Shown here one piece after another: positions 1-64,000 of a stretch of 64,000 nucleotides of DNA. The DNA lies in contig CAZYLT010000011.1 of the NCBI GenBank assembly GCA_964648855.1, positions 2,158 through 66,157 on the forward strand. The letters are read 5' to 3'. Within the stretch, counting starts at the first letter, position 1; each line of letters begins with the position of its first letter. The notes beneath the pieces were generated by a model, which did no database searches, had not been told where the DNA came from, and was given only the letters and a program-made list of their open reading frames with translations. A program made the translations under genes and the position numbers. The stretch comes from an uncultured archaeon. GTDB lineage: Archaea; Asgardarchaeota; Thorarchaeia; Thorarchaeales; Thorarchaeaceae.

Positions 1-19
1 CCCAAGAAAACCACAAAGA

Positions 20-1108
20 TCACGATACCCTCGCCTGATGCTTCAGCTTCAACATCCTAAACGTTGACTCACATTCAATTACCCTTCGATTCCTTCTACC
101 ACTCTCAAGTGCCATATACGCACCATTGATCCAGTACCCCAATCCTTTTTCTTGAAGCCAATCTCGGGGAAAAATGTACGTGTTATATCGAGTCCGATAT
201 CTTTCCAGAAATGAAATTGCATTTCTAAACCAATCACTCTGAGTTATTATGGGAAGCGGCGAGAGAATCTCTAACCATAGTAATAGTCTTGCACCATCAA
301 GCGTCTTATTTGAGTCCCACCGGCTATTTATGAGCATCGCGAAACAAGGCAGATGTGCGCTCCACCCGCTTACATAATATCTATCGTTGTCTATTACGAG
401 TCCGTAGCCAATCGGTAGTTCTTGATAGTCACTCTGTATGATGGCCTTGCATATGTTGTTGATTTTTCTGACTGCTTTACTGTCATTCAGCAAATCTTGG
501 GACTGAGCAAAGCATACTAAATCATGTATCCAGGGTAGAGGGAATGCGCTTTCACCGTAAAGAACGGGATGAATGAGTTTCCATTTCCTTCCAGCTTCCG
601 GAATCATATATTCTGAGCTATCAACATAGATTTCGTTCCAGTCAGATGAACTCACGAATCGGTCAATCGTTTCTAATCGTGATTTGACTGCTGCTTGAAC
701 TGGAGTGACATCCCCGTATCCTGCATTTGCTAGTGATGCTGCTATAACAGTCCGCATTAATTCCTCATGAAATGAAACAGCTGGACTAGGAATTCTTTCA
801 GAGAGCCACGTCCTATATGAGAGCGTACGGCTATCAAATGGCTGGAGACCCGCCTTTAGTCCAAGTTGCCCTAGTTTGTAGAGTGTATTCTCAATTGACT
901 CAGGATCGCTCGAATGTATGTTTCTGAACTTAGTGCCATTGTTAAGTCGAGGGAGCCACTGCCTCACAATTTGACTGAAAAACAGCTCCTCTATGGCTTG
1001 ACTGACTCTAGCAACATCCTTTGATTCTAACAGTTCCGTGATGGCTCGAAATCTGATGATTGGCCCCGAATTGGATAGCAACCATTCCATGACATCAGAT
1101 CTCGACAT
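20..1108 (-). CDS. hypothetical protein (362 aa), no recognisable motifs
   Basis: Long uninterrupted ORF; no family assigned by eye. Confidence 0.3.
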   Translation of the reverse strand: MSRSDVMEWLLSNSGPIIRFRAITELLESKDVARVSQAIEELFFSQIVRQWLPRLNNGTKFRNIHSSDPESIENTLYKLGQLGLKAGLQPFDSRTLSYRTWLSERIPSPAVSFHEELMRTVIAASLANAGYGDVTPVQAAVKSRLETIDRFVSSSDWNEIYVDSSEYMIPEAGRKWKLIHPVLYGESAFPLPWIHDLVCFAQSQDLLNDSKAVRKINNICKAIIQSDYQELPIGYGLVIDNDRYYVSGWSAHLPCFAMLINSRWDSNKTLDGARLLLWLEILSPLPIITQSDWFRNAISFLERYRTRYNTYIFPRDWLQEKGLGYWINGAYMALESGRRNRRVIECESTFRMLKLKHQARVS

Positions 1109-1186
1109 ATGCTCAACCCGCCCGAAAGAATGTCTACGCCCTTTATCTTGCAGGCAGAGTTAAGAATATCGACGTAATATGCTGCC

Positions 1187-1915
1187 ATGACTCAGACAAT
1201 GTCTAGCGAATTGAATCTTTTAGACCTGAAGCGACAGATAATGCATGATATCTATGAGAAAAGAATGCTTCTCACGTCCACCAGGGACTGTGAAGAGGGG
1301 TGGAAGCTTGTTTCAGGGATGTGGAGTCCCTTCTATATTCAATTACGTCTGATTAGCTCCTTTCCCCTAACATTGCGCCGAGTTGGTCGAGCCATGTCGG
1401 TATTCCTTAAGAACAGGGCTCCTGCAGTGACCAAGCTCGTAGGCATTGCTTTTGCAGGCATACCCATTGCTACTGCTGTTTCTCTGGAATCGGACATTCC
1501 AGCTGTCCATACTAGGAAATTAACCGGGATAAAGACATCTGATGAGCTAAAAGAAGCACTTGCAGAATACGGTCAACATAGACTCGTTGAAGGCGTCCTC
1601 GAGGACGGTGATGTATTATGTCTGGTTGACGATCTTGTGACTGGGATGGAGAGTAAGCTAGTGGCTAGAGCCCAAGTCATGGCTGAAGTAGAGAATCGGG
1701 GTCTGACAGATGTGAAATGTGATGACATTGCCGTTGTCATTGACCGCCAGCAGGGTGCAAGAGCCCGTGCTGAAAGTGAGGGAATGAACCTGCATGCCCT
1801 CATCGATTTTGTTGATACTGGATTACCTCTCATAAGAAATGTGATGGATGAAGATGAATTTAGTCTCATAAAGAGGTACCTCGAAGCCCCGAAAGAGTTT
1901 CAGAACAGAAAATAG
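1187..1915 (+). CDS. pyrE: type I phosphoribosyltransferase, orotate phosphoribosyltransferase-like
   Basis: PRPP-binding motif LCLVDDLVTGMES (matches the V-L-V-DD-V-x-T-G-x-T/S PRTase signature); upstream GIAFAGIPIA and RKL..K..E...G..LVEG blocks align with PyrE (GPAYKGIPIA / RKEAKDHG..IEG); N-terminal extension relative to typical archaeal PyrE. Confidence 0.5.
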   Translation: MTQTMSSELNLLDLKRQIMHDIYEKRMLLTSTRDCEEGWKLVSGMWSPFYIQLRLISSFPLTLRRVGRAMSVFLKNRAPAVTKLVGIAFAGIPIATAVSLESDIPAVHTRKLTGIKTSDELKEALAEYGQHRLVEGVLEDGDVLCLVDDLVTGMESKLVARAQVMAEVENRGLTDVKCDDIAVVIDRQQGARARAESEGMNLHALIDFVDTGLPLIRNVMDEDEFSLIKRYLEAPKEFQNRK

Positions 1916-1916
1916 C

Positions 1917-1924
1917 TTTTTTTT
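1917..1924 (+). terminator. T8 run immediately after the stop of the PRTase gene (archaeal oligo-T terminator)
   Basis: tagcTTTTTTTTgcg directly 3' of the TAG at 1913-1915. Confidence 0.35.
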
Positions 1925-1986
1925 GCGTTGAGCTAAAGTACTTATTCAAATCACCTCATTATAACCAAACGGTTTCGGGTGGTTTT

Positions 1987-2442
1987 ATGACAAATAAGCG
2001 GAATTCCTTAGAGAGCGTGCTAAACGAGGCTCTGGTGAAGGAGCTGAATCACTTCCAATTCTACTATGATGGTGTACGGAATCTGGAGCACCCTGCCGTC
2101 AAGAACCTTTTCGCTTACTTAGTTGAGTCTCAAGGGGATGTTGTGGATAGAATCGAATTGATGCTCACTTCAGGAAAACTTGAACCCGTCGCGGATGAAG
2201 ATGTCTTGAAATACCTCGAAGAGGAACCAAATGTGACACCATTCAATCCTGCCCGCGCGGAAGAAGATGAGAGCATTGCTGCAGTCAATGAAGCTCTGGA
2301 GATTGAATATGAATCATACAAGATGTTCAAGGACTTGGCTGAGAGGGTTCCCAAAAAGGGTATCAGACTGATGTTTCTATCATATGCCGGCCTTAAGGGA
2401 CAACGCATTGATTGGATTCGAAATGTGTTTGATGGCCTATAG
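1987..2442 (+). CDS. ferritin-like / four-helix-bundle domain protein (paralogue 1)
   Basis: 151 aa; ExxH-type motif (EALVKELNHFQFY); acidic helical repeats; paralogous to the next gene. Confidence 0.3.
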   Translation: MTNKRNSLESVLNEALVKELNHFQFYYDGVRNLEHPAVKNLFAYLVESQGDVVDRIELMLTSGKLEPVADEDVLKYLEEEPNVTPFNPARAEEDESIAAVNEALEIEYESYKMFKDLAERVPKKGIRLMFLSYAGLKGQRIDWIRNVFDGL

Positions 2443-2506
2443 TCACATACTCTAATGATAATAACCATAGAAAATCCTTTCTAGTACGATTCCATATGAG
2501 TATCGA

Positions 2507-2968
2507 ATGGTTATGAGCAATAGACAGCAAGAAATCAAGACAATGCTCAGATTAGCCCTTACTACTACTGCAAATCACTATCAGTACTATCATAAAGCTG
2601 CTATGGGGGCTGAAACTCCAAAGGTCAAGGCTCTGTTGATGGTGTTGGCAGACGAAGAGGCAGAGCTCATGGACCGAATCCGGGATATGATGGCAACGGG
2701 CATTACTGAAGAATTAGAGGAACTGTCCAAGACCTATGATCCTGAAGATCTCCCTGATGAAATGCCATTTGACCTTTCACGTGAAGAAACGGACCCGCGA
2801 ATTTATGTGTGTAATCAGGCTCTGAAGAATGAAGTCAAAGGGTATACCTTCTTTTTGTCAATTGCTGCAAGGGCAAAATCCAAAATAGTCAGTCGGCTGT
2901 TCGAGTATTTTGCTTATAGAAAGCTGGGACAGATAAGGAAAATCCGACGTGTATGTGAAACCTTCTAA
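2507..2968 (+). CDS. ferritin-like / four-helix-bundle domain protein (paralogue 2)
   Basis: 153 aa; same architecture as the upstream gene (ANHYQYYHKAA..LADEEAELMDRI). Confidence 0.3.
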   Translation: MVMSNRQQEIKTMLRLALTTTANHYQYYHKAAMGAETPKVKALLMVLADEEAELMDRIRDMMATGITEELEELSKTYDPEDLPDEMPFDLSREETDPRIYVCNQALKNEVKGYTFFLSIAARAKSKIVSRLFEYFAYRKLGQIRKIRRVCETF

Positions 2969-3162
2969 CACAACCATTTTCTGACAGATTTTTTGCAATT
3001 TTTTATTAGAACACGTGGTCCAAGAGGCTTTATATAGATAATAGACTATTAAAATAACAGTATAGATATATTTATATACGATGTATTATATGGTGGTAGT
3101 GGCGTTGGCCAGGAGGCCTGCCAGAGGCTATACCCGCTATCTCCTCCATCGGAAGCGATGGG

Positions 3163-3582
3163 GTGTGTGGGGATGGCAAAAGGAGCAAATCGGTGAAGAA
3201 ATTGATAGACACAAAATGCGCATTCGTTCCGCCAGTATCGCTGGAATGTTACGAAGACTTCGAAGAATTTGCGAAGAGAGCTGCTGTGGTCACTTACAGC
3301 ACAGAATATTTCCAGAGTCCATTCAAGAGTGACAAAAAACGGCTCAGGAGACTGATTCTATCCGCTATTGGCGTCAAATTGGATGAAATCCCCCTGACTT
3401 TTACGTATACGATTGATTATTCGGACTTCGGTGCTTCAGCGAATGATTGGCAAGATCAGACAGAACTGACAAATGATGGAATCTCAGCGATTCTTGATGA
3501 TCTAAAATCAAAGTGCAACCTCATTCGAGGAACAATTGATGGAGGTCCAGCACTGGGCGAGGCTCTCGTTGCCAGACCATGA
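3163..3582 (+). CDS. hypothetical protein
   Basis: ORF follows an AT-rich promoter-like region (tttatata around 3070-3080); no motif recognised. Confidence 0.2.
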   Translation: MCGDGKRSKSVKKLIDTKCAFVPPVSLECYEDFEEFAKRAAVVTYSTEYFQSPFKSDKKRLRRLILSAIGVKLDEIPLTFTYTIDYSDFGASANDWQDQTELTNDGISAILDDLKSKCNLIRGTIDGGPALGEALVARP

Positions 3583-3716
3583 GTTAGGACCAAACCTGTA
3601 ACGAGCTCCTACTCACAAGACAGCTTGCTACATGTCGCTGAACAAATCGATATGCTCCTTTATCTCGATACCAATAATCTAATGAGCCGAAACTTCAGAC
3701 ATAGCTGTGAAGGACA

Positions 3717-4238
3717 TTGACTGAAATCGAACCGGCTGAGCAGATAGTTCCAAAGATTATGGACAAGTATAACGAATCGCCTAGAGGCTGGCGTATTCTA
3801 TCCACCCCAACAGGTGGTATGATCTTTTTAGGACCACAATCAGCTTTTCAACTGAAACTGATATCACTTGGCCCACAGAAATTCACAGGTGCAGGCATGG
3901 AATTGTCCGACAGAGATGACTCTCTTGATCGTCTGGCGAGCTCACCAGAATTTGGTCTTCGACCGCTCATGAAGTCTGATATAGAGGGTCTAGTGGATGC
4001 CATCGGTGATGCTGAGAAAGCAAAACAAAACATTCGTGCTCTCCTTGAGCGAGACCCGTTATCACCCGCTGAAGCAAAAACGAATCGTGCCGAACAATTT
4101 CTTAGTGGTCCAGTGCTAACGCGTCCCGAGCTCTCATCGCTTGGCCCGGCAATAAAGAAAGCAGAACTGACGCTCGACAAAAATGCCCAGGATATCTTTA
4201 GAAAGAAATATCCCATGAGGGCAGGAATGTATATGTGA
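3717..4238 (+). CDS. hypothetical protein
   Basis: 173-aa ORF; no recognisable motif. Confidence 0.25.
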   Translation: MTEIEPAEQIVPKIMDKYNESPRGWRILSTPTGGMIFLGPQSAFQLKLISLGPQKFTGAGMELSDRDDSLDRLASSPEFGLRPLMKSDIEGLVDAIGDAEKAKQNIRALLERDPLSPAEAKTNRAEQFLSGPVLTRPELSSLGPAIKKAELTLDKNAQDIFRKKYPMRAGMYM

Positions 4239-4275
4239 ATTTTCTTGATTGAAACATCTTGAGTGTGCTTGAAAA

Positions 4276-4668
4276 ATGACGATAAGGGAAGTCATAGTGG
4301 CTGACTCTGATGGACGCGCAGTATATTCTCAGCGATTTGGTACGCATCCAACAGATAGGCAATCGATTGCATATAGCAGCTTGGTGAGTGCAGTTCATAG
4401 TTTTGGGAAAATGCTCTCTCCGCACGATGTGAACGAGATTAAACTTGGCGAGATATGTCTACTCATTCATTCAGCCAACGAACTGCTGTTTGCAATCGTG
4501 GTTGACGACAATAGAAGAGAGTCAAATGAAGAGAAGCTGAAAAGTATCGCTGACTTATTCTTGGAGCACTATTATAGAGAAATCTCACCTTCACAACCAG
4601 CTCTAAGTGAGAATTCAGCTAGCGAGTTTACCGGAGTACTCGTGCAGCATAATTATGTTTCAAATTGA
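4276..4668 (+). CDS. small roadblock/LC7- or longin-like protein (tentative)
   Basis: 130 aa; pattern IREVIVADSDGRAVYSQ...ICLLIHSANELLFAIVVDD resembles the alpha-beta-alpha roadblock/MglB fold consensus (xxGAxVVDxDGxxLAS). Confidence 0.3.
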   Translation: MTIREVIVADSDGRAVYSQRFGTHPTDRQSIAYSSLVSAVHSFGKMLSPHDVNEIKLGEICLLIHSANELLFAIVVDDNRRESNEEKLKSIADLFLEHYYREISPSQPALSENSASEFTGVLVQHNYVSN

Positions 4669-4683
4669 GCAAATAAAAAGAAG

Positions 4684-4821
4684 TGGTGGGCCGAGCCGGA
4701 TTTGAACCAGCGAATCGGCACCTGATGGGAAATCCATCAAGCTCCACCGCACATTTGAAGCCCCTTGGGACTCAAGGGAATGTGTCAATGCGGTATCATA
4801 GCCGGGCTAGACTATCGGCCC
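4684..4821 (-). tRNA. intron-containing tRNA, probable tRNA-Val(GAC); 138 nt including encoded CCA
   Basis: Reverse complement gives acceptor GGGCCGA/TCGGCCC, T-arm GCTGG-TTCAAAT-CCGGC, discriminator A and CCA. Best anticodon arm is CCGCA-TTGACA[about 31-nt insert]-TGCGG (anticodon GAC). A further ~30 nt carrying an 8-bp hairpin sits between the anticodon stem and T-arm, implying a second non-canonical intron. Confidence 0.55.
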
Positions 4822-4913
4822 CGTTGGATAGATGAGCCTGTTGAAGCGATTAAAAAGATTGTGACAGCTCCAGTTTTTTACGAGATTATTAGGGGCAATA
4901 CAGACCTTATCTC

Positions 4914-5126
4914 ATGAAGGAAAAGAAGTGGCGTTTGATTGCAGGCAGAGTCTATCGACTCTTGGGGACTTACACAGACAAACATGAGGCAATCAGGAAA
5001 GCACAGGAGATTAGAGAGGATAACTTCATACACCTGACGATTGATAATGATGACACCATAGCAGTGTATTGGAGACCAAAAGACTTGGCAGAGCGCTGCG
5101 AACCTACACAGTATAGGACAATCTGA
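4914..5126 (+). CDS. small hypothetical protein (70 aa)
   Basis: ORF only. Confidence 0.2.
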   Translation: MKEKKWRLIAGRVYRLLGTYTDKHEAIRKAQEIREDNFIHLTIDNDDTIAVYWRPKDLAERCEPTQYRTI

Positions 5127-5160
5127 GTCCTTCATGAAATGACTCACAGGAGGTTATCAT

Positions 5161-5478
5161 ATGAAACAACTGCCCCTATTCCCAGAATCGGATCAAAGCC
5201 AATTGAAAATACGCATAGAACTCCTTGGCAAAACAATCAATAAGGATACTTGCGGTCCCTTTGAACGGTTTCTTGAGTTGAAACCTCTTCCCCAGATTAT
5301 TGATGTGACCGGATGGAGCCGTCATGCCATACTTGCTTTGTTAACGGTCTGCAAGAAGAATGGAAAAATCATAGGACTGCAGTCAGGGACAAATTATCTC
5401 ACTCCCCTCCTTGTATCGAATGGTCCACTCCTCGAACGTCTCATCGATACTATTCTTGAAATGCAGGAAGATTCCTGA
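5161..5478 (+). CDS. hypothetical protein (105 aa)
   Basis: ORF with GGAGG-like sequence upstream (acaggaggttatcatATG). Confidence 0.3.
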   Translation: MKQLPLFPESDQSQLKIRIELLGKTINKDTCGPFERFLELKPLPQIIDVTGWSRHAILALLTVCKKNGKIIGLQSGTNYLTPLLVSNGPLLERLIDTILEMQEDS

Positions 5479-5486
5479 ATCGCCCC

Positions 5487-5942
5487 TTATTTTCCTGAAC
5501 TACCGAAACCGCCTTCGCCTCTCTCAGTATCCGATAACGCATCTACTTCTGCAAAGATGATATCTGGTACCTCTCTTATAGCCAACTGAGCTATCCGCAT
5601 ACCTTGAGTAACAACAAACTCCTCAGATGAGAGATTTATGACGATAACCTTGACTTCGCCTCGATATCCACTATCAATGGTGCCTGGACTGTTGAGAACT
5701 GAAACACCGTCATGAAGAGCTAGACCACTGCGAGGTCTCACCTGCCCTTCGTAACCCGCTGGAATCTCCAATGCAATACCCGTTGGGACTGCACATCTTT
5801 CTTGTGGCTGCAGAACGTGTTCTTCAACAGAATAGAGGTCAAAGGCAACATCCCCATCATTAGCCACATGCGGGACCTGGGCGCGTTCTGAGAGTCGTTT
5901 AACTTTGACAACCAGTCTTCTCTTGGGCTCCCTTTTAGTCAT
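5487..5942 (-). CDS. dut: dUTP diphosphatase / dCTP deaminase family
   Basis: Motifs RSGLALHDGVSV..SPGTIDSGYRGEVKVIV typical of the dUTPase/dCD fold. Confidence 0.8.
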   Translation of the reverse strand: MTKREPKRRLVVKVKRLSERAQVPHVANDGDVAFDLYSVEEHVLQPQERCAVPTGIALEIPAGYEGQVRPRSGLALHDGVSVLNSPGTIDSGYRGEVKVIVINLSSEEFVVTQGMRIAQLAIREVPDIIFAEVDALSDTERGEGGFGSSGK

Positions 5943-6026
5943 TGTAAGAAATCCTCTCTTTTCCTACAGTGTTCGCTGCCTTGACACAAATTATAGCTTT
6001 CTAAAATTCTTGGGCAGAAAGAAGTG

Positions 6027-6123
6027 TGGTGCCGAGGGACGGATTTGAACCATCGACAACGCGGTATCTGCATTCTAAAAGAATCCTTCAGCCGCGCGAT
6101 CTCCCTGGCTGATCTACCTCGGC
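6027..6123 (-). tRNA. tRNA-Phe(GAA) with a ~20-nt canonical (37/38) intron
   Basis: rc: GCCGAGG-TA-GATC-AGCCAGGGA-GATC-G-CGCGG-CTGAAG[GATTCTTTTAGAATGCAGAT]A-CCGCG-TTGTC-GATGG-TTCAAAT-CCGTC-CCTCGGC-A-CCA; resembles archaeal tRNA-Phe. Confidence 0.7.
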
Positions 6124-6179
6124 ACTTGTAAACAGGCGCTTTGTATTGTATGTTGATATAAAGATAGTGGCAAAAGAGC

Positions 6180-6668
6180 TTACTGTAGCTTGTTGACCGC
6201 CTCTTTTACCTCGTCAAAAGGTGGCATGTTGGTAGGATCTTCGCTCCTCCATGTGTAGGTCACCTTTCCATCATTATCAATAACGAACACAGCTCTGTTT
6301 GCGACATTCTTCATTCCGGCGAGGTCTTCCCAGACAACTCCGTATTGTTCAATCACTTCTTTTTGCCAATCCGAGAGAAGTGGAAATTGGAAGTCATTTT
6401 GCTCCTTAAAGGCGGCATGGCTGAAAATCCCATCAACTGATATTGCCAGCACATTTACGCCCATTTTCTTGTATTCTTCCATAGAATCCCTGAATGTCTT
6501 TAGTTCCGTACGACAGGGGGTAGAGAAGTCTGCAGGATAGAATGCCAGTACAACAGGTCCTTCTTTCAGCTTGTCGGATAGGGTGATGCTCTCGCCAGGT
6601 TCGCCAGTCCACTCTCTCAGGAGAGTAAACTCTGGTGCTTTATCGCCAACTTCTACTTGCTTAGTCAT
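6180..6668 (-). CDS. peroxiredoxin (AhpC/TSA, Bcp/PrxQ-like)
   Basis: FYPADFSTPC peroxidatic-Cys motif; thioredoxin-fold length 162 aa. Confidence 0.8.
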   Translation of the reverse strand: MTKQVEVGDKAPEFTLLREWTGEPGESITLSDKLKEGPVVLAFYPADFSTPCRTELKTFRDSMEEYKKMGVNVLAISVDGIFSHAAFKEQNDFQFPLLSDWQKEVIEQYGVVWEDLAGMKNVANRAVFVIDNDGKVTYTWRSEDPTNMPPFDEVKEAVNKLQ

Positions 6669-6740
6669 GGTTACACTTCAACATAGTTAAGGGACACTGG
6701 CCTATTAAGGCTTCATGTGTGTTCACGTGAGATGAAAAAC

Positions 6741-7259
6741 TCAGCGTATCTTGTAATTCATGTAGCTGGCAACAATTGCCGTTAGAATGGCTGCTGCGTT
6801 TACGGCAAGCGGGTAAACCAGGAGAGAGTCAAGGAATGACAGTGTTGCTACAAAGGACGGTAGCGTATTTGACTCAGCAATCCCAAATGGCACGAAGTAA
6901 AACATGAAGAAGATTGCAGTCATCAATCCCACACCAAAGAATGGAGGGCGATCCTGTTTTGACCGGATAAATTCAGACATTCTTGAGATGATTCCATACT
7001 GGGCTCTCTGGCGTCTCCTGACTTTCCTTTTCGATAGAATATAGGCCCATCTGTACATAGCCTCGCCCATAATCACGTAGGCACCTCCGAGGACTGCCAT
7101 TGCACCCAGTGCAACAATCAGCTGAAGTTCTGTACTGAGTACTTTCACATACGTAGCAGCATGCCACATCAAGGGAATTTGAACGAGTCCAGCAATGCCG
7201 AGGAATATTAGGATTAGTCCCGGTTTGCTTCCACGTTTCCACCAAACTGCAAGGCTCAT
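6741..7259 (-). CDS. hypothetical integral membrane protein
   Basis: Several hydrophobic helices; no motif. Confidence 0.35.
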   Translation of the reverse strand: MSLAVWWKRGSKPGLILIFLGIAGLVQIPLMWHAATYVKVLSTELQLIVALGAMAVLGGAYVIMGEAMYRWAYILSKRKVRRRQRAQYGIISRMSEFIRSKQDRPPFFGVGLMTAIFFMFYFVPFGIAESNTLPSFVATLSFLDSLLVYPLAVNAAAILTAIVASYMNYKIR

Positions 7260-7342
7260 CTTTCTCTACCTGCTCAAAGACGATTGGCTCAGAAATTGGG
7301 AACTCTCTTTAACCTTTTGGAACAAGTGAATGTCACCATGTC

Positions 7343-7924
7343 CTATTTTCTGCAGACAAGGTGAAACCAATATTCGTACTCTTCAAAGTATTCTGTTCTC
7401 AGACCTACTCGTTTTGCATATTCTTCAATAATCTCCAAGGATTGTTTTTGCTGCCCTCGAACCCTGTATGTGATCCTACTAGAGTGTGCATCTGGAAACG
7501 CAAAAATAGCATTGAACTCCAATGCGGAAACATTGTCAGGAATCAGGCATCCGAGTATCGACAGCACCCCCTCCTGACTTAGTACTCTATGCACCTCCTG
7601 CATGACCAACCTCTTCGATTTCGCATCCGTGAGGTAGGCCAATGAAAACCACAGTGTGACAGTCGAAAAAGAAGCATCTTTGAAACAGAGATTCCTTCCA
7701 TCAGCTAGAATCCAGTTGGGTTTTGTGGTGTAAATTTGTCCTTCACGAATTTTGACCATATTGATGTCAACAGCGTAGACTCTCTTGCCCTCGATCCTAG
7801 ACACAAGTGCCTCCGAACCTCCTCCTATATCCAGTATCCTTCCCTCTCTTTTCAGTCCATTCAATTCTATTTTCTGAATTGGTGTTTGATACGTGGAATT
7901 TTGCATATCTGTCAATTTTATCAA
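7343..7924 (-). CDS. class I SAM-dependent methyltransferase
   Basis: Motif I ILDIGGGSE followed by an acidic residue after beta2 (AVDIN). Confidence 0.55.
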   Translation of the reverse strand: MIKLTDMQNSTYQTPIQKIELNGLKREGRILDIGGGSEALVSRIEGKRVYAVDINMVKIREGQIYTTKPNWILADGRNLCFKDASFSTVTLWFSLAYLTDAKSKRLVMQEVHRVLSQEGVLSILGCLIPDNVSALEFNAIFAFPDAHSSRITYRVRGQQKQSLEIIEEYAKRVGLRTEYFEEYEYWFHLVCRK

Positions 7925-8034
7925 TATACTGTGGGCTCTTTAGTGTATAGAATCAAAGATGGGAATTGAATTTTGATTCGACAACATATATACGTACATT
8001 AAATAGGGATAATAACCATAGTTAATTGATAACA

Positions 8035-8148
8035 ATGAAAGACACCAAGAAATGGGAATGTAAGGCCTGCGACATGACGTTCTATACCCCCGACGAGTTT
8101 GAACGACATGTTATGGATAAGCACCCCGAGAAAGCAAAATCGAAGTAG
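8035..8148 (+). CDS. small C2H2 zinc-finger protein (37 aa), not in ORF track
   Basis: MKDTKKWECKACDMTFYTPDEFERHVMDKHPEKAKSK: C-x2-C-x12-H-x4-H spacing. Confidence 0.45.
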   Translation: MKDTKKWECKACDMTFYTPDEFERHVMDKHPEKAKSK

Positions 8149-8308
8149 ACATGAGTCAGAAGGGAGGGATGCTGGGCGTCAGTGACCTTCCTTCCTCTCA
8201 TCTTATCTGCTATGCGCATACACACTGTTTCCTAATCCCTTGGTATGACATGACAGATTCCATGCCGTCTTTGGTTGAATATCTCTCTTCCAACAATCCC
8301 AAAAAGGA

Positions 8309-8695
8309 GTGTTTTCTATGAACGAAACTAAACTGGTTTTTGTATACAACGCTGATAGTGGGATATTGAATACTGTAAAAGACTTCTTTCATAGAATAAT
8401 CTCACCTCAAACTTACGAGTGCAATCTTTGTGCAGTAACTTACAGCAATACCGGAATGAGAAGCGAGTGGCGAAGCTTCATAGATGAGCTTGGGTATGAG
8501 GTGGAGATTCTCCACAGAGATGAGTTCAAGCAAAAATACTCTTTTGAGGATGCTGAGTTTCCCTCCGCATTTCTGGCTCAAGGTGGAGCCCTTTCCTATT
8601 TCATTACTGTTGATGAGATGAATAGTGTAGCATCAGTGAATGAACTAACCGACATTGTACATGAGAACGCACTAAAGCTAGATGTTCAAACCTAA
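8309..8695 (+). CDS. hypothetical CxxC-containing protein (possible thioredoxin-like fold)
   Basis: YECNLCAV motif; 128 aa. Confidence 0.25.
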   Translation: MFSMNETKLVFVYNADSGILNTVKDFFHRIISPQTYECNLCAVTYSNTGMRSEWRSFIDELGYEVEILHRDEFKQKYSFEDAEFPSAFLAQGGALSYFITVDEMNSVASVNELTDIVHENALKLDVQT

Positions 8696-8783
8696 GATCT
8701 GGCAACCCAAGCCGGAACTAGCCAAGTTAGTTGCTCCACAATTCTTTTAACTGTGCAAATGTCGAACCAATTTGAACATGACT

Positions 8784-8891
8784 GGGCCGGTAGTTTAGCC
8801 TGGTTCTACAGTCCGTTTACGGCCTGTGGCGGGAAAGAATGCCTCCTTGGCATGGAGGAGGTCTCGTGTTCAAATCACGACCGGTCCACCA
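8784..8891 (+). tRNA. tRNA-Ala(GGC) with a ~30-nt intron 5' of the anticodon stem (D-arm region)
   Basis: Acceptor GGGCCGG/CCGGTCC contains the G3:U70 Ala identity pair; uninterrupted anticodon arm CCTCC-TTGGCAT-GGAGG; variable AGGTC; T-arm TCGTG-TTCAAAT-CACGA; discriminator A, CCA encoded. About 51 nt lie between the acceptor and anticodon stems where 19 are expected. Confidence 0.65.
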
Positions 8892-8993
8892 CTCACTCTT
8901 CTTTCCAAGATATAACTCGTTCTCCAGAAGGCAATCCCTCACTTAAGGATTAGCAGAATCGAAAATCTGTTGATATTCAATTTACAGAGTTTG

Positions 8994-9350
8994 CTAAACG
9001 AAAATCTCCTTCACAATATCCTGCAGAATCAAATAGTCAGCGAAATTGCCACTTCCTCGCTGCAACCCCTCCGGATAGACTCTCTCCACTCGCTGCTTGA
9101 AGGCATTCAACTGCTGTCTTACTTCTGGAACCTCAGAAGTCACAAGGGCAGTGAATACCATATATTTGCCGATTTCATGCATCATCTTCAGCTCTTTCGA
9201 GCGTATTTTCTCAGGGATCAAGGATGGATTTTTCTTGAAATCAGCATCAAAAAAGTGAGAATAAAGCGGTTGACCGGTGTTCAACTCAAGAATCAGACAA
9301 CCAAGTATGTTCGAAGGCATTTCTGTTCGAAATGAATCATGAAACATCAA
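8994..9350 (-). CDS. small roadblock/LC7-like protein (tentative)
   Basis: 118 aa; SNILGCLILELNTGQPLYS...KYMVFTALV pattern similar to the 4276..4668 protein. Confidence 0.3.
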   Translation of the reverse strand: MMFHDSFRTEMPSNILGCLILELNTGQPLYSHFFDADFKKNPSLIPEKIRSKELKMMHEIGKYMVFTALVTSEVPEVRQQLNAFKQRVERVYPEGLQRGSGNFADYLILQDIVKEIFV

Positions 9351-9512
9351 GTATTATTTCTTCTCTCTGGAGTAAGAGCATCCTCTTTTTCTTAATATGG
9401 CAGTTAATTCTACCAAGTGTTTACTTAATCCGACAATCAACGCAATAATCTTGTTGTGCAAACGGATTCATAGGAACACATGAAAGACATATAGCGATAT
9501 GCGACATCATCT

Positions 9513-10196
9513 TTGGATGTGATTTCATTGAGTGTGACTATTCGTTTGCTGGCGCATGCTAGTGTCCAGATCAAAACTGAGAATCAGAATATCTACATAG
9601 ACCCCTCAACAAAAGGAACAGGTCTCAAGAAAGATGATTTCGAATCAGCAGACTTGATCCTAGTTACACATGGTCATCAAGACCACTTTGACAAGGGGAT
9701 TATCAAGAAGATTCGGAAATTGGGGTCTCCTATCATAGCTCCTGAGAATTTGAAAAAAGAGATGGGCGGTGGTATTGTGTGGGGTATGAGCGCTGGCGAG
9801 CACATGGTGATTAATGATGGAACAGTCATCTGGGCAGTCCCAGCGTATAATGTAAAGAGATTTCGCAAACCAGGAGAGCCATTTCACCCACTTGGTCAAG
9901 GCCTCGGTTATATCATAAAAGTTGAAGGTAAGAAGATCTACCACGCTGGTGACACGGACCTAATTCCACAGATGAAGGAGCTGCCTGAACTTGATGTTGC
10001 TCTGGTTCCCAGTGGGGGAACATATACCATGGACATGACAGAGGCATCACAAGCAGTCCTCTTAATGAAACCAAAGGTTGCAATACCGATGCATCTGAGA
10101 GGTGCTGACCCAGAAGCGCTAAAGACCGCTGTAGAGAGAGAATCATCCACCAAAGTCTTGATTTTGGACGAAAGAGAGAGCTATTCCCTGGAGTGA
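9513..10196 (+). CDS. metallo-beta-lactamase fold hydrolase
   Basis: LVTHGHQDHF (HxHxDH) motif plus downstream His/Asp ligand spacing. Confidence 0.7.
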   Translation: MDVISLSVTIRLLAHASVQIKTENQNIYIDPSTKGTGLKKDDFESADLILVTHGHQDHFDKGIIKKIRKLGSPIIAPENLKKEMGGGIVWGMSAGEHMVINDGTVIWAVPAYNVKRFRKPGEPFHPLGQGLGYIIKVEGKKIYHAGDTDLIPQMKELPELDVALVPSGGTYTMDMTEASQAVLLMKPKVAIPMHLRGADPEALKTAVERESSTKVLILDERESYSLE

Positions 10197-10275
10197 TTCC
10201 CGTTTATTCGTTCACCAGTATAAGATGCCAAGACTTCTTATTCGTGCCAGTCCTACCTTAGTTAGGTAAGTAGCC

Positions 10276-10719
10276 ATGTTTTTGGTGGTTGTAACAAGCC
10301 TAATTGCATGGTTCGCTATTCGACGATGGGGAGTAAAATATGCCTTAGTCGCATTCGTATTTGTGGGTATTGGAACCTCTTATGTGATAGTCAATAATGT
10401 TTGGACAGCTGGCGTTTATAGTCATGACGTTGCCCCTCCGCTTGATACGGAATACTCTATAACATATTACAAATCAACTGCATTGTTTCCGTTTGTCATT
10501 CAGAAACAGCATAATTGGACTGCAAAAACGTTCGTACACCAGGTTCGATTACTGAACCATGACGGCCAGCTCATTATTGAATCAGGTGGTGATGACCAAA
10601 GTGAGATCATGCATCTTTCTCTCATCGGTATTTCATTATTATTCTGTCTTTTTGGTATTCAGTTGAGTGTAGTGCTTATTATCTTCGCCGAAGTCGCCCG
10701 ATGGCTGCTTAAAAAGTGA
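10276..10719 (+). CDS. hypothetical membrane protein
   Basis: Hydrophobic N- and C-terminal helices. Confidence 0.3.
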   Translation: MFLVVVTSLIAWFAIRRWGVKYALVAFVFVGIGTSYVIVNNVWTAGVYSHDVAPPLDTEYSITYYKSTALFPFVIQKQHNWTAKTFVHQVRLLNHDGQLIIESGGDDQSEIMHLSLIGISLLFCLFGIQLSVVLIIFAEVARWLLKK

Positions 10720-10799
10720 TGAATATCGCGATTCATCAAAAAGATAGAGATGACTGCTTCTTGAAGAGTGGATTCCTCTACGAAGTAAGTCGTGCCATT

Positions 10800-10988
10800 T
10801 TATCCGCGAACACGTTTTCCATTGACCTTTTTCTTTGCCCAGCTATACTGCCTAAGTTTAGCTGACGCTCCAAACCCACAGGCTGCACATACCTTCTTTC
10901 TCACATGATAGGATCTCCTACCGCATCTGCGGCACCTGATATGGTGTGGATTATTTTTCTTGCCTTTTGATGGAGTTCCTTTACCCAT
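10800..10988 (-). CDS. rpl37e: 50S ribosomal protein L37e
   Basis: [39 protein letters not shown]: classic L37e C4 zinc ribbon. Confidence 0.85.
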
Positions 10989-11003
10989 TATTATGCGCTC
11001 CTG

Positions 11004-11261
11004 TTACTTCTTAGCACTCTTTGGTGGCGGACTTACAATAACCACATTGTCACCACGTACAATGACTGTGTGAATGGCTTCAATGCTTTCTGTTTCGCCT
11101 TCTGATTCGGGAGATATCTCGTCTGCATCCTCGAGAATGAGATTCAAGTGCTGATCATATCCGCGAAGCTTTCCTTTGATTTTTCTATCTCCCCTCAGTT
11201 CAACTAATACTTGTGATCCAATTGATTTCTGGAGGAGGTCCATAGGTCTACCTGCGTTCAC
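11004..11261 (-). CDS. Sm-like protein (archaeal LSm/SmAP)
   Basis: Sm1/Sm2 motifs (VLVELRGDRKIKGKLRGYDQHLNLIL ... TVIVRGDNVV); conserved L37e-LSm gene pair. Confidence 0.8.
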   Translation of the reverse strand: MNAGRPMDLLQKSIGSQVLVELRGDRKIKGKLRGYDQHLNLILEDADEISPESEGETESIEAIHTVIVRGDNVVIVSPPPKSAKK

Positions 11262-11799
11262 TTACTTCACCGTTTACAGAATCTCAGTCGGAGCAGGGTG
11301 CTCTCTCGATTCTTCACGAAGCTTTTGAGCTTATCTTAAAAACATGACGATGTAATAACCTGTTTTGGACAGATATTGCGAATTTGAGGTGCCTCAATCT
11401 TTTGTTTTCTAAGCATTCTTTTAGAGAGTCTGACAGGTCGTACAATAGAATGTTCGCCGGTCATATTCTCCAATGTTCTCTCTTTCAATCTTCGTGCCAC
11501 ATTCGCATTTTTGTCGATATTACACCAAGTCTTGGTTTGAATGAGGGACAAAGGTGTTTGTCCTACTGGCACTTTCTGGGATCGGTCTTGTCCAGCCAAA
11601 TAAGAGAATGATTGAGGCTGGGTTCAGAATTAGAATGCACAACTACGTCATCTTTGCACTGGATATCTTCACAAGCTTGGCGAAGGATATACCAAGAGCA
11701 ATCATGACAGTGCAGACCGTTTTCTTTTAACGACTCACCTCCGATAAACAAGTTCTGTTCCGTAGCTTTGAAAAGGAAACGATAGACAGCTATTATCAA

Positions 11800-12303
11800 A
11801 TGCCATCTATTGAACGCATCAAAAAACGGCACCTCCTCAAAAAGAGAGACCATCGAGAAGAGGTTGAAAGAATAGAAGAGCGACTTGGTATCCTGGTCGG
11901 ACTAGGCGAAGACGATAGATTCGAAGAAGGAATCTTGGACGACGGGACAAGAATTTTGATTCTGGGTGATGATATTCTTTTCTTTGAGAAAGACAAAAGA
12001 TTGTTCCCGACAGTACACGCCTTGCTGAAGGACATGGTGAAGATTCCTGAAGTTACTGTTGACATGGGCGCAGTACGTTTCGTCATAAACGGTGCAGATA
12101 TCATGCGTCCCGGGATTACCAAAATCGATGACGGAATAGAGAAGGATTCAGTAGTGGGCGTTATTGAAGAGCGGCACGGGAAGGCCTTGGCTGTCGGAGT
12201 GGCTCAGCTAGACTCTCAAAACATGCGTGCTGCAGACACTGGCAAGGTCATTCTCAATGTGCATCATGTGAATGACGAGCTTTGGGACTTCAGCAAGGAC
12301 TAA
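11800..12303 (+). CDS. PUA-domain RNA-binding protein (Tma20/MCT-1-like)
   Basis: C-terminal PUA signature VINGADIMRPGI...GKALAVGVA. Confidence 0.55.
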   Translation: MPSIERIKKRHLLKKRDHREEVERIEERLGILVGLGEDDRFEEGILDDGTRILILGDDILFFEKDKRLFPTVHALLKDMVKIPEVTVDMGAVRFVINGADIMRPGITKIDDGIEKDSVVGVIEERHGKALAVGVAQLDSQNMRAADTGKVILNVHHVNDELWDFSKD

Positions 12304-12307
12304 TCAA

Positions 12308-14989
12308 CTACTCCTTCTGCATTTCCTGTCGCACATGCTGTAGTGCTGACTTGTAGATTTGTTTCGCCAACTGAAACTCTAAGCCACAGTTCTTGGCGAA
12401 TCTGTTTCGAGCCAGCCCCTTCTTGCTTGCGTCAACATCTTTTTTCAGAATGTCTGAAATGCTTCGGTATCCGTTACCATAAAGCGTTCTCATTTCTTGT
12501 TGGGAGAGATGTCGCTTCTCATTTTCACTCAACCGAATCACAAGATTTGGAAGAGTTGTTGCTGCCATATCTGATCGTAAGCCATATTCCATCTGCAGTG
12601 AGAGAGTTCTGAATCTCTCCATCAACGGCATATTTCCAAGCTTCTGTTGGTAAGACTGGAAGTCTGCTGAGAGCCCTTTGCATATGTCGGCTAGCGCCAT
12701 CAGGTCTCCCTCTTCAATGTCGCTTCCTCCTGATGGTCTATCACTTGAGGATTCCTCAGTCGCCACATGCAAGGCTTCGTCCAATATCTCGGGAACGCTA
12801 TTCTCCTGAGTCCATCCCCTCAGAACTGCTTGTTTAATGAGCTGTCGTCTACGTACAAGCTCTTTATACCAATTTTCTACTTCATCCAAACCTGTGCTCT
12901 TCAGTTCAATCTGGGTGGGGAGATATGTTCGCGGTCTGGCTGCTTGAGGAAGTGGGAGCTCCAATAGAATATCGAGAAACACTTCGGTGTCATTATCAGC
13001 GCCCAATGCAGTGATCTCATCTTCATGCTCAGCATAGTGGATCGAATCGAGTCCTGATTCTGCAGCAGCACGCATATTTTTCGAGAGCTTGAATCCCGAC
13101 TTTGTTCTTATGAAGCAGTTTCTATTTTCAAACCATTCGACCAAGCTATCGAACATGTTCGAAATGTAGGTCTCATAATCCTCGTCCTTTGACGCCCTGT
13201 AGCTTCTTTGTAGAATTGAAAGAACTCCAGTCTTGATTTTGGACAACATGAATGTCCGTTGCTTCAATGTCTGGCGGATGATTAGATTAGCCAGGATAAC
13301 TGGATAGATGGGCCCTGGTTCAAGGGGTCTGAGTGGTTCATGGAGTAATGTTTTTGCTAACTGGTCTGCTGTATTGAATTGACGGGTGGGCGATTCAAAA
13401 ACAAGGTAGACACTGCCACCCCGCTGTGCCAAGTAGTATTCACCTATTCGACCTGCAATCTGCAAGTATCTTGACCTTGTCACCAAGAATCCCATGGACC
13501 GGTCAAAAAGGATTACTACAGCATCAAAGGGGAAACTGGTACCAGCAGTAATTCCTGTCGTTGAAACGACAAACCTAACATTCTTCTTTCTAATCTCATC
13601 TTCCAATCGCCCTCGAACCCCAGAGTCAAGTCCTGCGTGATGAAATGCGATGCCAGAATGCAGAACATCTCTCAAACGCTCTGCAAGCGGTAATCCTTTG
13701 GATTCATCAATGATACGATTTGTCACTGATTCATCAAGAGAACGTGCCCATCTTCTAGTTGCAGCTCTCGCTATCTGTTCTGCTTTGTATCGATACCCGA
13801 CCACTACAAGTATTGATTTATTCTGTACGTCATCAATGTGGTCAATCACGGCTTCAAGAGGATATTCTCTTCGTATTTCGTCGACGTGGGTTCCATCACG
13901 GCTTTGAATCTTGACGGTATCATCAATTTTCTCTACAATGAACTCATCGGGACATAGTCTAACGCTTGGACGAAATACCCGGGCGTCCAGCCACTCCGCC
14001 ATTGAGTCTGTATCACCAAATCTTGACGAGAGGGTGACGATCTGACTTGATTGTTTGAGGAGTGTGACTAACATATCCACCTTGACGCTTCTATCGCTAC
14101 CTAAATTGGATGGTCTTAATGTATCAACACCTGAATCCAGTTGAGTAATCTCATCCGCAATAACGAGTTCAATACCCTCTGTCCAAGTGGCTTTCTGCAA
14201 ATGCGATGATAGAATAGACTCATAGATTCCTACTATAAGGTCGGCTTGCTCTAATTCCCCATCTGTCACTGTTGTTGTGCCATCTAGTCGAGCTACCGAA
14301 TATCCAAGTTCTTCAAAGAGATCTCCATACTCATTGAGCACTTGCCTATTTATCGAAATATATGGGGTGACATAGAGCGCACGCGAACCACGTTGAAGCC
14401 TGGTCAACATGATAATCATGGCCAAAAATGTCTTGCCAGAACCTGGTGGCATCTGGATAATCAAATTCTCATCAATATCCCCAATCTCAAGGAGAAATTT
14501 CTGTTGGGCGGGTAGGGGGCGAATGAAATTCTTGTGTTTCAGAAGCACTTTGGCGGCTCTCTGAAACTCTGTATTTGCAGCAGTCGGTCCAAGCATGCTT
14601 CTCAAGGCAGACAGAACGAGTCTTCCCTCATGCGTTATCATGAAACTTCGCTGTTTTTTGCCCCTTGCGCCAAGAGCCTGAACAAACCCGGCTTTTACCA
14701 GCTTGTTCATTGTTTCGTAGAGGGTCCCTCCAGAAGCGAACCGTTTCCTTCGTTTCTCGTATTCGGCTTCTTTTTGTGATCGAGAGTCATGTTTGCTAGG
14801 TGGGGGTTTTGGATACCCCATTAGTTCTAGAATACCCTCTACAATTTCATCCCACCCTACTTCCGGAACCATTGCGCCCTCAGTGGGACTAAGCACCTCA
14901 AGAATCTCGATGGAGTAGCGATTTCCGAGTACTTTCAAGTGCCCTCTTAAATCACTGTAGACGTAATCATCTGCTTTTGGCTCGGGCAT
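12308..14989 (-). CDS. Ski2/Hel308-like SF2 helicase with N-terminal winged-helix extension
   Basis: Walker A MPPGSGKT, DExx box VIADEITQLD, motif VI IAFHHAGLDSGVR (Hel308-type HHAGL); N-terminal ~150 aa look like a wHTH (GKKQRSFMITHEGRLVL). Confidence 0.65.
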   Translation of the reverse strand: MPEPKADDYVYSDLRGHLKVLGNRYSIEILEVLSPTEGAMVPEVGWDEIVEGILELMGYPKPPPSKHDSRSQKEAEYEKRRKRFASGGTLYETMNKLVKAGFVQALGARGKKQRSFMITHEGRLVLSALRSMLGPTAANTEFQRAAKVLLKHKNFIRPLPAQQKFLLEIGDIDENLIIQMPPGSGKTFLAMIIMLTRLQRGSRALYVTPYISINRQVLNEYGDLFEELGYSVARLDGTTTVTDGELEQADLIVGIYESILSSHLQKATWTEGIELVIADEITQLDSGVDTLRPSNLGSDRSVKVDMLVTLLKQSSQIVTLSSRFGDTDSMAEWLDARVFRPSVRLCPDEFIVEKIDDTVKIQSRDGTHVDEIRREYPLEAVIDHIDDVQNKSILVVVGYRYKAEQIARAATRRWARSLDESVTNRIIDESKGLPLAERLRDVLHSGIAFHHAGLDSGVRGRLEDEIRKKNVRFVVSTTGITAGTSFPFDAVVILFDRSMGFLVTRSRYLQIAGRIGEYYLAQRGGSVYLVFESPTRQFNTADQLAKTLLHEPLRPLEPGPIYPVILANLIIRQTLKQRTFMLSKIKTGVLSILQRSYRASKDEDYETYISNMFDSLVEWFENRNCFIRTKSGFKLSKNMRAAAESGLDSIHYAEHEDEITALGADNDTEVFLDILLELPLPQAARPRTYLPTQIELKSTGLDEVENWYKELVRRRQLIKQAVLRGWTQENSVPEILDEALHVATEESSSDRPSGGSDIEEGDLMALADICKGLSADFQSYQQKLGNMPLMERFRTLSLQMEYGLRSDMAATTLPNLVIRLSENEKRHLSQQEMRTLYGNGYRSISDILKKDVDASKKGLARNRFAKNCGLEFQLAKQIYKSALQHVRQEMQKE

Positions 14990-15165
14990 CTATGACACTC
15001 ACCTATACCGAGTGAAGGAGTGTAAAATTTGTTTCGAGTCAAGGGACATCATTCAGAATCCTTAGTATGATGGCACTGAATAGAAGTTGCTCATTGTCTA
15101 CCCATGTATTACTCGGTCTTTTCTAAGCTTCTTGAGAAACACAACAAGACACGAGGCGATTTCAA

Positions 15166-15564
15166 ATGCGGTTCCTATTTGGTCGGAAGAAGAAAGAGGA
15201 TGAAGAAGAAGCTGCCGATGAAGGAGAACGGAAGAAAGGTCTAGGAATCTTCTCACCTGCTGTTGAAAAGAAGGAACTTGATCCACAACACGAATTCAGA
15301 CGTCTTGCTGAACTCGATAGCATATTCATCAGATCCAAGCGTTTGGAATCTCTGGACGACGTTCCTTTCATTGTGAATCAGGTGAAGAATGGTAATATCG
15401 TTTTGTTAGATATTCGCAAACTTAATGATGGGCGGGACCAAACCCATTTGGAGCTAAAGCGAATCATTGAACGTATCCGTGGAGAAACACGAAGTTATCA
15501 TGCAGACCTTGCTTTAGTCAATGATAACTGTGTGATTGTGGCGCCATCGTTTGTGAACTTCTAA
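15166..15564 (+). CDS. sepF: SepF-like cell-division protein
   Basis: C-terminal ~80 aa (IFIRSKRLESLDDVPFIVNQVKNGNIVLLDIRKL...ELKRIIERIRGETRSYHADLALVNDNCVIVAP) align block-for-block with the bacterial/archaeal SepF (DUF552) domain. Confidence 0.55.
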   Translation: MRFLFGRKKKEDEEEAADEGERKKGLGIFSPAVEKKELDPQHEFRRLAELDSIFIRSKRLESLDDVPFIVNQVKNGNIVLLDIRKLNDGRDQTHLELKRIIERIRGETRSYHADLALVNDNCVIVAPSFVNF

Positions 15565-15579
15565 TATCCGTATGACTAT

Positions 15580-17493
15580 CTACTTGAGTTTCGCTGACTC
15601 TGTGACCATTAGAGCTTTTGTTTCAATCTTCAAAGCCTTATGAATGGTTGAGGCCAGATTGAGGCATTTTGACGCCTCCCCATGGCATGTCAAGACTTTC
15701 TCCGGACTAGGATTCACTCTTTTGACGAAGTTGAGAATCTGTTTGCGGTCCGAGTGACCCGAGAATCCCTCAACCGTTTCCACTTGAAGATTCACCGGAA
15801 CTGATTGTGAATTTCCCTCTCTATCCCTCATCTGAATCTCCTTCCATCCCTTCTGGATTCTTCTGCCAAGTGTACCTTCACCTTGGTAGCTTACAAAGAT
15901 GAGAGTATTTTGTTTGTCCGGGGCCAACAGCCTGAAATAATCAACGCTAGGACCCCCCACAAGCATACCAGATGTTGCCATGATGATACAAGGTTCTCCC
16001 TCCACTATTTCTTCACGTTGGTCGGGAGTGTCAACCTGCACGAAAATATCATTGAGGAATGGATTAACTCCTTGATGGAAGATTAATTCTCTGATTTTCT
16101 TGCTCAACGCTTCAGGGTGTGTTGTATGAATGGCTGTTGCTTGAGCAATCATCCCCTCCAAATATACTGGGACTCTAGGTATTCGATTCTTGGTCACCAA
16201 ATCCTCAATCACTAGCATAATCTCTTGTGCTCTTCCTACCGCTAGAACTGGAATCAGGACCTTGGCTCCCCGTTTGATGGTTTTGCGTATGATTGAAGCA
16301 AACTTTCTCTCTACCTCTTGTCTAGGAGGCATCTTATCGGTTGGGTGGCCATAGGTGCTTTCGACTATCAATGTTTCAAGTCTTGGAAATGTGAATGTAG
16401 CCGGCTCCAATAATCGAGTTCTCCCAAATTTGAAGTCGCCCGTATACGCGAGATTGTATTGTCCATCGCCAATATGGAGATGTATGATTGCTGACCCCAG
16501 GATATGGCCTGCGTTATGAAGAGTCAGTCGAACATCTGGTGCGATATCAGTAACCTCACCGTAATTCAGTGCGATTGTGTGGAGTATTGCCTCTTTGACA
16601 TCTCTATCTCTATAAGGCCTGGCTTTTCCTTCTCGTTCTGCAACATCAAGATAATCAAGCTGCAGTAAAGTAGAAAGATTAAGCGTAGGAGCAGTCATGT
16701 AAACCGGTCCACGGTATCCGTACTTGAAGAGGTAGGGTACCATGCCACTATGATCTAGGTGCGCATGTGAAATGACAACTGCATCTAGTCCCTCGATACT
16801 GAACTCCGGCATATCGAGCCGTGGAAATGCTCTTGCAGGCGTACCGACATTGACCCCACAATCAACCAAGATATTGCTCTCAGCTGTTTGAAGGAACATA
16901 CATTGTCTTCCAACCTCGCGGAAGCCACCCATAGCCGTGAGCCTAACCCAACCATTCTCAATCAGTGTTGAACGATGAATCCGTCTGCCAATCTCTCGAA
17001 ATGCTTTCTTTCTCTGTGCAGCCTCGGATTGAATGATATAGCGGATTTGTTTTATGAGTTTACTCTCAATAGGTGGAGTTCTTTGAACACTTGGCCTCCA
17101 TAACGTCTGCCTCGTAATCTCTCTCAGAGTACTGCCGCCCCTGCCGATTACTAAACCAGGCTTCTGTGCTTCTATGATAATCTCACCACGCGACTCGTCA
17201 AAATCCAAGGATGTTATCTCCGCTTCATCAGGCACTAGCTTTCGGACTGTACTCTCGGCTTCATCATGAGGTAGCCTGACCTCCGGTGCAGATCTGACCA
17301 CAATCCGTTTTCTCATTTTTCTGGCCAATGACTTGATTCTGTCACCATCATCAAGTAGGATTTTTGGTGCCTTTGAGTAGATGGCAATTTCGGGCCCTTC
17401 ATATTCAACACCGCTGATTGCAGCTGATTTGGGCAGAGCCTTCATTATTGCCTCTCGTATATCAACCGATTCATTGTTATTGTGAGAAGTCAT
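15580..17493 (-). CDS. archaeal CPSF1 / FttA (KH-domain beta-CASP ribonuclease, transcription termination factor)
   Basis: N-terminal KH domains, MBL motif HAHLDHSG, beta-CASP region, 637 aa. Confidence 0.85.
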   Translation of the reverse strand: MTSHNNNESVDIREAIMKALPKSAAISGVEYEGPEIAIYSKAPKILLDDGDRIKSLARKMRKRIVVRSAPEVRLPHDEAESTVRKLVPDEAEITSLDFDESRGEIIIEAQKPGLVIGRGGSTLREITRQTLWRPSVQRTPPIESKLIKQIRYIIQSEAAQRKKAFREIGRRIHRSTLIENGWVRLTAMGGFREVGRQCMFLQTAESNILVDCGVNVGTPARAFPRLDMPEFSIEGLDAVVISHAHLDHSGMVPYLFKYGYRGPVYMTAPTLNLSTLLQLDYLDVAEREGKARPYRDRDVKEAILHTIALNYGEVTDIAPDVRLTLHNAGHILGSAIIHLHIGDGQYNLAYTGDFKFGRTRLLEPATFTFPRLETLIVESTYGHPTDKMPPRQEVERKFASIIRKTIKRGAKVLIPVLAVGRAQEIMLVIEDLVTKNRIPRVPVYLEGMIAQATAIHTTHPEALSKKIRELIFHQGVNPFLNDIFVQVDTPDQREEIVEGEPCIIMATSGMLVGGPSVDYFRLLAPDKQNTLIFVSYQGEGTLGRRIQKGWKEIQMRDREGNSQSVPVNLQVETVEGFSGHSDRKQILNFVKRVNPSPEKVLTCHGEASKCLNLASTIHKALKIETKALMVTESAKLK

Positions 17494-17612
17494 CTATTGT
17501 CACTTCTTGAGATAGGCCGGTAATTAACTCGTACCGGTTTCATAGTCAACCTTACCCAGAGGGCAAGTACTGTGTTTTCTGCGATAACTTGCTGTGCTAG
17601 AGAAGGAAATCT

Positions 17613-18248
17613 CTATTTCTTCCAAATCTTATCGATTGCTTCTTTTGGAATCTCTTCATAACCGTCCTCGTCAATGACACTGACAAGAATTGCATTACCG
17701 CTCGCGGCATCGCGCTCAATTGCTGATGCTATGGAACGCACTGCAAGCTCAATCGCTTTTTTCCTTGGAAGATCCTCCTTGTAGTCGGCTTCTAGAACAC
17801 CTAGAGCCACAGGAGAACCTGATCCAGTTGCTACATAATCATCTGGGATGACAGATCCAATATAGTCAGTATAGTAGACCTGAGCTCCCTCGTCATCAAA
17901 TCCTCCCACGAGACACTGCAACAGGTAGCTCCCTCTGGCTTGGAACATGATATTGCTCAATAATCTTGTGAGTGCCTTTACGCGCATAGGGCGTTCACGC
18001 TGGATTTCAAAGAGCTTTGCCTCCGCCTGTAGAATGTCCATGATGTTTTGGGCATCTGCAACGGAACCCGCAATAGTTGCACCAATTCGGTCAGTGATTT
18101 TATAGACCTTCTTTGCAGTTTTGCTTGCAATTAGTAGGCCCATGGTTGCGCGCTGATCACTAGCTAGGACTACACAGTCTTTACCTTTCAGGCCAACTGT
18201 AGTAGTACCAGTCTTCAATTCATCGGGTTCCTTTAGCGAATGTTCCAT
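17613..18248 (-). CDS. psmB: proteasome beta subunit
   Basis: Propeptide then TGTTTVGLKG catalytic Thr motif; GSG...NIMF core. Confidence 0.85.
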   Translation of the reverse strand: MEHSLKEPDELKTGTTTVGLKGKDCVVLASDQRATMGLLIASKTAKKVYKITDRIGATIAGSVADAQNIMDILQAEAKLFEIQRERPMRVKALTRLLSNIMFQARGSYLLQCLVGGFDDEGAQVYYTDYIGSVIPDDYVATGSGSPVALGVLEADYKEDLPRKKAIELAVRSIASAIERDAASGNAILVSVIDEDGYEEIPKEAIDKIWKK

Positions 18249-18377
18249 GTTAAGTAACTCCCTTAATGAGAATAGGTCTCGGAGAACTAGTGACGATTAA
18301 GTCGGTTCGACACAGAGTATTAAAAGCTTTTTACATCGCACAAGTTTCTTAGTACTCGCCTTCGCAGAAATGCTAAT

Positions 18378-19145
18378 CTATTCCTCGTCAGAATCTTCTT
18401 CCTTTGGCTCTTCCGGACGTTCAAAACTCACGACCATCTTAACCTCTTCTGCTTTTTCAAAGACCTTGAGTAGATCCGCTGCGATTCCAATCTCTGCATA
18501 TTGGATATTTTCAATATACCTCGTTTCCTTTGGAAGCTCGACAGTGACAGTCTTTCCTCTTATGCCTCCACTAAACTTCTCATCAGGAAGTGCAGGAATG
18601 CGACGTTTCACCACTGCCTTCATTTTCTCCTTCTTGCCACTTACAATTTCACGAACAATGACATCGAAAACCAGGGTCTTGCCTGCTAGGGGGCTATTGA
18701 AATCCACTCGAACCGTACGTCCCAAAACTGATGTTATTACGCCTCGCTCCTGTCCGAATGTTATTCTCTCTCCCTTTATCGGCTGAATACCCTGCTTGGC
18801 GAGTTTGGTAATTGCTATCTTTTTGATTTTCTTAGGATCTCTGGTGCCGGCTCCTTTCTCTGGTGGGACCTCGATAGTTTTCTTCTCTCCTACTTTCATT
18901 CCGACAAGCTCATCCTCGATTGCCTTCAGAAGCCAATTCCATCCAACCGCAACCAACATCGGTTCATAACGGTCGTCTTCTTTGTAAACTCCCTCTTCTT
19001 TGGCAACATCCTCCATAGTCAGGTCGAAGACCTCACCGTCTTCTTTTGTTCTTCCTACATAATCAACATAGACCAGGCTATTTTCTATAACAGCATCTTC
19101 AGATTTCTTGCTGGTCTTCTTTTTGCCAGATTTCTTATCGGCCAT
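18378..19145 (-). CDS. FKBP-type peptidyl-prolyl cis-trans isomerase (long archaeal type)
   Basis: VDYVGRTKEDGEVFD...LAGKTLVFDVIV FKBP motifs with inserted IF domain; start taken at MADKK. Confidence 0.75.
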   Translation of the reverse strand: MADKKSGKKKTSKKSEDAVIENSLVYVDYVGRTKEDGEVFDLTMEDVAKEEGVYKEDDRYEPMLVAVGWNWLLKAIEDELVGMKVGEKKTIEVPPEKGAGTRDPKKIKKIAITKLAKQGIQPIKGERITFGQERGVITSVLGRTVRVDFNSPLAGKTLVFDVIVREIVSGKKEKMKAVVKRRIPALPDEKFSGGIRGKTVTVELPKETRYIENIQYAEIGIAADLLKVFEKAEEVKMVVSFERPEEPKEEDSDEE

Positions 19146-19223
19146 ATTAATTCCACTCGCAAAGTAAAAACTGCGCTCAGCGGCTCTCACTATTGAGGTT
19201 ATAAAACCATTTCCTTGTAACAG

Positions 19224-19811
19224 TTACTTTGGTGATGCTTTCAGAATCGACAACTTTTCAAAAAACAACTGTATCTGGTTGATTATCTCAGCGGATAGGT
19301 TCAAAGCTTCCATCGCATCCTCAATGTGTCCGACATCTGCTAATGATGACACAACAACAAAGATGACACCTCCCGGCTTGAGACGCCTAATTGCCTGACT
19401 TAGGAATTCTTCAGTTACTTCAGTACCTCGCACTCCTCCGATATACGACATATCCTCCTCTGTCACAACATCGTCTGCTGGAAGATATGGTGCATTGAAT
19501 ACGATAAAATCGAATACATGGTCGTCGGCTATTGCTAAGAATAGATCTGTCTGAAGAACATCTGTTAAATGATCCATTCTGTTACGAACTAGGTTCTCTT
19601 TGGTGTTCTTTACGGCTGATAGCGAAATGTCACAAGCTAGCAGCTTGTCTGCCTTGCCTGCTAAATGAACTGAAAGATAACCAGAGCCCGAACCCATCTC
19701 CAACACTTTTCCTTCTATTTGGGAATATATTGAATCCAGCAATAGAAACGTGTCTTCCGCTGGAGGGTATACTTCCTCCCGCACATGGAAATGAAACTTC
19801 TCTCCTCCCAT
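19224..19811 (-). CDS. HemK/Mtq2-family protein N5-glutamine methyltransferase-like
   Basis: Motif I LEMGSGSG and (D/N)PPY-variant NAPY. Confidence 0.65.
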   Translation of the reverse strand: MGGEKFHFHVREEVYPPAEDTFLLLDSIYSQIEGKVLEMGSGSGYLSVHLAGKADKLLACDISLSAVKNTKENLVRNRMDHLTDVLQTDLFLAIADDHVFDFIVFNAPYLPADDVVTEEDMSYIGGVRGTEVTEEFLSQAIRRLKPGGVIFVVVSSLADVGHIEDAMEALNLSAEIINQIQLFFEKLSILKASPK

Positions 19812-19813
19812 GC

Positions 19814-20674
19814 CTATTCCCCTTTCAATGCATCAATTATGCCCTCTTGCTGTAGCTCAAACAAGACATCTGATAGCCCTATAATCTGCGAGAGTTTCAG
19901 TTCTCGCGGACGGGTTTTCCCCAGTCTTTCGTCCATTTGTTCAAGAATTCTCCATGCAAGCTCTTCCTGTTCGCCCAGATTTCTTAGCCAAATTCCCAAT
20001 GCGTTTCGGAGATACTTGTTCGGATATGAGAATATCCCTCGGACGACTGCATCAAATATCTCATCATCCTTCGCCCTCGGACCTGACTTCTTTTGCTTGA
20101 TTTTCAATACAGTTGAATCAACTGCCGGCACTGGGTAAAATTCGTTCGCCCCAACATCCATTATCTTTTCAGCTGTTGCCTTATACTGGAAATTCACGCT
20201 TACGCGAGAGAATGTTGAATCTCCTGAACTGGCTAGAAAGCGGTCTGCAAATTCCTTCTGATACATCAGAACCGCACACTCAAAATCCAATTCCGAGAGA
20301 AGTCTGAAGGTTATTTGAGATGCAACATTATATGGTAGATTTGAAACGATCTTGTCTGCATCAGGCAAATCCACTTCGAGAGCATCTCCTTGAATAATCC
20401 TAATATTATCTGTCTTCTCAAACAAATCCCGGAGCGCTCTTACAAGTCCTGGCTCAATTTCAACTAGAACGACCTTTGCACCAGTTCGTACTAGAATCGA
20501 TGTGAGTACACCCAAACCGGGACCAATCTCGAGTACGATGTCACTAGGCACTATGTTTGCATGCTCTACAATCTTCCTAGCGACTTGCTTGTTCAAGAGG
20601 AATGTCTGTCCAAATTCGCGTTTCAGTCCAACTTGATACCTTTTTAGTAGAGATCTTATTTGATGCTCTGACAA
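19814..20674 (-). CDS. ksgA: 16S rRNA (adenine1518/1519-N6)-dimethyltransferase KsgA/Dim1
   Basis: FGQTFL, EIGPGLG, SNLPYNV motifs. Confidence 0.85.
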   Translation of the reverse strand: MSEHQIRSLLKRYQVGLKREFGQTFLLNKQVARKIVEHANIVPSDIVLEIGPGLGVLTSILVRTGAKVVLVEIEPGLVRALRDLFEKTDNIRIIQGDALEVDLPDADKIVSNLPYNVASQITFRLLSELDFECAVLMYQKEFADRFLASSGDSTFSRVSVNFQYKATAEKIMDVGANEFYPVPAVDSTVLKIKQKKSGPRAKDDEIFDAVVRGIFSYPNKYLRNALGIWLRNLGEQEELAWRILEQMDERLGKTRPRELKLSQIIGLSDVLFELQQEGIIDALKGE

Positions 20675-20701
20675 AATCGGTCACCAGATTGAAACTGTAG
20701 A

Positions 20702-21304
20702 CTATCTGCCTGAATGGCGTGGCCTATCCGAATCAGTAATTGGAGGCTTTACGAAAAGCCAACGCTTTACATCTCCCTTCAATTCGTCCACTATCCGTCC
20801 AGTAACAACCTTCTTTGGATTTTGTAATTTTGTTCTGGACGCGATATCATCGAAGCTCTTGAATTTTCCCTTCTTTCGTTCCTCTAGAAGAGCCCACATG
20901 AGTGTCTGACCTATACCCGGCAAAAGCTGCAATGAATGCATCCTCGTTGTAATGGGGGGTGCCTCATTAAAGAACTTCACAAATCTAGTCTCATGTTTAG
21001 TGACTATTATCTCGATTACTAGCGGTAGTTCAGCAGAACTTTCAGGAGCAAGGTCGTCATAGGAAATACGTCTTTTTACATGATCTATCTGTCCACGTGC
21101 GTCTCTCTCGATAACTACTCGATCCTGTGGACGTAGCTTTGCTCCCCGCTTAGGAACAAGCTCTAAGAGTGTGAAGTTGTCTTCTCCAATGGACTGGACT
21201 GTTGAACCTGAACTTCCCCTGCCTTCCCTTAGAAAGGTCTTTGGCGGAATGACTGCCAAGACATAGGCATGTGTTTCGTACGCTCGATTGTCAGGTTGTT
21301 CCAT
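20702..21304 (-). CDS. DUF655-family HhH protein (conserved partner of ksgA in archaea)
   Basis: HhH LLPGIGQTLMWALL; conserved position between rpoF and ksgA. Confidence 0.45.
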   Translation of the reverse strand: MEQPDNRAYETHAYVLAVIPPKTFLREGRGSSGSTVQSIGEDNFTLLELVPKRGAKLRPQDRVVIERDARGQIDHVKRRISYDDLAPESSAELPLVIEIIVTKHETRFVKFFNEAPPITTRMHSLQLLPGIGQTLMWALLEERKKGKFKSFDDIASRTKLQNPKKVVTGRIVDELKGDVKRWLFVKPPITDSDRPRHSGR

Positions 21305-21434
21305 CCATAATCGCTCCTAATTGGTATAGACAACATTGTCATGAATTGTGTTTTGAGGGATAAAAGTCAATCGGGCTAGGCTGATGGACACATATCGCAT
21401 CTTGTTCATACAAAAAATCCATCGAGTAATGATA

Positions 21435-21770
21435 CTACCTAACCTTACTCTCCATTATTTCTGCTATCTCCTCAAGCTGTTCATCCGTAAGACCCGTTGG
21501 CCGGAGATCAATGAGGGTCTTAAGCTCCTCTGGTGTGGTTGGACCAATATTCACTATTTGAACTGCTTGGAATCTCGTGAGTTCGTAATTCTTCATTAGC
21601 CTCTTCACAAGACGTTTGGAAGCGGACGGTGTCATCTTAGCAAAGGTGGTTGCATGCTCTAGAGTAATGGTTTGCTGGAAAGATAACTCGCCCTGTTTCT
21701 CTCTCTTCTTAAGAATTTTTTTGACTTGAGGTAACGTGACCTCTTTATCATCAATTATTTCTCGTGGCAT
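21435..21770 (-). CDS. rpoF: DNA-directed RNA polymerase subunit F (Rpo4/Rpb4 homologue)
   Basis: GELSFQQTITLEHATTFAK...AVQIVNIGP matches RpoF blocks; conserved L21e-RpoF synteny. Confidence 0.65.
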   Translation of the reverse strand: MPREIIDDKEVTLPQVKKILKKREKQGELSFQQTITLEHATTFAKMTPSASKRLVKRLMKNYELTRFQAVQIVNIGPTTPEELKTLIDLRPTGLTDEQLEEIAEIMESKVR

Positions 21771-21780
21771 CTGTCAGCAC

Positions 21781-22083
21781 TTACTCCTTGTTGGGCCGTA
21801 GATGCTCAGGGCGCACAATCAATGTCTTGGTTGCTTTTCCGAGACTGACTTCGACGATAACTCCTCTGCCTCTCATCCCCTTTACAATTCCGGTTCTGCC
21901 TTGGTATCGTCTATGTGGCATGCCCTTATGCATACTAGGGTCGATAACGATGTTGACACGTTGGCCCTCTTGGTATTCAATAAGCATTGAGCCCAGTGGT
22001 GAAATACCTCGATTTCTAGGCCTCTTAGACATGAGGCTACGAGTTCTTGCACGGTATCCATGACTCTTCTTTACCATGACCAT
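21781..22083 (-). CDS. rpl21e: 50S ribosomal protein L21e
   Basis: SHGYRARTRSLMSKRPRNRG...IVIDPSMHKGMPHRRYQGRTG. Confidence 0.85.
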   Translation of the reverse strand: MVMVKKSHGYRARTRSLMSKRPRNRGISPLGSMLIEYQEGQRVNIVIDPSMHKGMPHRRYQGRTGIVKGMRGRGVIVEVSLGKATKTLIVRPEHLRPNKE

Positions 22084-22188
22084 CGACCTGTTGTTAATTG
22101 ATTACCCCGGAATTTAAGGAAGAAGGTATGCACACCCACCCGAGGCTCAGCATCACGTCTTTAGTGACCACTTAAGGATTATGGTGTG

Positions 22189-23559
22189 TTAAGCACGAAT
22201 TGCTGTCACATTTAGCTTCAGGCATTTGCATTTTATTCCAAGGAGACTACTCAGTGAGGGAGTAGTTCTTCCCTCGTCTCCGGAGATCAACTCCTTGACA
22301 TAGGTGCCCCCTTGCACGACGAAATCACCACGCAATTCGAGCTCATCAGTCTTTAGTAACCTAACGCTATGAATCGTCTTTTTCCTAATGCGGTCGCTTC
22401 TTCGATGTGCCACTCTATGTGGTGTTCTTTGCTTAATTTCAATGTCCTTCAGCTCTGTTTCAGCCCTTCGCAGCATATCATCGGACACTTCTTCCTCGGT
22501 TGATATCTTCGCCACATATTCCTTGATATTCGATGAGGCATCACTCTTCAGATTCTGCATTACATCCCTTGATGTGAACTCAAGGGAATCAACTTCCACT
22601 TTTCCGCCAGCTTTACTATTGATTGTCGATTCAATCTCATCAAGGTCAATCTTGCGTTTTTTTGGTTCAGATATTTCTACAACAAATGGTCGTCCTGACC
22701 CCAACATCAAGGCATCCACGTCTTCCCTTCCTGCTGCATGAAACTTGAACTTGGTACCTTGAGCCGCTTCTAGTATTGGTTTACTTACATATTCCGATAC
22801 AGAATCAGGGTATCTCCTGCCTGTTCCATTGCACTCTTCACAGCCTTTACCATTGCAGCTAGTGCAATCCCACCTGCTTTGAGGAATTCCCCGCTCCAGC
22901 TTTCTGTAACGGCCGAAAATAAAAATGGGGTTGATTTGAAGGCGGAATGTATCCTCTCTCATTTCATAGATTACTACAATATCTGGGTTTTCGAATTCGA
23001 CTCTTTTCTCCACAAGTTGCTCAAGACATTTACCGAGTTCTCTATTAAAGTCTGACTTCAATGCCTCAGCATGAAGAAGATTCAGTTTTGCGCGTAATTC
23101 ATCCTGTCTTTCTGAAAGAGTTGGGTCTGGTACAGAACCTACGAGAAATGTATCAAACTCGTAAGAGCGCACTCTCTCTTGGGCTCTCCTTGCTATGTCC
23201 GGTATTTGTTTGAACAGAGGCTCATTTCTGACTTCACAGAGATAGCAGTTTTTATGGCCATCAACATCAATTCCATGTTCCTCACAAAGCGAAATTGCAG
23301 GTTCATACATACCATGATCTGCTAGCTGAGGTATTATTGTGTCCTGAATCTTTGCATCTCCTGTCCTAATTCGTTCGTCTGCAATCATTGTCAATAACAG
23401 CTTAATGCTTCTTCCACGTTCTTCATTTGTGGAATCAGTGCTAAGCCATGCAAACTGTCTTCCAAGGCACTGATCACATACTGGGTGCAATGTTAGTAAC
23501 TCGACTGACTTCTCAAGAACATCCTTTCTGGCGTTCATCTTCATTGCCTCCAGTGACAA
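22189..23559 (-). CDS. pus10: tRNA pseudouridine(54/55) synthase Pus10
   Basis: N-terminal CDQCLGRQFA and CTSCNGKGCEECNGTG zinc motifs, THUMP-like middle and Psi-synthase C-terminal region, 456 aa. Confidence 0.65.
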   Translation of the reverse strand: MSLEAMKMNARKDVLEKSVELLTLHPVCDQCLGRQFAWLSTDSTNEERGRSIKLLLTMIADERIRTGDAKIQDTIIPQLADHGMYEPAISLCEEHGIDVDGHKNCYLCEVRNEPLFKQIPDIARRAQERVRSYEFDTFLVGSVPDPTLSERQDELRAKLNLLHAEALKSDFNRELGKCLEQLVEKRVEFENPDIVVIYEMREDTFRLQINPIFIFGRYRKLERGIPQSRWDCTSCNGKGCEECNGTGRRYPDSVSEYVSKPILEAAQGTKFKFHAAGREDVDALMLGSGRPFVVEISEPKKRKIDLDEIESTINSKAGGKVEVDSLEFTSRDVMQNLKSDASSNIKEYVAKISTEEEVSDDMLRRAETELKDIEIKQRTPHRVAHRRSDRIRKKTIHSVRLLKTDELELRGDFVVQGGTYVKELISGDEGRTTPSLSSLLGIKCKCLKLNVTAIRA

Positions 23560-23598
23560 GTTTCTCTATTAGGAAAATGATAAAGATGTAGCTATGTA

Positions 23599-24795
23599 TC
23601 ATATCAATGGCGACAAGTATCTTATCGCCCTGAGCCCTGCGATATACGCCATGGGCTTTTTCATAAGGTCAAGAATCACCCGTTTCTGCTTATCCATATC
23701 TCCTGATTTTTCAACCACTTGTAATAGTCCGTATTCTGATATGTCATGAATCAAGGAATCAAGCCCTTTATCGGACAAAGATGTGAGAAATTTCTGAGCG
23801 ATAAACATAGCGCGAAATTCTCTCTCTAGATTTGCTCTCCATTGAGCACTGTACTCATCGAGCCCCCGCTCGAATTCGGCCCTAAGCAGTCTGTTCCTTA
23901 TGACTTGGCCAGCAATTCTTGCAGCAATACCTCCCAGAATAACACCCCCACCAGTCGTCGCCTTCACATGCCCTGCGGCATCACCCGTGACAACTGCATT
24001 TCCTATTGATGTTCTTTCTATAGGCGTCCCAACTAATACAATTCCTCCAAATCCTCTTCGGATTCTTGCGCCCTCTACTCTTTTAGATATCAAGAAATGA
24101 TGTTTCATGGCGGATTCCAGACGCCGCTTTGCCTCCCCTCTTGAGGCTAATCCCACACGTGCTTTTCCTTCTCCAAGCGGAATAATCCATGCAAAAAAGC
24201 CTGCAGAGAGCTTCCTCCCATAGAACATCTCCACATGTTTCTGATCAATATCGGCACCTTCCATTTCAAATTGAAATGCAGGATATTTGCTACTCTTAGG
24301 AACGGTAGGAAACCCCAGTTGCTGCGAGATTTGGCAACGAGGACCCTCAGCTACACAGACAAACCTCGATTGTATAGATTCAGCTACAGATCTCAAAGAT
24401 AGGGTGTACTTCTGCCCATCAATGCGTATCTTATTCACATGGGCGTCAGTCTTTATCTGTACACCCTTCTTCTCAGCCCTGTCTGCCAACCACTGGTCGA
24501 ATAGGCTTCTGTTTACCACAAGTGCCTCCCTTTTCTTTCTCTCAATGAGAAGAGAGTGACCTGACGGGGAGTAGATTTTGGCACCCTCTATCGTGTTTTG
24601 AATTACTGAATTGGGGGGACGCAGCCCCAAATCATCCAGACCAGAAACACTCAGTAGTCCTGCACAGTGGTCCGGAACGCCTACTTCTTTGTGCTCTTCC
24701 AAAACAACAACATCGAAATCATGCTCAGTTACCTCGGTGGCAGCCAATAATCCGCTTGGTCCGGCTCCGACCACAGCCACGTCATACATCATCAT
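23599..24795 (-). CDS. geranylgeranyl reductase family FAD-dependent oxidoreductase
   Basis: YDVAVVGAGPSGLLAA Rossmann motif, GDAAGHV; start placed at MMMYD (ORF extends to 24918). Confidence 0.7.
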   Translation of the reverse strand: MMMYDVAVVGAGPSGLLAATEVTEHDFDVVVLEEHKEVGVPDHCAGLLSVSGLDDLGLRPPNSVIQNTIEGAKIYSPSGHSLLIERKKREALVVNRSLFDQWLADRAEKKGVQIKTDAHVNKIRIDGQKYTLSLRSVAESIQSRFVCVAEGPRCQISQQLGFPTVPKSSKYPAFQFEMEGADIDQKHVEMFYGRKLSAGFFAWIIPLGEGKARVGLASRGEAKRRLESAMKHHFLISKRVEGARIRRGFGGIVLVGTPIERTSIGNAVVTGDAAGHVKATTGGGVILGGIAARIAGQVIRNRLLRAEFERGLDEYSAQWRANLEREFRAMFIAQKFLTSLSDKGLDSLIHDISEYGLLQVVEKSGDMDKQKRVILDLMKKPMAYIAGLRAIRYLSPLI

Positions 24796-25263
24796 GTTTC
24801 GAATAAAATGGACGCAAAACACCCTTTTTATAATCTGTTCCCGCAAAGTGAGTGAACTCAAATCGTGTGAAACTTCTGTGTTCCACCCTTCCCCCTGTGG
24901 ATTTTTCTGAAAAGTCACACTCAGTCACAACGAGGCCTTTCACAATTCTTACCACGGCGGGTTCATGATCGCCCTTACAAGCTTCATTACCGAAGGTAGC
25001 AAGGCTCGTCGGAGCATTGTTCATCTCGAGGACTGAGGGGTTTTAGACCTAGCCACTGCTAGATTGCATTAATCTTTGAGAGTATCCAACCACCACACCT
25101 TACATAGAAGAGCCACAACTGGCTTGTTGTTGCGGTGTACCTGCATCCTGACACAAGAATTGTATCAGTATAGGAGCGGTAATGAAATGCCAGAAAGACC
25201 AAGTTCAATCTAGAACTATTACAAGAACATCTTATAAATTAAAAAAAACAATGAATTTATATG

Positions 25264-25273
25264 TTATAAAAAT
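25264..25273 (+). promoter_or_regulatory. TATA-box-like element ~25 nt upstream of the 25295 ATG
   Basis: ttataaaaat in an AT-rich intergenic region. Confidence 0.3.
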
Positions 25274-25294
25274 AAGAACTACGAGGTTATTGTA

Positions 25295-27034
25295 ATGAAG
25301 TGGGAGAATAGGATGAAAAGAGAGTTCCTTGTATTCCTTCTTGTTTTTCAGATTACTCTTCTGTTGGTTCCGATGGAATCAATCGCCATGAGTACCGCTG
25401 CAATTTCCAGCCCGAGTCAAGCTACGGTCGAGAGCAGTCAAATACCTGAGAGTGTTGTTTCTGGCTCATCGCAAGCAGATACATCTAAAGCGATAAGTGA
25501 CTTTTCCGTTCGTGCTGTCGGAAGAGTAGAGGAATTCAACCAAATAATGTGGGAGGGAATCGACTGCAGAAGGCCATTACTGGATGCACCGTGGATGCCG
25601 TTCGAAAACCGATATGGTTCGCCACCGGCAGAAGTAGCTTTGCCAACAAACCACACTGATGTGGACGGGCCGATTTCCATAACTGGAGATTACATCCCTA
25701 TAGATAATGCAGAGTCCTCGATTTTATCGAATGCTGAAGAGGCTCAGATGGATACACGGACCGAGAGCGATGGTGTGGATTGTGATGACACCGGATTCTA
25801 TCCGTATACGATCACCAATAGCTACGCCGCTCCCGAGATGTCACCTGCAAAAGATGCACACTGGTTCATCAAGAAGAGCTACTCTGTGTTGGCATTTGAA
25901 TTCATCAATCCATCGTTGTCGGAAGTTCATCTCTATATCGATGTTGAACGCGACCAAGATATCTACTCTCGCTACTTGACGTTCTATCTTGATGGCAGTC
26001 TGACCCACCAGTATGTGATTGGGTCAGGTGGGTTTCACGGGGCAGTGGTCTTCTACAATGTGTTTGAGGGACCACATAAAGTAGAGGTTGCAGTGAATTA
26101 TTGTGGCTGGAAAGAACATCAATGGGAAGTGACATATGTCTCTCCATTTGTTCCGGTTCTATACGCCAATCCAATGCCACTATACCAATTTTGCGAGTAT
26201 TTTCCGCATGGGTCATACCCAACATTAGAGTGGCAAGTACAGGCGGGTTTAGACACACACATACATATCGATACCGATGTGATGGCAGGTTCCACCTTTA
26301 GTATCAAACTGTACATAAATGACCAGCTACGGGCTATTCTTAGCGCAGGTGGTGGATATGATTTGGTCATGGGGACGTATGCAGATGACGAGCTCTTGAA
26401 CATGAAACTGAAGATACTGTCCTCTTCCAACACATACTATGGAACGAAGATCGATTACCTGGCAGTGAGCCACCGTGTGGTGATGCTAGAGATTGACTAT
26501 ATGGTCGACCAAAACCAAGACCCTCTCGTTCCGCTCTCAGACATCAATAGCATGGCTAGCTACGTGAGGTCGTATTATATAATGCATGGATATGCAAGAT
26601 GCGACTATGTAGTTGATGACCCGGTTCCTTGGGACCAAGAAACCACATTGTTTGACGAACATCGTGATACCTATGATGCTTACTGCAATCATCAATTCGA
26701 GGCGGCATATGAATGGGTCTTCATTCTAAACCAGGTGGCGGGAGAGCTTTGGGGAGGATATCATTACAAACATGATTCAAGTTCTTGGGGGTGGGGAATG
26801 GGTATTTGTGCCAAGTACCTACCTACATTGGACCATCTCAAAACGGTCATGCTGCATGAGTTTGGGCATCATGCAGGTATAATAGACCGGTATCCTAGTG
26901 GCGACGAGCACTATTGTGACAATTATTATTGCTGCATGGCAAAGATTCGAGATTGGTACAATGTTGGGCCAAATCCATGGTATTGCATATTCCACTGGTC
27001 CCTTCGAGATTATCCATATACTCCTCAAGATTAG
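25295..27034 (+). CDS. secreted/membrane-anchored putative zinc metalloprotease (HExxH)
   Basis: N-terminal hydrophobic signal (FLVFLLVFQITLLLVPM); C-terminal VMLHEFGHHAGIIDRY zinc-binding motif; Cys-rich tail. Confidence 0.45.
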   Translation: MKWENRMKREFLVFLLVFQITLLLVPMESIAMSTAAISSPSQATVESSQIPESVVSGSSQADTSKAISDFSVRAVGRVEEFNQIMWEGIDCRRPLLDAPWMPFENRYGSPPAEVALPTNHTDVDGPISITGDYIPIDNAESSILSNAEEAQMDTRTESDGVDCDDTGFYPYTITNSYAAPEMSPAKDAHWFIKKSYSVLAFEFINPSLSEVHLYIDVERDQDIYSRYLTFYLDGSLTHQYVIGSGGFHGAVVFYNVFEGPHKVEVAVNYCGWKEHQWEVTYVSPFVPVLYANPMPLYQFCEYFPHGSYPTLEWQVQAGLDTHIHIDTDVMAGSTFSIKLYINDQLRAILSAGGGYDLVMGTYADDELLNMKLKILSSSNTYYGTKIDYLAVSHRVVMLEIDYMVDQNQDPLVPLSDINSMASYVRSYYIMHGYARCDYVVDDPVPWDQETTLFDEHRDTYDAYCNHQFEAAYEWVFILNQVAGELWGGYHYKHDSSSWGWGMGICAKYLPTLDHLKTVMLHEFGHHAGIIDRYPSGDEHYCDNYYCCMAKIRDWYNVGPNPWYCIFHWSLRDYPYTPQD

Positions 27035-27124
27035 CAAAAGCAATGAATCTTACTGAGCGCGAAAATAATCGCTGGAAAAACTTAACTCTATCAAGTATGG
27101 TATAGAGATACGGATGGGATACTA

Positions 27125-27565
27125 TTGAACGGATTTGAGAAGTTGAAAAGAAGCCTCAAAATGCAATCACACGCATCAGTTGGCTCTCTCCTCCTCTTGG
27201 GCATACTGCAGGTTCTTCGTGGGGTATTAAACTTCTTGTGGTTCGCTCAGCTGGGCGTTCCAAATCCGCCGACACCTCCGGGCGTCGATGTTGCAGTGAT
27301 TGTGAACACGTTATTCTTGTTTCTTTGCATAATCGATATTGCCTTGATAGTGATGATACCCCTCGTCATAAGATACAGGATTGCTTTTTTCGTGCTATTC
27401 TCTTTCGACATCTTGTTGGCTTTTGAAGGGGTCTGGTTTCGGACTGCTGCGTACCAACACCATTTTCCATGGTATTTTATCGGTGTTTCTCTCGTTTCAA
27501 TCCTTCATCTTGCTCTCCTGCTTACATGGGACCTTCTCATTATGAAAAAGTTCCATACTGCTTGA
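27125..27565 (+). CDS. hypothetical membrane protein
   Basis: Four predicted hydrophobic helices. Confidence 0.3.
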   Translation: MNGFEKLKRSLKMQSHASVGSLLLLGILQVLRGVLNFLWFAQLGVPNPPTPPGVDVAVIVNTLFLFLCIIDIALIVMIPLVIRYRIAFFVLFSFDILLAFEGVWFRTAAYQHHFPWYFIGVSLVSILHLALLLTWDLLIMKKFHTA

Positions 27566-27763
27566 GCTGAACTTTGGAAAGAACTCTGCAGGCTTTGTAT
27601 TTTCTGCAGCTAGTAGCCTTCATATCGCAATGACAGAGTTACACGCATCAAATAAGCTACAGAAACTGGCCACTAAAATAACATAAAATAGAGAGTCTTT
27701 TTGTGTCTCGCAACCATTTACGTGCTTCAATTCAAAGAAAAACTATAGTCAGTGCAATCTGAC

Positions 27764-28069
27764 TTACACTCGAAGTTCGATTCCATTTGAACTGATATTG
27801 AAGGGGATAATATCCATCGAGTGAATGATTCCCCTCATTTTGATAATCCGCAACCGCCGTTTTACCGAGCCTTCAACTCTCTCGAATGACAACTTGATGA
27901 TGCCTTGACTTGCATACCTTTCGACCATAATTCCTGCTTCATCCAGCTCGCTTGTGAGCAACGCAGTCACGGAGAGTCTTGACAACAGAGCAGCAATCTT
28001 CATTACTGCCTCTCTTCCTTCCTGTAAGCCCAAATCGTTAAGGGATGCGGCAACTGAATCTAACACCAA
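27764..28069 (-). pseudogene. KaiC/RecA-superfamily ATPase, C-terminal fragment only (Walker A region absent)
   Basis: RRLRIIKMRGIIHSMDIIPFNISSNGIEL matches the KaiC/RadA C-terminal block (LKMRGSxH...ITxxGIEI); frame is closed by an in-frame TGA ~20 codons upstream of the TTG start; no P-loop in any upstream frame. Confidence 0.35.
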
Positions 28070-28827
28070 ACGCTTCGCTCCAATTTTCTCCTGTCCCTCT
28101 GAGATTCTATCCAGGATGGTCTTGAATCAAGTTTTCCAACGGGGATTGCGAACGCCACAACAAAAAACCATTCTTTCACTATTCCTCAAACTGTGCCCAG
28201 CCGTCGCATGCAGAGTAAAACATCCACCAGTTCAGGGCCTTTGGCTCAACTCGCAGCTTGACTCCACTATCGGCATAGGCCCAGTCCTGTCTTCCTTGCT
28301 TCCATGGTGACCCGCAGAGTGGACAGACCATGAGCATGTTATGGATTTCACTTTTTTAAAGCTCGTTGGGATTTGTTAATACTAAAGCAGGGAACAGGCG
28401 TTTTCTAATTCTTTGGGTGTAATTATGATTGTCTGTCCTCCTATTCTCTTGGGCAATGAGCTCATGTCCGAGAGAAATGGATAGATTCAGGTATTCTGAC
28501 GCTCAGTGAGAGGATTGTAGTGGACTGGCGATGCCTGCTATCGACAACGGAGAAGAGGGGCTTGCAGATGGTGGACTGGATCAGAATCCCCACGATGTCA
28601 ATCCTGCGCATGGCCTCTTTCGCGATGTTACATAATCAGAGGACAGGTATTCGATCTGAATTCATCTCTGACTAACCTAGCTAAATGAACTAGAGGATTT
28701 AGGAATAAAAAAAGGATCTGTTGCCCTCATCCATGGCTGCTGTTACTTCAGTATGGGGGAAAATTTGGGAAAAATCTAACACTTTTATTGGACATTTGAA
28801 CTAGGAGACAGGAGATATTACAATTCT

Positions 28828-29232
28828 TTGCAAATGAAGAACGTGATTAGAAGAATGTCGTTAATGAAAGATAGGTTATTTGCCTATAAGCAAGTAATTG
28901 CTGTAAGAACTGACTTGGATATGAGCTCGGGAAAGACTGCAGTACAGGTTGCACACGCAGCGGTAAGCGCAGGAGAACGTACGCGCACTATGAAGCAAGA
29001 AGTCTACAAGGCATGGCTAAGAGAGGGTCAAAAGAAGGTTGCAGTGAAAGTGGGTTCGCAAGAGGAACTTATCGAGCTAGTTCGAGGTGCAAACAATATG
29101 GGTCTGCCATATGCCTTAGTGAAAGATGCAGGACTAACAGAGCTTCCCGCTGGCACGGCCACGGTAGTCGGTATCGGCCCTGCTAAGTCTAAAGAAATTG
29201 ACAGACTAACTGGACATCTCAAACTATTGTGA
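28828..29232 (+). CDS. pth2: peptidyl-tRNA hydrolase Pth2
   Basis: YKQVIAVRTDLDMSSGKTAVQVAHAAV...VKDAGLTELPAGTATVVGIGP. Confidence 0.8.
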   Translation: MQMKNVIRRMSLMKDRLFAYKQVIAVRTDLDMSSGKTAVQVAHAAVSAGERTRTMKQEVYKAWLREGQKKVAVKVGSQEELIELVRGANNMGLPYALVKDAGLTELPAGTATVVGIGPAKSKEIDRLTGHLKLL

Positions 29233-29242
29233 GTGACAATCG

Positions 29243-30592
29243 ATGGAAACCCCATTCCCAATTGAGAAGTCTTTGGGCATCGAGTTGTATAGCACCTCCT
29301 GGTCCGGGCTAGGGGGCTCGATAAAAAAACGGTATGAAGATTTCATTGTGGAAGAGATAACCCCAAGTGGCAAAGTTCTCGAGGTGCTGAATAATCCACA
29401 TTCGCTCCCTCCCATCAACGAACAGGCCCCCAGCAATCCCGAAGATAGCAAGAAACATCTGCATTTTACGGTTCAAAAAATGGGATTGACGACATTTGAT
29501 GTTGCCAATATCCTTGCCAGCTCGCTTGGTATCCCACGTCACTTGGTCACGCATGCTGGGCTAAAAGACAAGAGAGCCATAACTTCGCAACGTATGTGCG
29601 TTCCGGGGAGTCAATTTGAGAGATTGGGGTCAGTCGAACTGTATGATATATGGCTAAGAGATCCTGAATATTCACGAGGGCAGATTCACATCGGAGACCT
29701 CTGGGGAAATCGCTTTGAGATTGTATTGAGAGATATAGAGTCTCCTTGTGAAGGCAGGTTGGATGAAATCAATTCACTGAGAAACACCCCCTTGTTGAAT
29801 TACTACGGCGTCCAGAGATTTGGGGTAGTAAGACCATTTACCCATCTGGTAGGAAAATCACTCGTCAAAAACGACTATGAGCAAGCTATATCCTATATGC
29901 TATCAACTCAAAGCGAGTACGAATCTGAACACGTTACCGCCCTAAGAGAGGAGATTGCCGCTGGAAACTTGGATGAGAATCTTCTGGAAGAACTCCCCAG
30001 TGACTTCCGATACGAGCGTACCGTTATAGAGTATCTAATAGACCACCCAGGTGAATACGAAAAGGCATTTTTCCGCATTCCTTCTCGCATGCAGGCTTTC
30101 TTTGTTCATGCCTACCAATCCTTCATATTCAATCAGCTCATCAGTCTTCGCGCAAAGAGGGGTCTCTCAATAGAAACGCCTCAAATTGGTGATTTCATTG
30201 TTAAGCAAGATATGACTCATAGTGGGCGGGACCATTGGTTGTATGTGAACGAACGAAGTCTAGAAGAGCGAAGACATCTTGTGAGGTCCGGTCGTTATGG
30301 TCTTGCTGCTCACATACCCGGATATTCAACGAAGTTGCCGCCAGGAAAACCCTCTGAAATGTTAAGAGAGATACTGACGAAAGAGGGGGTTCGTCTTATT
30401 GACTTCCGAAATCCTGCACGGAAACAACTCGATTCAGCTGGAGGGCTTCATCTTGTTTCAATAAGAGTTCCCAATCTCAAAGCAGAATGTAAATCCAAGT
30501 CTCTAGTTCTTTCCTTTAGTCTGAAGAAGGGCTCCTATGCAACCATAGTTATGCGGGAATTAATGAAGAATCATCCCATAAACAGGGTCTAA
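29243..30592 (+). CDS. truD: tRNA pseudouridine(13) synthase TruD/Pus7
   Basis: KRYEDFIVEEI, THAGLKDKRAITSQ (catalytic Asp), NYYGVQRFG motifs. Confidence 0.8.
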   Translation: METPFPIEKSLGIELYSTSWSGLGGSIKKRYEDFIVEEITPSGKVLEVLNNPHSLPPINEQAPSNPEDSKKHLHFTVQKMGLTTFDVANILASSLGIPRHLVTHAGLKDKRAITSQRMCVPGSQFERLGSVELYDIWLRDPEYSRGQIHIGDLWGNRFEIVLRDIESPCEGRLDEINSLRNTPLLNYYGVQRFGVVRPFTHLVGKSLVKNDYEQAISYMLSTQSEYESEHVTALREEIAAGNLDENLLEELPSDFRYERTVIEYLIDHPGEYEKAFFRIPSRMQAFFVHAYQSFIFNQLISLRAKRGLSIETPQIGDFIVKQDMTHSGRDHWLYVNERSLEERRHLVRSGRYGLAAHIPGYSTKLPPGKPSEMLREILTKEGVRLIDFRNPARKQLDSAGGLHLVSIRVPNLKAECKSKSLVLSFSLKKGSYATIVMRELMKNHPINRV

Positions 30593-30593
30593 T

Positions 30594-31178
30594 TCATGGA
30601 CGCCGACGAGTGAAATCCATCATTTTTTCTTCATATGCATCGTCGTCTTTTGTTTTCTCTTCCTTCTTCTCACGTTTATCTTGGAACTGGAAAATTACAG
30701 GATCGCCCACTATGGCAGTAGCAATGTTTCTTAGTTGTTCTTTAGAATAGGGAATTCTTTCTCTGTCCTCCGGCCTAAGCATGACTATGCTCTCTTTGAC
30801 ACCAGTTGGCAAATATAGGCTGTTCACTCCAACTTCAACTGCGGGTTTGATGAGTGACCGAATTGCAGCATGAAGCTTGGCTGGCCCTTCTACAATCATT
30901 GTTTCTCCGTATTTCTCTTCAATCTCGCTCATCAAAGCATCATCTGAGGTCAGGACCTTCTTGTTTCCTTTCTTTAAGACGAGAATAAGGAGGTCATCAG
31001 TCTGTATTGCCCTTAGCAACTTGAGTTCTTCGAGGGATGGATAATCCTCTCTCTTCTCCAATAGCCATTTGCAGAAATCAATCTCAAACTTGGTTATTTC
31101 TCCCCTATCAAGTCGGTCTTGGCAGTTTGGACATAACATATCAGTTTCGAGGTCAAATACACAGACTGGTAGTTTCAT
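30594..31178 (-). CDS. hypothetical protein with N-terminal Cys cluster, possible KH-like RNA-binding protein
   Basis: CVFDLETDMLCPNC then mixed alpha/beta region; directly downstream of alba. Confidence 0.25.
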   Translation of the reverse strand: MKLPVCVFDLETDMLCPNCQDRLDRGEITKFEIDFCKWLLEKREDYPSLEELKLLRAIQTDDLLILVLKKGNKKVLTSDDALMSEIEEKYGETMIVEGPAKLHAAIRSLIKPAVEVGVNSLYLPTGVKESIVMLRPEDRERIPYSKEQLRNIATAIVGDPVIFQFQDKREKKEEKTKDDDAYEEKMMDFTRRRP

Positions 31179-31250
31179 TTTCTTCGCCTAGCAAAGCTGT
31201 GACAGCTCAATAGGTCTTCTTAGCCAAGGCAATAAGAAACTTGCCAAAGG

Positions 31251-31655
31251 TCACTTTGAAAGCGTAATCTCTATTGTCGACACATTGAGATCGCTGCCTT
31301 TGTCCGTCTTGACAGTGGTAGTGCCTATGATAATATCAGCAACTTCCAGCTCCTGAATGAATCTATTCCGAGTTATCTCTGCCACATCAACAGCTCTACT
31401 AATCAGTCTCCCTCTGGCCTTTATCTCGACCTCTGTGGCTCCTTTATTGAATAGAGTCACACACGCCAAGACATAGCTCATCACATTCTTAGAACCTACA
31501 AGAACTGTTGAGTCACCGATATCATTGTCTTCGGAACGTTCCGAATTCTTTTCCTCCGCCACGTGAAATCTCTCCACTGGGTAAATCCAGCTCGATATAT
31601 TTAGTTGAGCGTGACTCATATAGATTTCGTTTAATATGGATACAGCGCATACCAT
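31251..31655 (-). CDS. alba: DNA/RNA-binding protein Alba
   Basis: [44 protein letters not shown] matches the Alba core; true start probably downstream of the annotated M. Confidence 0.75.
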
Positions 31656-31764
31656 CAGCTCTGACGAAAGATAAGAGAATTAATCTCCCTTTTCCTAGAA
31701 TACGAACCGCATCTTCCTATTTGTCAGGTCACAACACTTTTCTTGATACCCGCGGCGATTTGAA

Positions 31765-33048
31765 TTGGATGTTTACAAATTGGCAGATATTACTTTCTTA
31801 GGAGCCACAAAGGAGATTGGGAAGGCTGGCTATCTTCTAGAAGAACAAGATGAAACCCTTCTAGTTGATTATGGTGTGAAGTTTGGTAACCCACCAACAT
31901 TCCCCGATATGGTTGATACACGCAATCTTCAAGGAGTGGCTCTCACTCATGCACACTTAGATCACACAGGTGGGGCACCATGGATTCTCTCAAAGAATCC
32001 CCAACTCTCATTGCTCTGTACTCCAGCTACACGTGATATAGTTACTCTCCTTGTTCACGATATGTACAAGATTTCGCGAGGAAGGTTACCTTTCTCGAAG
32101 AAGGACTTGGCCCGCGTCAACAGACAGTGCCAACCATTGGCATATGAAGAAACCATGCCCATCGGCCGCCATTATGAAATGACTTTGTTTAATGCCGGTC
32201 ATATCCCCGGAAGTGCCATGGTATCCGTTAGATATGATGGCAAACGTATTCTATTCACAGGCGATTTTAACGCAACCGAATCGAGATTATGTGCTGGAGC
32301 TCGGAACAACCTTCCAAAGCATGACTTTGTTGTTACTGAGAGCACATATGCTAGAAGAATAAATCCCGCCCGTGAGGAGATTGAACAAGACCTTGTAGAT
32401 ACGGTTGTTGAAACTGCCGAGAACGGGGGCACTGTTCTTATCCCTGCGTTTGCTGTGGGCAGAAGTCAAGAGGTTATGTGTATTCTAGAGAATTATGGTG
32501 TACTGGATAATTTTCCAACTCATGTTGATGGTATGGCGAGAGCTGTAAACAAAATTCTCCTCAAACATCCCGAGTATGTTGGAGCTCCCAGAGATTTCGA
32601 AAGTGCCATGAAGAAGACTCATGCGATTCGTAACAATAGGGACCGAAACGCAGCTGTGTCACCTGGAAATATTATCATATCCCCTGCAGGAATGCTCAAG
32701 GGCGGTGCTTCACATATTTATTTCAAGAAGGTTCATGACGATCCTCGGAACGCCATTGTATTGGTGAGTTTTCAAATACCTGGGACGCCTGGGGCCGAGT
32801 TGCTAGCAAAGAACATGGCAACTGTGGGTAACAGGGTGTTCAAGGTCACTGCCAAGGTTCGTTATCACCATCTCAGTAGCCACTCTGATGCAAATGGAAT
32901 GCTGGAAAAGCTATCAGGAATACCCGGAGACCCAGAGTTCTTCCTGATACATGGAGAACCCGAGTCGTGCGAAGCCCTTGCTCAGAAACTGAGAGAACTA
33001 GGACGCAGGGCTACTGTTCCGGAAAGAAATGAAACGTATCAAGTCTAA
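31765..33048 (+). CDS. beta-CASP ribonuclease (aCPSF2 / RNase J-like)
   Basis: ALTHAHLDHTGG MBL motif, beta-CASP motifs, no KH domains, 427 aa. Confidence 0.75.
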   Translation: MDVYKLADITFLGATKEIGKAGYLLEEQDETLLVDYGVKFGNPPTFPDMVDTRNLQGVALTHAHLDHTGGAPWILSKNPQLSLLCTPATRDIVTLLVHDMYKISRGRLPFSKKDLARVNRQCQPLAYEETMPIGRHYEMTLFNAGHIPGSAMVSVRYDGKRILFTGDFNATESRLCAGARNNLPKHDFVVTESTYARRINPAREEIEQDLVDTVVETAENGGTVLIPAFAVGRSQEVMCILENYGVLDNFPTHVDGMARAVNKILLKHPEYVGAPRDFESAMKKTHAIRNNRDRNAAVSPGNIIISPAGMLKGGASHIYFKKVHDDPRNAIVLVSFQIPGTPGAELLAKNMATVGNRVFKVTAKVRYHHLSSHSDANGMLEKLSGIPGDPEFFLIHGEPESCEALAQKLRELGRRATVPERNETYQV

Positions 33049-33266
33049 AGTACTTCAGCCTCTTCAGTAGGTCGAGCCTCAACTACTTGACATTTGATAT
33101 TTTGAAGAATATCCTCGGCCTGTTGAGGTTCAGCCACTAACGTATAGAGATATCTTGTAGTGCGAAGTTTGAGCTTTACCTGCTTGCTGCCCCTCTTAAC
33201 ACGACACTCAGTTGCGTCTTCGCTCATCTCAATGAACTTGTCTATATCGTGGATTTGTTTAGGCAT
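33045..33266 (-). CDS. rpl38e: ribosomal protein eL38
   Basis: MPKQIHDIDKFIE...RYLYTL matches eukaryotic/archaeal L38e (MPKQIHEIKDF...SRYLYTL). Confidence 0.65.
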   Translation of the reverse strand: MPKQIHDIDKFIEMSEDATECRVKRGSKQVKLKLRTTRYLYTLVAEPQQAEDILQNIKCQVVEARPTEEAEVL

Positions 33267-33296
33267 TATTTAGGCCTCTTTGAATTGCTATTTTTG

Positions 33297-33403
33297 TGGT
33301 GGGCCGGGGGCGATTTGAACGCCCGACCTTCGCCGTGTGAAGGCGACGTTTTCTAGCTGACCGGTTAATCCGGCCAGTACATAGCCAACTAGACCACCGG
33401 CCC
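33297..33403 (-). tRNA. tRNA-Val(CAC) with ~30-nt insertion 5' of the anticodon stem
   Basis: rc: GGGCCGG...TCGCC-TTCACAC-GGCGA-AGGTC-GGGCG-TTCAAAT-CGCCC-CCGGCCC-A-CCA; anticodon arm uninterrupted; 50 nt between acceptor and anticodon stems where 19 are expected. Confidence 0.65.
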
Positions 33404-33427
33404 AGACTCTGTCGGCTATATAGTATC

Positions 33428-33586
33428 TCACTGCCTCTTTCGTCTCTTCGGCCGGAGGTCCTTACCTTTGCACTTGCGACACTTTTTTGCCTTGATTGGG
33501 TTTGTAGCTCCACAGTCTCTACAGACTGATTTGTAGAGCAAGTAGTGCTGCGCAAGTCTTCGCTTCTCAATATCGGAAACTGGCAT
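33428..33586 (-). CDS. rpl40e: ribosomal protein L40e (52 aa), not in ORF track
   Basis: [52 protein letters not shown]: C4 zinc ribbon and basic tail typical of stand-alone archaeal L40e. Confidence 0.65.
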
Positions 33587-33730
33587 TGGTATGACCTCTT
33601 TCTAAGCGTGATGACTCTGTAGTAGTCAGCCCGCTCAGGCCAACCCAGACACTGAGAATTTAAACCTATTCTTTCAGCCGCAAGGATCCCTGAGGGCAGG
33701 AATAACCATTCCGCCACCTAGTATCTTATT

Positions 33731-34600
33731 CTAGACCATCTCATCTAATAATCTGGCAATGTCACTGGGTTTCTTGGCAACCTCGACTCCAGCTTTATTG
33801 AGAGCTTGAATCTTACTAGCTGCCGTCCCAGTGCTACCGCTGATAATGGCTCCTGCATGACCCATCCGCTTTCCCGGTGGAGCAGTTCTGCCAGCTATGA
33901 ACCCTACAACCGGCCTGTCATAATGGTCTTTGATGTAGGCGGCTGCTCTCTCTTCAGCATCGCCACCAATCTCTCCCACCAGAACTAGTGCCTTCGTTTC
34001 TCTATCTTCCTGAAACAGTTTCACCGCCTCAATGGGTGTCAATCCCACGCATGGGTCTCCTCCTAGACCAATAGCTGTTGAAATCCCCAAATCTTCGTTT
34101 GTCATGCCAGCGGCGATTTCATAGGTAAGAGTTCCACTGCGTGACATGAGGCCAACTTCTCCATGCGAGAAGACATGGCCGGGCATTATCCCTAGCTTTT
34201 GTTTTCCTCCTGGCGTGATAATGCCTGGTGTGTTGGGTCCAATCACAGTGACCCCTCTTCTCTTAGCAGCATGAATCACTTTGATCTCGTCTTTCACTGG
34301 AACATGCTCAGTAATCACCACTACGGGATCTAGTTCAGCAGCAATTGCTTCTAGTGCTGCGTCAGCTGCAAAGCGAGCTGGAACAAAGATGACTGAGGAA
34401 TTCACTTCATGATTCTCTTTCGCCTGTTTCACACTGTCATAGACCGGTATACCATGAACTTCCTGTCCAGATCTTCCAGGGGTGACACCAGCAACGACAT
34501 TTGTGCCATACTCTAGCATTGCACCCGCATGGAATGTCCCTTGAGAACCCGTTATCCCTTGAATGAGGACTCTTGTATCTTTATTGACCAGTACTGCCAT
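33731..34600 (-). CDS. sucD: succinyl-CoA synthetase alpha subunit
   Basis: CoA-binding Rossmann (VLIQGITGSQGTFH), phosphohistidine loop MGHAGAIISG. Confidence 0.85.
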   Translation of the reverse strand: MAVLVNKDTRVLIQGITGSQGTFHAGAMLEYGTNVVAGVTPGRSGQEVHGIPVYDSVKQAKENHEVNSSVIFVPARFAADAALEAIAAELDPVVVITEHVPVKDEIKVIHAAKRRGVTVIGPNTPGIITPGGKQKLGIMPGHVFSHGEVGLMSRSGTLTYEIAAGMTNEDLGISTAIGLGGDPCVGLTPIEAVKLFQEDRETKALVLVGEIGGDAEERAAAYIKDHYDRPVVGFIAGRTAPPGKRMGHAGAIISGSTGTAASKIQALNKAGVEVAKKPSDIARLLDEMV

Positions 34601-35755
34601 CTAACTCTCCTCCTTTACTAGTTCAACAACCTTCGCAGCTGCCTCTTCCATCGTTTGCAGGAAGGGAATTCCAGCTTCATTTAGTATCCTCTGCCCTTCT
34701 TCTTCATTCGTTCCAACCATTCTGATTACCAAGGGCACCTCTATTTCCCTTTCTTCTCGTGCAGCAACTATTCCTTTTGCAACCTCATCACAACGGGTTA
34801 TACCTGCCATGATATTGACTAGGATTGCCTCCACTTTGTCATACATCAACGCAATCTCAATGCCTCTCTCAACTCTCTCAGCATCAGCGCCTCCTCCAAG
34901 ATCCAGAAAGGTACTGGCATCTCCTCCATGCAGAGCTACTGCATCAAGAGTTGCCATGGTTAGTCCAGCCCCATTACAGATACAAGCAATGTTACCATCG
35001 AGTTCAACATATGCCATTCCTTCCTGTGAGGCCATTCGTTCACGTTCATTCTGTTCGGCTTGTTTCCTATCGAGCTTGTCAATAAGCTCCCGATGACGAT
35101 AAAGCGCATTGTCATCTATGTTTAGCCTTGCATCTGCGGCAAGAAATTCTCCATCGGTGGTAAGTATGAGCGGATTAATCTCGGTCAGTTCCACATCGTA
35201 TTCCTGGACTATATTCCATAATGTTCTGAAGAATCCAGCAAGCTTGATGATTTGTTTTCCTGAGAATCCCATATCTATCGCCATTTGTTGAGCCTCGTAG
35301 GGCTGAAATCCCATCAAAGGATCTACATGCTTTTTGACGATTTTTTCAGGACTCTCCTCGGCAAGCTCTTCAATTGACATTCCCCCTGCTGAGCTGCCAA
35401 TCACGACATACTTACGTTGATTTCTGTCAATAGTAATTCCTGCATAGATCTCCTGTTCAATGTCAAGTTTCTCTTCAATCAATATCGCTTCAACAGGCAA
35501 ATCATTAATTCTCATCTCAAGTATCTCTTGAGCGTACTTCGCAGCTTCGTCAGGTGTATCGGCAAATTTGATACCTCCAGCCTTTCCTCTTTTACCTGAG
35601 AGTACCTGTGCTTTCACGACTACAGGTTTTCCAATCTCACTGGCAACCTTCTTGGCTTCTGCAGGCGTGGTCGCTACACCCCCAGCAGGAGTTGGCATCT
35701 TAAAAGACCGGAAGATATCCTTTGCTTCATGCTCGAATAGCTTCATCGCTTTCAT
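34601..35755 (-). CDS. sucC: succinyl-CoA synthetase beta subunit (ATP-grasp)
   Basis: MKLFEHEAKDIFRSF...VVKAQVLSGKRGKAGGIKF; start placed at internal MKAMKLFEHE (ORF extends to 35821). Confidence 0.8.
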   Translation of the reverse strand: MKAMKLFEHEAKDIFRSFKMPTPAGGVATTPAEAKKVASEIGKPVVVKAQVLSGKRGKAGGIKFADTPDEAAKYAQEILEMRINDLPVEAILIEEKLDIEQEIYAGITIDRNQRKYVVIGSSAGGMSIEELAEESPEKIVKKHVDPLMGFQPYEAQQMAIDMGFSGKQIIKLAGFFRTLWNIVQEYDVELTEINPLILTTDGEFLAADARLNIDDNALYRHRELIDKLDRKQAEQNERERMASQEGMAYVELDGNIACICNGAGLTMATLDAVALHGGDASTFLDLGGGADAERVERGIEIALMYDKVEAILVNIMAGITRCDEVAKGIVAAREEREIEVPLVIRMVGTNEEEGQRILNEAGIPFLQTMEEAAAKVVELVKEES

Positions 35756-35830
35756 TCCTTCTTGGAGAATGGGGGTTGAGTATTTTGTCCCCCGGGTTAA
35801 GCCGCCTTCGCGAACTGCCACATAAAAAAG

Positions 35831-38062
35831 TTAACTGAAATGGCTAAGTAGACGCATAAACCCTTCCCGTAATGATTGGATCTCTTGCCTTAATTGCTTT
35901 CTCTCTCTGCTCGTCAGCCCAAGAATAATGGAACCGACATAATGAAGTTCCTCAATGACATTCTCCAATATCCCTGGAGAGTCATCCTCACAATATGGGA
36001 TTCCTTTGTCATGATTCTCTTCTGACGAGGCAATCACTCTTCTTACCAAGTCCCTTGGTGCCCCAGTCCGGTCTATAACAACCCGTTCTAAAAGGTCGTT
36101 CAAATTCACTCGCTTCTTTGAGATAGCTTTAGTGACCAGTTTGGCATCTTCGACTGGTACTCCCAGAATCGCAACACTCTCTCCAAGGCTAGTGCATTGG
36201 AGACCGTCTTTTGCCTTTCTGATGAAACTTTCTGATTCAAGATTATCTATAACTTCCAGCCCAGTCAGCGCTTGTTGTACCACGGCAGTGGCATACGTCG
36301 ATGCCTCCGTCTTTAAGGCAGTCCTAATGAACTTCACAATATGCTTGCAGAGCCTATGTCTTTTCGCACCTTGATATTTCCAGGCTTCACATGTACATGA
36401 AATGCCCTCTCCCGCTCTGAGCAAGACATGATGCCATAAATCTCTTGATTGACTATGCACTAGCCCTTCAATTTTGTCTGGGCGTGTACTGACAATCCTA
36501 ACGCTCTTTTCTGGAATCTTCTCTGCCCTCTCACGAGCAGCCTTTGTTGATCTTAGAGCAAGAAGGGTGTCAACTGATGCCTCGGGCTCAATATACCCTT
36601 TCCCAGTCAACTTCGCAGCCGCCCTGTTACTATGTGCCCAGAATGTTCGGTCCAGAATACCAAAGGGATCCGTTTTGTCTCCGAAGGCCGCACATAACTC
36701 TGCAAGAATGAGATCCTGCATGTGTTCGCTCTCATCAAGCATGCTATCCACTTCTCCTGCTCTTGGAGCGATATTACCCACTGGATCTGTGATGAAGTAC
36801 CTATTAATCACACGTGTCTTTTCTGATTCCGAGTCGAGTACAATAATTCCAAATGCTTCAATATCCAGACCCCGTCTTCCTGCAGATCGGAGTATTTTGT
36901 CCAGTTGCCATTCAGATAGCATTGTGAGACCCTGCGTGACCGGTTGTGTCTCCTTTTCCTGCATGAAAACACCGAGTAGAAACACCACTGTGGCTCTCAA
37001 TCCGCTAGCTATGGCGAATTTTGATGGCATAACCAAGACAGGTAGAAGCCTATCCTCCCACGCCTTAGATATGGCACGTCTCTGTGTTCTAGAAACACCC
37101 TGATGAAAGAATGCTATGCCCCTAGAAATTGTCCGTCCAAGACTCTTGGTCATCTTACAATCCTTGTAATGACCAGTGACCTCTTCAGCCAGTTCCCTGA
37201 GTTCATCTCTATGTCCCAGTGTCAAAGGCAGCTCGAGCCTTACACCGCCGTTCTTCCCGACCCCAGCCAAGCCTAAAGCCAAGTGGTTTGCCATATCCCG
37301 ATTCGGAGTCATAATCATGATTTGTCCCCCGCGTCGATGGACGAACTGAGTCAAATCCTTGAGTGACTCGTTCATATTCTCGAATACCTTTACGCTGAAT
37401 ATTCTCTTGACATCCGCCTTTTCATCTACAATCGGAGTTGCATCAAGCCAGGTAACGAGTTCGACCAAATCCTCTACTGGGGGACAAATGGCTATATGTT
37501 GTAGGTCCCGCCCTCTTCGCATAATTGTCACGAGTATTGTTTCAAGGCGGGCACCTAAGTCCGGTTCGCCTATGAGGTCAAGACGCTCCGTGAGCACACA
37601 CTGGATATCATTAAGAATCTCTGGATGAGTGCGAAGAGCAATTCCTAGGGCACTATATGTTGCTACGATAACTCTACCAGTAATCTCCTTAGTATCTAGG
37701 GCGTCCCTTCTTCTCGAAATCATTTTGGCTTCTATGCCCAACCGCGTACAGTGCCTACTCACCGATCTGAATCTTTTCTCAGCCTGATGCGGGTTGGGAG
37801 ACAAGACAATTGCTTTTGTTTTGAAGTTCGATGTCACTCTATGGAGAAGTCCTACCTCGGCTATCTTATATGCCTCATCATAGTCATAGGTAACAAGAAT
37901 TTGACTGTCCCCAATTGAAAGCCCCTCCCGAACAGAGGCTCTTTGGAAATTAGTGAGACTAGCCCAACCTTCTCGCCTCAATATCTCTAGTAGACGAGGC
38001 GAAATCCGAGCTAACTCGAGTTCCCGCAGACTACTCAAATCATATCCACTCCCTGACTTCAA
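35831..38062 (-). CDS. Ski2/Hel308-like pseudo-helicase with C-terminal SWIM zinc finger
   Basis: Hel308-like layout, but Walker A replaced (GDSQILVTYDYDEAYK vs APTGSGKT) and DExH replaced (LTERLDLIGEPDLGARLE vs DEIHLLGDRDRGPVLE); motif VI-like GIAFFHQGVSRTQRRAI retained; C-terminal CTCEAWKYQGAKRHRLCKH = CxC...CxH SWIM pattern. Confidence 0.5.
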   Translation of the reverse strand: MKSGSGYDLSSLRELELARISPRLLEILRREGWASLTNFQRASVREGLSIGDSQILVTYDYDEAYKIAEVGLLHRVTSNFKTKAIVLSPNPHQAEKRFRSVSRHCTRLGIEAKMISRRRDALDTKEITGRVIVATYSALGIALRTHPEILNDIQCVLTERLDLIGEPDLGARLETILVTIMRRGRDLQHIAICPPVEDLVELVTWLDATPIVDEKADVKRIFSVKVFENMNESLKDLTQFVHRRGGQIMIMTPNRDMANHLALGLAGVGKNGGVRLELPLTLGHRDELRELAEEVTGHYKDCKMTKSLGRTISRGIAFFHQGVSRTQRRAISKAWEDRLLPVLVMPSKFAIASGLRATVVFLLGVFMQEKETQPVTQGLTMLSEWQLDKILRSAGRRGLDIEAFGIIVLDSESEKTRVINRYFITDPVGNIAPRAGEVDSMLDESEHMQDLILAELCAAFGDKTDPFGILDRTFWAHSNRAAAKLTGKGYIEPEASVDTLLALRSTKAARERAEKIPEKSVRIVSTRPDKIEGLVHSQSRDLWHHVLLRAGEGISCTCEAWKYQGAKRHRLCKHIVKFIRTALKTEASTYATAVVQQALTGLEVIDNLESESFIRKAKDGLQCTSLGESVAILGVPVEDAKLVTKAISKKRVNLNDLLERVVIDRTGAPRDLVRRVIASSEENHDKGIPYCEDDSPGILENVIEELHYVGSIILGLTSRERKQLRQEIQSLREGFMRLLSHFS

Positions 38063-38270
38063 ATGCGCAAATGCACTTCCAGAGGTGTGTATTCTGTCCT
38101 ATTATCCCTTTTTATGTCAAAACTATCGAAAAATAATCAGAAATTGCCATAATGCGTTACCGGAAGACATTGAGACTGTAAGACATCGTTTGATAAGGTG
38201 TAATTGCATTTTGATTTGCTTTTAGCCAAGTGATAGATATGGAACTAACACGCTCCATCTGCAGTGAGAA

Positions 38271-38513
38271 TTGCTTAAATCAGATGTACTCCACTCCTCT
38301 GGAAAGAAAATTGGTCATATTGATGATCTGACATTCAAATTCGATGGTGCACTGAAGCTGTCCAAGTTCATAATTGCTGGGTCTGTCTTTGAGGAACTCT
38401 TAGAAACATTCGGAGTTCGTCCTGACAAGGATCGCATCTTTGACGCTTCGCTAATAAAGAAAACTGATGGAGAAGAAATTCATCTCAACACCACGACGAA
38501 CAAGTCATACTAA
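38271..38513 (+). CDS. small hypothetical protein, possibly PRC-barrel-like; TTG start
   Basis: SGKKIGHIDDLTFKFDG.LKLSKFII pattern; weak. Confidence 0.2.
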   Translation: MLKSDVLHSSGKKIGHIDDLTFKFDGALKLSKFIIAGSVFEELLETFGVRPDKDRIFDASLIKKTDGEEIHLNTTTNKSY

Positions 38514-38780
38514 GTGATTCTAAGGAAAAATTCGACAAAGCAATGTAAGATGCCCTGAAATCCAAAGAGCAACAATCCACAAAAGATTCAAAGGATGTTA
38601 CACGGGATATCTCTACAGCCCGGCTTTTTGCGCACCTGCCCTACTAGGATCCACAAGAAACTTTTTGCCACAACAATACCTCTATCATATACCAATTGAA
38701 AAGCAATAGATGGTGGATGTAGTATTGTCATCTGAAGTTGGAGAATGTGGTAATTCCAATCTCCTTGAGGACTGAAAGTC

Positions 38781-39521
38781 ATGGCTTTCGTAGCAACCAA
38801 AGACAGTAGTTTCGAAATAATCCTGAAAAAAGGATTCAAAGTAAAACCCGGCTCCATATTCATATCTGGATTTCATGGGCTTGGAGAGGTCGGTTTCCTT
38901 AGTACAGCACATCTCACACGTACTCTTGAGGCTGAACGTGTGGGTTTTATCAAGAGTGATATGCTGCCGCTTTTCGTGTCTATGGAAAATGAGAAGATGG
39001 TGCTTCCATTTGAAATCTATTTCTATGAAGAAAAGAACATGATATTTTTCGTTCCACGATTTCAACCTCATCAATCTGAACAATGGGGATTCGTTGAGCA
39101 TCTAGCAAACTGGATTATGGAACAGAAATTCGACGAAGTTCTCCTGTTGGGTGGACTCGATGCTAGCTTCAAAGAAGGCGAAGAAGATATGCGTACGGTT
39201 CCGACTAACGCATATAGACCAAAGCTTGACAAATGGAATGTACCAATATTGGAAGAAGGTCTCTTTGTAGCTGGCCCTCTAGCCTTGCTATTGGCAAATT
39301 TGGAGATGAATGAATGTCCAGCCATAGGATTACTTACTTATGCCACCAGAGGGCGTCCAGATCCCCGCTCTGCAGCGAGTATGCTTGAAAAAATCAATGA
39401 TGTGTTTGGTGTTTCAGCAAACGTGGATCAACTCATCGAAGAGAGCAAAGAGATTGAGCGCCTGGAAAAGATGAGGAAATCAATCGAGTCCGATAGTGAC
39501 CCATCGCAGATGTACCTGTAA
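38781..39521 (+). CDS. PAC2-family proteasome assembly chaperone (PbaA/PbaB-like)
   Basis: FISGFHGLGEVGFLSTAHL N-terminal block typical of PAC2/DUF75; C-terminal ...SQMYL fits a hydrophobic-Tyr-X (HbYX) proteasome-docking tail. Confidence 0.55.
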   Translation: MAFVATKDSSFEIILKKGFKVKPGSIFISGFHGLGEVGFLSTAHLTRTLEAERVGFIKSDMLPLFVSMENEKMVLPFEIYFYEEKNMIFFVPRFQPHQSEQWGFVEHLANWIMEQKFDEVLLLGGLDASFKEGEEDMRTVPTNAYRPKLDKWNVPILEEGLFVAGPLALLLANLEMNECPAIGLLTYATRGRPDPRSAASMLEKINDVFGVSANVDQLIEESKEIERLEKMRKSIESDSDPSQMYL

Positions 39522-39533
39522 GGCCGGAAGAAG

Positions 39534-40076
39534 CTAGCCCAGTTTCCTGATGTACCAGCCGATATCGATGAGATTCTTGGCTACTAGGTCCTCAGCCTTC
39601 AGATAGGGAACTCGTGTTGCATCGACCGACAGTTCAGCAAGACCCAATACGTCATCTCTTTCATTCAGAACTATGACTCGCTGACGTCTTTTCAGTGACT
39701 GGTCAATGTCAATCACTGACTCCTTAATGATACTCCTACCATAAGTGAAAGATTCTGCAGCGATTTGTTTGACATGAATTAGATTCGACGTCAATTTTGC
39801 CAGTGGATTAAGAATAGGCAAGCTAAGTCTTAACCTACTCTGATAAACATCAACAAACCATAGTCCAAGAGAATAGACATCGAGGCCCGAGATGGTATTT
39901 TCGAAAAACCTCATCCACTCTCTGGGAACAAGGTAAATTGAATCTAGTTGTTCACCTTCAATTTTTGCGGGTACCCGTTCTTTGATCAAAGCCTGTGTGA
40001 CACCATCTCCGAATTCTTTGTCAATCTGAGCTGCAATCTTGTCCCAGTATGTAGACTCGACCAACTCTAACTCCAT
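39534..40076 (-). CDS. PUA-like domain protein, gene immediately 3' of the NOP2/Sun methyltransferase
   Basis: C-terminal RVIVLNERDDVLGLAELSVD...IGWYIRK resembles the PUA beta-barrel; start abuts the stop of the upstream MTase. Confidence 0.35.
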   Translation of the reverse strand: MELELVESTYWDKIAAQIDKEFGDGVTQALIKERVPAKIEGEQLDSIYLVPREWMRFFENTISGLDVYSLGLWFVDVYQSRLRLSLPILNPLAKLTSNLIHVKQIAAESFTYGRSIIKESVIDIDQSLKRRQRVIVLNERDDVLGLAELSVDATRVPYLKAEDLVAKNLIDIGWYIRKLG

Positions 40077-41054
40077 TTACAAAGCACCTACCTTCCTCAT
40101 CCTGCAAATGAAGAATCCTTCCGTCCCATCCTTTTGAGGGAGAAACCGCTTTGCCATTTTCAGTGATTCGTCCAGTTGTACACCATAAGGCTGTGGATAT
40201 CCCGGTGACCCAAAATCCTGAGTTATAGGTCCAATCTCCATCTCTGGATGATTTCGCAGAACATTATCCACAACAAACTCGTTCTCCTCTGGTGCAATAG
40301 AACAGGTTGCATACACCAGCACTCCTCCTATTCTAAGCTTCTCCACGGCAGCCTCAAGCATATCTCCTTCTCTGGTTGCACAGTAGCGAACATCAGCCAT
40401 GGACTTGCTCGTCTTTCTGGTTGGGTCAATTGGAATGAGGCCCTCTCCAGAGCACGGCGCGTCCAGCAGGATTCTGTCGGGCTCAATATCAATCTCTTCC
40501 AATCTTCTTGCATCGCCTCTTATGACAAGTGAATTTGTAACTCCACAACGTTGGATATTACTCTCAAGACTCTGAATCCTTTTTCGATCATTTTCTATTG
40601 ACACAACAATGCCAGTATTGTTCATACGTTGACCAATGTGAGTAGTCTTTCCTCCCGGAGCAGATGCAAGATCCATAATCACTTCACCAGGCTGCGGGTT
40701 TAGGACATCTACCACGGTCATGGATGGAACTCCTTGGACATAGTAGTGACCTAACATATGTTCCATCAAGGCACCCGGGGATAATCCTTGGAAATCTGCA
40801 ACGTAGCCAAGGTCTATCCAATCAATCGGATCTAAATAGACCCCCTTCTCACTAAGACGCTGGATTGTCGTTGAAGGGGATGCAAGCAAGGGATTCAATC
40901 TAATGGCAGTAGGAATGGGTTTCTCGCAGGCTTCAAGGAAAGCGATTGTTTCAGACATTCCCCATAGCGTGAGATAGCGCTCCAACATATAGGGAAGGTA
41001 CCCCCACTCTTCCGCAATCTCTTTTGCCTGTTCTCTTATCTTTCTACTCGCCAA
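40077..41054 (-). CDS. NOL1/NOP2/Sun-family RNA cytosine-C5 methyltransferase
   Basis: DLASAPGGKTTHIG (SAM motif I), DAPCSGEG (motif IV with catalytic Cys), ATCS (motif VI Cys). Confidence 0.75.
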   Translation of the reverse strand: MASRKIREQAKEIAEEWGYLPYMLERYLTLWGMSETIAFLEACEKPIPTAIRLNPLLASPSTTIQRLSEKGVYLDPIDWIDLGYVADFQGLSPGALMEHMLGHYYVQGVPSMTVVDVLNPQPGEVIMDLASAPGGKTTHIGQRMNNTGIVVSIENDRKRIQSLESNIQRCGVTNSLVIRGDARRLEEIDIEPDRILLDAPCSGEGLIPIDPTRKTSKSMADVRYCATREGDMLEAAVEKLRIGGVLVYATCSIAPEENEFVVDNVLRNHPEMEIGPITQDFGSPGYPQPYGVQLDESLKMAKRFLPQKDGTEGFFICRMRKVGAL

Positions 41055-41086
41055 TATTTCTAATCCCCTTCAATTATCTAAAATTT

Positions 41087-41527
41087 TCAATCTTCTCCAA
41101 TATCTTCATTCCATAGGCTTGGGTTATCCTCGATGAATCTAGTCATCATTTCTATACATTCGGGATTATTTTCTACCTTCAAATCAACCCCGCGGCTTTT
41201 GAGATAATCCTCTGGTCCCTCAAATGTCCGATTTTCTCCTATAACGACGCGTGGAATTCCGTAGAGAAGTACCGCACCGCTACACATGTCACAGGGTGAT
41301 AGAGTTGAATATAGAGTGGATTTTCGATACTCGACAGCCGTCAACCGTCCTGCGTTCTCTAGGCAATCCATTTCTGCATGAAGAATAGGACTACCATCTT
41401 GTATTCGCTTGTTATGACCGCTACCTACTATTTTGTCGTCAATAACTAAGACAGCTCCTATCGGAATCCCTCCCTCCTTCAATCCTCTCTTTGCTTCATC
41501 TATAGATGATTGCATAAATCGGTTCAT
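41087..41527 (-). CDS. CMP/dCMP-type zinc deaminase (TadA/guanine-deaminase-like)
   Basis: HAEMDC ... PCDMCSGA zinc-binding motifs. Confidence 0.7.
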   Translation of the reverse strand: MNRFMQSSIDEAKRGLKEGGIPIGAVLVIDDKIVGSGHNKRIQDGSPILHAEMDCLENAGRLTAVEYRKSTLYSTLSPCDMCSGAVLLYGIPRVVIGENRTFEGPEDYLKSRGVDLKVENNPECIEMMTRFIEDNPSLWNEDIGED

Positions 41528-41548
41528 TATCTCACAATCTCCTTGCTA

Positions 41549-42820
41549 TCATTGTATTTGTGCCAAGGCACTCTGTAGCTCATTTACACTGGGCATTATG
41601 GCTTTCACTTCAGGTGTGAGTCTATCTGGCGTTGCAAGGTCTTTGAATCCTGATCCAGTGATGGGGACCACAACCCTATCCCTCAAGTCAATAGTTCCCT
41701 CATCAATGAGAAGTTCAAGTCCCGCCAACGCGGCAACTCCACTCGGTTCAGCAAAAATACCCTCCAGCCTTCCCAGTTCTACAAGATAGTGTTCAATTAG
41801 GGAATCTGGGACTGAGACCGCCTTTCCGTTTTCTGATTCCAAATACTTCAGTGCGGCATCGCCATCCCATGGAAACGGATCCGCAAGTCCTCCTGCGACC
41901 GTTTCATTTGAGTCCCATGGCTTGATGTCTAAAGGAGGTTGATCCTCTTTGAATGCTCGAACAATGGGTGCACACCCTTCAGGTTGAACTACAACTGGTC
42001 TGGGTATATCATCGATTAGTCCCATTTGCTCAAATTCGGAAAATCCTTTCATAGTCCCAGACATCAGCCCTCCGCTTCCGGTGGGGAAAAGGATCCAGTC
42101 GGGAGGCTTCCAATTCATTTGCTCGGAAATTTCGTAAGCTATGGATTTTGTGCCTTCATATTGGAAGCAATTGAATGGACCAAAAGATGGACATGGCACC
42201 CAATCTAGTTGGTCACATGCATTCTTGAGAAGGGTTGTAGTGGGATCGATACCTTCCTTCTCTTTCTTAACTCTGAATACATTAGCGCCGAGGGTTCTAA
42301 GATGGATTAGCTTCCCTGCGGGGGCATTTTCGGGTACAAATACCATGGCCGCAATGCCAGCTCTAGCTGCATATGTTGACATTGATGCAGCCGCATTCCC
42401 GGAAGAGGCTGCTGCTACAGTTTCTGCACCATCTTCAACGGCTCTACTAACGCCCACGCAGATTGGTCTATCTTTGAACGAACCCGAGGGGTTAGTAGTT
42501 TCATCCTTTAGAAAAAGATGTTTGAGATTCATCCTCTCTGCTAGTCTTTTACTCTGCAGCAGCGCAGTACCTCCTTCTCCCAGGGTCACGATATTCTCTC
42601 TTCTGGTCAATGGCAGAAACTCGAAGTATTTCCAGAGCCCTGGCTCTCTATTTGCCAATGTGGTCTTATCCACTACATCCTTTAGTGACTCAATATCAAT
42701 TTCAATATCAATACGTCCACCACATCCGTCATTGGGCGGCACGTCTGAATTTTCATACGTTTTGCCGCACTTTGCACACTGGTAGGTACTGACAAAAGAC
42801 ACTTTTACATCAACCACCAT
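41549..42820 (-). CDS. thrC: threonine synthase (PLP-dependent, N-terminal Zn ribbon)
   Basis: YQCAKCGKTY zinc ribbon, PLP lysine motif PSGSFKDR, fold-type II PLP blocks; start placed at internal MVVDVK (ORF extends to 42874). Confidence 0.75.
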   Translation of the reverse strand: MVVDVKVSFVSTYQCAKCGKTYENSDVPPNDGCGGRIDIEIDIESLKDVVDKTTLANREPGLWKYFEFLPLTRRENIVTLGEGGTALLQSKRLAERMNLKHLFLKDETTNPSGSFKDRPICVGVSRAVEDGAETVAAASSGNAAASMSTYAARAGIAAMVFVPENAPAGKLIHLRTLGANVFRVKKEKEGIDPTTTLLKNACDQLDWVPCPSFGPFNCFQYEGTKSIAYEISEQMNWKPPDWILFPTGSGGLMSGTMKGFSEFEQMGLIDDIPRPVVVQPEGCAPIVRAFKEDQPPLDIKPWDSNETVAGGLADPFPWDGDAALKYLESENGKAVSVPDSLIEHYLVELGRLEGIFAEPSGVAALAGLELLIDEGTIDLRDRVVVPITGSGFKDLATPDRLTPEVKAIMPSVNELQSALAQIQ

Positions 42821-42925
42821 CACAAAGTATGCCAAGGTTATGTGGCTTGTGGCTTGCACATTAATTACTGGCATAATGGGCGGATATTCATTCGACCGCT
42901 TGGGTACTCGATGAGGCTATCAATA

Positions 42926-43519
42926 ATGAACAAGACCAGCATTGAAGTGGAAATAAAAATCAAGATTGACAATCTGGAGGCTGTAGGGCGACAATTAGAA
43001 TCAATGGGGGCTAAGCTGAAGAATTCAGAAAAACAAGTCGACTTGTACTATAACCATCCATGTAGGGACTACTCGGTGACAGATGAAGCTCTGCGCATTA
43101 GAAGAAGAATCCTCGTTAAAACAGAGGGTGAAGAGAGCAACCTAGATAAATTTCCCCTCATCGAGATCACATACAAGGGGCCCAAACTTGACGAATCTAC
43201 TAAGACGCGGGTCGAGCACTCGGTCGGAGTCAATAGTTACGAGAATGCTAAGCTCATATTCTCCTCTCTCGGTTTCATAGAAGTTGCTAGCATTGAGAAG
43301 CAGAGAGTCTTCTATACACATGGCGACATTACCATCAGCCTTGACAATGTACTCGATGTTGGGTGTTTCATAGAGCTCGAAAGAATAGTTACTAATCCTG
43401 ATTTGCTTGGCAAGGCCCGAAAAGAGATTCTAGAGTTGGTTGAATCCCTCGGATACAGTATCAAGGATTCAATTCGAGAGTCCTACCTAGAATTATATCT
43501 TGCAAAAAATCAATCTTAG
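42926..43519 (+). CDS. CYTH-domain (triphosphate tunnel metalloenzyme) protein
   Basis: N-terminal EVEIKIKI (ExExK) motif and later acidic beta-strands; start at MNKTS (ORF extends to 42842). Confidence 0.65.
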   Translation: MNKTSIEVEIKIKIDNLEAVGRQLESMGAKLKNSEKQVDLYYNHPCRDYSVTDEALRIRRRILVKTEGEESNLDKFPLIEITYKGPKLDESTKTRVEHSVGVNSYENAKLIFSSLGFIEVASIEKQRVFYTHGDITISLDNVLDVGCFIELERIVTNPDLLGKARKEILELVESLGYSIKDSIRESYLELYLAKNQS

Positions 43520-44361
43520 CTAACTAGACCCATTTCTTTCTCTAGCTGAACCACAAATTCCTCCAGTACATTATGGCGATCTTGAGCCATCTGTTGTCCA
43601 ATATCTGTATACATGAGGTCACGTAATTTCAGGAGTTTCTCGTGCGCATGCTGAAGAAAACCTTCGATGCCACGATTATCAACTGATGATTGCGCAACAG
43701 CTCGAAATACTCCAATAGCTCCTATTGCGTCTAGCTTATCAGCATCACTTAGAATCTTTCCTTCGACATTTACGGCTTCTAAGCCTTCACTGAACCTATG
43801 TGTTCTAATCGTTTGAATAACAGACTCAATCTCTGAGTCCGAATAGTTAAGGGTCTCCAGAATCTCTACACTCATTTCTCCTGAGAGTATCGAATGAGAC
43901 TTTCCCGCCTCCTTTTCGAAAGGTCTACCGATGTCATGGAGCAGTGCGGAAGCGCCTAGTACTCGAATATTCACTTCCTCCTTTTGCGCCATCTCCAGTG
44001 ACAGACTCAGGACTCGCTCAATGTGAGCATAAGTATGTGCTCCTATTTCATCATCGCCAAGAGTCTGTTTCACGTACTCTTCAATAGGTTCCCTCGGGAA
44101 CTCGGTGATGTCTTTGGAATGATTCAACTGTAGTGTCTTCCTATATCGATTTATTGAAGGGAGCCATGCAAGAAATCCTTTAAACACTACCCTCAGAAAG
44201 TCTGAATACCACCTGAGGATTTGCCTCTGTAGTGAAGTTTGTGGCTTCACAGATGCACGCCCAAGGAAGCCTAGAGGGACGCCATTGAGTGCCAGCAAGA
44301 CAGAGACCAAACGAAAAATGGGACTAGTCACAATAGCTAGCTCCTTATTCATTATTGCCAC
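43516..44361 (-). CDS. HD-domain phosphohydrolase
   Basis: H...HD...D pattern (HTYAHIERV, LLHDIGR, DADKLDAIG); N-terminal limit uncertain, annotated start overlaps the divergent giant gene. Confidence 0.6.
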   Translation of the reverse strand: MAIMNKELAIVTSPIFRLVSVLLALNGVPLGFLGRASVKPQTSLQRQILRWYSDFLRVVFKGFLAWLPSINRYRKTLQLNHSKDITEFPREPIEEYVKQTLGDDEIGAHTYAHIERVLSLSLEMAQKEEVNIRVLGASALLHDIGRPFEKEAGKSHSILSGEMSVEILETLNYSDSEIESVIQTIRTHRFSEGLEAVNVEGKILSDADKLDAIGAIGVFRAVAQSSVDNRGIEGFLQHAHEKLLKLRDLMYTDIGQQMAQDRHNVLEEFVVQLEKEMGLVS

Positions 44362-47300
44362 TATCGTTTGGGGGACTTATACCCTCATCATGATCCAGAG
44401 TGGAAACGTTAGAGCATATCAGCCACATCAACCATTCGATGAGATTCCTCCTTGGGAATATGACCTTGATTGGGCTGGTGGACGAACCAACTGGTTTGAG
44501 AATGTGAACTACACTGATATTCCACTAGACCAAGAATTACCAGAGAATCTTCTTGAACAGATGGAAAATGTTGTATTTATCGCAGAACCGGACCAACCTG
44601 CTCAATTATGGCGGAATAGTGCTTACGATCAATACGACGGCTCAGGGTGGTCAAAAACTCAGGCTTCGCAATACACATTTTCTGGCATCTCACAAGAAGA
44701 CGCGACAAATCAAGGTAATACTATCTATACAATTTACCTCAATGTTTCTGTTGGACCTAATGTCGGTGAGATTGAATTGCCGACGATTTTTCCAGAGGCT
44801 CAGGTAATCCAAGGCTCATTTCAGAGTGAACCTGCAGGACGCATTGAGAGTTATGAACTCTCTACCGATGATTATGGCACTGTACGATTTAGCCCCATGC
44901 TTTTGGGAGATACAAATGAAACTATTGTCGTAAGCTACGACGTGACATATACAGAACAAAATCAACAGAATATCTCGGATAATGCAGTAGAAGGCAGTGC
45001 TGCCCCAGCTAGTATCTCCAGTCTCTATACTGACCTCTCCCTAGTGGATGAATTGACTCCTCGCGTTCAAAATGAAATAGACCCATTCCGTGATGTGGGG
45101 GACAATGCGTATCAGAAGGCACGTGCAGTTGAAGTATACTTTCGTGATACTTATGACCTCATAATTGATGAGGAGCGCATAAATGAGAGACCTCCAAGTG
45201 ACCGTGAAGTAACAGATTGGTTTATAGAACGAGGCGGGGGGCTGCCTATGGACTTCGCTACCGCCTATTGTGTCTTCATGCGCGACTTAGGAATCCCTGC
45301 AAGAATGACAATAGGTTATGCGCTTGGGGATGCTCAAGATGGCTATCGAATCGTCCGAGTACGTCATATGCTGTTTTATGCAGAGGTCTTCATTCCTCTT
45401 CAGGGTGGCGGCGGTGAGTGGATACAGGTCATACCTCTAAGTCTTCCCGATAATATGGGCGGTGGTGAACTCCCTGCAAATGCAGGAGAGGGAAATGTTT
45501 CACTGTACGTGTTTCCACCTCAATGGTCTCTCATTGGGGAGCCATTCAACTTGAGTTCGCTCCTCCTAGTTAATGACATCCCTGTGGCTAGGAATGAAAC
45601 AATTGTGTTTCATGATGAAACAGACAACGTTCCAATGGGCACAGCAGAGATTGAACAGGGAACTTACTTACCCTTGGCGAATATCACCTATACATTCCCC
45701 GATAATGCAACAGTTAGCGCCCATAATATATCCGCAACTTGGAATTCTGATGCCTATTCGGTGAGCAATTTCACCATAGTATATGCTGTCGGTGAAGCTA
45801 ATCCATTGTCGCCACAATCCGTTAGAACGAGCTCGAGTTTTATGCCAAGCGAAACAACCGATGTGAATATCAAGCTGGGACTTGATAATTACACAGCTCA
45901 TTGGGAGGATATCCTTCACGTCTATGGCACCCTTACTGTCAATGGTCAACCTGTGGACGGCACAACACTGGATAACGATCAGATGCAGATAATGTGGGAC
46001 GAATTGTTCTATGGAAATGCCACAATTCAATCGGACGGTTACTATGAGATCGATATCTATGTTGACCCTGCTGATCTCCTTCGCATGACAACGGGTGACC
46101 ACTTGCTATGGGCTCAGTATGCTGGTGAATACGACAGCGAAACAGGATTTCCCGTCATATTGCCGGGTCGATCCCAAGATAACTCCACGGTGGAAGTTCG
46201 TGGCCATCCAAGCTTTGGCCTCTCAGTGTCTCCGACTGATACCTATGCTGGTTCAACCCTCACATATGAGGGGGTGCTAGAACTACTGAATGGTACGCCG
46301 CTCGTAGGTGAAACAGTTGGTATTATTCTAAATGGTACATTGGTTGATACGACCACGACTAATAGCTCAGGAGGATACATGTATGACTACAGTATTCCAT
46401 GGGATTATCCTGCAGGCACTGTTTACGCACAAGTCAATTGGACTTCAGGACTCACATTGATAGATGGAAATACAAGCGCCTCGATATCCGTGATTATCAG
46501 AGCCGGCCTAACCGACCTCACCATCGATTCATCACCGCGTTCGCCCGACCCAGTACATATCTTTGAGAACATAACCATCTATGGATATCTTACTGATGCC
46601 TCAAACGGAACTCCTTTGGCTGAACGAACAATAGACATTTGGTGGGAGGAAGATGGTTCGCCAGTACAAATCGGAAGCAATACTACAACAGCGACCGGTT
46701 ATTATGAACTTGTATACACAGTTCCAAGCGGTTATGAAGGTGAAGTGACCTACTGGAGTGAATTCTCATCAACGGAACCATATTATCAGAGCAGTCGCTC
46801 AGTGAACCTTTCAATTATCGTGAAGAAGTATGACGTCACCATCACTATCTCAGCTACTCCTGACCCGGTTAGCATTTCAGAGATTGTTTGCATCGAAGGT
46901 TTGGTAACTCTGCCGGAAATCCCTGCCTTGCTTCGAGATGCTCATCTAACAATCTGGTGGCACAACTCAACTGGTACCTATAACATTACTGGGATATACA
47001 CAAATTCAACTGGTGGCTACCTGTTTGATTACCAGGTCCCCATAGACCATGAATTGGCAGCTGTGGAGGTCTGGACACAATTTATCTCTCCGTCTCCAGC
47101 ACTGGCAAGTAACGAGTCCCAACATATCTCATTGTCAGTTTCAAACTACGCCTCAATTATCTCAGTCGATTCAAACTCAACCATTGTGCATTTGAATGAG
47201 TCCATTCTCATCTATGGCAATCTGCATTTGAACAACGGAACTCCGCTAGCGGGTTATACGGTGCAGATACAGTGGGACAACGGGTCCGTATACTACTTCA

Positions 47301-50300
47301 ATGTCACAACAAATGGTGCAGGAGATTACTCATTCGTTTACAACTTCTCACTGAGTCAAGACTCAGAAGGCATAGTAGAAGTTCAGGCAATTCACACCTC
47401 TATCAATCCCATATACAACAGCTCATCGGCATGGTTAAGTCCATCTCTTATGGTGCAGCTCTATCAGCTGGACTTAACCGGCACTGTGAATGCAACCCAA
47501 GTTCATCAAGACGAAGTCCTCCTATTCTCTGGGACCCTTTCGTTTGTTGACAACGGTGCGCCAATATCCGGAGAAACAATAAGCGTCTTCTATGATCACG
47601 GTAATGGAACAGTTTCTGAATTCCTCAAGATAACAGATTCATCTGGCGGATATTCCTTCCTCTACAATTACTCATTCGCCGATGCATTGGGAGCTATCTA
47701 CATCTGGGCAGAGTATACGAGCACTAACCCTCTTTGGGATAACTCAACGTCTCCTACAAGGACTGTCCAAATAATTCTATACTCTCTCGACCTAACAACG
47801 ACAACCAATAGCTCCACCTACTACCTTGATCAGGCTGTCTTCATCTCTGGACAGCTTTCGTTCACAAACAACGGAACAGGGATTTCGAACGAACAGGTTC
47901 GTGTATTTTGGGATAATGGTACTGACGTGATTGACCTTGGTTTCCATACAACGAATTCAACCGGCTATTACAATCTGACGATTGATTTGTCGCCCCAAGA
48001 TCACTCTCCGGGAGATTTCACGATATGGGCAAACTATTCCAGTTCAAATGCGCTTTGGGATAACGCCTCCTCATCCCCAGGCACTACCATCACACTACAG
48101 CTCTATCAAGTTGTTCTTGATGTCAGTATAAGTCCAAATCCGGTATACCTCAACGAAACTGTGACTATAACGGCACATCTCTACTTTATGTTAAACGGGT
48201 CAGACATTTTCGGTGCTGAGATTACTCTGTGGTGGTATAATGGAACCGATTTCAATCTGGTGACACTCACAACAGATCCTACGGGAGAGGTTTCTTTCGC
48301 ATACGATAGGATGGACAGGGATACCACCCTCTCAGTGGAGATTTTTGCAAACTATTCGGGTTCAAGTCTTATCGAGAGCAAGGAGTCCACTCATCAGTTG
48401 CTCACCTTGTTGAGATGGTCTACAGTATTCTCTTCCATCAGTACGGGCGGGACAACCTCTTATCACCCAACGGAAACCATCGTGATATCGGGAATCTTGT
48501 ATTATGATGAACCAGATCCGGATGTGCCCTATGGAGGAGTCATAGTGGAAATCCTGATTGATGGATCTGTGGTCAATTCTACAACGACTGCCTCAGATGG
48601 ATCCTTCACTAGCTACTATACAATACCTGCATCAATTTCTCCTGGTACATACGATTTGACAACTAGATTCACTTCGTCGAACAACTGGGTGTCTGGTACG
48701 ACATCAGCCCCTGTATCCATAGATATTGATGCCTATCAACTCGTTTGGACTTTAACACTGAACAGCGCAGTATCATATCCCATCACACTGTATCGGAGTG
48801 AATGGCTAAACATATCAGGAACACTAGAATTGGACGACGGAACTCCGTATGGGGGACAGACTGTAGACATCTACTGGATATTAGTTGGCTCAGACGAACT
48901 CGCAGAATTCATTATTTCAGTCGTCACTCAACCAGATGGCTCATTCCAATACCAGTTTAGAATTAGTGATACTGAAACGCTTGGTCTCAAGGACATCTGG
49001 GCAAATTGTACTCCCACAGACCCCTATGTTGCATCAGGAGAATCCTCCTCTCGAAGTGCATTTATTGAACCGATTCCAGTTTCACTCACTGTATCCGCCG
49101 ACGTATCTTTAGCATACTTGGGCGATACTATCACAATAAACGGTACACTCACTTTTGGAAATGGTACACCTATAGTCAATGAAGACGTAGAGATTTTCTG
49201 GAATGGTGGACTGATTGCCACTATAACAGTGGAAGATGGCATAAACGGCTCCTATATTCACTATCTGGATTTACCATACTTTGAAGATGTTGGCCTGATT
49301 GCCCTCTATGCGAGGTTCGTTCAGCCATCAGAAGCCTATTCTGAAGCCGAAACACCTGAAGAAATTATCGAGGTACGCGATCTCATCACAATCAGTTTCG
49401 ATGCTCAAGAAATCTTTGTGGTAAATCGAGGTGACTCACTTGAAATGAGTGGCGGTGTCGCCAACGACGGCCGTGGAGTTGGAGACCTAGAGGTCGAACT
49501 GTTAGTCAACGGCACATCCACAGGGCTAACTACCACGACCGATTCAAGTGGCAACTTCCTCTTCACCATTGTCGTAGAATCGGACCAAGAGGCTGGTTCG
49601 TACAATCTCAGTGTCATTGCAGTATCTAGCTACCGTGAGGTATCGGCGGCATCAGACTACTGGATTGTAGATGTACACCTCCGTTCAATAGTTTCAATTG
49701 TGATTGACAGGGGTGGCGTTGTTCTTGTCGGTGAGAATCTTACAGTTAGCGTCAATGTAGTGGATGAGGATGGAAATTCAGTAGGTGGAGAATATGTTGA
49801 AATCTACCTAAACAACACGCTCATGGAAACAATTACACTGTCTGGAACTGGGCTCTTCACCACCAACATCGATATCACTAGTAGCTGGGATGGCGGGAGT
49901 GGTCATTTTGTTGCTAGGGCTGTTTTCGCCGGTGTAGGGCTTATTGACGCATCAAATGACACAAGTGATTCAACGGTACACATTGTTATGAATGTTGAAA
50001 TCATTGATCTATCCCCCTCATCCGTCCTTCCTAACTCACCATTCTCGATATCGGGCCGATTAGTGGATGAGGAAGAGAATCCAATTGTTGGGCGAAGTCT
50101 TCGAATCTATCTAAACAGTTCGTCAGAATATCAAACCCCTTCAACAGATGAAGATGGTGCTTTTACGTATTCTATTAGAACTGGGTATCCAGACCAATCT
50201 CGTTTGAACTACATTATTGCTCTTCATAGGAACGATGGGACTGAGTTCGACAGAGCATCGGGAACAGTTCTGATCCAGGCATCTTCTCCGCCCACCATAG

Positions 50301-50458
50301 ATACTGTTATGATGATGTTTTGGACTATTTCTATTGTTGCCGAGATTGTTATCGGGTCTTTGCTACTGACCCGCTATCGTTCTTCAGGTGGCCCATTCAA
50401 TCAAGGAATAACGATGGAGAAGAAAGAATCTATAGAATATAAGAAAGAAACAAGGTGA
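44285..50458 (+). CDS. giant (~2057 aa) membrane-anchored surface protein: N-terminal TM, transglutaminase-like Cys/His core, ~14 tandem prealbumin/Cna-B-like repeats, C-terminal TM anchor
   Basis: TM helix near aa 14-36; core GGGLPMDFATAYCVFMRDLGIPARMTIGYA...YRIVRVRHMLFYAEVFIP (Cys329/His361) matches the transglutaminase-like consensus; ~100-aa repeats of form xLxxxNGTPLxGxTVxIxWDNGS...TTNxxGxYSFxYNxS; many NxS/T sequons; C-terminal hydrophobic helix MMMFWTISIVAEIVIGSLLL then basic tail. Start may be at M12 (44318). Confidence 0.7.
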   Translation: MSASKTETKRKMGLVTIASSLFIIATIVWGTYTLIMIQSGNVRAYQPHQPFDEIPPWEYDLDWAGGRTNWFENVNYTDIPLDQELPENLLEQMENVVFIAEPDQPAQLWRNSAYDQYDGSGWSKTQASQYTFSGISQEDATNQGNTIYTIYLNVSVGPNVGEIELPTIFPEAQVIQGSFQSEPAGRIESYELSTDDYGTVRFSPMLLGDTNETIVVSYDVTYTEQNQQNISDNAVEGSAAPASISSLYTDLSLVDELTPRVQNEIDPFRDVGDNAYQKARAVEVYFRDTYDLIIDEERINERPPSDREVTDWFIERGGGLPMDFATAYCVFMRDLGIPARMTIGYALGDAQDGYRIVRVRHMLFYAEVFIPLQGGGGEWIQVIPLSLPDNMGGGELPANAGEGNVSLYVFPPQWSLIGEPFNLSSLLLVNDIPVARNETIVFHDETDNVPMGTAEIEQGTYLPLANITYTFPDNATVSAHNISATWNSDAYSVSNFTIVYAVGEANPLSPQSVRTSSSFMPSETTDVNIKLGLDNYTAHWEDILHVYGTLTVNGQPVDGTTLDNDQMQIMWDELFYGNATIQSDGYYEIDIYVDPADLLRMTTGDHLLWAQYAGEYDSETGFPVILPGRSQDNSTVEVRGHPSFGLSVSPTDTYAGSTLTYEGVLELLNGTPLVGETVGIILNGTLVDTTTTNSSGGYMYDYSIPWDYPAGTVYAQVNWTSGLTLIDGNTSASISVIIRAGLTDLTIDSSPRSPDPVHIFENITIYGYLTDASNGTPLAERTIDIWWEEDGSPVQIGSNTTTATGYYELVYTVPSGYEGEVTYWSEFSSTEPYYQSSRSVNLSIIVKKYDVTITISATPDPVSISEIVCIEGLVTLPEIPALLRDAHLTIWWHNSTGTYNITGIYTNSTGGYLFDYQVPIDHELAAVEVWTQFISPSPALASNESQHISLSVSNYASIISVDSNSTIVHLNESILIYGNLHLNNGTPLAGYTVQIQWDNGSVYYFNVTTNGAGDYSFVYNFSLSQDSEGIVEVQAIHTSINPIYNSSSAWLSPSLMVQLYQLDLTGTVNATQVHQDEVLLFSGTLSFVDNGAPISGETISVFYDHGNGTVSEFLKITDSSGGYSFLYNYSFADALGAIYIWAEYTSTNPLWDNSTSPTRTVQIILYSLDLTTTTNSSTYYLDQAVFISGQLSFTNNGTGISNEQVRVFWDNGTDVIDLGFHTTNSTGYYNLTIDLSPQDHSPGDFTIWANYSSSNALWDNASSSPGTTITLQLYQVVLDVSISPNPVYLNETVTITAHLYFMLNGSDIFGAEITLWWYNGTDFNLVTLTTDPTGEVSFAYDRMDRDTTLSVEIFANYSGSSLIESKESTHQLLTLLRWSTVFSSISTGGTTSYHPTETIVISGILYYDEPDPDVPYGGVIVEILIDGSVVNSTTTASDGSFTSYYTIPASISPGTYDLTTRFTSSNNWVSGTTSAPVSIDIDAYQLVWTLTLNSAVSYPITLYRSEWLNISGTLELDDGTPYGGQTVDIYWILVGSDELAEFIISVVTQPDGSFQYQFRISDTETLGLKDIWANCTPTDPYVASGESSSRSAFIEPIPVSLTVSADVSLAYLGDTITINGTLTFGNGTPIVNEDVEIFWNGGLIATITVEDGINGSYIHYLDLPYFEDVGLIALYARFVQPSEAYSEAETPEEIIEVRDLITISFDAQEIFVVNRGDSLEMSGGVANDGRGVGDLEVELLVNGTSTGLTTTTDSSGNFLFTIVVESDQEAGSYNLSVIAVSSYREVSAASDYWIVDVHLRSIVSIVIDRGGVVLVGENLTVSVNVVDEDGNSVGGEYVEIYLNNTLMETITLSGTGLFTTNIDITSSWDGGSGHFVARAVFAGVGLIDASNDTSDSTVHIVMNVEIIDLSPSSVLPNSPFSISGRLVDEEENPIVGRSLRIYLNSSSEYQTPSTDEDGAFTYSIRTGYPDQSRLNYIIALHRNDGTEFDRASGTVLIQASSPPTIDTVMMMFWTISIVAEIVIGSLLLTRYRSSGGPFNQGITMEKKESIEYKKETR
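45995..50255 (+). repeat. in-frame tandem array of ~14 degenerate ~290-300-nt (~100-aa) domain repeats inside the giant gene
   Basis: Recurrent NGTP(L/I)xG..(V/I)xIxW...GxYxFxY motif about every 95-105 aa. Confidence 0.55.
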
Positions 50459-50465
50459 AAAAAAC

Positions 50466-50918
50466 ATGCAGCTTGAAACAATAATGCCAATTGCCGCCGT
50501 TACTGGCGCCATCATAGTCGTGCTGCTATATCTCTACTACGTAAAGGGATACTTCAGAAATAGTGAATCCATCACAAGTGTAGACATGCCCCAAAAACTG
50601 CGAAAAATAAAGAAGATGGCTGATTCTGGCAAGTACGACGAGGCTATTATTCTAGCATATCGAACGTTTGAAGAGATGGTTGGAAATAAGACACGTTCGA
50701 GTCGTGCGAGCTCGGAAACAGCTCGTGAATTCACTGACCGCACATTGAAGATTCTTCCACTTGACGCTGAGAAAGTTGATACCTTTATCGGCATCTATCA
50801 GAGAGCCCGGTTCTCAAATCACAAAGTATCCCGCGATAGCTATGAATCTGCAATCAAGATATTCACAGACATCTATCCTCGCATAGAAGGGGCAACACCA
50901 TCGGTTGCAGCAGCTTAG
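50466..50918 (+). CDS. DUF4129-domain protein (TM + C-terminal DUF4129), transglutaminase-associated family
   Basis: N-terminal TM; C-terminal ETAREFTDR...YQRARFSNHKVSRDSYESA matches the DUF4129 pattern. Confidence 0.55.
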   Translation: MQLETIMPIAAVTGAIIVVLLYLYYVKGYFRNSESITSVDMPQKLRKIKKMADSGKYDEAIILAYRTFEEMVGNKTRSSRASSETAREFTDRTLKILPLDAEKVDTFIGIYQRARFSNHKVSRDSYESAIKIFTDIYPRIEGATPSVAAA

Positions 50919-50954
50919 ATATTACGGAGTCGGAAAATAAAGGAGTCAACGAAA

Positions 50955-52340
50955 ATGGGTTGGAAAGAAGCAATGCAAATCACGCTCTTCATTCTAGCCT
51001 GGATTCCGATTGGTTTTCTAGCTGTCACAACATTCTCTGGTGGCACAGAAGCCTACCCTCAAGATTTCTCGGTATTCAACTCGGATTGGAATGGGTTGAG
51101 TGACTATCGGATTCAGATTGAAGAACAAGGTTATGACGTTAGTGTGATTCAGTCTACAATGAGCACAGTCACTCGCTATGATGGAAATGCAGTTCTTTTC
51201 ATAATTGGTCCTGTGAGGGACTTTACAATCGATGCAACATTGACGATCTTCCAGCATATACTAGGTGGTGGTACGGTTGTTATTGCAGATGATTTTGGTA
51301 CAGCCAACACATCATTTTCATTGTTGAATGAATACCTTCTCGATGTAATCGGAGCTCAGTATCTAGAGGCACTAGGCGTTGATGGGTTTGTTTCCTTTGC
51401 CGATGGTGTTCTTCTAGATTTGGACTCCTATCACATGACGCCTAAAGTTCCTGTCATTCGCAATTTCGTCTTGCATCCCCTTACTCAGGGAGTCGATTCT
51501 CTTTATCTCAATAATGCCACAGTGCTCTCTCCAACCAGTGCACTTGGATTCGCTGGAATCGCCCGTACAACTTCTCGGGCTTGGTGTGAAACAAATATCT
51601 CCGACCCGCGTCCTTCACCAAATGAAGGTGAGCTGTCCGGTGTATTGCCCGTTGTTGGAGCAATTGATATTGGTTCTTTTCGCGACGGTGCCGGAAAGCT
51701 GGTGGCAATATCCGACCCAAGCCTTTTCATAAATGATATGTACACCAGGTTTGAGGGCAACAGAAGGTTTGCTATGAACGTTATAGATTGGGCAACAGAG
51801 GGTTCTAGCAACGACACAATCATATTTTCAGAACAGCTTCTTGCAACCCCCATTTACTCTTCTGAGTTCTTTTTTGGGGCATTTCTCGGGAGGATATTTT
51901 GGGCATCCACCAACCTGTTCCTAGCACCGGTATATCCCTTGATGACTGCAATTGGCATTAAGAAGTACTTACCAGACATGAAGAAGCCCGAAGTTAAAAG
52001 CGTGTCAGAGGTATTCATGAGGAAGGGGCAGACATACTTCAGCGAGCGCATGTCTTACTATAGAACAGAGGGCAACTATGGGCGAGTAGTGAGGATGCTA
52101 TATCGTCGATTGCGACGTGGATTACAAAAACAATACCATTGGACACAGTTTGACCCCCGTGAGTTATGGGAGATTGTGAGCCATAAAATGCCCAACATGG
52201 AGAAGGAAACTTTCTTCGAAACAATTGATAGAATTGAAGAAATAAAATCGAAGTCGGACATCAAAATTAGTGAAGACGAAATGATGAGTTTGTTCTTCTG
52301 GATGCGTGACATCCAAACCAAACTGATTGAAACAAAATGA
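50955..52340 (+). CDS. DUF4350-like membrane protein
   Basis: N-terminal TM, extracytoplasmic domain with GGTVVIADDFG block, second TM, basic cytoplasmic tail; position between DUF4129 and MoxR as in bacterial MoxR/DUF58/TGase clusters. Confidence 0.4.
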   Translation: MGWKEAMQITLFILAWIPIGFLAVTTFSGGTEAYPQDFSVFNSDWNGLSDYRIQIEEQGYDVSVIQSTMSTVTRYDGNAVLFIIGPVRDFTIDATLTIFQHILGGGTVVIADDFGTANTSFSLLNEYLLDVIGAQYLEALGVDGFVSFADGVLLDLDSYHMTPKVPVIRNFVLHPLTQGVDSLYLNNATVLSPTSALGFAGIARTTSRAWCETNISDPRPSPNEGELSGVLPVVGAIDIGSFRDGAGKLVAISDPSLFINDMYTRFEGNRRFAMNVIDWATEGSSNDTIIFSEQLLATPIYSSEFFFGAFLGRIFWASTNLFLAPVYPLMTAIGIKKYLPDMKKPEVKSVSEVFMRKGQTYFSERMSYYRTEGNYGRVVRMLYRRLRRGLQKQYHWTQFDPRELWEIVSHKMPNMEKETFFETIDRIEEIKSKSDIKISEDEMMSLFFWMRDIQTKLIETK

Positions 52341-52354
52341 GGTAGAAGATAATA

Positions 52355-53341
52355 ATGACTGCAGAATCGACAGATACGACCATGGGAAACTCAGAATCTC
52401 CCATGTCTATATCACAGGTACATGATATTACAGACGAAATCATCCGTGAGTGTGGCCGAATCATAGTTGGAAAAGTTGAAATCCTTAGAGACGTTCTGAT
52501 TGCGTTTCTATCTGACGGACATGTTGTACTTGAGGGCGTTCCTGGCTTGGCAAAAACCTACATGGCTAGAACATTTGCATCAATACTAGGATGTGCGTTC
52601 AAGAGAATTCAACTAACAGTTGATACATTGCCCGCTGACCTACTGGGAACAAATGTTTTCAATCAGCAGACTGGCGAATTTTGGTTCCGAAAAGGGCCAG
52701 TCTTTGCGAATCTGGTTCTTGCTGATGAAATAAACAGATGCCCTCCAAAATCACAGAGCGCTCTATTAGAGGTAATGGAAGAGCGTCAGGTTTCCACTGA
52801 GGGTGTCACGCGGAAGCTACCTAGGCCGTTCCTAATCATTGCCACACAGAACCCGGTTGAGCAAGAGGGCACCTATCCACTTCCTGAAGCTCAGCTTGAT
52901 AGATTCATGTTCAGATTAGTTTTGGATTACCCTACTGGAGCTGAAGAGGCAGAAGTCATTCGTCGTAAACATAGAGGTGAAGTTGATGACCTCCGAGTAC
53001 TGGTGAATCCACAAAGCATTGTCAAACTGCAAGATGCTTGTAAAACTGTGTACATGGATGAGGATATCATTGAGTATATTCGAGATATTGTGGTCAGAAC
53101 CCGCAACGACCCACAGATCTTGCTGGGAGGGTCTCCTAGAGCGTCCCTCGTTCTTATGAATGCGTCTAAGACGCGGGCTGCCATGCTTGGAAGAGATTAT
53201 GTGATTCCTGAAGATGTAAGAAAACTCTCGTTACAAACCCTAAATCACAGGCTCATTCTCAAGCCGGAGGCTGAGCTTGAAGGACTCACTGTTAAGCGAG
53301 TTGTAAGCAAGATTCTCGGAGAAGTCGACATTCCAAGATAG
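52355..53341 (+). CDS. MoxR-family AAA+ ATPase
   Basis: Walker A GVPGLAKT, Walker B LLADEINRCPPKSQSALLEVMEE, sensor/arginine finger region; 328 aa. Confidence 0.85.
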   Translation: MTAESTDTTMGNSESPMSISQVHDITDEIIRECGRIIVGKVEILRDVLIAFLSDGHVVLEGVPGLAKTYMARTFASILGCAFKRIQLTVDTLPADLLGTNVFNQQTGEFWFRKGPVFANLVLADEINRCPPKSQSALLEVMEERQVSTEGVTRKLPRPFLIIATQNPVEQEGTYPLPEAQLDRFMFRLVLDYPTGAEEAEVIRRKHRGEVDDLRVLVNPQSIVKLQDACKTVYMDEDIIEYIRDIVVRTRNDPQILLGGSPRASLVLMNASKTRAAMLGRDYVIPEDVRKLSLQTLNHRLILKPEAELEGLTVKRVVSKILGEVDIPR

Positions 53342-53352
53342 AACCCAGAGGA

Positions 53353-54684
53353 TTGCGAATATTGATAACACAGAGAGGTTGGATTGTTCTCTTTTCCGGC
53401 GTGTTACTACTCACTAGTGGATTCTCCTTTGATAATTTCTACCTCACACTGGTAGGAGTATATTTACTCGTTGGATTAGTGGTGACGCTTCCTCTCTTCG
53501 CAATGACAGCAAATCTTTCGGGAATAGAAGTTGAGCGCTACATCGATAAGACGAAAATTTTCTCAGGTGATTTTCTCAAGGTCAAAGTAGTTGTAAAGAA
53601 CACCTCAAGAAGACACTTTGACTTTATCGAGGTACATGATCAATATCCCGAAACCTGGATATTGGCGATCGGCGAAAATTTCATCGCATCACGAATCGAA
53701 CCCAATAGCAGCATTACTTTTTCATATATTGTTCAGGTCAGAATGCGCGGTTCCTATTATCTAGGACCAACTGAGGTCATAATGAGGGACCGACTGGGCC
53801 TCCATTTCTACAAGCGCACAGTTAGAGAAAGAACCCAGATGCTTGTGTACCCAACTTGGAAGGATGTACGAAGACTCGAAGCTATCGGGAAGCAACGGCA
53901 ACTGGGACTGATGTTCGGAGCTCATAGAACAAAGGTCGTTGGTATGGGTACTGACTTTGCAGGTTTCAGAGATTATGTCCCAGGTGATGCTTTCAGGGTA
54001 ATTGATTGGAAAAGCAGTGCTCGACGTGGGGATATGATTGTCAAACAATATGAGATGGAGAAAAACGTCCAAATCATCTGCATGGTTGACTCCTCGGGAA
54101 GTATGGGAAATGGCTATCCTGAAAACACCAAACTAGAATATGCGATACGTGCAGCTGTACTTCTAACTAATCTTGGGCTAGAACGCAAGGACCTTGTGGG
54201 CACCTGCGTCTTCAGCAATCTGGTGCATTCATATGTTTCCCCCTCTTTGCATCCGAATCATATGTACGACGTTTTGGAGGCATTGGCACGTGCGGAGCCC
54301 ACTGGCTGGAGTAACTATGAGGCTGCCATATCTCATGTGACCAGTCAGACAAAGAATCGTTCATTCATAATCTGGCTCACAGACCTGGAGGAGTCTCCTG
54401 CTCCACTGCTCAATGCCATGAAGAAAGTCGTTGCGAATGGGCACCAAGCTATGGTCATCAGTCCCTTTGGTCCGTGGTTTGAGGCACCAATAGGTCAATT
54501 CGGCCCTGTTGAACGAGTGTTAGCTGAAGCGGTTTCAGAAGAATTATGGGAGCGCCGCCTCAAGATTTCTAGAGCGCTTGCCAGATTTAGCATAGATGTT
54601 ATCAATGTGGGTCCAGAGGATTTCTTGCCAACAATAATCAAACAATACGAGAATGCAAAGCAACGGGGGGTTGGAATGTATTGA
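53353..54684 (+). CDS. DUF58-family protein (vWA-like, MoxR partner) with two N-terminal TM helices
   Basis: DUF58 signature FRDYVPGDAFRVIDWKSSARRGDMIVKQYEMEKNVQIICMVDSSGSM (DxSxS MIDAS-like). Confidence 0.75.
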   Translation: MRILITQRGWIVLFSGVLLLTSGFSFDNFYLTLVGVYLLVGLVVTLPLFAMTANLSGIEVERYIDKTKIFSGDFLKVKVVVKNTSRRHFDFIEVHDQYPETWILAIGENFIASRIEPNSSITFSYIVQVRMRGSYYLGPTEVIMRDRLGLHFYKRTVRERTQMLVYPTWKDVRRLEAIGKQRQLGLMFGAHRTKVVGMGTDFAGFRDYVPGDAFRVIDWKSSARRGDMIVKQYEMEKNVQIICMVDSSGSMGNGYPENTKLEYAIRAAVLLTNLGLERKDLVGTCVFSNLVHSYVSPSLHPNHMYDVLEALARAEPTGWSNYEAAISHVTSQTKNRSFIIWLTDLEESPAPLLNAMKKVVANGHQAMVISPFGPWFEAPIGQFGPVERVLAEAVSEELWERRLKISRALARFSIDVINVGPEDFLPTIIKQYENAKQRGVGMY

Positions 54685-56069
54685 AGACAGTCACATGGAT
54701 TCTAAGAGCACTTTCAACGTTGGCATTCATTGCCATGTGCTGGATTGTCTATAACATTATGTCTGGCTTATGGGATTGGAACGCTCCGTATGTCTTCATA
54801 GTCACGACCTTCAGATTGCTTTCAATGGTGCTGTTTTTTGTTGCGTCTATAGTTATTACCGGATTAGTAGCTGGCATCACAGGTTCCCAACCAGGCCCAC
54901 TCGTAGTTGGACTGTACAATACACTGGTGTTGAGAGGATGGTATCTGCAACCGTTTGGTGTCAGCGGTCCTTTCACCTCTGTGGAGGCAATATTTCAGAA
55001 CTTCATTTTCAACTTGTTCAATATTTGGGAGATATTGCAGGTTAATACTTTCATCTTCATCTATTTCCTGTTCGCCGCACTGGGTGTCGCATTATTCCTC
55101 CAATCTCTCGTCAGAATGAATCACAAATTTGTTGGAGGGGCATTTTTGGCTATTCAGGGAATCTTGGTGATGGCCGCATTTGCAGAATTTCTTGTTAGCC
55201 AAGGTATAATCACGGCACCACTCTTGGCCACTGCAGATATTCCCAACTTCGAGCTCTTTCCGACTGACATTCTTGTATTTCTCACCAGCAGCCCTCAAAT
55301 ACTTGCACTGGTTTCATTTGCATATCTAGAGTTCAGTTACCAGATGCTGTATAGCGACTCGGTAGGAAAACCAGTTGAAGAACGAGAAGAGACCCTGAAG
55401 AAACAATTGCTGGCACTTCGACAAGAAACAAGGAAGCAAGATGAGATTGAACGTGATGAGAAGATCAGAACAACAGGAATGAGTAGCGTTTCTGGAGCCA
55501 CCGCATTTTCTTTCTTGAGAGAGGCAATTGAACGCAAGGTTCTTGGTCGAAAAGATGCAATCGAGAATCTTGATGTAATCTCTGACGTAAGACGATTACA
55601 GATTTTTGTCGATGAATTGCTTAGTTCTGACCCCGAAGCAAAAAACAACTTGACTGCTTCTGCGGCAGCCCCCTCAGAAAGTTATGTCATCATATCTACC
55701 ATACTGGGTTCTACAATTCGTTTTGCTGGTGTCATCATGCTATCGTTTGTTTTCATGAATCCCGCATTCTTCATAGCTTTCTTCAACCTGCCTCCTGGCA
55801 TACAAAACAGTGTCGAGATTGCACAGCCTGAAATGGTTGTCTTCTTCCTTCTACCTATCTTGTTATTGTTCCCCCTTGTTGCCATGATAATCGTATTGTT
55901 TACAAGAGATGAGGTAACCACCCCGGACAAGGAAAAAACTGAGGTCAAGAAGGAGAGCATAGTCCAGAAGCCGGCAAGAAGAAGGAAACGAGCCTCAAAG
56001 TCGAAAAGGGAACGCAAGCCTGAAGAAGATGAATGGGACCGAGCTCTTGAAAAAGAATTCAAACGATGA
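54681..56069 (+). CDS. polytopic membrane protein with charged C-terminal tail, last gene of the MoxR/DUF58 cluster
   Basis: At least 8 hydrophobic segments; start overlaps the DUF58 stop (ATGA); Lys/Glu/Arg-rich C-terminus. Confidence 0.4.
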   Translation: MKTVTWILRALSTLAFIAMCWIVYNIMSGLWDWNAPYVFIVTTFRLLSMVLFFVASIVITGLVAGITGSQPGPLVVGLYNTLVLRGWYLQPFGVSGPFTSVEAIFQNFIFNLFNIWEILQVNTFIFIYFLFAALGVALFLQSLVRMNHKFVGGAFLAIQGILVMAAFAEFLVSQGIITAPLLATADIPNFELFPTDILVFLTSSPQILALVSFAYLEFSYQMLYSDSVGKPVEEREETLKKQLLALRQETRKQDEIERDEKIRTTGMSSVSGATAFSFLREAIERKVLGRKDAIENLDVISDVRRLQIFVDELLSSDPEAKNNLTASAAAPSESYVIISTILGSTIRFAGVIMLSFVFMNPAFFIAFFNLPPGIQNSVEIAQPEMVVFFLLPILLLFPLVAMIIVLFTRDEVTTPDKEKTEVKKESIVQKPARRRKRASKSKRERKPEEDEWDRALEKEFKR

Positions 56070-56087
56070 AGGAATGAGGTTCTATAT

Positions 56088-57059
56088 TTGATGCAGAGTG
56101 TTGTACTTACCCATGGTGATGTAGATGGCATAACAGCTGGCGCAATAGCCTTGCTCGTTTCTCCTGGTGCTACCTTCTACTTTACACGACCATCCCAAAT
56201 ACACATGGATTTATTTCGTATAGCAAAGGATCGTCCCGATAAGGTCCGTATAAGCGACATAGCAGTCAACAGGAAGCGATTTCCGGAAGTTATTCGGGCC
56301 CTTGATAGGTTTCCCAATCACACCGAAATTACTTGGATTGACCATCATCCAATTCTTAGCAAACATAGGAAGGAATTGGAAAAACGAGTTGACTTCTTTC
56401 ATGAGAAGGGCCCAAGCGCGGCTGAATTAGTTTACAAAAAATACCAAGAGAAGCTTCCTGAACACGCCATCCATCTCGCACTATATGGAGCGATTGGTGA
56501 TTTTTGTGATGACACCCCATTTGCAAGAGAACACCTGGAAGACTATGACAAAAGAACACTCTACCTTGAAGCAGGGCTTTTAGTACAGGCTCTGCAAGAA
56601 ATAGACTATCGCAGAGAATCCAAAGACCTTGTTCGAGAGCTTACATTGGGAGTACCTCCCAGTTCTATGAACAACATCGTCGAGCTTGCAATGAAAGCCA
56701 CAAGAATTGAACATGAGGTCTTCAATTATGTAAAACAAAACGCTCGGAAGATGGGTGAGGTAGGATATATCTTGGATATGCCAATTTCAGGATACCGTGG
56801 GAAATCCGCAAAATTTGCTGCATATGTCACACAATCCCGTGTAGGAATAAGCGCCAGGTCTTTCGCTGATGTGATAGATATGAGCCTGCGAAGAAGAGGT
56901 CCACGTGTTGATTTAAATAAGACTCTCATCGAGATTCTTTCTAGAATCGATGATGCACATGGTGGAGGGCATCCTGCAGCCTCCGGGGCGACGATGAAGA
57001 AGGAGGATTTTCCCGGATTCCTTCAGAAATTGACCGAGTATGTTTCCGAGAGGACCTAG
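56088..57059 (+). CDS. DHH/DHHA1-family phosphoesterase (NrnA-like nanoRNase / pAp phosphatase)
   Basis: LTHGDVDGITAG (motif I/II), WIDHHP (DHH motif), GGGHPAASG (DHHA1 GGGH). Confidence 0.7.
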   Translation: MMQSVVLTHGDVDGITAGAIALLVSPGATFYFTRPSQIHMDLFRIAKDRPDKVRISDIAVNRKRFPEVIRALDRFPNHTEITWIDHHPILSKHRKELEKRVDFFHEKGPSAAELVYKKYQEKLPEHAIHLALYGAIGDFCDDTPFAREHLEDYDKRTLYLEAGLLVQALQEIDYRRESKDLVRELTLGVPPSSMNNIVELAMKATRIEHEVFNYVKQNARKMGEVGYILDMPISGYRGKSAKFAAYVTQSRVGISARSFADVIDMSLRRRGPRVDLNKTLIEILSRIDDAHGGGHPAASGATMKKEDFPGFLQKLTEYVSERT

Positions 57060-59269
57060 ACAAAGAAACTAATGGCGCTCCAAAGCACCCAAATGACAGT
57101 CACAATCGCTTCTCCGGCGACGACCCCACTCAAAATCCTACTTACTCGCTCGTAGCGAGGCGCGTCTTTCGCAATACCACATGAGTCTATTTCATTCGAA
57201 CCGACCGTCTCTTTACTCATTTGGTAGTTAATACATCCACCAATGAGCATGGCCGCTGTTGTTGCCGGCGGAATCAAGAGGCCAACTGCAAGGCTCATTG
57301 GGCTCATGCCCCTTCTGTTTAGTTCTCTTCCTGCCAAGAATCCTATTGCTCCAAACACAAAGAGATAAGCAAAAGCGAGAAGAGGATGAAGATTAGGAAG
57401 TTGATCAAGACCTGGCATCTCCAGATTGCCCAGGCCTGCCAGACTGATAACCAGGAATCCAAAAAGTTGTGCTGCAGGACTTGGAAAATCGGCTCCGCCA
57501 AACCCGTAGATAAGAAAAATCATATACGTAATCAATGACCCTACTAACGTTCCAAGAAGGGCTCCAACAAACACTGCTTTGAAAATATCCCTCCCATTTA
57601 CTCCAGTTAGGGTGCCCAGTTTCAAGTGAACCAATACTGCGATGGCAGCATCCTGAAGTGCACCTAACATCGACATGAAAGTGATAATTGCTGCAAATGA
57701 TATCCGGAACAAGAGAATTGCTGGAATTGCCACCATGTCGGAAAAATAGCCAGCAAGCATTCCGGTTTCACTTATTGATCTTGCTGTGAAATAAGCAGAA
57801 ACCAGTGCTAGGGGTGAGCCAATTGCAAATAGGAGCCAATGTATTTGCAAACCGGAAAATAGCCTTAACACCCCAAAAACAAGGATTCCAACTGTCATGA
57901 ATATTAGCATAGAAGTGACAGCAACCCATGGGGGAATCTGCCCCCTTCTAGAATCCAAGTACGCTCTGGGGTCAGACACCATTGCACGAATCTCCTCTTT
58001 TATCGCCTTAATTGAGAATAACTGCCCTCTTACTCTCATGAGCCTATCAAGTTCAGAGGGCGAATGTGGGTCTTCTATGACTACACCCTGATATTCATTG
58101 AATTCCGTATTCTGCTCATTGACCGAACGTTCAAACTCATCGCGTGATAATTCGTCAGGACTTCTACTCGTGACAACATCCCCAAGAATAATAGATGCAA
58201 ACACTCCTAGCGCAAGATAGAGAATCTCTGGTCTAGTGAGATGTTCTCCAAAGGGAATGAATGCAGCACCCTCAATAGCCAGCCATATGACTAGAGAGGC
58301 GAGGCTTCCCGCTGCCATGACTAAGACCCGCTTCCATCCAACAAAGAACCCAATGGCTGCAATTAATGGTGAATTGCTAATCCCTATCCAATCCGGGACA
58401 ATGGGGTTCACTGCATGAGGAAAAGAGCTGAACGTGGCTGGTGCTTGTGTTCTAGAACTGACTACATACTCTGCAGCTCGTGTGGCCGCAGTCCAAGATG
58501 CCGCAGCTCCAAGGCCTGCTATTACCGCTGTCTTTGTGTCTACATCTGCACCAAGGCAATTGATGCACTCCGCCTGAGGCAAAACTTGCGGCCAGGGCTC
58601 ATTCATGAATCTATCCCTAAATGGCACCATTAGAATCAGTCCAAATATCGCGCTCGCTCCTGTCACGAAGGCTATAAATTGATACGTAATTAGCGATGAA
58701 GCGATACTCGGCTGAAAAATGGCGATGGCCGGAAAAGTGATTAGAACGCCAATGGAAACCATGGACGAGCTATTGGCTATAGATACGACCACTGCATTTT
58801 CTTCCGGAGTGTATTTTCCAAACATTGTCAAAATCAAGAAGCCCAGTAATTCCGCCCCAACGAAATAGACAACACCCAGCTTCAGCGCGAGATAAATGCC
58901 CAAGAAAGTCATGACTACTCCAACTATAACGCCTGTAGTCAACGCTCTCTTAGTCAAGGGAAACTTTGGCTTACTGGTAACAAAACCGTATATTGCCAAG
59001 CTACCTGCAGCCATTACAACAATCTCTGAAAACGCACCCAAGACTAGCGATAATGAAACATAAAGCACTACTCCTAGGCACAGCAGACCTAGGCTCTTTT
59101 TATCAAGGGGCCCCGTAACCAAAGAACCGACCAGAAGCACAGATTCGATCACTATTGTGGTGATGACACCATAGTCCGTCCTACCCTGAAAGAGAACGAT
59201 AAGTGCATAGAAAAGCCCTGCAATATATAAACCTAGCAAGAGAGCTCGGTCTGACTTGGGCTTCTTCAT
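57056..59269 (-). CDS. large polytopic membrane protein, OPT-family oligopeptide transporter-like
   Basis: 737 aa, ~16 hydrophobic helices, Gly-rich helix motifs resembling the OPT superfamily. Confidence 0.4.
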   Translation of the reverse strand: MKKPKSDRALLLGLYIAGLFYALIVLFQGRTDYGVITTIVIESVLLVGSLVTGPLDKKSLGLLCLGVVLYVSLSLVLGAFSEIVVMAAGSLAIYGFVTSKPKFPLTKRALTTGVIVGVVMTFLGIYLALKLGVVYFVGAELLGFLILTMFGKYTPEENAVVVSIANSSSMVSIGVLITFPAIAIFQPSIASSLITYQFIAFVTGASAIFGLILMVPFRDRFMNEPWPQVLPQAECINCLGADVDTKTAVIAGLGAAASWTAATRAAEYVVSSRTQAPATFSSFPHAVNPIVPDWIGISNSPLIAAIGFFVGWKRVLVMAAGSLASLVIWLAIEGAAFIPFGEHLTRPEILYLALGVFASIILGDVVTSRSPDELSRDEFERSVNEQNTEFNEYQGVVIEDPHSPSELDRLMRVRGQLFSIKAIKEEIRAMVSDPRAYLDSRRGQIPPWVAVTSMLIFMTVGILVFGVLRLFSGLQIHWLLFAIGSPLALVSAYFTARSISETGMLAGYFSDMVAIPAILLFRISFAAIITFMSMLGALQDAAIAVLVHLKLGTLTGVNGRDIFKAVFVGALLGTLVGSLITYMIFLIYGFGGADFPSPAAQLFGFLVISLAGLGNLEMPGLDQLPNLHPLLAFAYLFVFGAIGFLAGRELNRRGMSPMSLAVGLLIPPATTAAMLIGGCINYQMSKETVGSNEIDSCGIAKDAPRYERVSRILSGVVAGEAIVTVIWVLWSAISFFV

Positions 59270-59372
59270 CCTTTAATCCATCTCCAAGGAGAGCATGACA
59301 CCAAACAGAACACACTCTCTGCTGCTGAATAGTCATATCATGAATGGGCCAGAGTTCAGTGGTCAGATGTCG

Positions 59373-59684
59373 TTATTTATTGTTTATGCCCATCCGTAGT
59401 TTTTCCTCGACCTCCGATGGGGACATCCCGTGTATCACTAACGTTTTCTCCTTCGATAGATGACCTGAAGCAATGACAACCTCACTACTAGAAACTCCCA
59501 AGAGATTGGACAGTCTTTTTACCAGCTCTGCATTGGCTTTTCCTTTTCGGGGTGTACTCCTAAGATTAAGAACGATAAGGTCTTCGGCCATTTCTCGAAC
59601 GAGATTTTCTTCGTTCGAGTTGGGTCTCACGACAATGCGCAGGAATGTTCCCGTGTCAGCTTCCCAAATGGTTTTATCATTCAT
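59373..59684 (-). CDS. DUF167 (YggU/UPF0235) family protein
   Basis: TFLRIVVRPNS...TPRKGKANAELVKRLSNLLGV...VIASGHLSKEKTLVIHG; start at internal MNDK (ORF extends to 59828). Confidence 0.55.
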   Translation of the reverse strand: MNDKTIWEADTGTFLRIVVRPNSNEENLVREMAEDLIVLNLRSTPRKGKANAELVKRLSNLLGVSSSEVVIASGHLSKEKTLVIHGMSPSEVEEKLRMGINNK

Positions 59685-59733
59685 ATCTCTCAAATCATAC
59701 TTGGAATATTTGAATCTGTTCCGTCGTGAATTG

Positions 59734-59745
59734 TTTTTTATACAA
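59734..59745 (+). promoter_or_regulatory. TATA-like element upstream of the first profilin gene
   Basis: ttttttatacaa ~55 nt upstream of the 59800 ATG. Confidence 0.25.
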
Positions 59746-59799
59746 TACCTGCGGCTACAACTACGGAATTGAACAGATATTCTATGGAGTAAATTCGAA

Positions 59800-60180
59800 A
59801 TGTCTGATCCTATTATGGAAGCATACACACAAGCATATGAAGCGTCGAACCAGATGATTCAAGCCTTTGGAGTAATCAAGTCCGATGGGTCTGTTCTCTG
59901 GCAAAGCAATAACTGGGATTTGAGTGGTGATGCCCAGCAGCTAATCTCTGCTGTAAACAATCAATCAGCAAGTGTGAAACAGAATGATGTGAAATATAGT
60001 ACCATCAGAACAAGTCCTGAGAGCTTGGTTGCTAGGAATGTCCAAGGAAATGGAACTCTTATCCTTGCGAAGATTGAAGACGATAAATGGGTTGTTGCAT
60101 GGGCGGGTGCTGATGCGGCACCTGACAGTGTCTATGTGGATGTGGATCGCGCAGCCAAAGCACTGAAAGGACAAATATAG
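59800..60180 (+). CDS. profilin homologue 1
   Basis: 126 aa; block structure of eukaryotic/Asgard profilins (GVIKSDGSVLWQSNNWDLS...VKYSTIRTSPESLVARNVQGNGTLILAK...KWVVAWAGADAAPDSVYVDVDRAAKAL); note 'Loki profilin' GKDGKIITQTENWNIS / IKYMIVEN / GKGHVLICPI layout. Confidence 0.65.
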   Translation: MSDPIMEAYTQAYEASNQMIQAFGVIKSDGSVLWQSNNWDLSGDAQQLISAVNNQSASVKQNDVKYSTIRTSPESLVARNVQGNGTLILAKIEDDKWVVAWAGADAAPDSVYVDVDRAAKALKGQI

Positions 60181-60265
60181 AAGCGCCTTGCAGACCGACT
60201 ATATGGCACGTCTTTCTGCGTACATGCAACCCATTATCTATCTGATAAGGATGTGAACAAGAAGT

Positions 60266-60637
60266 TTGAGCTCTCGGATCGAGGATATTTGGAGTTCGTT
60301 ATACGCTAGCAATCCTAAGATCAAAGCTCTAGCTGTCATTGAGTCTTCCAGTGTTGTTTGGCAAACATCAAATTGGAATCTTGTTGAAGACGGCCCCACA
60401 ATTGTCGAGATGGCAAATAGTGGAGCTCCGACAATTATGCAAGGTGGAATGGAGTACTCTCATTTAGAATCGTCGGAAGATTACTACGTGGCTACAGCTG
60501 GTGAAAAGGGGCACCTACTAATCTCGAATGTCGATAAGAATCGGTCTATGGTCGCGTGGGCCGCGCCGGATTCTGACCCGGAGCTTGCCATAGTTGACCT
60601 CCAGTATTATGCCATATCCTTATGCAAGCAAAGCTAG
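60266..60637 (+). CDS. profilin homologue 2 (tandem paralogue)
   Basis: 123 aa; IKALAVIESSSVVWQTSNWNL ... MEYSHLESSEDYYVATAGEKGHLLISNVDKNRSMVAWAAPDSDP has the same block order as gene 1. Confidence 0.6.
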   Translation: MSSRIEDIWSSLYASNPKIKALAVIESSSVVWQTSNWNLVEDGPTIVEMANSGAPTIMQGGMEYSHLESSEDYYVATAGEKGHLLISNVDKNRSMVAWAAPDSDPELAIVDLQYYAISLCKQS

Positions 60638-60674
60638 AAGACTGCCTAATTTGGATACCGGCAAACGGCACTGT

Positions 60675-61448
60675 CTATTCATTGGCGAAGATAATCTCGC
60701 GTATACGTCTGTGAAGATTTATGTAATCTTCTTGACCAACCGAATGTATTTCAATAAGAAATTCGAACAAATCAAGCAGGTCTTTGTCGGCTAAATCGCC
60801 TCTAATCATATTTGCGACTTCTTTCCGTGGTTGCATCTCTAACTTGTATTTCTTAAGCAGCAGCTCCACTAGTTCTTGTTGATGCTCCTGACTCAAACTC
60901 ACATCAAACTTCTTTATGAGTTTCTGGACATATTCTTTGCTTTTCTTTTTGAGCACCTTTTCATCGGCGTCAAGCATTCCTGTTGTGAGCACGAACCCCT
61001 TAGCTGTCCTCTGATAGTAATCCGTAGTTCGTTTCCCTGTTGTGACCGTGCCATACTTGATTACGTAGTCGGCATCAATGAGTTTAGGGAGGTGGTGATA
61101 GACTTGATTCTTGGTTATTTCTTCCGCTCCCTCCACCTTCGTTGACTGTTTCACGATTTCAACCACGGACAAAGCATGTCGCTGGACTTCACGTTGGCGG
61201 ATGATTAAATCCCCCGTCTTCTCATCCCGTTTCTCTGTCGTGACAGTGTCAGGCATTCCCTCCCTCAGTACTCTAAGAATTGAAAGCCTTGCGCTATCAT
61301 CCAGCTCAGCAGCTCTCTCCGGATCCTTTATGAAAACGATCTCTTCCTGAGGTTTCTTCCCCTCTTCCGTTAATTCGATACCTTCTAGGCTATCTGGAAT
61401 GTCTGCGTTCAATGTCCTTCCGTCCACTTCTACTGCAGCTAGGCACAA
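60675..61448 (-). CDS. winged-HTH transcription regulator (ArsR/TrmB-like N-terminus) with coiled-coil C-terminal region
   Basis: DDSARLSILRVLREGMPDTV HTH-like segment; remainder charged and helical. Confidence 0.4.
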   Translation of the reverse strand: MCLAAVEVDGRTLNADIPDSLEGIELTEEGKKPQEEIVFIKDPERAAELDDSARLSILRVLREGMPDTVTTEKRDEKTGDLIIRQREVQRHALSVVEIVKQSTKVEGAEEITKNQVYHHLPKLIDADYVIKYGTVTTGKRTTDYYQRTAKGFVLTTGMLDADEKVLKKKSKEYVQKLIKKFDVSLSQEHQQELVELLLKKYKLEMQPRKEVANMIRGDLADKDLLDLFEFLIEIHSVGQEDYINLHRRIREIIFANE

Positions 61449-61980
61449 TTTTCTAGCACTTAAGTATAGAAAACACGGATTATAAGGTTAACGATTGAAT
61501 TACAAACGTACATTATGTTATTTTGTTGTGACACAAATAGTTTTGTGTATAAAGGTTTATACAACAAACCATGCGTAATATTTATATGTGTTTGGCACAC
61601 TATAAAGTACGTGAACAAAAATGGCTGAAGCAAAGAATGCAACCAAAATGAGTCATCTGAAAACCAGGCCAATGGGCAACGTGCAAAACACTGAAGCTCT
61701 TGGTTATGCATACCAATATCGGAGGTAAACTACATGGCTATTGCTAAAGACAAAAAGAATGAGAGAAAACACATCTCCACCAATGCAATCCTTTACTCTT
61801 ACTTCAGAAGGTAGTTCGTAATGGTATCCCCATATCAATCAAATCGACCGGAAGACAGAGATAACGATTGTCACTCAGTAGACCCCAATAGAGGGCGTGA
61901 CCTCTCATGCAAAGAAGTGCTCATGCTCGAAGCGACATGAGCACAGGCTTCTCTTTTCAAACCTTACTTTAACATACTAT

Positions 61981-62739
61981 CTACTTCTTGAAGACAATTC
62001 GATAGAACGTATCATTCATGATATAGTCTACTTCAACATCCCGTGCCTTGCCTGGAAGGTGCTCAAGTGGAGGTCTAGTATCGAAAAGAGCGTTTTCTTC
62101 AATAATGGCTCTTCCCCTAGATTCATTTCTGATCTTCGGTGATATCCCCTCGTCAATTACAACAACAGTCCCTTCATTTACTGTAACTCTAAGCATTTCC
62201 TGTAGGGCGTCTTCCTTTTCAGAAAATGTATTCAGTCCACCTGTATGTACTACAGTATCGAAGTAGTCACTCCGAAACGGGATCTTGAATACGTTTCCCT
62301 TTACAAGATTGACATTCAAGCCGACTTGTTTGAGCTTTGACCTAGCAACCTCTAGCATCCCGTCTGAAACGTCCAACCCGTGCATCGATAGTTTGGATAC
62401 TTTATCTTTCATAGCATTTCGAAGCGCGATGAAATTGGCGCCTGTACCGATACTAACATCGAGGATATTGATTTGACCTGTGTTTGGCAAAAACTGAACA
62501 AGGTCTTCTCGTTCTTTCATCATGTCAACCTGCAGCCAGCCGTCATAGCTTTGTACCGCTTCATCATACTTACTTGCCACGTTATCGTATTCAGCAACCC
62601 ATTTTCTATCCTTATCCTTCAGGGGGGGATACAACAAATCAACAATCGAATTTTCAATACTCCAGTAGTGCCCCTTTTCGCACGTTACTCCTCCTGTAAC
62701 AATGGACTCGTTCTGCTCCAATATCTCAGTAAGATGCAT
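61981..62739 (-). CDS. class I SAM-dependent methyltransferase with N-terminal Cys-containing segment
   Basis: Motif I ILDVSIGTGAN, motif II-like acidic HGLDVSDGM, post-I VVIDEG. Confidence 0.55.
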   Translation of the reverse strand: MHLTEILEQNESIVTGGVTCEKGHYWSIENSIVDLLYPPLKDKDRKWVAEYDNVASKYDEAVQSYDGWLQVDMMKEREDLVQFLPNTGQINILDVSIGTGANFIALRNAMKDKVSKLSMHGLDVSDGMLEVARSKLKQVGLNVNLVKGNVFKIPFRSDYFDTVVHTGGLNTFSEKEDALQEMLRVTVNEGTVVVIDEGISPKIRNESRGRAIIEENALFDTRPPLEHLPGKARDVEVDYIMNDTFYRIVFKK

Positions 62740-62885
62740 CTTTCTGCTGCATTTTGGACAACGTAAGGCATCTAAATCCTCAATTTTCAGAATGAATCAC
62801 GCCTCACAGAGTCTTATTGCCTGCTTCAATATCAATTTGACCTCACGTCCTAATAGATGGGATAACATATCCTACGACTCAAGTT

Positions 62886-63185
62886 TTATTCGACAGGAAA
62901 TTCCCTTTCCTCTGGGTGATCAAGAACAAATCTAATTTCATAAAGCCTATCTGCGATAGCCTGTCCCCTATCCGTCAGAGCAAGATAGGGGCTTCCTGCT
63001 CCCCCCTTATACTCGTTGGCAAGTTGTAATTCTACCAATCTAGACTTGATGGCTTCGAATGAAGCCTCGGGGTCATCAACGAGATCTTGCAGACGGGAAA
63101 TGAGGTCCCGTTCGAACTTGTCACTCCATTTTAATGCAAACAGGAGTTCAAGGACGGGTCTTTGTATCAGGTATTCGAGAGACAT
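62886..63185 (-). CDS. small hypothetical protein (possible winged-helix)
   Basis: 99-aa ORF; weak HTH-like pattern. Confidence 0.25.
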   Translation of the reverse strand: MSLEYLIQRPVLELLFALKWSDKFERDLISRLQDLVDDPEASFEAIKSRLVELQLANEYKGGAGSPYLALTDRGQAIADRLYEIRFVLDHPEEREFPVE

Positions 63186-63259
63186 CTCTATCGTTTTCTA
63201 TTACTTTCTTGTCAAATATGAAGTAAACGCTCCCATACCATCCTGCTTCAACGCTCGTC

Positions 63260-63952
63260 CTATTCAGATTGGAACTCTCTTAAGGACTCATTGGAATATC
63301 TCTTATTGGGATCTTCGTCCGGTGTCAAATCAAATGGATCTCTTGTCCAACTTAGGAGTCCCAAGCTGACTGGGATGATATTGACTAGCATTAGACTTAG
63401 GGAGAAAGCTACAATGATGGCAGGGTCGATATTGATCAGTCCAAATAAGAATAGAAATACCCCCTCTCTGATTCCAAGACCCTGAATTGAAACAGGTATA
63501 GCAGTTGCCATCGTAGATAATGCCAGTGCGACATTGATGAAAACCCAGTTGACATTAATCCCAAATGACCAAGCTAAAACTGTTGCTTGAAGCGTATATG
63601 TTAGCCACGCAACTGCTGAATACCCCAGACTCAACAGGAGGTTTCTCTTTCCTACTGACCTGATTACTGAAGGTAAAGTAAAGAGAAAGCTTCCCCTAAA
63701 TCCTGACGATAGTAGCGTATCAACTCTTGCCTTGAAGAACCATGTCCAGATTGTCTTTTTTATGAAATAGTAAAAGAAGATGAATCCTGCAATCCAAACC
63801 AGAGCAAAAAATAACCCGAGAATGGTTATGTCGATTTCTAACAGAATGAGTAGTGCAATGCCTCCTAAGGAATAGGGAACAATAATCGAGATAATTGCAT
63901 CTATGAAGATACTGAGCGTGGACTTGTCAGCTGGATTGCCTCTTGCTTTCAT
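63260..63952 (-). CDS. polytopic membrane protein (UPF0104 / lysyl-PG-synthase-TM-like flippase domain, tentative)
   Basis: Six or more hydrophobic helices; G-rich motifs; no soluble domain. Confidence 0.3.
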   Translation of the reverse strand: MKARGNPADKSTLSIFIDAIISIIVPYSLGGIALLILLEIDITILGLFFALVWIAGFIFFYYFIKKTIWTWFFKARVDTLLSSGFRGSFLFTLPSVIRSVGKRNLLLSLGYSAVAWLTYTLQATVLAWSFGINVNWVFINVALALSTMATAIPVSIQGLGIREGVFLFLFGLINIDPAIIVAFSLSLMLVNIIPVSLGLLSWTRDPFDLTPDEDPNKRYSNESLREFQSE

Positions 63953-64000
63953 GTATGGAATGCGAATGAAGTCGCCCAGACTCCCGGGAATAGCTAGATT

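What the first reader, a model, noticed from the sequence alone, without database searches (positions are those of the whole stretch)
35831..38062. Hel308/Ski2-like paralogue with degenerate ATPase motifs fused to a SWIM zinc finger
The 743-aa protein follows the Ski2/Hel308 domain order but lacks a P-loop: GDSQILVTYDYDEAYK sits where APTGSGKT is expected. The DExH box is replaced by TERLD. A motif VI-like element, GIAFFHQGVSRTQRRAI, remains. The C-terminal region carries CTCEAWKYQGAKRHRLCKH, which is a CxC...CxH SWIM-type finger. An ATPase-dead, helicase-shaped protein with a nucleic-acid/protein-interaction zinc finger is likely a regulatory or scaffolding paralogue of the intact Hel308-like helicase at 12308..14989.
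Basis: seen in the sequence. Interest (0 to 1): 0.55.

Follow-up and report, generated by a model that had tools for sequence, protein, structure and literature searches.

The report
Dead Hel308-like helicase with SWIM finger
This Thorarchaeota (Asgard archaea) gene encodes a helicase-shaped protein that has lost its ATP-burning site yet is strictly conserved, so it probably works as a passive DNA/RNA- or protein-binding adaptor through an unusually conserved zinc finger.

Summary
ORF 35831..38062 (-) is a Hel308/Hjm homologue (PDB 2va8 E 5.5e-19; AlphaFold model matches full-length Hjm/Hel308, TM 0.65-0.71). YDYDEAY replaces the P-loop GSGKT, TERL replaces DExH, CPP replaces SAT, and the first motif VI arginine is lost. 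A CxCx13CxH SWIM finger is present.

All 120 retrieved orthologues, nearly all from Thorarchaeota, carry the same replacements. dN/dS is 0.075 against the closest orthologue, so this is a maintained pseudo-helicase, not a decaying gene.

The interpretation needs three corrections:
- The SWIM finger was not fused onto a dead helicase. It is a ~110-aa insertion inside the winged-helix domain, shared with catalytically intact Hel308-like helicases across Asgard lineages, including cultured Promethearchaeum syntrophicum.
- The relevant active paralogue is not the gene at 12308..14989 (BLASTP E 1.2). It is a ~730-aa SWIM-bearing helicase elsewhere in Thorarchaeota genomes, found in the same MAG, in a cluster with XPD-, RadB- and FEN1-like genes.
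- GIAFFHQGV is motif IVa, not motif VI.

Constraint has moved from the ATPase core to the SWIM module. The function is inferred, not shown: ATP-independent binding or adaptor activity. I found no published description. I rate it a new variant of a known kind, of moderate interest.

The parts
35831..38062 (-). Maximal ORF of the pseudo-helicase (743 aa, TTG start; stop codon at 35831-35833). The probable real CDS is 35831..38038 (735 aa).
   Evidence: Orthologues P0001 and P0003 are 735 aa.
37433..37960 (-). RecA1-like domain (aa 35-210). It keeps the Q-motif F39-Q40, motif Ia proline (P89-N-P-H-Q-A-E) and motif Ib T135.
   Evidence: phmmer alignment to 2va8; AlphaFold secondary structure; joint conservation with intact relatives.
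37868..37891 (-). Degenerate motif I: T58-Y-D-Y-D-E-A-Y65 in place of the P-loop xPxGSGKT. D60 and E63 are invariant in the 50-sequence alignment, and A64 replaces the Walker lysine.
37577..37591 (-). Degenerate motif II: T158-E-R-L-D162 in place of D-E-x-H-x. R160 and D162 are invariant in the 50-sequence alignment.
37475..37489 (-). Degenerate motif III: I192-C-P-P-V196 in place of L-S-A-T-x.
36779..37420 (-). RecA2-like domain (aa 215-428). The motif V threonines are lost (MPSKFAIASGLRA in place of TTTLAAGVNLPA).
37094..37120 (-). Motif IVa, G315-I-A-F-F-H-Q-G-V323 (Hel308/HELQ AF/YHHAGL). G315, H320 and G322 are invariant; F318 is nearly invariant.
   Evidence: motif definition from PMC10484726.
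36863..36895 (-). Motif VI remnant, aa 390-400 (KILRSAGRRGLD in place of QxLGRAGRPGxD). The glutamine and the first arginine are lost. R396 is nearly invariant and D400 is invariant.
36602..36745 (-). N-terminal part of the winged-helix domain (aa 440-487).
   Evidence: Alignment to canonical Hel308-like proteins; AlphaFold helices 445-484.
36227..36601 (-). Insertion of about 110-125 aa inside the winged-helix domain (aa 488-612). It consists of two helices, a four-stranded beta-sheet, the zinc knuckle and following helices. Canonical Hel308-like proteins have only about 17 residues here.
   Evidence: alignment; AlphaFold, pLDDT 82 for both models.
36335..36430 (-). SWIM zinc-finger core (aa 545-576) with ligands C556, C558, C572 and H574. 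The surrounding aa 520-582 is the most conserved stretch of the protein (40% of columns at least 98% identical).
   Evidence: Pfam PF04434.
35834..36226 (-). C-terminal part of the winged helix plus a shortened domain 4 (aa 613-743). There is no domain 5 (HhH).
   Evidence: Full-length Foldseek matches to Hjm/Hel308. Pfam Helicase_dom4_arc and HHH_5 are present in relative P0139 but not here.
35915..35977 (-). Helix aligned with the ratchet helix (aa 696-716). P696, G697, E700, N701 and Y708 are invariant. Y708 aligns with the conserved tryptophan of the intact relatives compared.

Best explanation
The gene encodes a catalytically dead but selectively maintained paralogue (a pseudo-helicase) of the SWIM-bearing Hel308-like helicases of Asgard archaea.

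Shown:
- It keeps the RecA1-RecA2-winged helix-domain 4 architecture of Hel308.
- It has lost the residues needed to bind and hydrolyse ATP.
- The replacement residues are themselves conserved across Thorarchaeota.
- Sequence constraint has moved from the ATPase core to the SWIM module inserted in the winged-helix domain.

Inferred:
- It no longer translocates.
- It still binds single-stranded or branched nucleic acid in the Hel308 channel. The elements that argue for this are the motif Ia proline, motif Ib threonine, the motif IVa Phe/His that pack on the ratchet, and an invariant Tyr in place of the ratchet Trp.
- It uses the basic, nearly invariant SWIM module (WKYQG..HRLCKH) as a docking surface for DNA or a partner protein.
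- It would then act as an ATP-independent clamp, annealing factor or adaptor in DNA recombination/repair, the pathway suggested by the gene cluster of its active paralogue.

Speculative: the acidic ex-P-loop (D60, D62, E63), the new R160 and the retained R396/R397 may fill the former nucleotide pocket and fix the two RecA domains in one conformation.
For: Homology and fold:
- PDB sequence hits to Hel308/Hjm.
- AlphaFold model with pLDDT 82 and pTM 0.81. Its best Foldseek matches are full-length Hjm 2zj5 and Hel308 2va8 (E 2e-24, TM 0.65/0.71).

Loss of catalytic motifs.

Maintenance:
- 120 of 120 orthologues (48-91% identity, median 735 aa) have no Walker A or DExH at the expected positions.
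- All 120 have the D-[YFH]-x-E-[AS]-[YHF] replacement and an intact CxC..CxH.
- dN/dS is 0.075 against the 88%-identical orthologue.

Constraint shift:
- In the dead family, columns at least 98% identical make up 40% of the beta+SWIM module but only 16% of RecA1 and 14% of RecA2.
- In the active Thorarchaeota paralogue at similar divergence, the figures are 25%, 31% and 22%.

Retained nucleic-acid-path and ratchet-contact residues.

Literature context:
- Hel308 has a DNA-annealing activity separable from unwinding, controlled by motif IVa (PMC10484726; PMC13623763).
- The active paralogue sits in a conserved cluster with Rad3/XPD-like, RadB-like and FEN1-like genes.
- In the yeast Shu complex, the SWIM domain of Shu2 forms the interface with the Rad51 paralogue Shu1 (PMC5727457).
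Against: - No biochemical or expression data exist for this protein.
- Nucleic-acid binding is inferred from a handful of retained residues. The motif V threonines that contact nucleic acid in intact relatives are lost.
- Domain 5 is absent and domain 4 is shortened.
- The gene itself lies in a housekeeping neighbourhood, not with repair genes, so the link to recombination rests only on its paralogue.
- The Q-motif glutamine and one motif VI arginine are retained, so nucleotide binding without hydrolysis is not excluded.
- I could not inspect model coordinates, so the 'self-filled pocket' idea is untested.
Confidence: 0.55

Rival explanations
1. It is a trans-acting regulatory partner of the active SWIM-bearing helicase. 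It would resemble the inactive C-terminal cassette of Brr2, which stimulates and scaffolds the active N-terminal cassette, by forming a heterodimer with its active paralogue or competing with it for the same partners.
For: - Both paralogues occur in one MAG.
- They share the SWIM-in-winged-helix architecture.
- Foldseek also matches Brr2 cassettes.
- This overlaps with the best explanation rather than excluding it.
Against: - The two genes are on different contigs and in unrelated neighbourhoods.
- They share only 23% identity.
- The SWIM loops differ strongly (WKYQGxxxHRL versus GxPxxxxGxL).
- From my own knowledge, the Brr2 C-terminal cassette keeps an ATP-binding P-loop; this protein does not.
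- No interaction was tested.
Confidence: 0.2
2. It is an RNA- or ribosome-related scaffold. It would be a Ski2/Mtr4-like adaptor in which the winged-helix insertion plays the role of the arch domain, acting in rRNA or tRNA processing rather than DNA repair.
For: - Synteny is conserved across Thorarchaeota at about 50% protein identity with Nop2/RsmB-F, Nip7-like PUA, L40e, L38e, a beta-CASP nuclease, Alba and TruD.
- In Mtr4 and Ski2 the arch is also inserted in the winged-helix domain (figure legend of PMC10946056).
- Mtr4 and Ski2 are among the structural matches.
Against: - The neighbours are on mixed strands and include unrelated metabolic genes (sucCD, PAC2, PALP). The synteny may be simple chromosomal conservation.
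- The best sequence and structure matches are the DNA helicases Hel308/Hjm, not Mtr4 or Ski2.
- Relatives in other lineages have different neighbours.
- Equivalence of the insertion site with the arch was not tested.
Confidence: 0.15
3. It is a cryptic nucleotide-binding protein or non-canonical ATPase that uses the retained Q-motif glutamine, E159 and R396/R397 with other residues.
For: F39-Q40 (Q-motif) are invariant. An acidic residue persists at the Walker B glutamate position. One motif VI arginine is nearly invariant.
Against: The Walker lysine and threonine, the Walker B aspartate, the SAT motif, the motif V threonines and the first motif VI arginine are all replaced, in every orthologue. 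The ex-P-loop is acidic, which should repel phosphates. This last point is inference.
Confidence: 0.07
4. It is a decaying relic (pseudogene in progress) with no function.
For: Catalytic motifs are lost. Most public annotations call it a hypothetical protein.
Against: - Intact ORFs of about 735 aa occur in 120 cluster representatives at 48-91% identity.
- The replacement residues are invariant.
- dN/dS is 0.075.
- Genomic position is conserved.
Confidence: 0.01

Closest known systems
Archaeal Hel308/Hjm (Ski2-like SF2 DNA helicase; PDB 2va8, 2zj2/2zj5, 2p6r)
   Same: It has the best sequence and fold matches. It shares the RecA1-RecA2-winged helix-domain 4 order, motif IVa Phe/His, the Q-motif Gln, and an aromatic residue aligned with the ratchet tryptophan of intact relatives.
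   Different: - No Walker A, DExH or SAT, and a damaged motif VI.
- An insertion of about 110 aa with a SWIM finger in the winged helix.
- Shortened domain 4 and no HhH domain 5.
- Scores 92-101 bits against NCBIfam equivalog cutoffs of 887-1216.
SWIM-bearing Hel308-like helicases of Asgard archaea. They are unnamed and annotated 'DEAD/DEAH box helicase' or 'Ski2-type helicase'. Examples are QEE16306.1 of Promethearchaeum syntrophicum (P0161), the Baldrarchaeia protein P0139 and the Thorarchaeota protein P0484.
   Same: The SWIM insertion is at the same place in the winged-helix domain. The overall length and architecture match the short forms, which also lack domain 5.
   Different: - Those proteins keep SPSGSGKT, DE[IV][HQ], SAT and GRAGRPG.
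- Their SWIM loops are variable in length and sequence.
- Here the catalytic motifs are gone and the SWIM module is the most conserved part.
Partly degenerate sister proteins: P0127 (Promethearchaeota/Hodarchaeota labels), P0131 (Ranarchaeia), P0133 and P0143 (Odinarchaeia), P0145 (unknown taxon)
   Same: - They are the highest-scoring non-family hits to the family profile (310-180 bits).
- P0127, P0133, P0143 and P0145 share the SWIM signature C.CE.W[KR]F[KR].
- They lie in stand-alone housekeeping or metabolic neighbourhoods.
   Different: P0127, P0131, P0133 and P0143 keep GK[TS] but have eroded motifs II, III and VI (DETY, DDAQ, EECD, DEFQ; AGKPK, AGNPK). P0145 has lost everything independently. 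Identity to this protein is only 17-25%.
Brr2 C-terminal helicase cassette (eukaryotic spliceosome)
   Same: It is a Ski2-like helicase unit that does not unwind and serves as a regulatory and protein-interaction platform. This is from my own knowledge. Brr2 appears among the fold matches.
   Different: - The Brr2 cassette is fused in cis to an active cassette.
- It retains nucleotide binding and carries a Sec63 unit (ratchet-HLH-FN3).
- Here the gene is separate, the P-loop is absent, and there is no Sec63 Pfam hit and no HLH or FN3.
Utp25/Def pseudo-helicase (eukaryotic SSU processome)
   Same: It is an SF2 helicase-like protein described in the literature as a pseudo-helicase of the SSU processome (PMC9539457, title and abstract as listed).
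   Different: Utp25 resembles DEAD-box helicases and is eukaryotic. There is no SWIM and no homology beyond the RecA fold. I read only the listing, not the paper body.
Shu2/SWS1 SWIM proteins (regulators of eukaryotic homologous recombination)
   Same: Both have the CxCxnCxH SWIM finger. In Shu2 the SWIM domain forms the interface to a Rad51 paralogue (PMC5727457). The active Thorarchaeota paralogue is clustered with RadB-like genes.
   Different: There is no detectable sequence or fold match between the insertion and any PDB entry. Shu2 is a small stand-alone protein with n = 59; here n = 13 and the finger is embedded in a helicase scaffold.

Membership tests
Hel308/Hjm (Ski2-like SF2 helicase) | Two RecA-like domains followed by a winged helix and a helical ratchet domain | tested here: met
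   The AlphaFold model (pLDDT 82, pTM 0.81) matches full-length Hjm 2zj5 and Hel308 2va8 (E 2e-24, TMq 0.65, TMt 0.71). The alignment shows domain 4 is shortened.
Hel308/Hjm (Ski2-like SF2 helicase) | Walker A / motif I (GxGKT) | tested here: not met
   YDYDEAY lies at the aligned position. None of 120 orthologues has GK[TS] there.
Hel308/Hjm (Ski2-like SF2 helicase) | Motif II (DExH) and motif III (SAT) | tested here: not met
   T-E-R-L and C-P-P lie at the aligned positions. None of 120 orthologues has DEx[HQ].
Hel308/Hjm (Ski2-like SF2 helicase) | Motif VI (QxxGRAGR) | tested here: not met
   The aligned sequence is K-I-L-R-S-A-G-R-R-G. The Gln and first Arg are lost, and the second Arg is retained.
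Hel308/Hjm (Ski2-like SF2 helicase) | Motif IVa (A-F/Y-H-H-A-G-L) | tested here: met
   The sequence is A317-F-F-H-Q-G-V323. F318 is nearly invariant; H320 and G322 are invariant. The first His and the Ala are replaced.
Hel308/Hjm (Ski2-like SF2 helicase) | C-terminal helix-hairpin-helix domain 5 | tested here: not met
   The protein ends after the helices aligned with domain 4 and has no HHH Pfam hit. Relative P0139 has HHH_5.
Hel308/Hjm (Ski2-like SF2 helicase) | Score above the curated NCBIfam equivalog cutoff | tested here: not met
   It scores 101.4, 94.6 and 92.1 bits against cutoffs of 887, 1200 and 1216.
Hel308/Hjm (Ski2-like SF2 helicase) | ATP-dependent 3'-5' DNA unwinding | not testable with these tools
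   This needs a biochemical assay. The sequence predicts it is absent.
SWIM zinc finger (Pfam PF04434) | CxCxnCxH signature with n about 6-16, after beta-strands and before a helix | tested here: met
   The signature is C556-x-C558-x13-C572-x-H574. Pfam gives 19.6 bits, equal to the gathering score. AlphaFold places CxC at the end of strand 4 and CxH at a helix N-terminus. All 120 orthologues keep it. The typical n is taken from PMC5727457.
SWIM zinc finger (Pfam PF04434) | Zinc binding | not testable with these tools
   This needs metal analysis of purified protein.
Asgard SWIM-in-winged-helix Hel308-like helicases (undescribed group defined here) | SWIM-containing insertion between the second and third helix of the winged-helix domain of a Hel308-like protein | tested here: met
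   The alignment with intact SWIM-bearing members and with canonical Hel308-like proteins lacking the insertion shows this. The family profile retrieves 42 SWIM-bearing proteins among the top 150 cluster representatives.
Pseudo-enzyme (maintained catalytically dead paralogue) | Loss of catalytic residues combined with purifying selection and an active paralogue in the same genome | tested here: met
   Loss of catalytic residues. Purifying selection: dN/dS 0.075. Active paralogue P0484 and dead orthologue P0110 are both in GCA_008080745.1.
Brr2-type helicase (Sec63 unit) | Sec63 homology unit (ratchet-HLH-FN3) and tandem cassettes | tested here: not met
   There is no Sec63 Pfam hit. The protein is a single cassette of 743 aa with no HLH or FN3.

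The most novel reading that the evidence does not exclude
The SWIM module inserted in the winged-helix domain may be a signature of Asgard Hel308-like helicases. Every such protein that carried a credible taxon label came from Asgard lineages, although canonical Hel308 proteins of other archaea were not taxonomically checked. The module would be a docking arm for RadA/Rad51-paralogue proteins, analogous in position to the Mtr4/Ski2 arch and in partner choice to Shu2/SWS1. On this reading Thorarchaeota have turned one copy into a dedicated ATP-independent recombination mediator or annealase. That would be a prokaryotic precedent for the eukaryotic pairing of an active and a dead Ski2-like unit, and for the HELQ-RAD51-paralogue and SWS1-RAD51-paralogue connections.
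Probability: 0.12. Interest if true: 0.75.

Novelty: new variant of a known kind. Interest (0 to 1): 0.5.

Why it matters
Hel308/HELQ-type helicases sit at the junction of replication-fork repair and control of recombination. The eukaryotic versions are thought to descend from Asgard archaea.

A copy that is conserved across Thorarchaeota, has lost ATP hydrolysis, and keeps the scaffold plus a hyper-conserved zinc finger is a natural separation-of-function variant. It could show what the Hel308 body does without its motor, for example binding, annealing or partner recruitment.

It also drew attention to the SWIM insertion shared by the intact Asgard helicases. I found no description of that insertion in the searchable literature. 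It is directly testable in the cultured Promethearchaeum syntrophicum protein.

If the protein is only a lineage-specific scaffold, the result is a tidy example of pseudo-enzyme evolution. In that case it mainly corrects annotations, which currently read 'hypothetical protein' or 'DEAD/DEAH box helicase'.

Tried and rejected
- **Decaying pseudogene.** Rejected. dN/dS is 0.075 and the replacement residues are invariant in 120 orthologues.
- **Close paralogue of the helicase at 12308..14989.** Rejected. BLASTP E is 1.2, although that protein is Ski2/Hel308-like in its core.
- **Genome-collection scan with a Loki-type long-form alignment, to ask whether Thorarchaeota have an active copy.**
  - It returned only near-identical long forms.
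The scan was therefore uninformative.
  - The question was answered instead by searching with the Hermodarchaeia protein P0144 and by looking up contigs.
- **Fold of the isolated insertion (aa 488-614).** The model is good (pLDDT 82). Foldseek against PDB gave no match better than E 0.56. A profile search of PDB sequences gave nothing relevant.
- **Defence-system membership.** PADLOC gave only a marginal generic helicase hit for this protein. For the paralogue's cluster it matched only the two helicases, with generic helicase models (HamB/BrxH-type for the SWIM helicase, type IV DinG for the XPD-like one).
- **Literature.** Searches for SWIM with Hel308, Ski2, Asgard, pseudohelicase or inactivated helicase found no description. 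The survey of archaeal Ski2-like helicases does not mention it, and its supplements are not held.
- **Neighbour-joining tree.** The Thorarchaeota family sits on a very long branch, so its placement is unreliable. I rely on profile scores and the shared SWIM signature instead.


Full report
**1. What is there**

The ORF at 35831..38062 (minus strand, 743 aa, TTG start) exists as described. Its closest orthologues are 735 aa and begin at the equivalent of codon 9. That codon is also a TTG (38038) and is preceded by GGGAGTGG, so the real protein is probably 735 aa.

Database matches:
- Pfam finds only a SWIM finger, at aa 545-576 with 19.6 bits, exactly the gathering score.
- NCBIfam Hel308 equivalog models match aa 18-485 at E 1e-27 to 1e-29. 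The scores are about a tenth of their cutoffs.
- Against PDB sequences the best hits are S. solfataricus Hel308 2va8 (E 5.5e-19), P. furiosus Hjm 2zj2 and A. fulgidus Hel308 2p6r.

**2. Motif status**

This comes from the alignment to 2va8 and from alignments to catalytically intact relatives:

| Motif | Intact relatives | This protein |
|---|---|---|
| I (Walker A) | xPxGSGKT | T58-Y-D-Y-D-E-A-Y65 |
| II | D-E-x-H | T158-E-R-L161 |
| III | S-A-T | C193-P-P |
| V | T-x-T threonines | replaced |
| VI | Q-x-L-G-R-A-G-R-P-G | K-I-L-R-S-A-G-R-R-G |

Retained elements are the Q-motif F39-Q40, the motif Ia proline, the motif Ib T135, GQ of motif IV, and the R-L-E after motif II.

Motif IVa is also retained (A317-F-F-H-Q-G-V). 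Motif IVa (AF/YHHAGL) is the Hel308/HELQ element that packs against the ratchet domain and controls unwinding versus annealing (PMC10484726).

**3. Fold**

An AlphaFold2 model built on 50 family members has pLDDT 82 and pTM 0.81. Foldseek against the PDB puts full-length Hjm (2zj5) and Hel308 (2va8, 2p6r) first, at E about 2e-24 with TM 0.65 (query) and 0.71 (target). The Pol theta helicase domain, Mtr4 and Brr2 follow.

**4. It is a maintained gene**

- A search of 5.8 billion proteins returned 207 hits. The 120 best are 654-783 aa (median 735) and 48-91% identical, and nearly all named ones are Thorarchaeota MAGs.
- None has a Walker A or DExH at the expected place.
- All have D-[YFH]-x-E-[AS]-[YHF] instead of the P-loop, and an intact CxC..CxH.
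- D60, E63, R160 and D162 are invariant in the 50-sequence alignment, and A64 is nearly so.
- dN/dS against the 88%-identical orthologue is 0.075, with dS 0.88.
- The chromosomal position is conserved at about 50% protein identity. The order is Nop2/RsmB-F, Nip7-like PUA, PAC2, (PRC barrel), this gene, sucC, sucD, L40e, L38e, beta-CASP nuclease, Alba, an unknown gene, TruD.

**5. The SWIM finger is ancestral, not a fusion onto a dead helicase**

A profile of the family was searched against 1.84 billion cluster representatives.
- It found one full-length representative of the family itself, then a graded series of full-length relatives.
- 42 of the top 150 carry CxC..CxH at about aa 515-590.
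- Most of these have intact SPSGSGKT, DE[IV]H, SAT and GRAGRPG.

Named members come from several Asgard lineages:
- Promethearchaeota/Lokiarchaeota, including Promethearchaeum syntrophicum QEE16306.1
- Baldrarchaeia, Hermodarchaeia and Jordarchaeia/Freyarchaeota
- Helarchaeota, Njordarchaeota and Odinarchaeia
- The only exception was one partial 2.9-kb contig labelled Patescibacteria.

In the Baldrarchaeia protein, Pfam places DEAD, Helicase_C, SWIM (501-537), archaeal helicase domain 4 (647-711) and HHH_5 in that order.

An alignment with canonical Hel308-like proteins shows that the SWIM module is an insertion of about 110 aa inside the winged-helix domain. It lies between the helix ending in 'TFW/TFY' and the helix 'L..L...G[FL]I'. 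Canonical proteins have about 17 residues there.

The same alignment shows that the short forms, including this protein, have a reduced domain 4 and no HhH domain 5.

AlphaFold predicts two helices, a four-stranded sheet, CxC at the end of strand 4 and CxH at a helix N-terminus. The isolated module has no significant PDB match.

**6. The real paralogue**

- Thorarchaeota also encode an intact ~730-aa SWIM-bearing helicase, with SPTGSGKT, VIDE[IV]Q, QMLGRAGRPG and CSCG..C.H.
- One of these (P0484) and a pseudo-helicase orthologue (P0110) are on two contigs of the same assembly, GCA_008080745.1.
- BLASTP of the window protein against P0484 gives 23% identity over 523 aa, running through the SWIM finger (E 1e-14).
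- Against the 893-aa helicase at 12308..14989 there is no detectable similarity (E 1.2). That protein is a Ski2/Hel308-like helicase in its core but has its own odd motifs (DEIT, SSR, GRIGE).
- The active paralogue lies in a same-strand cluster conserved in three assemblies. The cluster contains a Rad3/XPD-like helicase, two or three RadB/Rad51-like proteins, a FEN1/XPG-like nuclease and several unknowns.

**7. Graded decay in the nearest relatives**

The best non-family hits to the profile are P0127 (310 bits), P0131 (Ranarchaeia), and P0133 and P0143 (Odinarchaeia).
- They keep GK[TS] but have eroded motif II (DETY, DDAQ, EECD, DEFQ), motif III (SSN, SGK, SAN, SDI) and motif VI (AGKPK, AGNPK, AGNYK).
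- P0127, P0133 and P0143 share the SWIM signature C.CE.W[KR]F[KR] with the Thorarchaeota family.
- P0145 has lost all motifs independently.
- These genes also stand alone in metabolic neighbourhoods.

This suggests an old duplication, followed by relaxed constraint on ATP hydrolysis and complete loss in Thorarchaeota. My neighbour-joining tree is dominated by the long Thorarchaeota branch and cannot settle the topology.

**8. Where the constraint now lies**

Share of columns at least 98% identical, by region:

| Region | Dead family (121 sequences) | Active Thorarchaeota paralogue (41 sequences, 50-60% identity) |
|---|---|---|
| Beta-sheet + SWIM module | 40% | 25% |
| RecA1 | 16% | 31% |
| RecA2 | 14% | 22% |
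| Domain 4 region | 7-12% | 10% (C-terminal region) |

Selection has shifted from the motor to the SWIM module. Its loop here is basic and aromatic (W561-K-Y-Q-G-A-K-R-H-R-L).

**9. Mechanism**

Shown: the fold, the loss of catalytic residues, purifying selection, paralogy, the insertion site and the shift in constraint.

Inferred:
- The protein no longer hydrolyses ATP or translocates.
- It may still bind nucleic acid through the Hel308 channel. It retains motif Ia and Ib elements, the motif IVa Phe/His, and an invariant Y708 aligned with the conserved tryptophan of the intact relatives compared.
- It presents the SWIM module to DNA or to a partner.
- Hel308 and HELQ have an annealing activity separable from unwinding. 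SWIM domains can form interfaces with Rad51 paralogues. The active paralogue is clustered with RadB-like genes.
- On that basis I favour an ATP-independent binding, annealing or adaptor role in recombination/repair, possibly alongside or in competition with the active paralogue.

A ribosome- or RNA-related scaffold role, suggested by the synteny, is the main alternative. A cryptic nucleotide-binding role is unlikely but not excluded, because the Q-motif glutamine and one motif VI arginine persist.

**10. Comparison and novelty**

It works like other pseudo-helicases, such as the Brr2 C-terminal cassette and Utp25. It fails the defining catalytic features of Hel308, so I do not file it as a Hel308 helicase. 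It belongs to a SWIM-in-winged-helix group of Asgard Hel308-like proteins.

I found no description of that group in the searchable literature. Subscription-only papers and arCOG/asCOG annotation tables were not searchable. I rate it a new variant of a known kind.

**11. Limits**

- No coordinates were available to test the pocket-filling idea.
- Co-occurrence of the two paralogues was shown for one MAG only.
- Taxon labels of some MAG batches are inconsistent.
- Equivalence of the insertion site with the Mtr4/Ski2 arch rests on both being 'in the winged-helix domain', not on a superposition.

Noticed in passing
L089:1-13841 (GCA_048881725.1), L084:830-13110 (GCA_008080745.1), L091:1210-7402 (GCA_004525575.1): The intact SWIM-bearing Hel308-like helicase of Thorarchaeota lies in a conserved same-strand cluster. 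In L089, the most complete copy, the order is: small Rad51-like protein, two unknowns, Rad3/XPD-like helicase, two small unknowns, an unknown of about 780 aa, the helicase, an unknown of about 520-560 aa, a RadB/KaiC-like ATPase, an unknown, a RadB-like protein, and a FEN1/XPG-like nuclease. It looks like a dedicated recombination/repair module. PADLOC recognises no defence system in it.
   Followed up: partly
P0161 (QEE16306.1, Promethearchaeum syntrophicum), P0139, P0144, P0137 and others; L004-L083: Intact Hel308-like helicases from many Asgard lineages carry a SWIM finger inserted in the winged-helix domain, with loop lengths from about 8 to 28 residues. The Lokiarchaeota-type long forms and the Baldrarchaeia protein keep the HhH domain 5; the short forms lack it. 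I found no published description.
   Followed up: partly
window:12308-14989 (-): The 893-aa 'intact' helicase is Ski2/Hel308-like in its RecA core (PDB 9b15 and 2p6r at about 1e-30). It has an N-terminal extension of about 150 aa, ADEITQ instead of DExH, SSR instead of SAT, and QIAGRIGE instead of QxxGRAGR, so it is also atypical. It scores far below the Hel308 equivalog cutoffs.
   Followed up: partly
P0145 (593 aa, taxon unknown): This is a second, apparently independent relative that has lost the Walker A (TPMSCWEL), DExH (IDYLH) and motif VI (LGINNNS), but keeps a SWIM signature close to the Thorarchaeota one (CTCEYWRFRGRFKNRLCKH).
   Followed up: no
window:33731-35821 (-); L087:3269-5218: The pseudo-helicase is followed on the same strand by succinyl-CoA synthetase (sucC, sucD) in every Thorarchaeota locus examined. 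The gap is about 70-85 bp if sucC starts at its conserved ATG. The partly degenerate Odinarchaeota relative P0143 is followed by aconitase. Adjacency to TCA-cycle genes in two lineages may be coincidence.
   Followed up: no
window:38271-38513 (+): A PRC-barrel-like ORF of only 80 aa lies divergently upstream of the gene. In more distant Thorarchaeota (L001, L002) the gene at this position encodes 221-224 aa. In the closest relative (L088) no gene is called there. It is possibly a shortened or decaying gene.
   Followed up: no
Taxon labels from these records should not be trusted for distribution claims.
   Followed up: partly
window:44285-50458 (+): A 2057-aa ORF lies here. By synteny with L002 and L088 (HD, CYTH and PALP neighbours) it corresponds to a giant protein of 2045-2282 aa containing a transglutaminase core and Big/MG2 domains. 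I did not analyse it in the window.
   Followed up: no
window:33259-33717 (-): The 152-aa GTG ORF between sucD and L38e is probably spurious. Other Thorarchaeota loci have a 51-52-aa L40e gene in this interval, which is too short for the ORF listing.
   Followed up: no

Follow-up and report, generated by a model that had tools for sequence, protein, structure and literature searches.

A Thorarchaeota gene cluster joins MoxR and DUF58 proteins to a giant surface protein with a triad-less transglutaminase-like head

A Thorarchaeota cluster of six genes encodes a giant surface protein, a DUF4129 protein, a DUF4350 protein, a MoxR-type ATPase, a DUF58 protein and a polytopic membrane protein. We favor, at a probability of about 0.55, the reading that these form one membrane-embedded system in which a giant, non-catalytic surface protein is put together, held in place or switched by the MoxR/vWA module. 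As a gene set it represents one version of a system that is widespread but functionally unexplained, and not an enzyme-maturation pathway. An earlier, sequence-only reading of this DNA had proposed that a cross-linking or protease-like enzyme depends on the cluster for its maturation or insertion, a proposal that fails because the catalytic triad of the transglutaminase-like domain is replaced in all of the 29 Thorarchaeota sequences compared and several orthologs have Ser, Thr or Ala in place of Cys329, the cysteine it had pointed to.

Results

The gene cluster

The window, meaning the whole 64-kb stretch of DNA that was analysed, comes from an Asgard archaeon, as had been suspected, and contains these genes:

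44285..50458, + strand: gene 1, giant surface protein, 2057 aa (ORF and Pfam matches)
50466..50918, + strand: gene 2, TM and DUF4129, 150 aa (Pfam PF13559)
50955..52340, + strand: gene 3, DUF4350/GldG-like, 461 aa (Pfam PF14258 and PF09822)
52355..53341, + strand: gene 4, MoxR-type AAA+ ATPase, 328 aa (Pfam AAA_3 and AAA_lid_2)
53353..54684, + strand: gene 5, DUF58 protein, 443 aa (Pfam PF01882 and PF13519)
54681..56069, + strand: gene 6, polytopic membrane protein, 462 aa (small family without a name)
56088..57059, + strand: gene 7, DHH/DHHA1 (RecJ-like) (weak Pfam DHHA1 and weak NCBIfam RecJ_archaeal matches)

The six same-strand genes at 44285-56069 are as the sequence-only reading described them, and every family it named (Transglut_core, DUF4129, DUF4350, AAA_3 and DUF58) was matched in Pfam. 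The spacing also agrees, with gaps of 7, 36, 14 and 11 nt followed by one 4-nt overlap between genes 5 and 6, except that the overlap reads TTGA and not ATGA. Gene 7 lies on the same strand 18 nt downstream of gene 6 and is probably not a core member of the cluster, since several of the Thorarchaeota loci lack it at that position, as does every other lineage. By hydropathy, MoxR alone among the cluster proteins has no TM helix.

The giant surface protein

Gene 1 encodes, in order, an N-terminal TM, a head, 14 Ig-like repeats, a C-terminal TM and a 28-aa basic tail:

44321..44389, + strand: N-terminal TM helix, aa ~13-35 (hydropathy; AF2 helix 14-38)
44522..45484, + strand: TgpA-periplasmic-domain-like head, aa ~80-400 (Pfam PF01841, phmmer, AF2, Foldseek)
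45800..50230, + strand: fourteen tandem ~100-aa repeats, aa 506-1982 (repeat profile, Pfam, sequons)
50297..50371, + strand: C-terminal TM anchor, aa ~2005-2029 (hydropathy)

The length of ~2057 aa and the two terminal TMs had been called correctly, and no frameshift, an eventuality raised at the time, splits the ORF, which is unbroken here and in 25 more species-level genomes. Full-length orthologs from 26 genomes span 1747-2369 aa and 11-17 repeats, and all 26 have the C-terminal TM. The TTG start at 44285 is backed by the conserved N-terminus of homologs ("MSA...KR" followed by the TM); the public gene call begins at Met36 and so loses this helix. Because W29, Q38, R43, P47 and H48 around it are invariant (n=16 homologs), which would be unusual in a cleaved signal peptide, the N-terminal TM is probably an uncleaved signal anchor. 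The position of the head, next to the membrane or out at the stalk tip, depends on whether this helix is cleaved.

The repeats are beta-sandwiches of the CarboxypepD_reg / prealbumin / Big_1 / MG4-like type, with Pfam matches to CarboxypepD_reg, DUF6795, MG4, Big_1, SdrD_B and SpaA. A repeat profile finds fourteen, in keeping with the ~14 first counted, and there is a doubtful fifteenth at aa 405-487. Seeding with one repeat alone recovers 9 at E<1e-5, and a search of the other ORFs of the window found no copies. The dozens of N-glycosylation sequons noticed earlier amount to 61 N-x-S/T sites versus 22 expected from composition, the repeat region being rich in them, and the excess has a median of 2.7-fold across 26 orthologs.

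A transglutaminase fold without its triad

The head consists of a beta-sandwich and a transglutaminase-like core, the latter matched by Pfam Transglut_core at 43 bits (aa 273-382). An AF2 model of the head (pLDDT 72.8, core above 80) has as its top Foldseek matches 6g4h and 6g49, the periplasmic domain of Pseudomonas aeruginosa TgpA (PA2873), at E 3e-11 to 6e-11 and TM 0.65-0.68 on the target. The transglutaminase-like core of the sequence-only reading is thus borne out at the level of the fold, but the Cys/His core it proposed, AYC329 and VRH361, lies off the catalytic positions, which are:

45245-45247, + strand: Pro321, canonical Cys position
45371-45373, + strand: Leu363, canonical His position
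45431-45433, + strand: Ile383, canonical Asp position

In the alignment columns of 29 Thorarchaeota sequences, Pro occupies the canonical Cys position in 29/29, the His column holds L, M, A, V, T or F, and the Asp column I, L, V or F, versus C/H/D(E) retained by the 6 TgpA-like relatives from bacteria that were aligned with them. An independent phmmer alignment to the solved TgpA 6g49 gives the same equivalences; in all, the assignment is based on three sequence alignments and the fold match. Cys329 is present in most orthologs but replaced by Ser, Thr or Ala in several, and so it is not an essential nucleophile. With the triad replaced throughout and Cys329 not kept in all orthologs, the head is therefore predicted to be a catalytically dead pseudoenzyme.

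Conservation within the head nevertheless peaks around the former active site, where 23 of the 33 residues at 308-340 vary little or not at all, and H361 does not vary among the Thorarchaeota sequences examined. This pattern of conservation argues for a retained binding function. H361, with C329 in most orthologs, could conceivably mark a non-canonical site. Median identity of the head is 51%, compared with 53-56% for neighbouring ordinary genes.

The split DUF4129 domain and the partner proteins

Gene 2 encodes an N-terminal TM and a DUF4129 domain (PF13559, 38.6 bits). Bacterial TgpA-like proteins have a TgpA_N+Transglut_core+DUF4129 architecture, and the gene 2 product is the counterpart of their C-terminal TM-DUF4129 part. 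Of the 26 full-length gene 1 orthologs, 11 carry a fused DUF4129 domain after their C-terminal TM; genes 1 and 2 therefore make up a TgpA-type protein whose head is dead and into which a repeat stalk has been inserted.

Gene 3 matches PF14258 (DUF4350, 50 bits) and PF09822 (ABC_transp_aux, 40 bits), and is laid out as an N-terminal TM, the DUF4350/GldG-like domain, a hydrophobic segment at about aa 300-335 and a C-terminal domain of ~125 aa. Gene 4 matches AAA_3 (209 bits) and AAA_lid_2, and its score of 42 bits against Pfam bpMoxR is above the threshold of that family. Its Walker A (GVPGLAKT), Walker B (LVLADEINR), EAQLDRF and GGSPRA motifs are intact in 44/44 orthologs, and its nearest solved chain is the MoxR structure 2r44 (E 2e-78), with AAA domains of midasin next in rank. 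Gene 5 (PF01882, 98 bits; also PF13519, VWA_2) has an N-terminal TM hairpin of two hydrophobic helices and then a vWA domain, whose MIDAS motif DxSxS (DSSGSM) is likewise intact in all 44 orthologs. MoxR and DUF58 are the best-conserved proteins of the cluster, with 82% and 79% median identity to orthologs.

Gene 6 has ~5 N-terminal TMs, a long helix (204-268), a helical region, two more TMs towards the C-terminus and a strongly basic tail. It has no Pfam, NCBIfam or PADLOC match, nor do any of 48 family members, and no specific fold match was found for its AF2 model (pLDDT 82). The family is small: among 1.84 billion proteins it has just 80 cluster representatives. Topology predicted from hydropathy and the positive-inside rule would place the DUF4129 domain of gene 2 and the helical region after the long helix of gene 6 in the cytoplasm together with soluble MoxR, and the DUF4350/GldG-like domain of gene 3 outside.

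Distribution

Using gene 3 as an anchor, we collected 80 related loci. The order giant protein-DUF4129-DUF4350-MoxR-DUF58-membrane protein is kept in ~45 Thorarchaeota species genomes, which is consistent with the single unit proposed earlier and answers the question, raised with it, of whether other Asgard MAGs share the order, and the cluster is single-copy at a fixed syntenic position. This conservation is partly plain synteny, because the PALP, CYTH, HD and OPT genes on its flanks keep their places in Thorarchaeota as well. A DUF4350-MoxR-DUF58 core with different flanks occurs in Heimdall-, Hod- and Hermodarchaeota, Methanocaldococcus, Archaeoglobi, Bathyarchaeota, Sulfolobales, Thermoplasmata and haloarchaeal plasmids, with an Ig-domain surface protein upstream and a DUF4129 element in places. 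The upstream surface protein varies across archaea. Gene 6 is added to the core in Asgard lineages, always following DUF58 in Thor-, Heimdall-, Hod- and Hermodarchaeota loci, and is absent outside Asgard archaea.

Discussion

In the system we favor, genes 1 and 2 would provide a TM, an extracytoplasmic transglutaminase-like domain, a second TM and a cytoplasmic DUF4129, with the stalk of 14 glycosylated Ig-like repeats inserted between head and C-terminal TM, and the TM-DUF4129 tail separated into its own gene in this genome. The triad-less head would serve as a non-catalytic binding or scaffold domain. Bitopic gene 3, with its external DUF4350/GldG-like domain, and the Asgard-specific polytopic gene 6 would be partners, and membrane-tethered gene 5 would present its cytoplasmic vWA/MIDAS domain as the usual MoxR adaptor. 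Generally, a peptide captured by the vWA domain of a vWA-MoxR pair has a changed conformation once MoxR lets it go (PMC7159879). Here, a MoxR hexamer hydrolysing ATP may grip and remodel, via the DUF58 MIDAS, a cytoplasmic element, be it DUF4129, the gene-3 tail or a gene-6 loop, so that the giant surface protein complex is assembled, retained or conformationally switched. Such contacts among the cluster proteins are predictions, as is the choice of element pulled by MoxR. The surface protein itself could act as an envelope coat, in adhesion or in partner contact.

The bacterial relative closest in head fold is TgpA, whose neighbours PA2875 and PA2874 we take to be MoxR and DUF58, respectively. 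Published work documents the bacterial link between these families that the sequence-only reading named: PA2875-PA2874-tgpA form one transcription unit (PMC3507681), and a MoxR-vWA-YebA-like TGL operon is described in bacteria and archaea (Zhang and Aravind 2012; PMC3495828). TgpA too has a TM and DUF4129 after its extracytoplasmic part, but it is essential, keeps Cys-His-Asp where this head has Pro/Leu/Ile, has a multi-TM TgpA_N (DUF3488) domain in place of one TM, and lacks both the ~1480 aa of inserted Ig-like repeats and the extra partners found here, the DUF4350 protein and gene 6. Inactive TGL domains have been viewed as probable peptide-binding modules (PMC3495828).

Archaeal DUF4350-MoxR-DUF58-DUF4129 clusters (for example those of Halogeometricum borinquense pHBOR01, Methanocaldococcus, Archaeoglobi, Bathyarchaeota) share the four families, the local order DUF4350-MoxR(-DUF58) and an Ig-like membrane or surface protein, with a C-terminal TM and DUF4129-like segment where detectable. 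Their surface protein, however, is ~650-720 aa with no transglutaminase-like domain, and outside Asgard archaea they have no gene 6. CbbQ-CbbO, NorQ-NorD, RavA-ViaA and eukaryotic midasin likewise combine a MoxR-clade AAA+ ring with a MIDAS-bearing vWA partner. The clients of those pairs are soluble or membrane enzymes and assemblies: Rubisco, NO reductase, respiratory complexes and pre-ribosomes. The vWA protein of this cluster, by contrast, is tethered to the membrane, with a surface-protein complex as its likely client.

The most serious competitor, although we consider it unlikely, is an outside-in sensor, in which the repeat filament and its terminal head would detect a ligand (partner, epibiont or virus) and MoxR/vWA would relay an intracellular signal. 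In actinobacterial Esr, MoxR, vWA and transglutaminase proteins act with a 14-Ig-repeat surface filament, EsrA, which has a beta-propeller head and needs the transglutaminase EsrD for its retention on the cell (doi 10.64898/2026.09.08.750141). The parts list of Esr from oral Actinobacteria and of the bifidobacterial PFNA cluster (PMC8430577) is close to ours: MoxR, vWA/DUF58, a transglutaminase-like protein and a surface protein of ~14 Ig/FN3-like repeats with a distinct N-terminal sensing domain. The bpMoxR score of gene 4 and the variable upstream surface protein, as in sensors, point the same way. However, EsrA and EsrD are separate, whereas filament and dead transglutaminase-like domain share one polypeptide here; DUF4129, DUF4350 and gene 6 are additional; and a kinase, together with a phosphatase and an FHA protein, carries the output of Esr, whereas the ~45 Thorarchaeota and the Heimdall-type loci have, in or beside the cluster, no gene for a Ser/Thr kinase, for a phosphatase, for an FHA protein or for an effector. 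The cluster has no PADLOC matches and is single-copy in a fixed place, and the head is not hypervariable relative to its ordinary neighbours and adjoins the conserved N-terminal TM, so that it is not obviously placed at a free tip.

The remaining explanations are far less probable than a sensor. An active surface transglutaminase or cysteine protease matured by MoxR/DUF58 could draw on the Pfam match, the TgpA-like fold, the invariant H361 and common C329, and the measurable transglutaminase activity of TgpA (PMC3507681), yet the alignments that locate the triad, and the orthologs without C329, make it very improbable. Slightly more improbable still is membrane-proximal ATP-dependent degradation, in which vWA recruits, MoxR unfolds and TGL cleaves; the three families are linked as in the operon for which such a machine was proposed (PMC3495828), but that model requires an active, cytoplasm-facing TGL peptidase on MoxR's side of the membrane. 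It is contradicted at this locus because the triad is missing, and the TGL domain is predicted to be external and glycosylated while MoxR would be cytoplasmic. We give the least credence to inherited synteny of unrelated genes. The syntenic PALP, CYTH, HD and OPT flanks would fit it within Thorarchaeota, but DUF4350-MoxR-DUF58 recurs in distant archaeal phyla amid wholly different flanks and next to a surface protein that bears DUF4129 or Ig domains, 11 of the 26 giant-protein orthologs have DUF4129 as a fused part, and the six genes are packed with gaps of 36 nt or less and one overlapping pair.

A co-directional cluster headed by a giant surface protein

Genes 1-6 form one co-directional run with intergenic gaps of 7, 36, 14 and 11 nt (the last between the MoxR gene and gene 5). 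The single overlap between cluster genes described in the sequence-only reading, at genes 5/6, exists and is 4 nt long, but its sequence is TTGA, not ATGA. The cluster and its neighbours, in window positions, are as follows.

Genes of the cluster and its immediate surroundings
42842-43519, +, CYTH gene, upstream of the cluster
43516-44361, -, HD-domain ORF, 281 aa (195-202 aa in orthologs)
44285-50458, +, gene 1, giant surface protein, 2057 aa, TTG start
50466-50918, +, gene 2, DUF4129 protein, 150 aa
50955-52340, +, gene 3, DUF4350 protein, 461 aa
52355-53341, +, gene 4, MoxR ATPase, 328 aa
53353-54684, +, gene 5, DUF58 protein, 443 aa
54681-56069, +, gene 6, polytopic membrane protein, 462 aa
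56088-57059, +, gene 7, DHH/DHHA1 (RecJ-like), 18 nt 3' of gene 6

All the protein families predicted from the sequence alone were present in Pfam searches. Gene 1 matches Transglut_core (PF01841; 43 bits, cutoff 23) at aa 273-382 and has weak repeated matches to CarboxypepD_reg, DUF6795, MG4, Big_1, SdrD_B and SpaA. Gene 2 matches DUF4129 (PF13559); gene 3, DUF4350 (PF14258; 50 bits, cutoff 30.4) and ABC_transp_aux (PF09822; 40 bits, cutoff 34.7); gene 4, AAA_3 (PF07726; 209 bits), AAA_lid_2 (PF17863; 74 bits) and AAA_5; and gene 5, DUF58 (PF01882; 98 bits) and VWA_2 (PF13519; 40 bits). Gene 6 has no Pfam match, and searches of NCBIfam and PADLOC added nothing specific.

The gene 1 protein has one transmembrane (TM) segment at each end (aa ~13-35 and ~2005-2029, by hydropathy), with a TgpA-like transglutaminase-like domain, the head (aa ~80-400), followed by a stalk of Ig-like repeats. 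An iterated profile delimits 14 tandem repeats of ~100 aa each at aa 506-1982, with an extra doubtful one at 405-487; a single-repeat seed alone detects 9 at E<1e-5. N-x-S/T sequons number 61 against 22 expected from composition; across 26 orthologs, sequons are in 2.7-fold excess at the median. The TTG start is backed by an N-terminus of 'MSA...KR' plus TM that is conserved in a dozen homologs; the public gene call from Met36 would lose this TM.

A transglutaminase-like head without a catalytic triad

An AlphaFold2 model of aa 1-440, built with 16 homologs (mean pLDDT 72.8, core blocks 80-94), has as its best structural matches the two periplasmic-domain structures of Pseudomonas aeruginosa TgpA, 6g4h (E 3e-11) and 6g49 (E 6e-11), with TM-scores of 0.65-0.68 normalised on the target. 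The core fold and the beta-sandwich preceding it are thus shared with TgpA, as are a TM and DUF4129 behind the extracytoplasmic domain, encoded here by the separate gene 2. TgpA_N (DUF3488, PF11992) was not found in gene 1 with Pfam, the protein having a single N-terminal TM only, and the triad is absent: the catalytic Cys/His/Asp positions hold Pro321, Leu363 and Ile383. In the phmmer alignment with 6g49, 'SGFCAHYA' pairs with 'GGLPMDFA', 'AHAWVE' with 'HMLFYAE' and 'WLSVDP' with 'WIQVIP', and MAFFT alignments with six bacterial TgpA-like proteins (carrying TgpA_N, Transglut_core and DUF4129) give the same residue equivalences. These six have C, H and D/E at the triad. The window and 28 further Thorarchaeota loci, 29 sequences in all, invariably have Pro at the Cys position; their His position is L/M/A/V/T/F and their Asp position I/L/V/F.

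The nucleophile originally proposed, Cys329, lies off the catalytic position, eight residues further along the helix, and is Ser/Thr in three loci and Ser/Ala in three metagenomic homologs. The proposed His361 is invariant and lies two residues before the catalytic His position. Judged by these alignments, the head is a pseudoenzyme, and with the triad missing we predict that it has no transglutaminase activity. The best-conserved part of the head nevertheless surrounds the former active site (23 of the 33 positions 308-340 are invariant or nearly so), which suggests that this region still serves a non-catalytic purpose, for instance binding a ligand or a partner.

Conservation and rearrangement in Thorarchaeota

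Scanning gene 3 against one genome per species gave 80 loci, onto which the window proteins were mapped. About 45 genomes are of Thorarchaeota type (a few of the records are labelled Promethearchaeota, Hermodarchaeota or 'uncultured archaeon') and have the order PALP(-), CYTH(+), HD(-), then giant, DUF4129, DUF4350, MoxR, DUF58, gene 6 and, variably, DHH, then OPT(-). The giant gene is complete in 26, encoding 1747-2369 aa with 11-17 repeats and both terminal TMs in all. The repeats cause assemblies to break or misjoin, and for this reason many giant-protein homologs in databases are cut short at a contig end or an N-gap; of the 19 close homologs in the protein database, none reaches 730 aa and most are labelled partial. 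In two Thorarchaeota records labelled 'chromosome', a 100-N scaffold gap falls right at the giant gene, at 11764-11863 in locus L002 (CP070658.1) and 6477-6576 in locus L018 (CP070761.1); in L002, the remaining cluster is not adjacent to the giant gene.

DUF4129 is fused directly behind the C-terminal TM in 11 of the 26 full-length giants, and some fused giants additionally keep a separate DUF4129 gene (130 aa). The DUF4129 module has therefore undergone repeated fission, fusion or duplication, and the fused forms indicate that genes 1 and 2 of the window together make up a TgpA-type protein, split in two and with a repeat stalk inserted. Giant ORFs noted for the fusion are those of loci L016, L019, L023, L026, L029, L035, L036, L041, L043, L044, L045 and L047.

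The partner proteins have retained their functional motifs. All of the 44 MoxR orthologs keep GVPGLAKT (Walker A), LVLADEINR (Walker B), EAQLDRF and GGSPRA, the motifs including the arginine finger and sensor 2, and the DUF58 MIDAS, D[STAC]SGSM, is likewise present in 44/44. MoxR (82% median identity to the window) and DUF58 (79%) are the most conserved genes of the cluster, the other medians being 58% for DUF4129, 56% for DUF4350, 55% for gene 6, 51% for the head and 35% for the repeats; unrelated flanking genes have medians of 53-71%. Among solved structures, gene 4 is closest to MoxR 2r44 (E 2e-78) and next closest to the AAA domains of eukaryotic midasin.

Every cluster protein except MoxR has hydrophobic helices: besides the two TMs of the giant, these are a single N-terminal TM in gene 2, an N-terminal TM plus another hydrophobic stretch in gene 3, an N-terminal hairpin in DUF58 and the several spans of the polytopic gene 6. 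Applying the positive-inside rule would place the DUF4129 domain, the vWA domain of DUF58, the tail of gene 3 and region 217-332 of gene 6 in the cytoplasm, with the head, repeats and DUF4350 domain on the outside. Two further ideas were rejected: that the C-terminal domain of gene 3 is a second DUF4129, BLASTP detecting no similarity, and that the conserved Glu of DUF4129 ('TxxE') is a universal MIDAS ligand, the residue being Gln in Heimdall-type proteins.

The gene 6 family is small (80 cluster representatives among 1.84 billion) and was seen only in Asgard lineages among the loci examined. Among 48 of its members, no match to Pfam rose above chance level. The AF2 model of gene 6 is confident (pLDDT 82) and all-helical, with a 65-residue helix at 204-268, and found no specific match among solved folds. 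The single invariant residue of the family, Glu217, lies at the base of this helix, and aa 429-462 form an extremely basic, disordered tail (…KPARRRKRASKSKRERKPEE…).

The module beyond Thorarchaeota

In Heimdall-, Hod- and Hermodarchaeota, a different, well conserved giant of ~1700-1750 aa, with a Big_13 match only, takes the equivalent position, and is followed by a ~180-aa DUF4129, a ~590-aa DUF4350, MoxR, DUF58 and a gene-6 homolog, with unrelated flanks. These giants lie at about 3900-9250 in each of L067, L070, L071, L073, L075 and L079-L083, and their N-terminal ~700 aa match no Pfam family and, by sequence, no solved structure. Methanocaldococcus, Archaeoglobi, Bathyarchaeota, Sulfolobales, Thermoplasmata and Methanophagales have a ~650-aa protein, then DUF4350, MoxR and usually DUF58. 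Ig-like (Big_3_5) matches occur in the two ~650-aa proteins that score in Pfam, and a DUF4129-like C-terminus was detected, weakly, in two of six tested (E 3e-5 and 6e-3). On haloarchaeal megaplasmids, DUF4350, MoxR, DUF58 and a 716-aa DUF4129 protein are annotated side by side. In Halogeometricum borinquense pHBOR01 (L086; NC_014735.1, 165647-184351) the module adjoins a 1777-aa CARDB-domain protein, a dockerin protein, a PGF-CTERM protein and a tubulin/FtsZ family gene.

The conserved module thus appears to be DUF4129/DUF4350/MoxR/DUF58, with a surface protein attached that varies. A TgpA-like head was sought in the Heimdall-type giants and the ~650-aa proteins by Pfam and profile comparison and not found, so the dead head is, as far as these comparisons reach, specific to Thorarchaeota among the loci sampled.

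Relation to known systems and proposed function

The Thorarchaeota cluster is a variant of a system that is already known but functionally unexplained; few unexplained gene neighbourhoods in prokaryotes are commoner than those that combine MoxR/DUF58 with TgpA-like, DUF4129 and DUF4350 proteins. We found no description of the present cluster from Asgard archaea in the searchable literature. In P. aeruginosa, tgpA (PA2873) is co-transcribed with PA2875 and PA2874 and is essential; its triad is conserved and its periplasmic domain has transglutaminase activity (PMC3507681). Zhang and Aravind described a MoxR-vWA-TGL operon in bacteria and archaea, proposed a role in membrane-proximal proteolysis, and considered that inactive TGL domains probably bind peptides (PMC3495828). 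According to Kaur et al., vWA-MoxR pairs in general work by peptide capture on the vWA domain; when MoxR hydrolyses ATP, the peptide is set free with its conformation altered, and the complex is thereby restructured (PMC7159879). In Schaalia odontolytica, MoxR and vWA act together with the surface protein EsrA, which carries a beta-propeller at its N-terminus as well as 14 Ig-like repeats, and with the transglutaminase EsrD, which keeps EsrA on the cell; the signal passes through a kinase and an FHA protein (2026 preprint, doi 10.64898/2026.09.08.750141). The bifidobacterial PFNA cluster has the same core (PMC8430577). The Bacteroides Bat (aerotolerance) operon type does not fit, as Pfam found none of its families in the cluster, neither the vWA membrane proteins BatA/BatB nor the TPR proteins BatC/E nor BatD, which would follow MoxR-DUF58, and a defence-system reading has no PADLOC support.

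We favour, at a rough probability of 0.55, a mechanism in which MoxR and vWA form a remodelling module tethered to the membrane; working on DUF4129 and the other membrane partners from the cytoplasmic side, this module would assemble, retain or switch a giant glycosylated surface protein that has no catalytic role. The fusion and splitting of DUF4129 physically ties the cytoplasmic module to the surface protein, a heavily sequon-rich client of 1750-2370 aa. The main rival, which we consider doubtful, is a sensing role like that of Esr. The Thorarchaeota locus also has MoxR, vWA, transglutaminase-like and Ig-filament parts, but here the transglutaminase-like domain and the filament are one polypeptide, the domain is dead, and DUF4129, DUF4350 and gene 6 are added. 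Kinase, FHA and effector genes are lacking, as is a sensor propeller: no beta-propeller, kinase, phosphatase or FHA families were found in genes 1-7 or the flanks, where PADLOC was also blank, and gene 4 matches the bpMoxR profile at 42 bits, far below AAA_3. It is an attractive possibility that gene fusion replaced the covalent or enzymatic attachment of the filament by a TgpA-like enzyme, and that catalysis could then be dispensed with.

An active enzyme, for which the Transglut_core match and the activity of TgpA would speak, is unlikely given the lost triad. The original reading was largely accurate in its observations and right about the system, but wrong about the chemistry. With transglutaminase chemistry lost across the sampled lineage and the ATPase and MIDAS partners highly conserved, supporting catalysis by this domain cannot, on the sequence evidence, be the job of the module. 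A degradation machine would recall the proteolysis proposed for the bacterial and archaeal operons and is also unlikely, set beside a triadless head that is predicted to face outward, away from the cytoplasmic MoxR. Chance adjacency could draw on the flanks shared within Thorarchaeota; it too is unlikely, since the flanks vary across lineages, which indicates that linkage of the module genes is functional and not mere inherited synteny. A long shot is that DUF4129-DUF4350-MoxR-DUF58-gene 6 is an Asgard-wide transmembrane force-transmitting machine, in which a cytoplasmic MoxR ring, via a MIDAS adaptor, mechanically controls or reads a giant glycosylated partner-contact filament, capped in Thorarchaeota by an inactivated peptide-binding TGL domain. 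No other prokaryotic protein would be as closely related to the AAA domains of midasin and dynein as this ring, and such a machine, if real, would parallel in prokaryotes the association of MoxR-derived motors with inactive TGL domains proposed for the eukaryotic ciliary compartment (PMC3495828).

The giant protein is likely to be prominent on the cell surface of Thorarchaeota, itself as yet undescribed. The analysis yields concrete hypotheses for Asgard envelopes and cell-cell contact, and corrects the automatic annotation 'transglutaminase' or 'cysteine protease'.

Genomic surroundings of the cluster

Base composition is uniform throughout the window. The earlier 'Asgard-like' attribution is correct, because a 41-kb Logan contig of matching gene order encodes an identical MoxR protein, close homologs carry the name Candidatus Thorarchaeota, and the cluster is followed, 3.7 kb downstream, by a gene for profilin. 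Profilin is an Asgard eukaryotic-signature protein; the ORF here (126 aa, 59800-60180, +) scores 28.2 bits against Pfam Profilin (cutoff 25) over almost its full length.

Gene 7, which has its own GAGG and an ATG at 56091, converges on the OPT transporter gene. It follows gene 6 in most Thorarchaeota loci, and is absent in other lineages; as it is missing in several Thorarchaeota loci, it is probably not a core member. The apparent 77-nt overlap of the HD ORF with gene 1 probably arises because the HD ORF has been called too long; its true start is probably a TTG near 44124. Such a start would leave ~160 nt between the two divergent genes, a stretch that contains TATA-like A/T boxes. The cluster is flanked by three genes of nucleotide-phosphohydrolase type: CYTH, HD and DHH/DHHA1.

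Follow-up and report, generated by a model that had tools for sequence, protein, structure and literature searches.

Profilins are small actin regulators, which bind actin monomers and modulate polymerisation. Those of the Asgard archaea are among the few eukaryotic signature protein families for which biochemical data are available, and they are cited for the existence of a regulated actin cytoskeleton before eukaryogenesis. Known profilins act as monomers bound to actin, and the eukaryotic profilin isoforms (PFN1/PFN2, plant families) go back to independent duplications, with duplicated profilins of divergent ligand affinities likewise a theme there. Structures of an Odin profilin (PDB 5ZZA) and of Loki profilin-1 and profilin-2 (PDB 5YED/5YEE and 5ZZB) were reportedly described by Akil & Robinson in 2018. 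Lokiarchaeia have several profilin paralogues ('Ca. L. ossiferum' encodes three profilin-like proteins), and we found no report in the searchable literature of Loki paralogues arranged as a conserved tandem pair. The closest described system is thorProfilin (TFG12995.1) from the Thorarchaeota MAG TEKIR_14, which has been studied by Survery et al. 2021 and Inturi et al. 2021/2022. Its structure was determined by NMR (PDB 7PBH), it slows the elongation of rabbit-actin filaments in TIRF assays, binds a VASP polyproline peptide weakly (KD ~250-500 uM) and co-localises with F-actin when present in HeLa cells (PMC8410842; bioRxiv 10.1101/2021.08.06.455371).

The locus described here lies in a 64,000-nucleotide stretch of DNA from an uncultured Thorarchaeota archaeon, referred to as the window throughout, and consists of two adjacent ORFs on the same strand, ORF1 (profilin A) and ORF2 (profilin B), together with their flanking genes (Table 1). 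A preliminary description of this DNA had placed two tandem profilin homologues here, noting that profilins are known in Asgard archaea, and its coordinates, strand and lengths were borne out, as were the motifs VLWQSNNWDL in ORF1 and VVWQTSNWNL in ORF2. The organism is an Asgard archaeon (Thorarchaeota). It had also noted that the window holds no actin gene, in agreement with a six-frame tblastn search using human beta-actin, in which the best E value was 0.54. Regarding the flanking genes, the downstream neighbour of 257 aa showed PadR, HTH_20 and ArsR matches, all of them sub-threshold. Relatives of the DUF167 gene were called as 103 aa in two other loci (L001 and L008), and the 151-aa minus-strand ORF at 59373-59828, which seemingly overlaps the start of ORF1, is an over-extended call of the DUF167 gene. 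Short antisense ORFs also overlap the profilin genes, e.g., at 59965-60174 on the minus strand; since they lie inside frames under strong purifying selection, they were treated as chance ORFs.

Table 1. Features of the profilin locus (positions refer to the window)
Feature	Position	Strand	Remarks
Profilin A (ORF1)	59800..60180	+	ATG start, 126 aa; orthologue of the published thorProfilin (TFG12995.1, PDB 7PBH)
Profilin B (ORF2)	60266..60637	+	TTG start, 123 aa; divergent second profilin
A-B spacer	60181..60265	+	85 nt, probably intercistronic; Shine-Dalgarno-like AAGGATGTGA at 60247-60256; TATATGG at ~60200-60206
A/T-rich TATA-like element TTTTTTATACAATA	59734..59747	+	midway along the 115 nt that separate the divergent DUF167 and profilin A genes
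Shine-Dalgarno-like GGAG	59786..59789	+	10 nt 5' of the profilin A ATG
DUF167 / PF1765-like gene	59373..59684	-	divergent from profilin A; TIGR00251 match of 60.3 bits (cut-off 35)
257-aa neighbour gene	60675..61448	-	convergent with profilin B; no curated family; possibly winged-helix

Profilin A can be assigned directly. ORF1 scored 28.2 bits (E 2.2e-6) against the Pfam profilin model PF00235, covering profile positions 6-124 of 127, and thus exceeds the gathering cut-off of 25 bits (whole-protein score) that defines membership in this family. Furthermore, 118 of its 126 residues (94%) are identical to chain A of PDB 7PBH over the full 126-residue span. Homologues of profilin A number more than 120, nearly all from Thorarchaeota, and a scan of species-representative genomes yielded 69 loci with ORF1 relatives, essentially all labelled Thorarchaeota, the closest being that of TEKIR_14 (94%), which identifies the window as part of a Thorarchaeota genome closely akin to TEKIR_14. 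Judged by sequence, ORF1 is an already-known profilin, the orthologue of thorProfilin in the same genomic context, and is expected to fold like its studied counterpart, to bind polyproline weakly and to affect actin elongation.

One difference between the two orthologues concerns the N-terminus. The published thorProfilin has 144-145 aa, of which the disordered 18-20 N-terminal residues were read as a regulatory 'N-terminal extension', with the authors stating that an annotation error was not fully excludable (PMC8410842; bioRxiv 10.1101/2021.08.06.455371). In comparison with ORF1, the published protein carries 18-19 additional N-terminal residues, which cannot be encoded in the window, because an in-frame TGA (59770-59772) is present and no start codon lies between it and the ATG at 59800. 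At the position of the upstream ATG of TEKIR_14 the window has ACC, and a 1-nt indel separates the two genomes between this site and the conserved ATG. Other species lack the additional residues or have unrelated ones, and where further genes have been called long, their N-terminal 'extensions' show no sequence relationship; a stop codon lies at most two codons upstream of the conserved profilin A start in 38 out of 70 loci, and 45 out of 70 have no in-frame ATG, GTG or TTG before the upstream stop. The conserved start is supported by the Shine-Dalgarno element that precedes it, and the upstream ATG of TEKIR_14 is situated immediately 3' of the conserved TATA-like element and would therefore precede the expected transcription start. 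On these comparisons, the 'extended N-terminus' of thorProfilin very probably represents a start-codon miscall. The thorProfilin construct studied so far very probably has a non-native N-terminal peptide, which touches the conclusions on 'N-terminal extensions' modulating polyproline binding.

Profilin B required more sensitive methods. ORF2 gave no match to Pfam even at E values up to 10, remaining outside PF00235, and NCBIfam holds no model matching either ORF; among nine members of the B family, only two reached the Pfam profilin model, at E 0.002 or weaker. This failure is a limit of model sensitivity and no evidence against homology. In a BLASTP comparison ORF2 is 32% identical to ORF1 over 125 residues (E 2e-19), well above any chance similarity, and hhalign of the B family against the A family gave a probability of 99.8% (E 2e-27). 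As a single sequence, ORF2 retrieved the solved profilins 7pbh (E 2.8e-14), 5zza (Odin, E 4e-7) and 5zzb (Loki profilin-2, E 5e-6) from the PDB, a significant similarity that places it in the profilin superfamily, although it is only 26-32% identical to thorProfilin. With the B-family profile these matches became stronger (7pbh 3.2e-27, 5zzb 1e-13, 5zza 3.8e-13, 5yed (Loki profilin-1) 1e-11), and no non-profilin match appeared at E values up to 0.01. In TEKIR_14, the orthologue of ORF2 is TFG12994.1, which is annotated as 'hypothetical protein'.

The fold of profilin B was predicted with AlphaFold2 from a 45-sequence alignment (pLDDT 92.2, pTM 0.86). The model comprises an N-terminal helix (residues 4-15), seven strands, a short helix (43-51) and a C-terminal helix (105-121), and this predicted structure agrees with the profilin fold, in which a central antiparallel beta-sheet has the two terminal helices on one face and short helices on the opposite face. 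It also reproduces the block structure of N-terminal helix, strands and C-terminal helix that had been read from the sequence in the preliminary description. In a Foldseek search of the PDB, the best six matches of the model were all Asgard profilins, 5zza, 5zzb, 5yee and 7pbh among them, with Odin profilin at rank 1 (TM 0.86/0.89, rmsd 1.9 A). Towards the Odin and Loki profilins the TM scores ranged from 0.86 to 0.90 with an rmsd of 1.9-2.4 A, and TMq to 7pbh was 0.75. Eukaryotic profilins, which have the same fold at only 9-16% sequence identity, followed from rank 7 onwards (TM ~0.7). Since both the profile and the Foldseek comparison returned significant profilin matches, with no unrelated fold as the best one, the reading of both ORFs as profilin homologues stands, for ORF1 through Pfam and 7PBH and for ORF2 through its profile matches and predicted structure, which together make a strong case that ORF2 is a clear profilin.

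The arrangement of the two genes is a property of the whole lineage. All stop-to-stop ORFs of the fetched loci were scored with HMMs of the A and B families, and a same-strand B gene was found directly after A in virtually every locus. In total, 71 distinct loci were considered (the window, two metagenome loci and the 69 genome loci after removal of one duplicate), and the A-B arrangement was present in 69 of the 70 assessable Thorarchaeota loci, with L019 not assessable as its sequence stops before B could appear. Complete A-B pairs were found in 64 loci, and B was recognisable in five further ones: in L010, L012 and L014 it is present, but a canonical start codon is missing where one would be expected, in L067 a 100-N scaffold gap masks part of it, and in L072 the contig end cuts the A gene. 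L032 is the sole locus without B and has a different sequence after A. In all but one of the 64 complete pairs the A-B spacer measures 53-105 nt; the exception has 187 nt. The surroundings are conserved as well, in the order OPT transporter (-), DUF167 gene (-), profilin A (+), profilin B (+) and a protein of ~250 aa (-). Matches to the DUF167 protein were obtained in 76 loci, the single-copy lineage L078-L081 included, and in every one of them the homologue adjoins the profilin gene; a homologue of the 257-aa neighbour lies on the minus strand at most 700 nt downstream of B in 55 out of 57 loci. The pair consists of ancient, conserved paralogues characteristic of the class Thorarchaeia and is not a recent duplicate. 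Neither a conserved tandem pair in Thorarchaeia nor the B family turned up in the searchable literature, which did not extend to Akil & Robinson 2018, and the supplements of the 2021 thorProfilin paper contain no explicit description of a pair under the accessions TFG12994 and TFG12996. ORF1 is already known, and ORF2 stands for a fast-evolving subfamily that lacks annotation, within a kind of protein that is itself known.

A and B evolve at different rates. Mean protein identity across 2016 genome pairs is 75% for A versus 48% for B, with B the more divergent protein in 100% of these pairs, and when a sequence library is clustered at 50% identity, one or two representatives suffice for the A family, compared with about a dozen for the B family. 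Using the Nei-Gojobori method on 86 pairs with unsaturated dS, we obtained median dN/dS values of 0.042 (A) and 0.100 (B); the comparison between the window and TEKIR_14 gave 0.039 and 0.100, respectively, at dS values of 0.75-0.90 (0.90 for B). Both genes are under purifying selection, and a dN/dS of around 0.10 marks B as a maintained gene and no decaying copy. In line with this, an alignment of nine B sequences contains 17 invariant positions.

As to the origin of the pair, a search covering 1.84 billion representatives showed that the closest relatives of B outside the A and B families are annotated profilins of Jord/Freyarchaeia, Heimdall/Hod and Helarchaeota. One of these, P0149 (with P0258, 88% identical), received similar scores from the A and B models and combines traits of the two families, namely an A-like MSDP, a B-like NNPQI...WQTSNWN and the pan-Asgard GQGH. 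Its gene occupies the same syntenic slot, divergent from a DUF167 gene and with an OPT transporter nearby, whose protein is 44% identical to that of the window, just under the range among Thorarchaeota loci; no second profilin gene is present at the P0149/P0258 locus. This single-copy locus, from a lineage represented by the assembly GCA_964589775.1, has the look that a pre-duplication state would have. In a neighbour-joining tree with 300 bootstraps, A and B were each recovered as monophyletic (94% and 87%), and A+B together received 41%, with B forming the longest branches and the topology being unreliable. Considering this low support and the long B branches, duplication in situ rests mainly on synteny, from which we infer that a tandem duplication close to the base of Thorarchaeia gave rise to B.

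Comparing the residues of the two families revealed a shared core and largely complementary differences. Common to A and B are the W-Q-(S/T)-x-N-W strand, the beta4 Tyr, the Gly in the beta5-beta6 turn, the Pro opening the C-terminal helix and an Asp within that helix, and B retains the invariant core W-Q-T-x-N-W, Tyr64, Gly82-His83 and Pro105. The (Y/W)Q(S/T)xNW strand, the beta4 Tyr and the G-x-G-H turn are also shared between B and the Odin/Loki profilins. Sequence identity to these is only 24-28%, and B lacks the long 'Loki loop' insertion and their conserved beta4 Lys and Ser. A pan-Asgard set of 30 positions was drawn from 33 other Asgard profilins with a conservation threshold of 60%. 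A matches this set at 18 positions and B at 16, for the most part not the same ones: A retains the beta4 Lys-Tyr-Ser, Asn80, Gly83, Asp40, Asp44 and Gly30, and B, which is without the pan-Asgard beta4 Lys and Ser, retains Leu12, Ile19, Ala23, Thr34, Ile46, Gly61, Thr77 and His83. Conservation has been lost along the entire length of B, a little more so in both terminal helices, helix 2 and strand 3, and less in the core of the sheet. B is also more acidic, with a mean net charge of -4.3 versus -0.7 for A.

With respect to putative ligand sites, the polyproline groove of profilins is built from aromatic side chains of both terminal helices together with the beta2 Trp. The polyproline-site positions described for thorProfilin are V24, Y28, T29, W53, K139, L141 and I145 (7PBH numbering; PMC8410842; bioRxiv 10.1101/2021.08.06.455371). 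They correspond to I5, Y9, T10, W34, K120, L122 and I126 in ORF1, and in the B family to I5 (98%), W9 (100%), a variable residue, W32 (100%), I117 (58%), L119 (89%) and again a variable residue, so that the putative polyproline groove appears partly conserved in B. Position 9 thereby separates the families, with an invariant Tyr in A versus an invariant Trp in B. The eukaryotic polyproline-binding residues W3, H133 and Y139 are conserved in neither Thor paralogue. For actin, Arg74 of human profilin is a classic site of actin-binding mutants, and its equivalent in ORF2 is Glu68. Reading Glu68 as evidence that B cannot bind actin was rejected, as Odin and Loki profilins have Asp/Glu there; because these profilins co-crystallise with actin without the Arg too, its absence is no sign of lost actin binding. 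The mapped residues do not decide whether actin is a ligand of B.

The upstream regions of both genes carry putative signals for their expression. An A/T run of at least 6 nt precedes profilin A in all 64 loci at a fixed position (median -61 from the start), and the TTTTTTATACAATA element, conserved between the window and L008, is a putative promoter of profilin A. TATA-like hexamers occur upstream of A in 50 out of 64 loci versus 11 out of 64 upstream of B. A Shine-Dalgarno-like 4-mer, mostly ACGGGGTGAA, is located at -11/-12 of A in 60 of the 64 loci (GGGGTGA-type, ~-12), and one is likewise found ~12 nt before the B start in 57. Start codons of B are distributed over TTG (30), ATG (30) and GTG (4), and A uses ATG in 56 of the 64 loci. 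T-runs of at least 5 nt within the spacer were found in seven of the 64 loci. From these patterns and the constrained spacer length, A and B are probably carried on one transcript starting from the promoter 5' of A. TATATGG, found 63-66 nt upstream of B only in the window, L009 and L020-L024, with TEKIR_14 among the carriers, lies at -66 in the window and could act as an internal promoter; given its presence in the lineage of the window, co-transcription is left as probable only. At 85 nt, the spacer is also rather wide by the standards of archaeal operons, which counts against co-transcription.

An RNA hairpin in the A-B spacer, suggested by GGGG...CCCC stem-loops visible by eye in many spacers, was considered and dropped. 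RNAfold z-scores of the spacers were below those of the controls (mean -1.14 vs -0.01 to -0.51), a stem-scoring statistic was barely above controls, and RNAalifold of the 22 alignable spacers gave a helix of only 4 bp with little covariation. The spacer of the window is unstructured (RNAfold z -0.30).

Several other explanations for the pair were weighed against these data. A recent tandem duplication confined to the genome of the window would account for two adjacent same-strand genes of similar length, but A and B are only 32% identical, form separate clades (bootstrap 94% and 87%) and occur side by side in nearly all assessable loci of different Thorarchaeota species, a distribution that refutes this reading and leaves it practically no probability. 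Nor is ORF2 at all likely to be a decaying or non-functional duplicate whose frame is open by chance. Such decay would be in keeping with its absence from Pfam and NCBIfam, its TTG start, its much faster evolution than A and the loss, in the B protein of the window, of a Trp otherwise 97% conserved (Trp in 63 of 65 B proteins, Ser94 in the window and in the TEKIR_14 orthologue, both atypical copies). It is effectively refuted, however, by the intact B frame of 120-126 aa in the 64 complete pairs throughout the class, by the low dN/dS, both as the median and in the comparison with TEKIR_14, and by the invariant positions, the confidently predicted fold and the conserved Shine-Dalgarno element of B.

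Two further readings concern the Roadblock fold. That ORF2 or both ORFs encode no profilin but a small-GTPase regulator of the Roadblock/LC7/MglB type draws on the JGI naming of several A-family proteins as 'predicted regulator of Ras-like GTPase activity (Roadblock/LC7/MglB family)', on a similar alpha/beta sandwich, with Roadblock structures among the Foldseek matches of ORF2 from rank 9, and on a Thor Roadblock protein (7f8m) reached by ORF2 in the PDB sequence search at E 0.074. These structures nevertheless superpose on the ORF2 model with an rmsd of 6-7 A and TM scores of 0.60-0.69, far from the values for the Odin and Loki profilins, all significant profile matches of B are profilins, neither ORF matches Robl_LC7 (PF03259) at E values up to 10, and the orthologue of A is a solved profilin acting on actin, which makes this assignment very improbable. 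Somewhat less remote, though still unlikely, is that A and B form an obligate heterodimer or complex comparable to paired Roadblock/LAMTOR-like proteins, the adjacency then reflecting stoichiometric co-assembly and not divided function. Strictly conserved adjacency with probable co-transcription would suit such a complex, as would the relation of the profilin fold to the dimer-forming Roadblock fold. Against it, thorProfilin, an A protein, was purified and solved alone, the unequal strengths of the start codons argue against 1:1 production, and known profilins, including the solved Asgard ones, are actin-bound monomers, with 5zza, 5yee and 5zzb being 1:1 actin complexes.

We consider it probable that the locus represents an ancient A/B pair of Thorarchaeia, consisting of a slowly evolving, canonical A and a tandem-derived, faster B, likely co-transcribed and with divided or shifted ligand specificity. 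Profilin A, as the slowly evolving copy, would serve as the housekeeping profilin. Profilin B would have originated by duplication near the base of Thorarchaeia, kept the fold and the core, and since then changed at roughly double the pace in its protein sequence, with purifying selection still acting on it. Both genes would be transcribed together from the promoter upstream of A and translated from a Shine-Dalgarno element of their own, and since B often has the weak TTG start, less of it than of A would be produced. Given that A and B retain different subsets of the pan-Asgard positions, a division or shift of ligand specificity is the likeliest outcome, with actin or an actin-related protein, proline-rich partners and lipids as candidate ligands to be divided between a housekeeping A and a specialised B. 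Sub-functionalisation of the pair, as already proposed in the preliminary description, is compatible with the unequal rates, the purifying selection on both genes and the complementary retention of residues.

Overall, a second profilin of Thorarchaeia has been missed by domain libraries and is listed as 'hypothetical' in databases, and censuses of eukaryotic signature proteins consequently under-report the profilins of this class. As the overall picture of the Asgard cytoskeleton is unchanged, the importance of the finding is moderate. The pair together with its single-copy syntenic relative offers a clean natural experiment on the divergence of profilins after duplication. More tentatively, and with rather less confidence than in the history of the pair, B may be a functionally distinct second regulator of the actin cytoskeleton that is co-expressed with the canonical profilin in all Thorarchaeia, e.g., one with specificity for an actin-related protein or for a different proline-rich or lipid partner. 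If this is true, the operon would be a prokaryotic, pre-eukaryotic case of profilin isoform specialisation, with the single-copy sister lineage as the ancestral comparison.

For thorProfilin (TFG12995.1, PDB 7PBH), the TEKIR_14 orthologue of profilin A that is 94% identical to ORF1, comparison of the genomic sequences suggests that the 'extended N-terminus' described in publications is a start-codon miscall, a possibility which the authors of thorProfilin had already left open. At the position of the annotated ATG in TEKIR_14 the window carries ACC, and an in-frame TGA lies 10 codons upstream of its profilin A start. Across the 70 loci considered, a stop occurs two codons or fewer from the conserved profilin A start in 38, and an alternative in-frame start is absent in 45. 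The N-terminal extensions of other gene calls show no sequence relatedness.

Profilin B (ORF2) also deviates in this lineage. Position 94 is occupied by Trp in 63 of the 65 B proteins, and by Ser in the window and its TEKIR_14 orthologue; the equivalent position is likewise Trp in 75% of the A proteins. Judged from these protein sequences, Ser94 is a lineage-specific change at an otherwise near-invariant position. Only one locus (L032, 4380-5200) is devoid of profilin B, with unrelated sequence directly following profilin A; inserted DNA, a rearrangement or an assembly error could account for this.

Regarding the spacers between the A stop and the B start, those of the 64 loci with complete pairs have a mean folding z-score of -1.14 relative to shuffled sequence, a quarter of them (25%) scoring below -2. 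They are thereby also more stable than the four regions used as controls (mean z -0.01 to -0.51). The stability usually derives from a GGGG...CCCC stem-loop located 20-35 nt 3' of the stop codon of A. RNAalifold, applied to 22 alignable spacers, supported a helix of just 4 base pairs, in which covariation was scarce. In the window itself, the spacer (60181-60265) is unstructured (z -0.30). It harbors a TATATGG motif upstream of profilin B, which could be an internal promoter or a chance occurrence. The motif is confined to the window and the lineages of L009 (TEKIR_14) and of five further loci, L020-L024, among which L023 and L024 carry the variant TCTATGG. Elsewhere in the window (63027-63071, minus strand), the Rfam model of the histone 3' UTR stem-loop (RF00032) matched at 24.8 bits (E 0.0014), below its gathering score of 34; the match falls within a conserved 99-aa ORF (62886-63185) and is most likely due to chance.

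Features in and around the profilin loci, with their coordinates
Feature	Location	Strand	Remarks
DUF167 gene (YggU-like, PF1765-like)	window 59373-59684	-	divergent from profilin A
257-aa protein	window 60675-61448	-	convergent to profilin B
ORF2 Ser94 codon	window 60545-60547		same residue in L009 (TEKIR_14 orthologue)
Start-codon comparison region	window 59734-59802; L008 2910-3075 (TEKIR_14)		window versus TEKIR_14 sequence
TATATGG motif	window ~60200-60206		63-66 nt upstream of profilin B start
Single profilin (P0149/P0258)	L078 6001-6378; L080 6001-6378		GCA_964589775.1 and relatives
Fused profilin-like proteins	P0154, P0155, P0159, P0170, P0171, P0178, P0181, P0193		B-profile matches among representative proteins

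The gene neighborhood of the pair is conserved on both sides. In all Thorarchaeota loci examined, as well as in the single-copy lineage, the DUF167 gene is divergent from the profilin gene. The only A/T-rich element lies midway between the DUF167 and profilin A starts, so that the two genes may share a bidirectional promoter or be functionally linked. On the other side, 55 of 57 loci have the 257-aa neighbor in convergent orientation to profilin B. The protein matched no curated family, all matches to the PadR, HTH_20 and ArsR winged-helix families being sub-threshold, and its C-terminal half is probably helical.

In a related Asgard lineage, one profilin (P0149/P0258) mixes A-like and B-like features within the same DUF167/OPT context as the A-B pair. 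With no second profilin copy at this locus, it represents a candidate for the pre-duplication state.

Several clear profilins, from the A, Jord/Frey and P0166 families, bear the JGI/IMG name 'predicted regulator of Ras-like GTPase activity (Roadblock/LC7/MglB family)', probably an annotation transfer between two similar folds. Many matches of the B-family profile were longer, at 219-770 aa, and combine a profilin-like domain with additional fused sequence; in a 246-aa protein from Helarchaeota, for instance, this comprises a linker rich in Gln, Pro and Thr and a C-terminal domain. Such fusions suggest that multidomain profilin-domain proteins exist in Asgard archaea.
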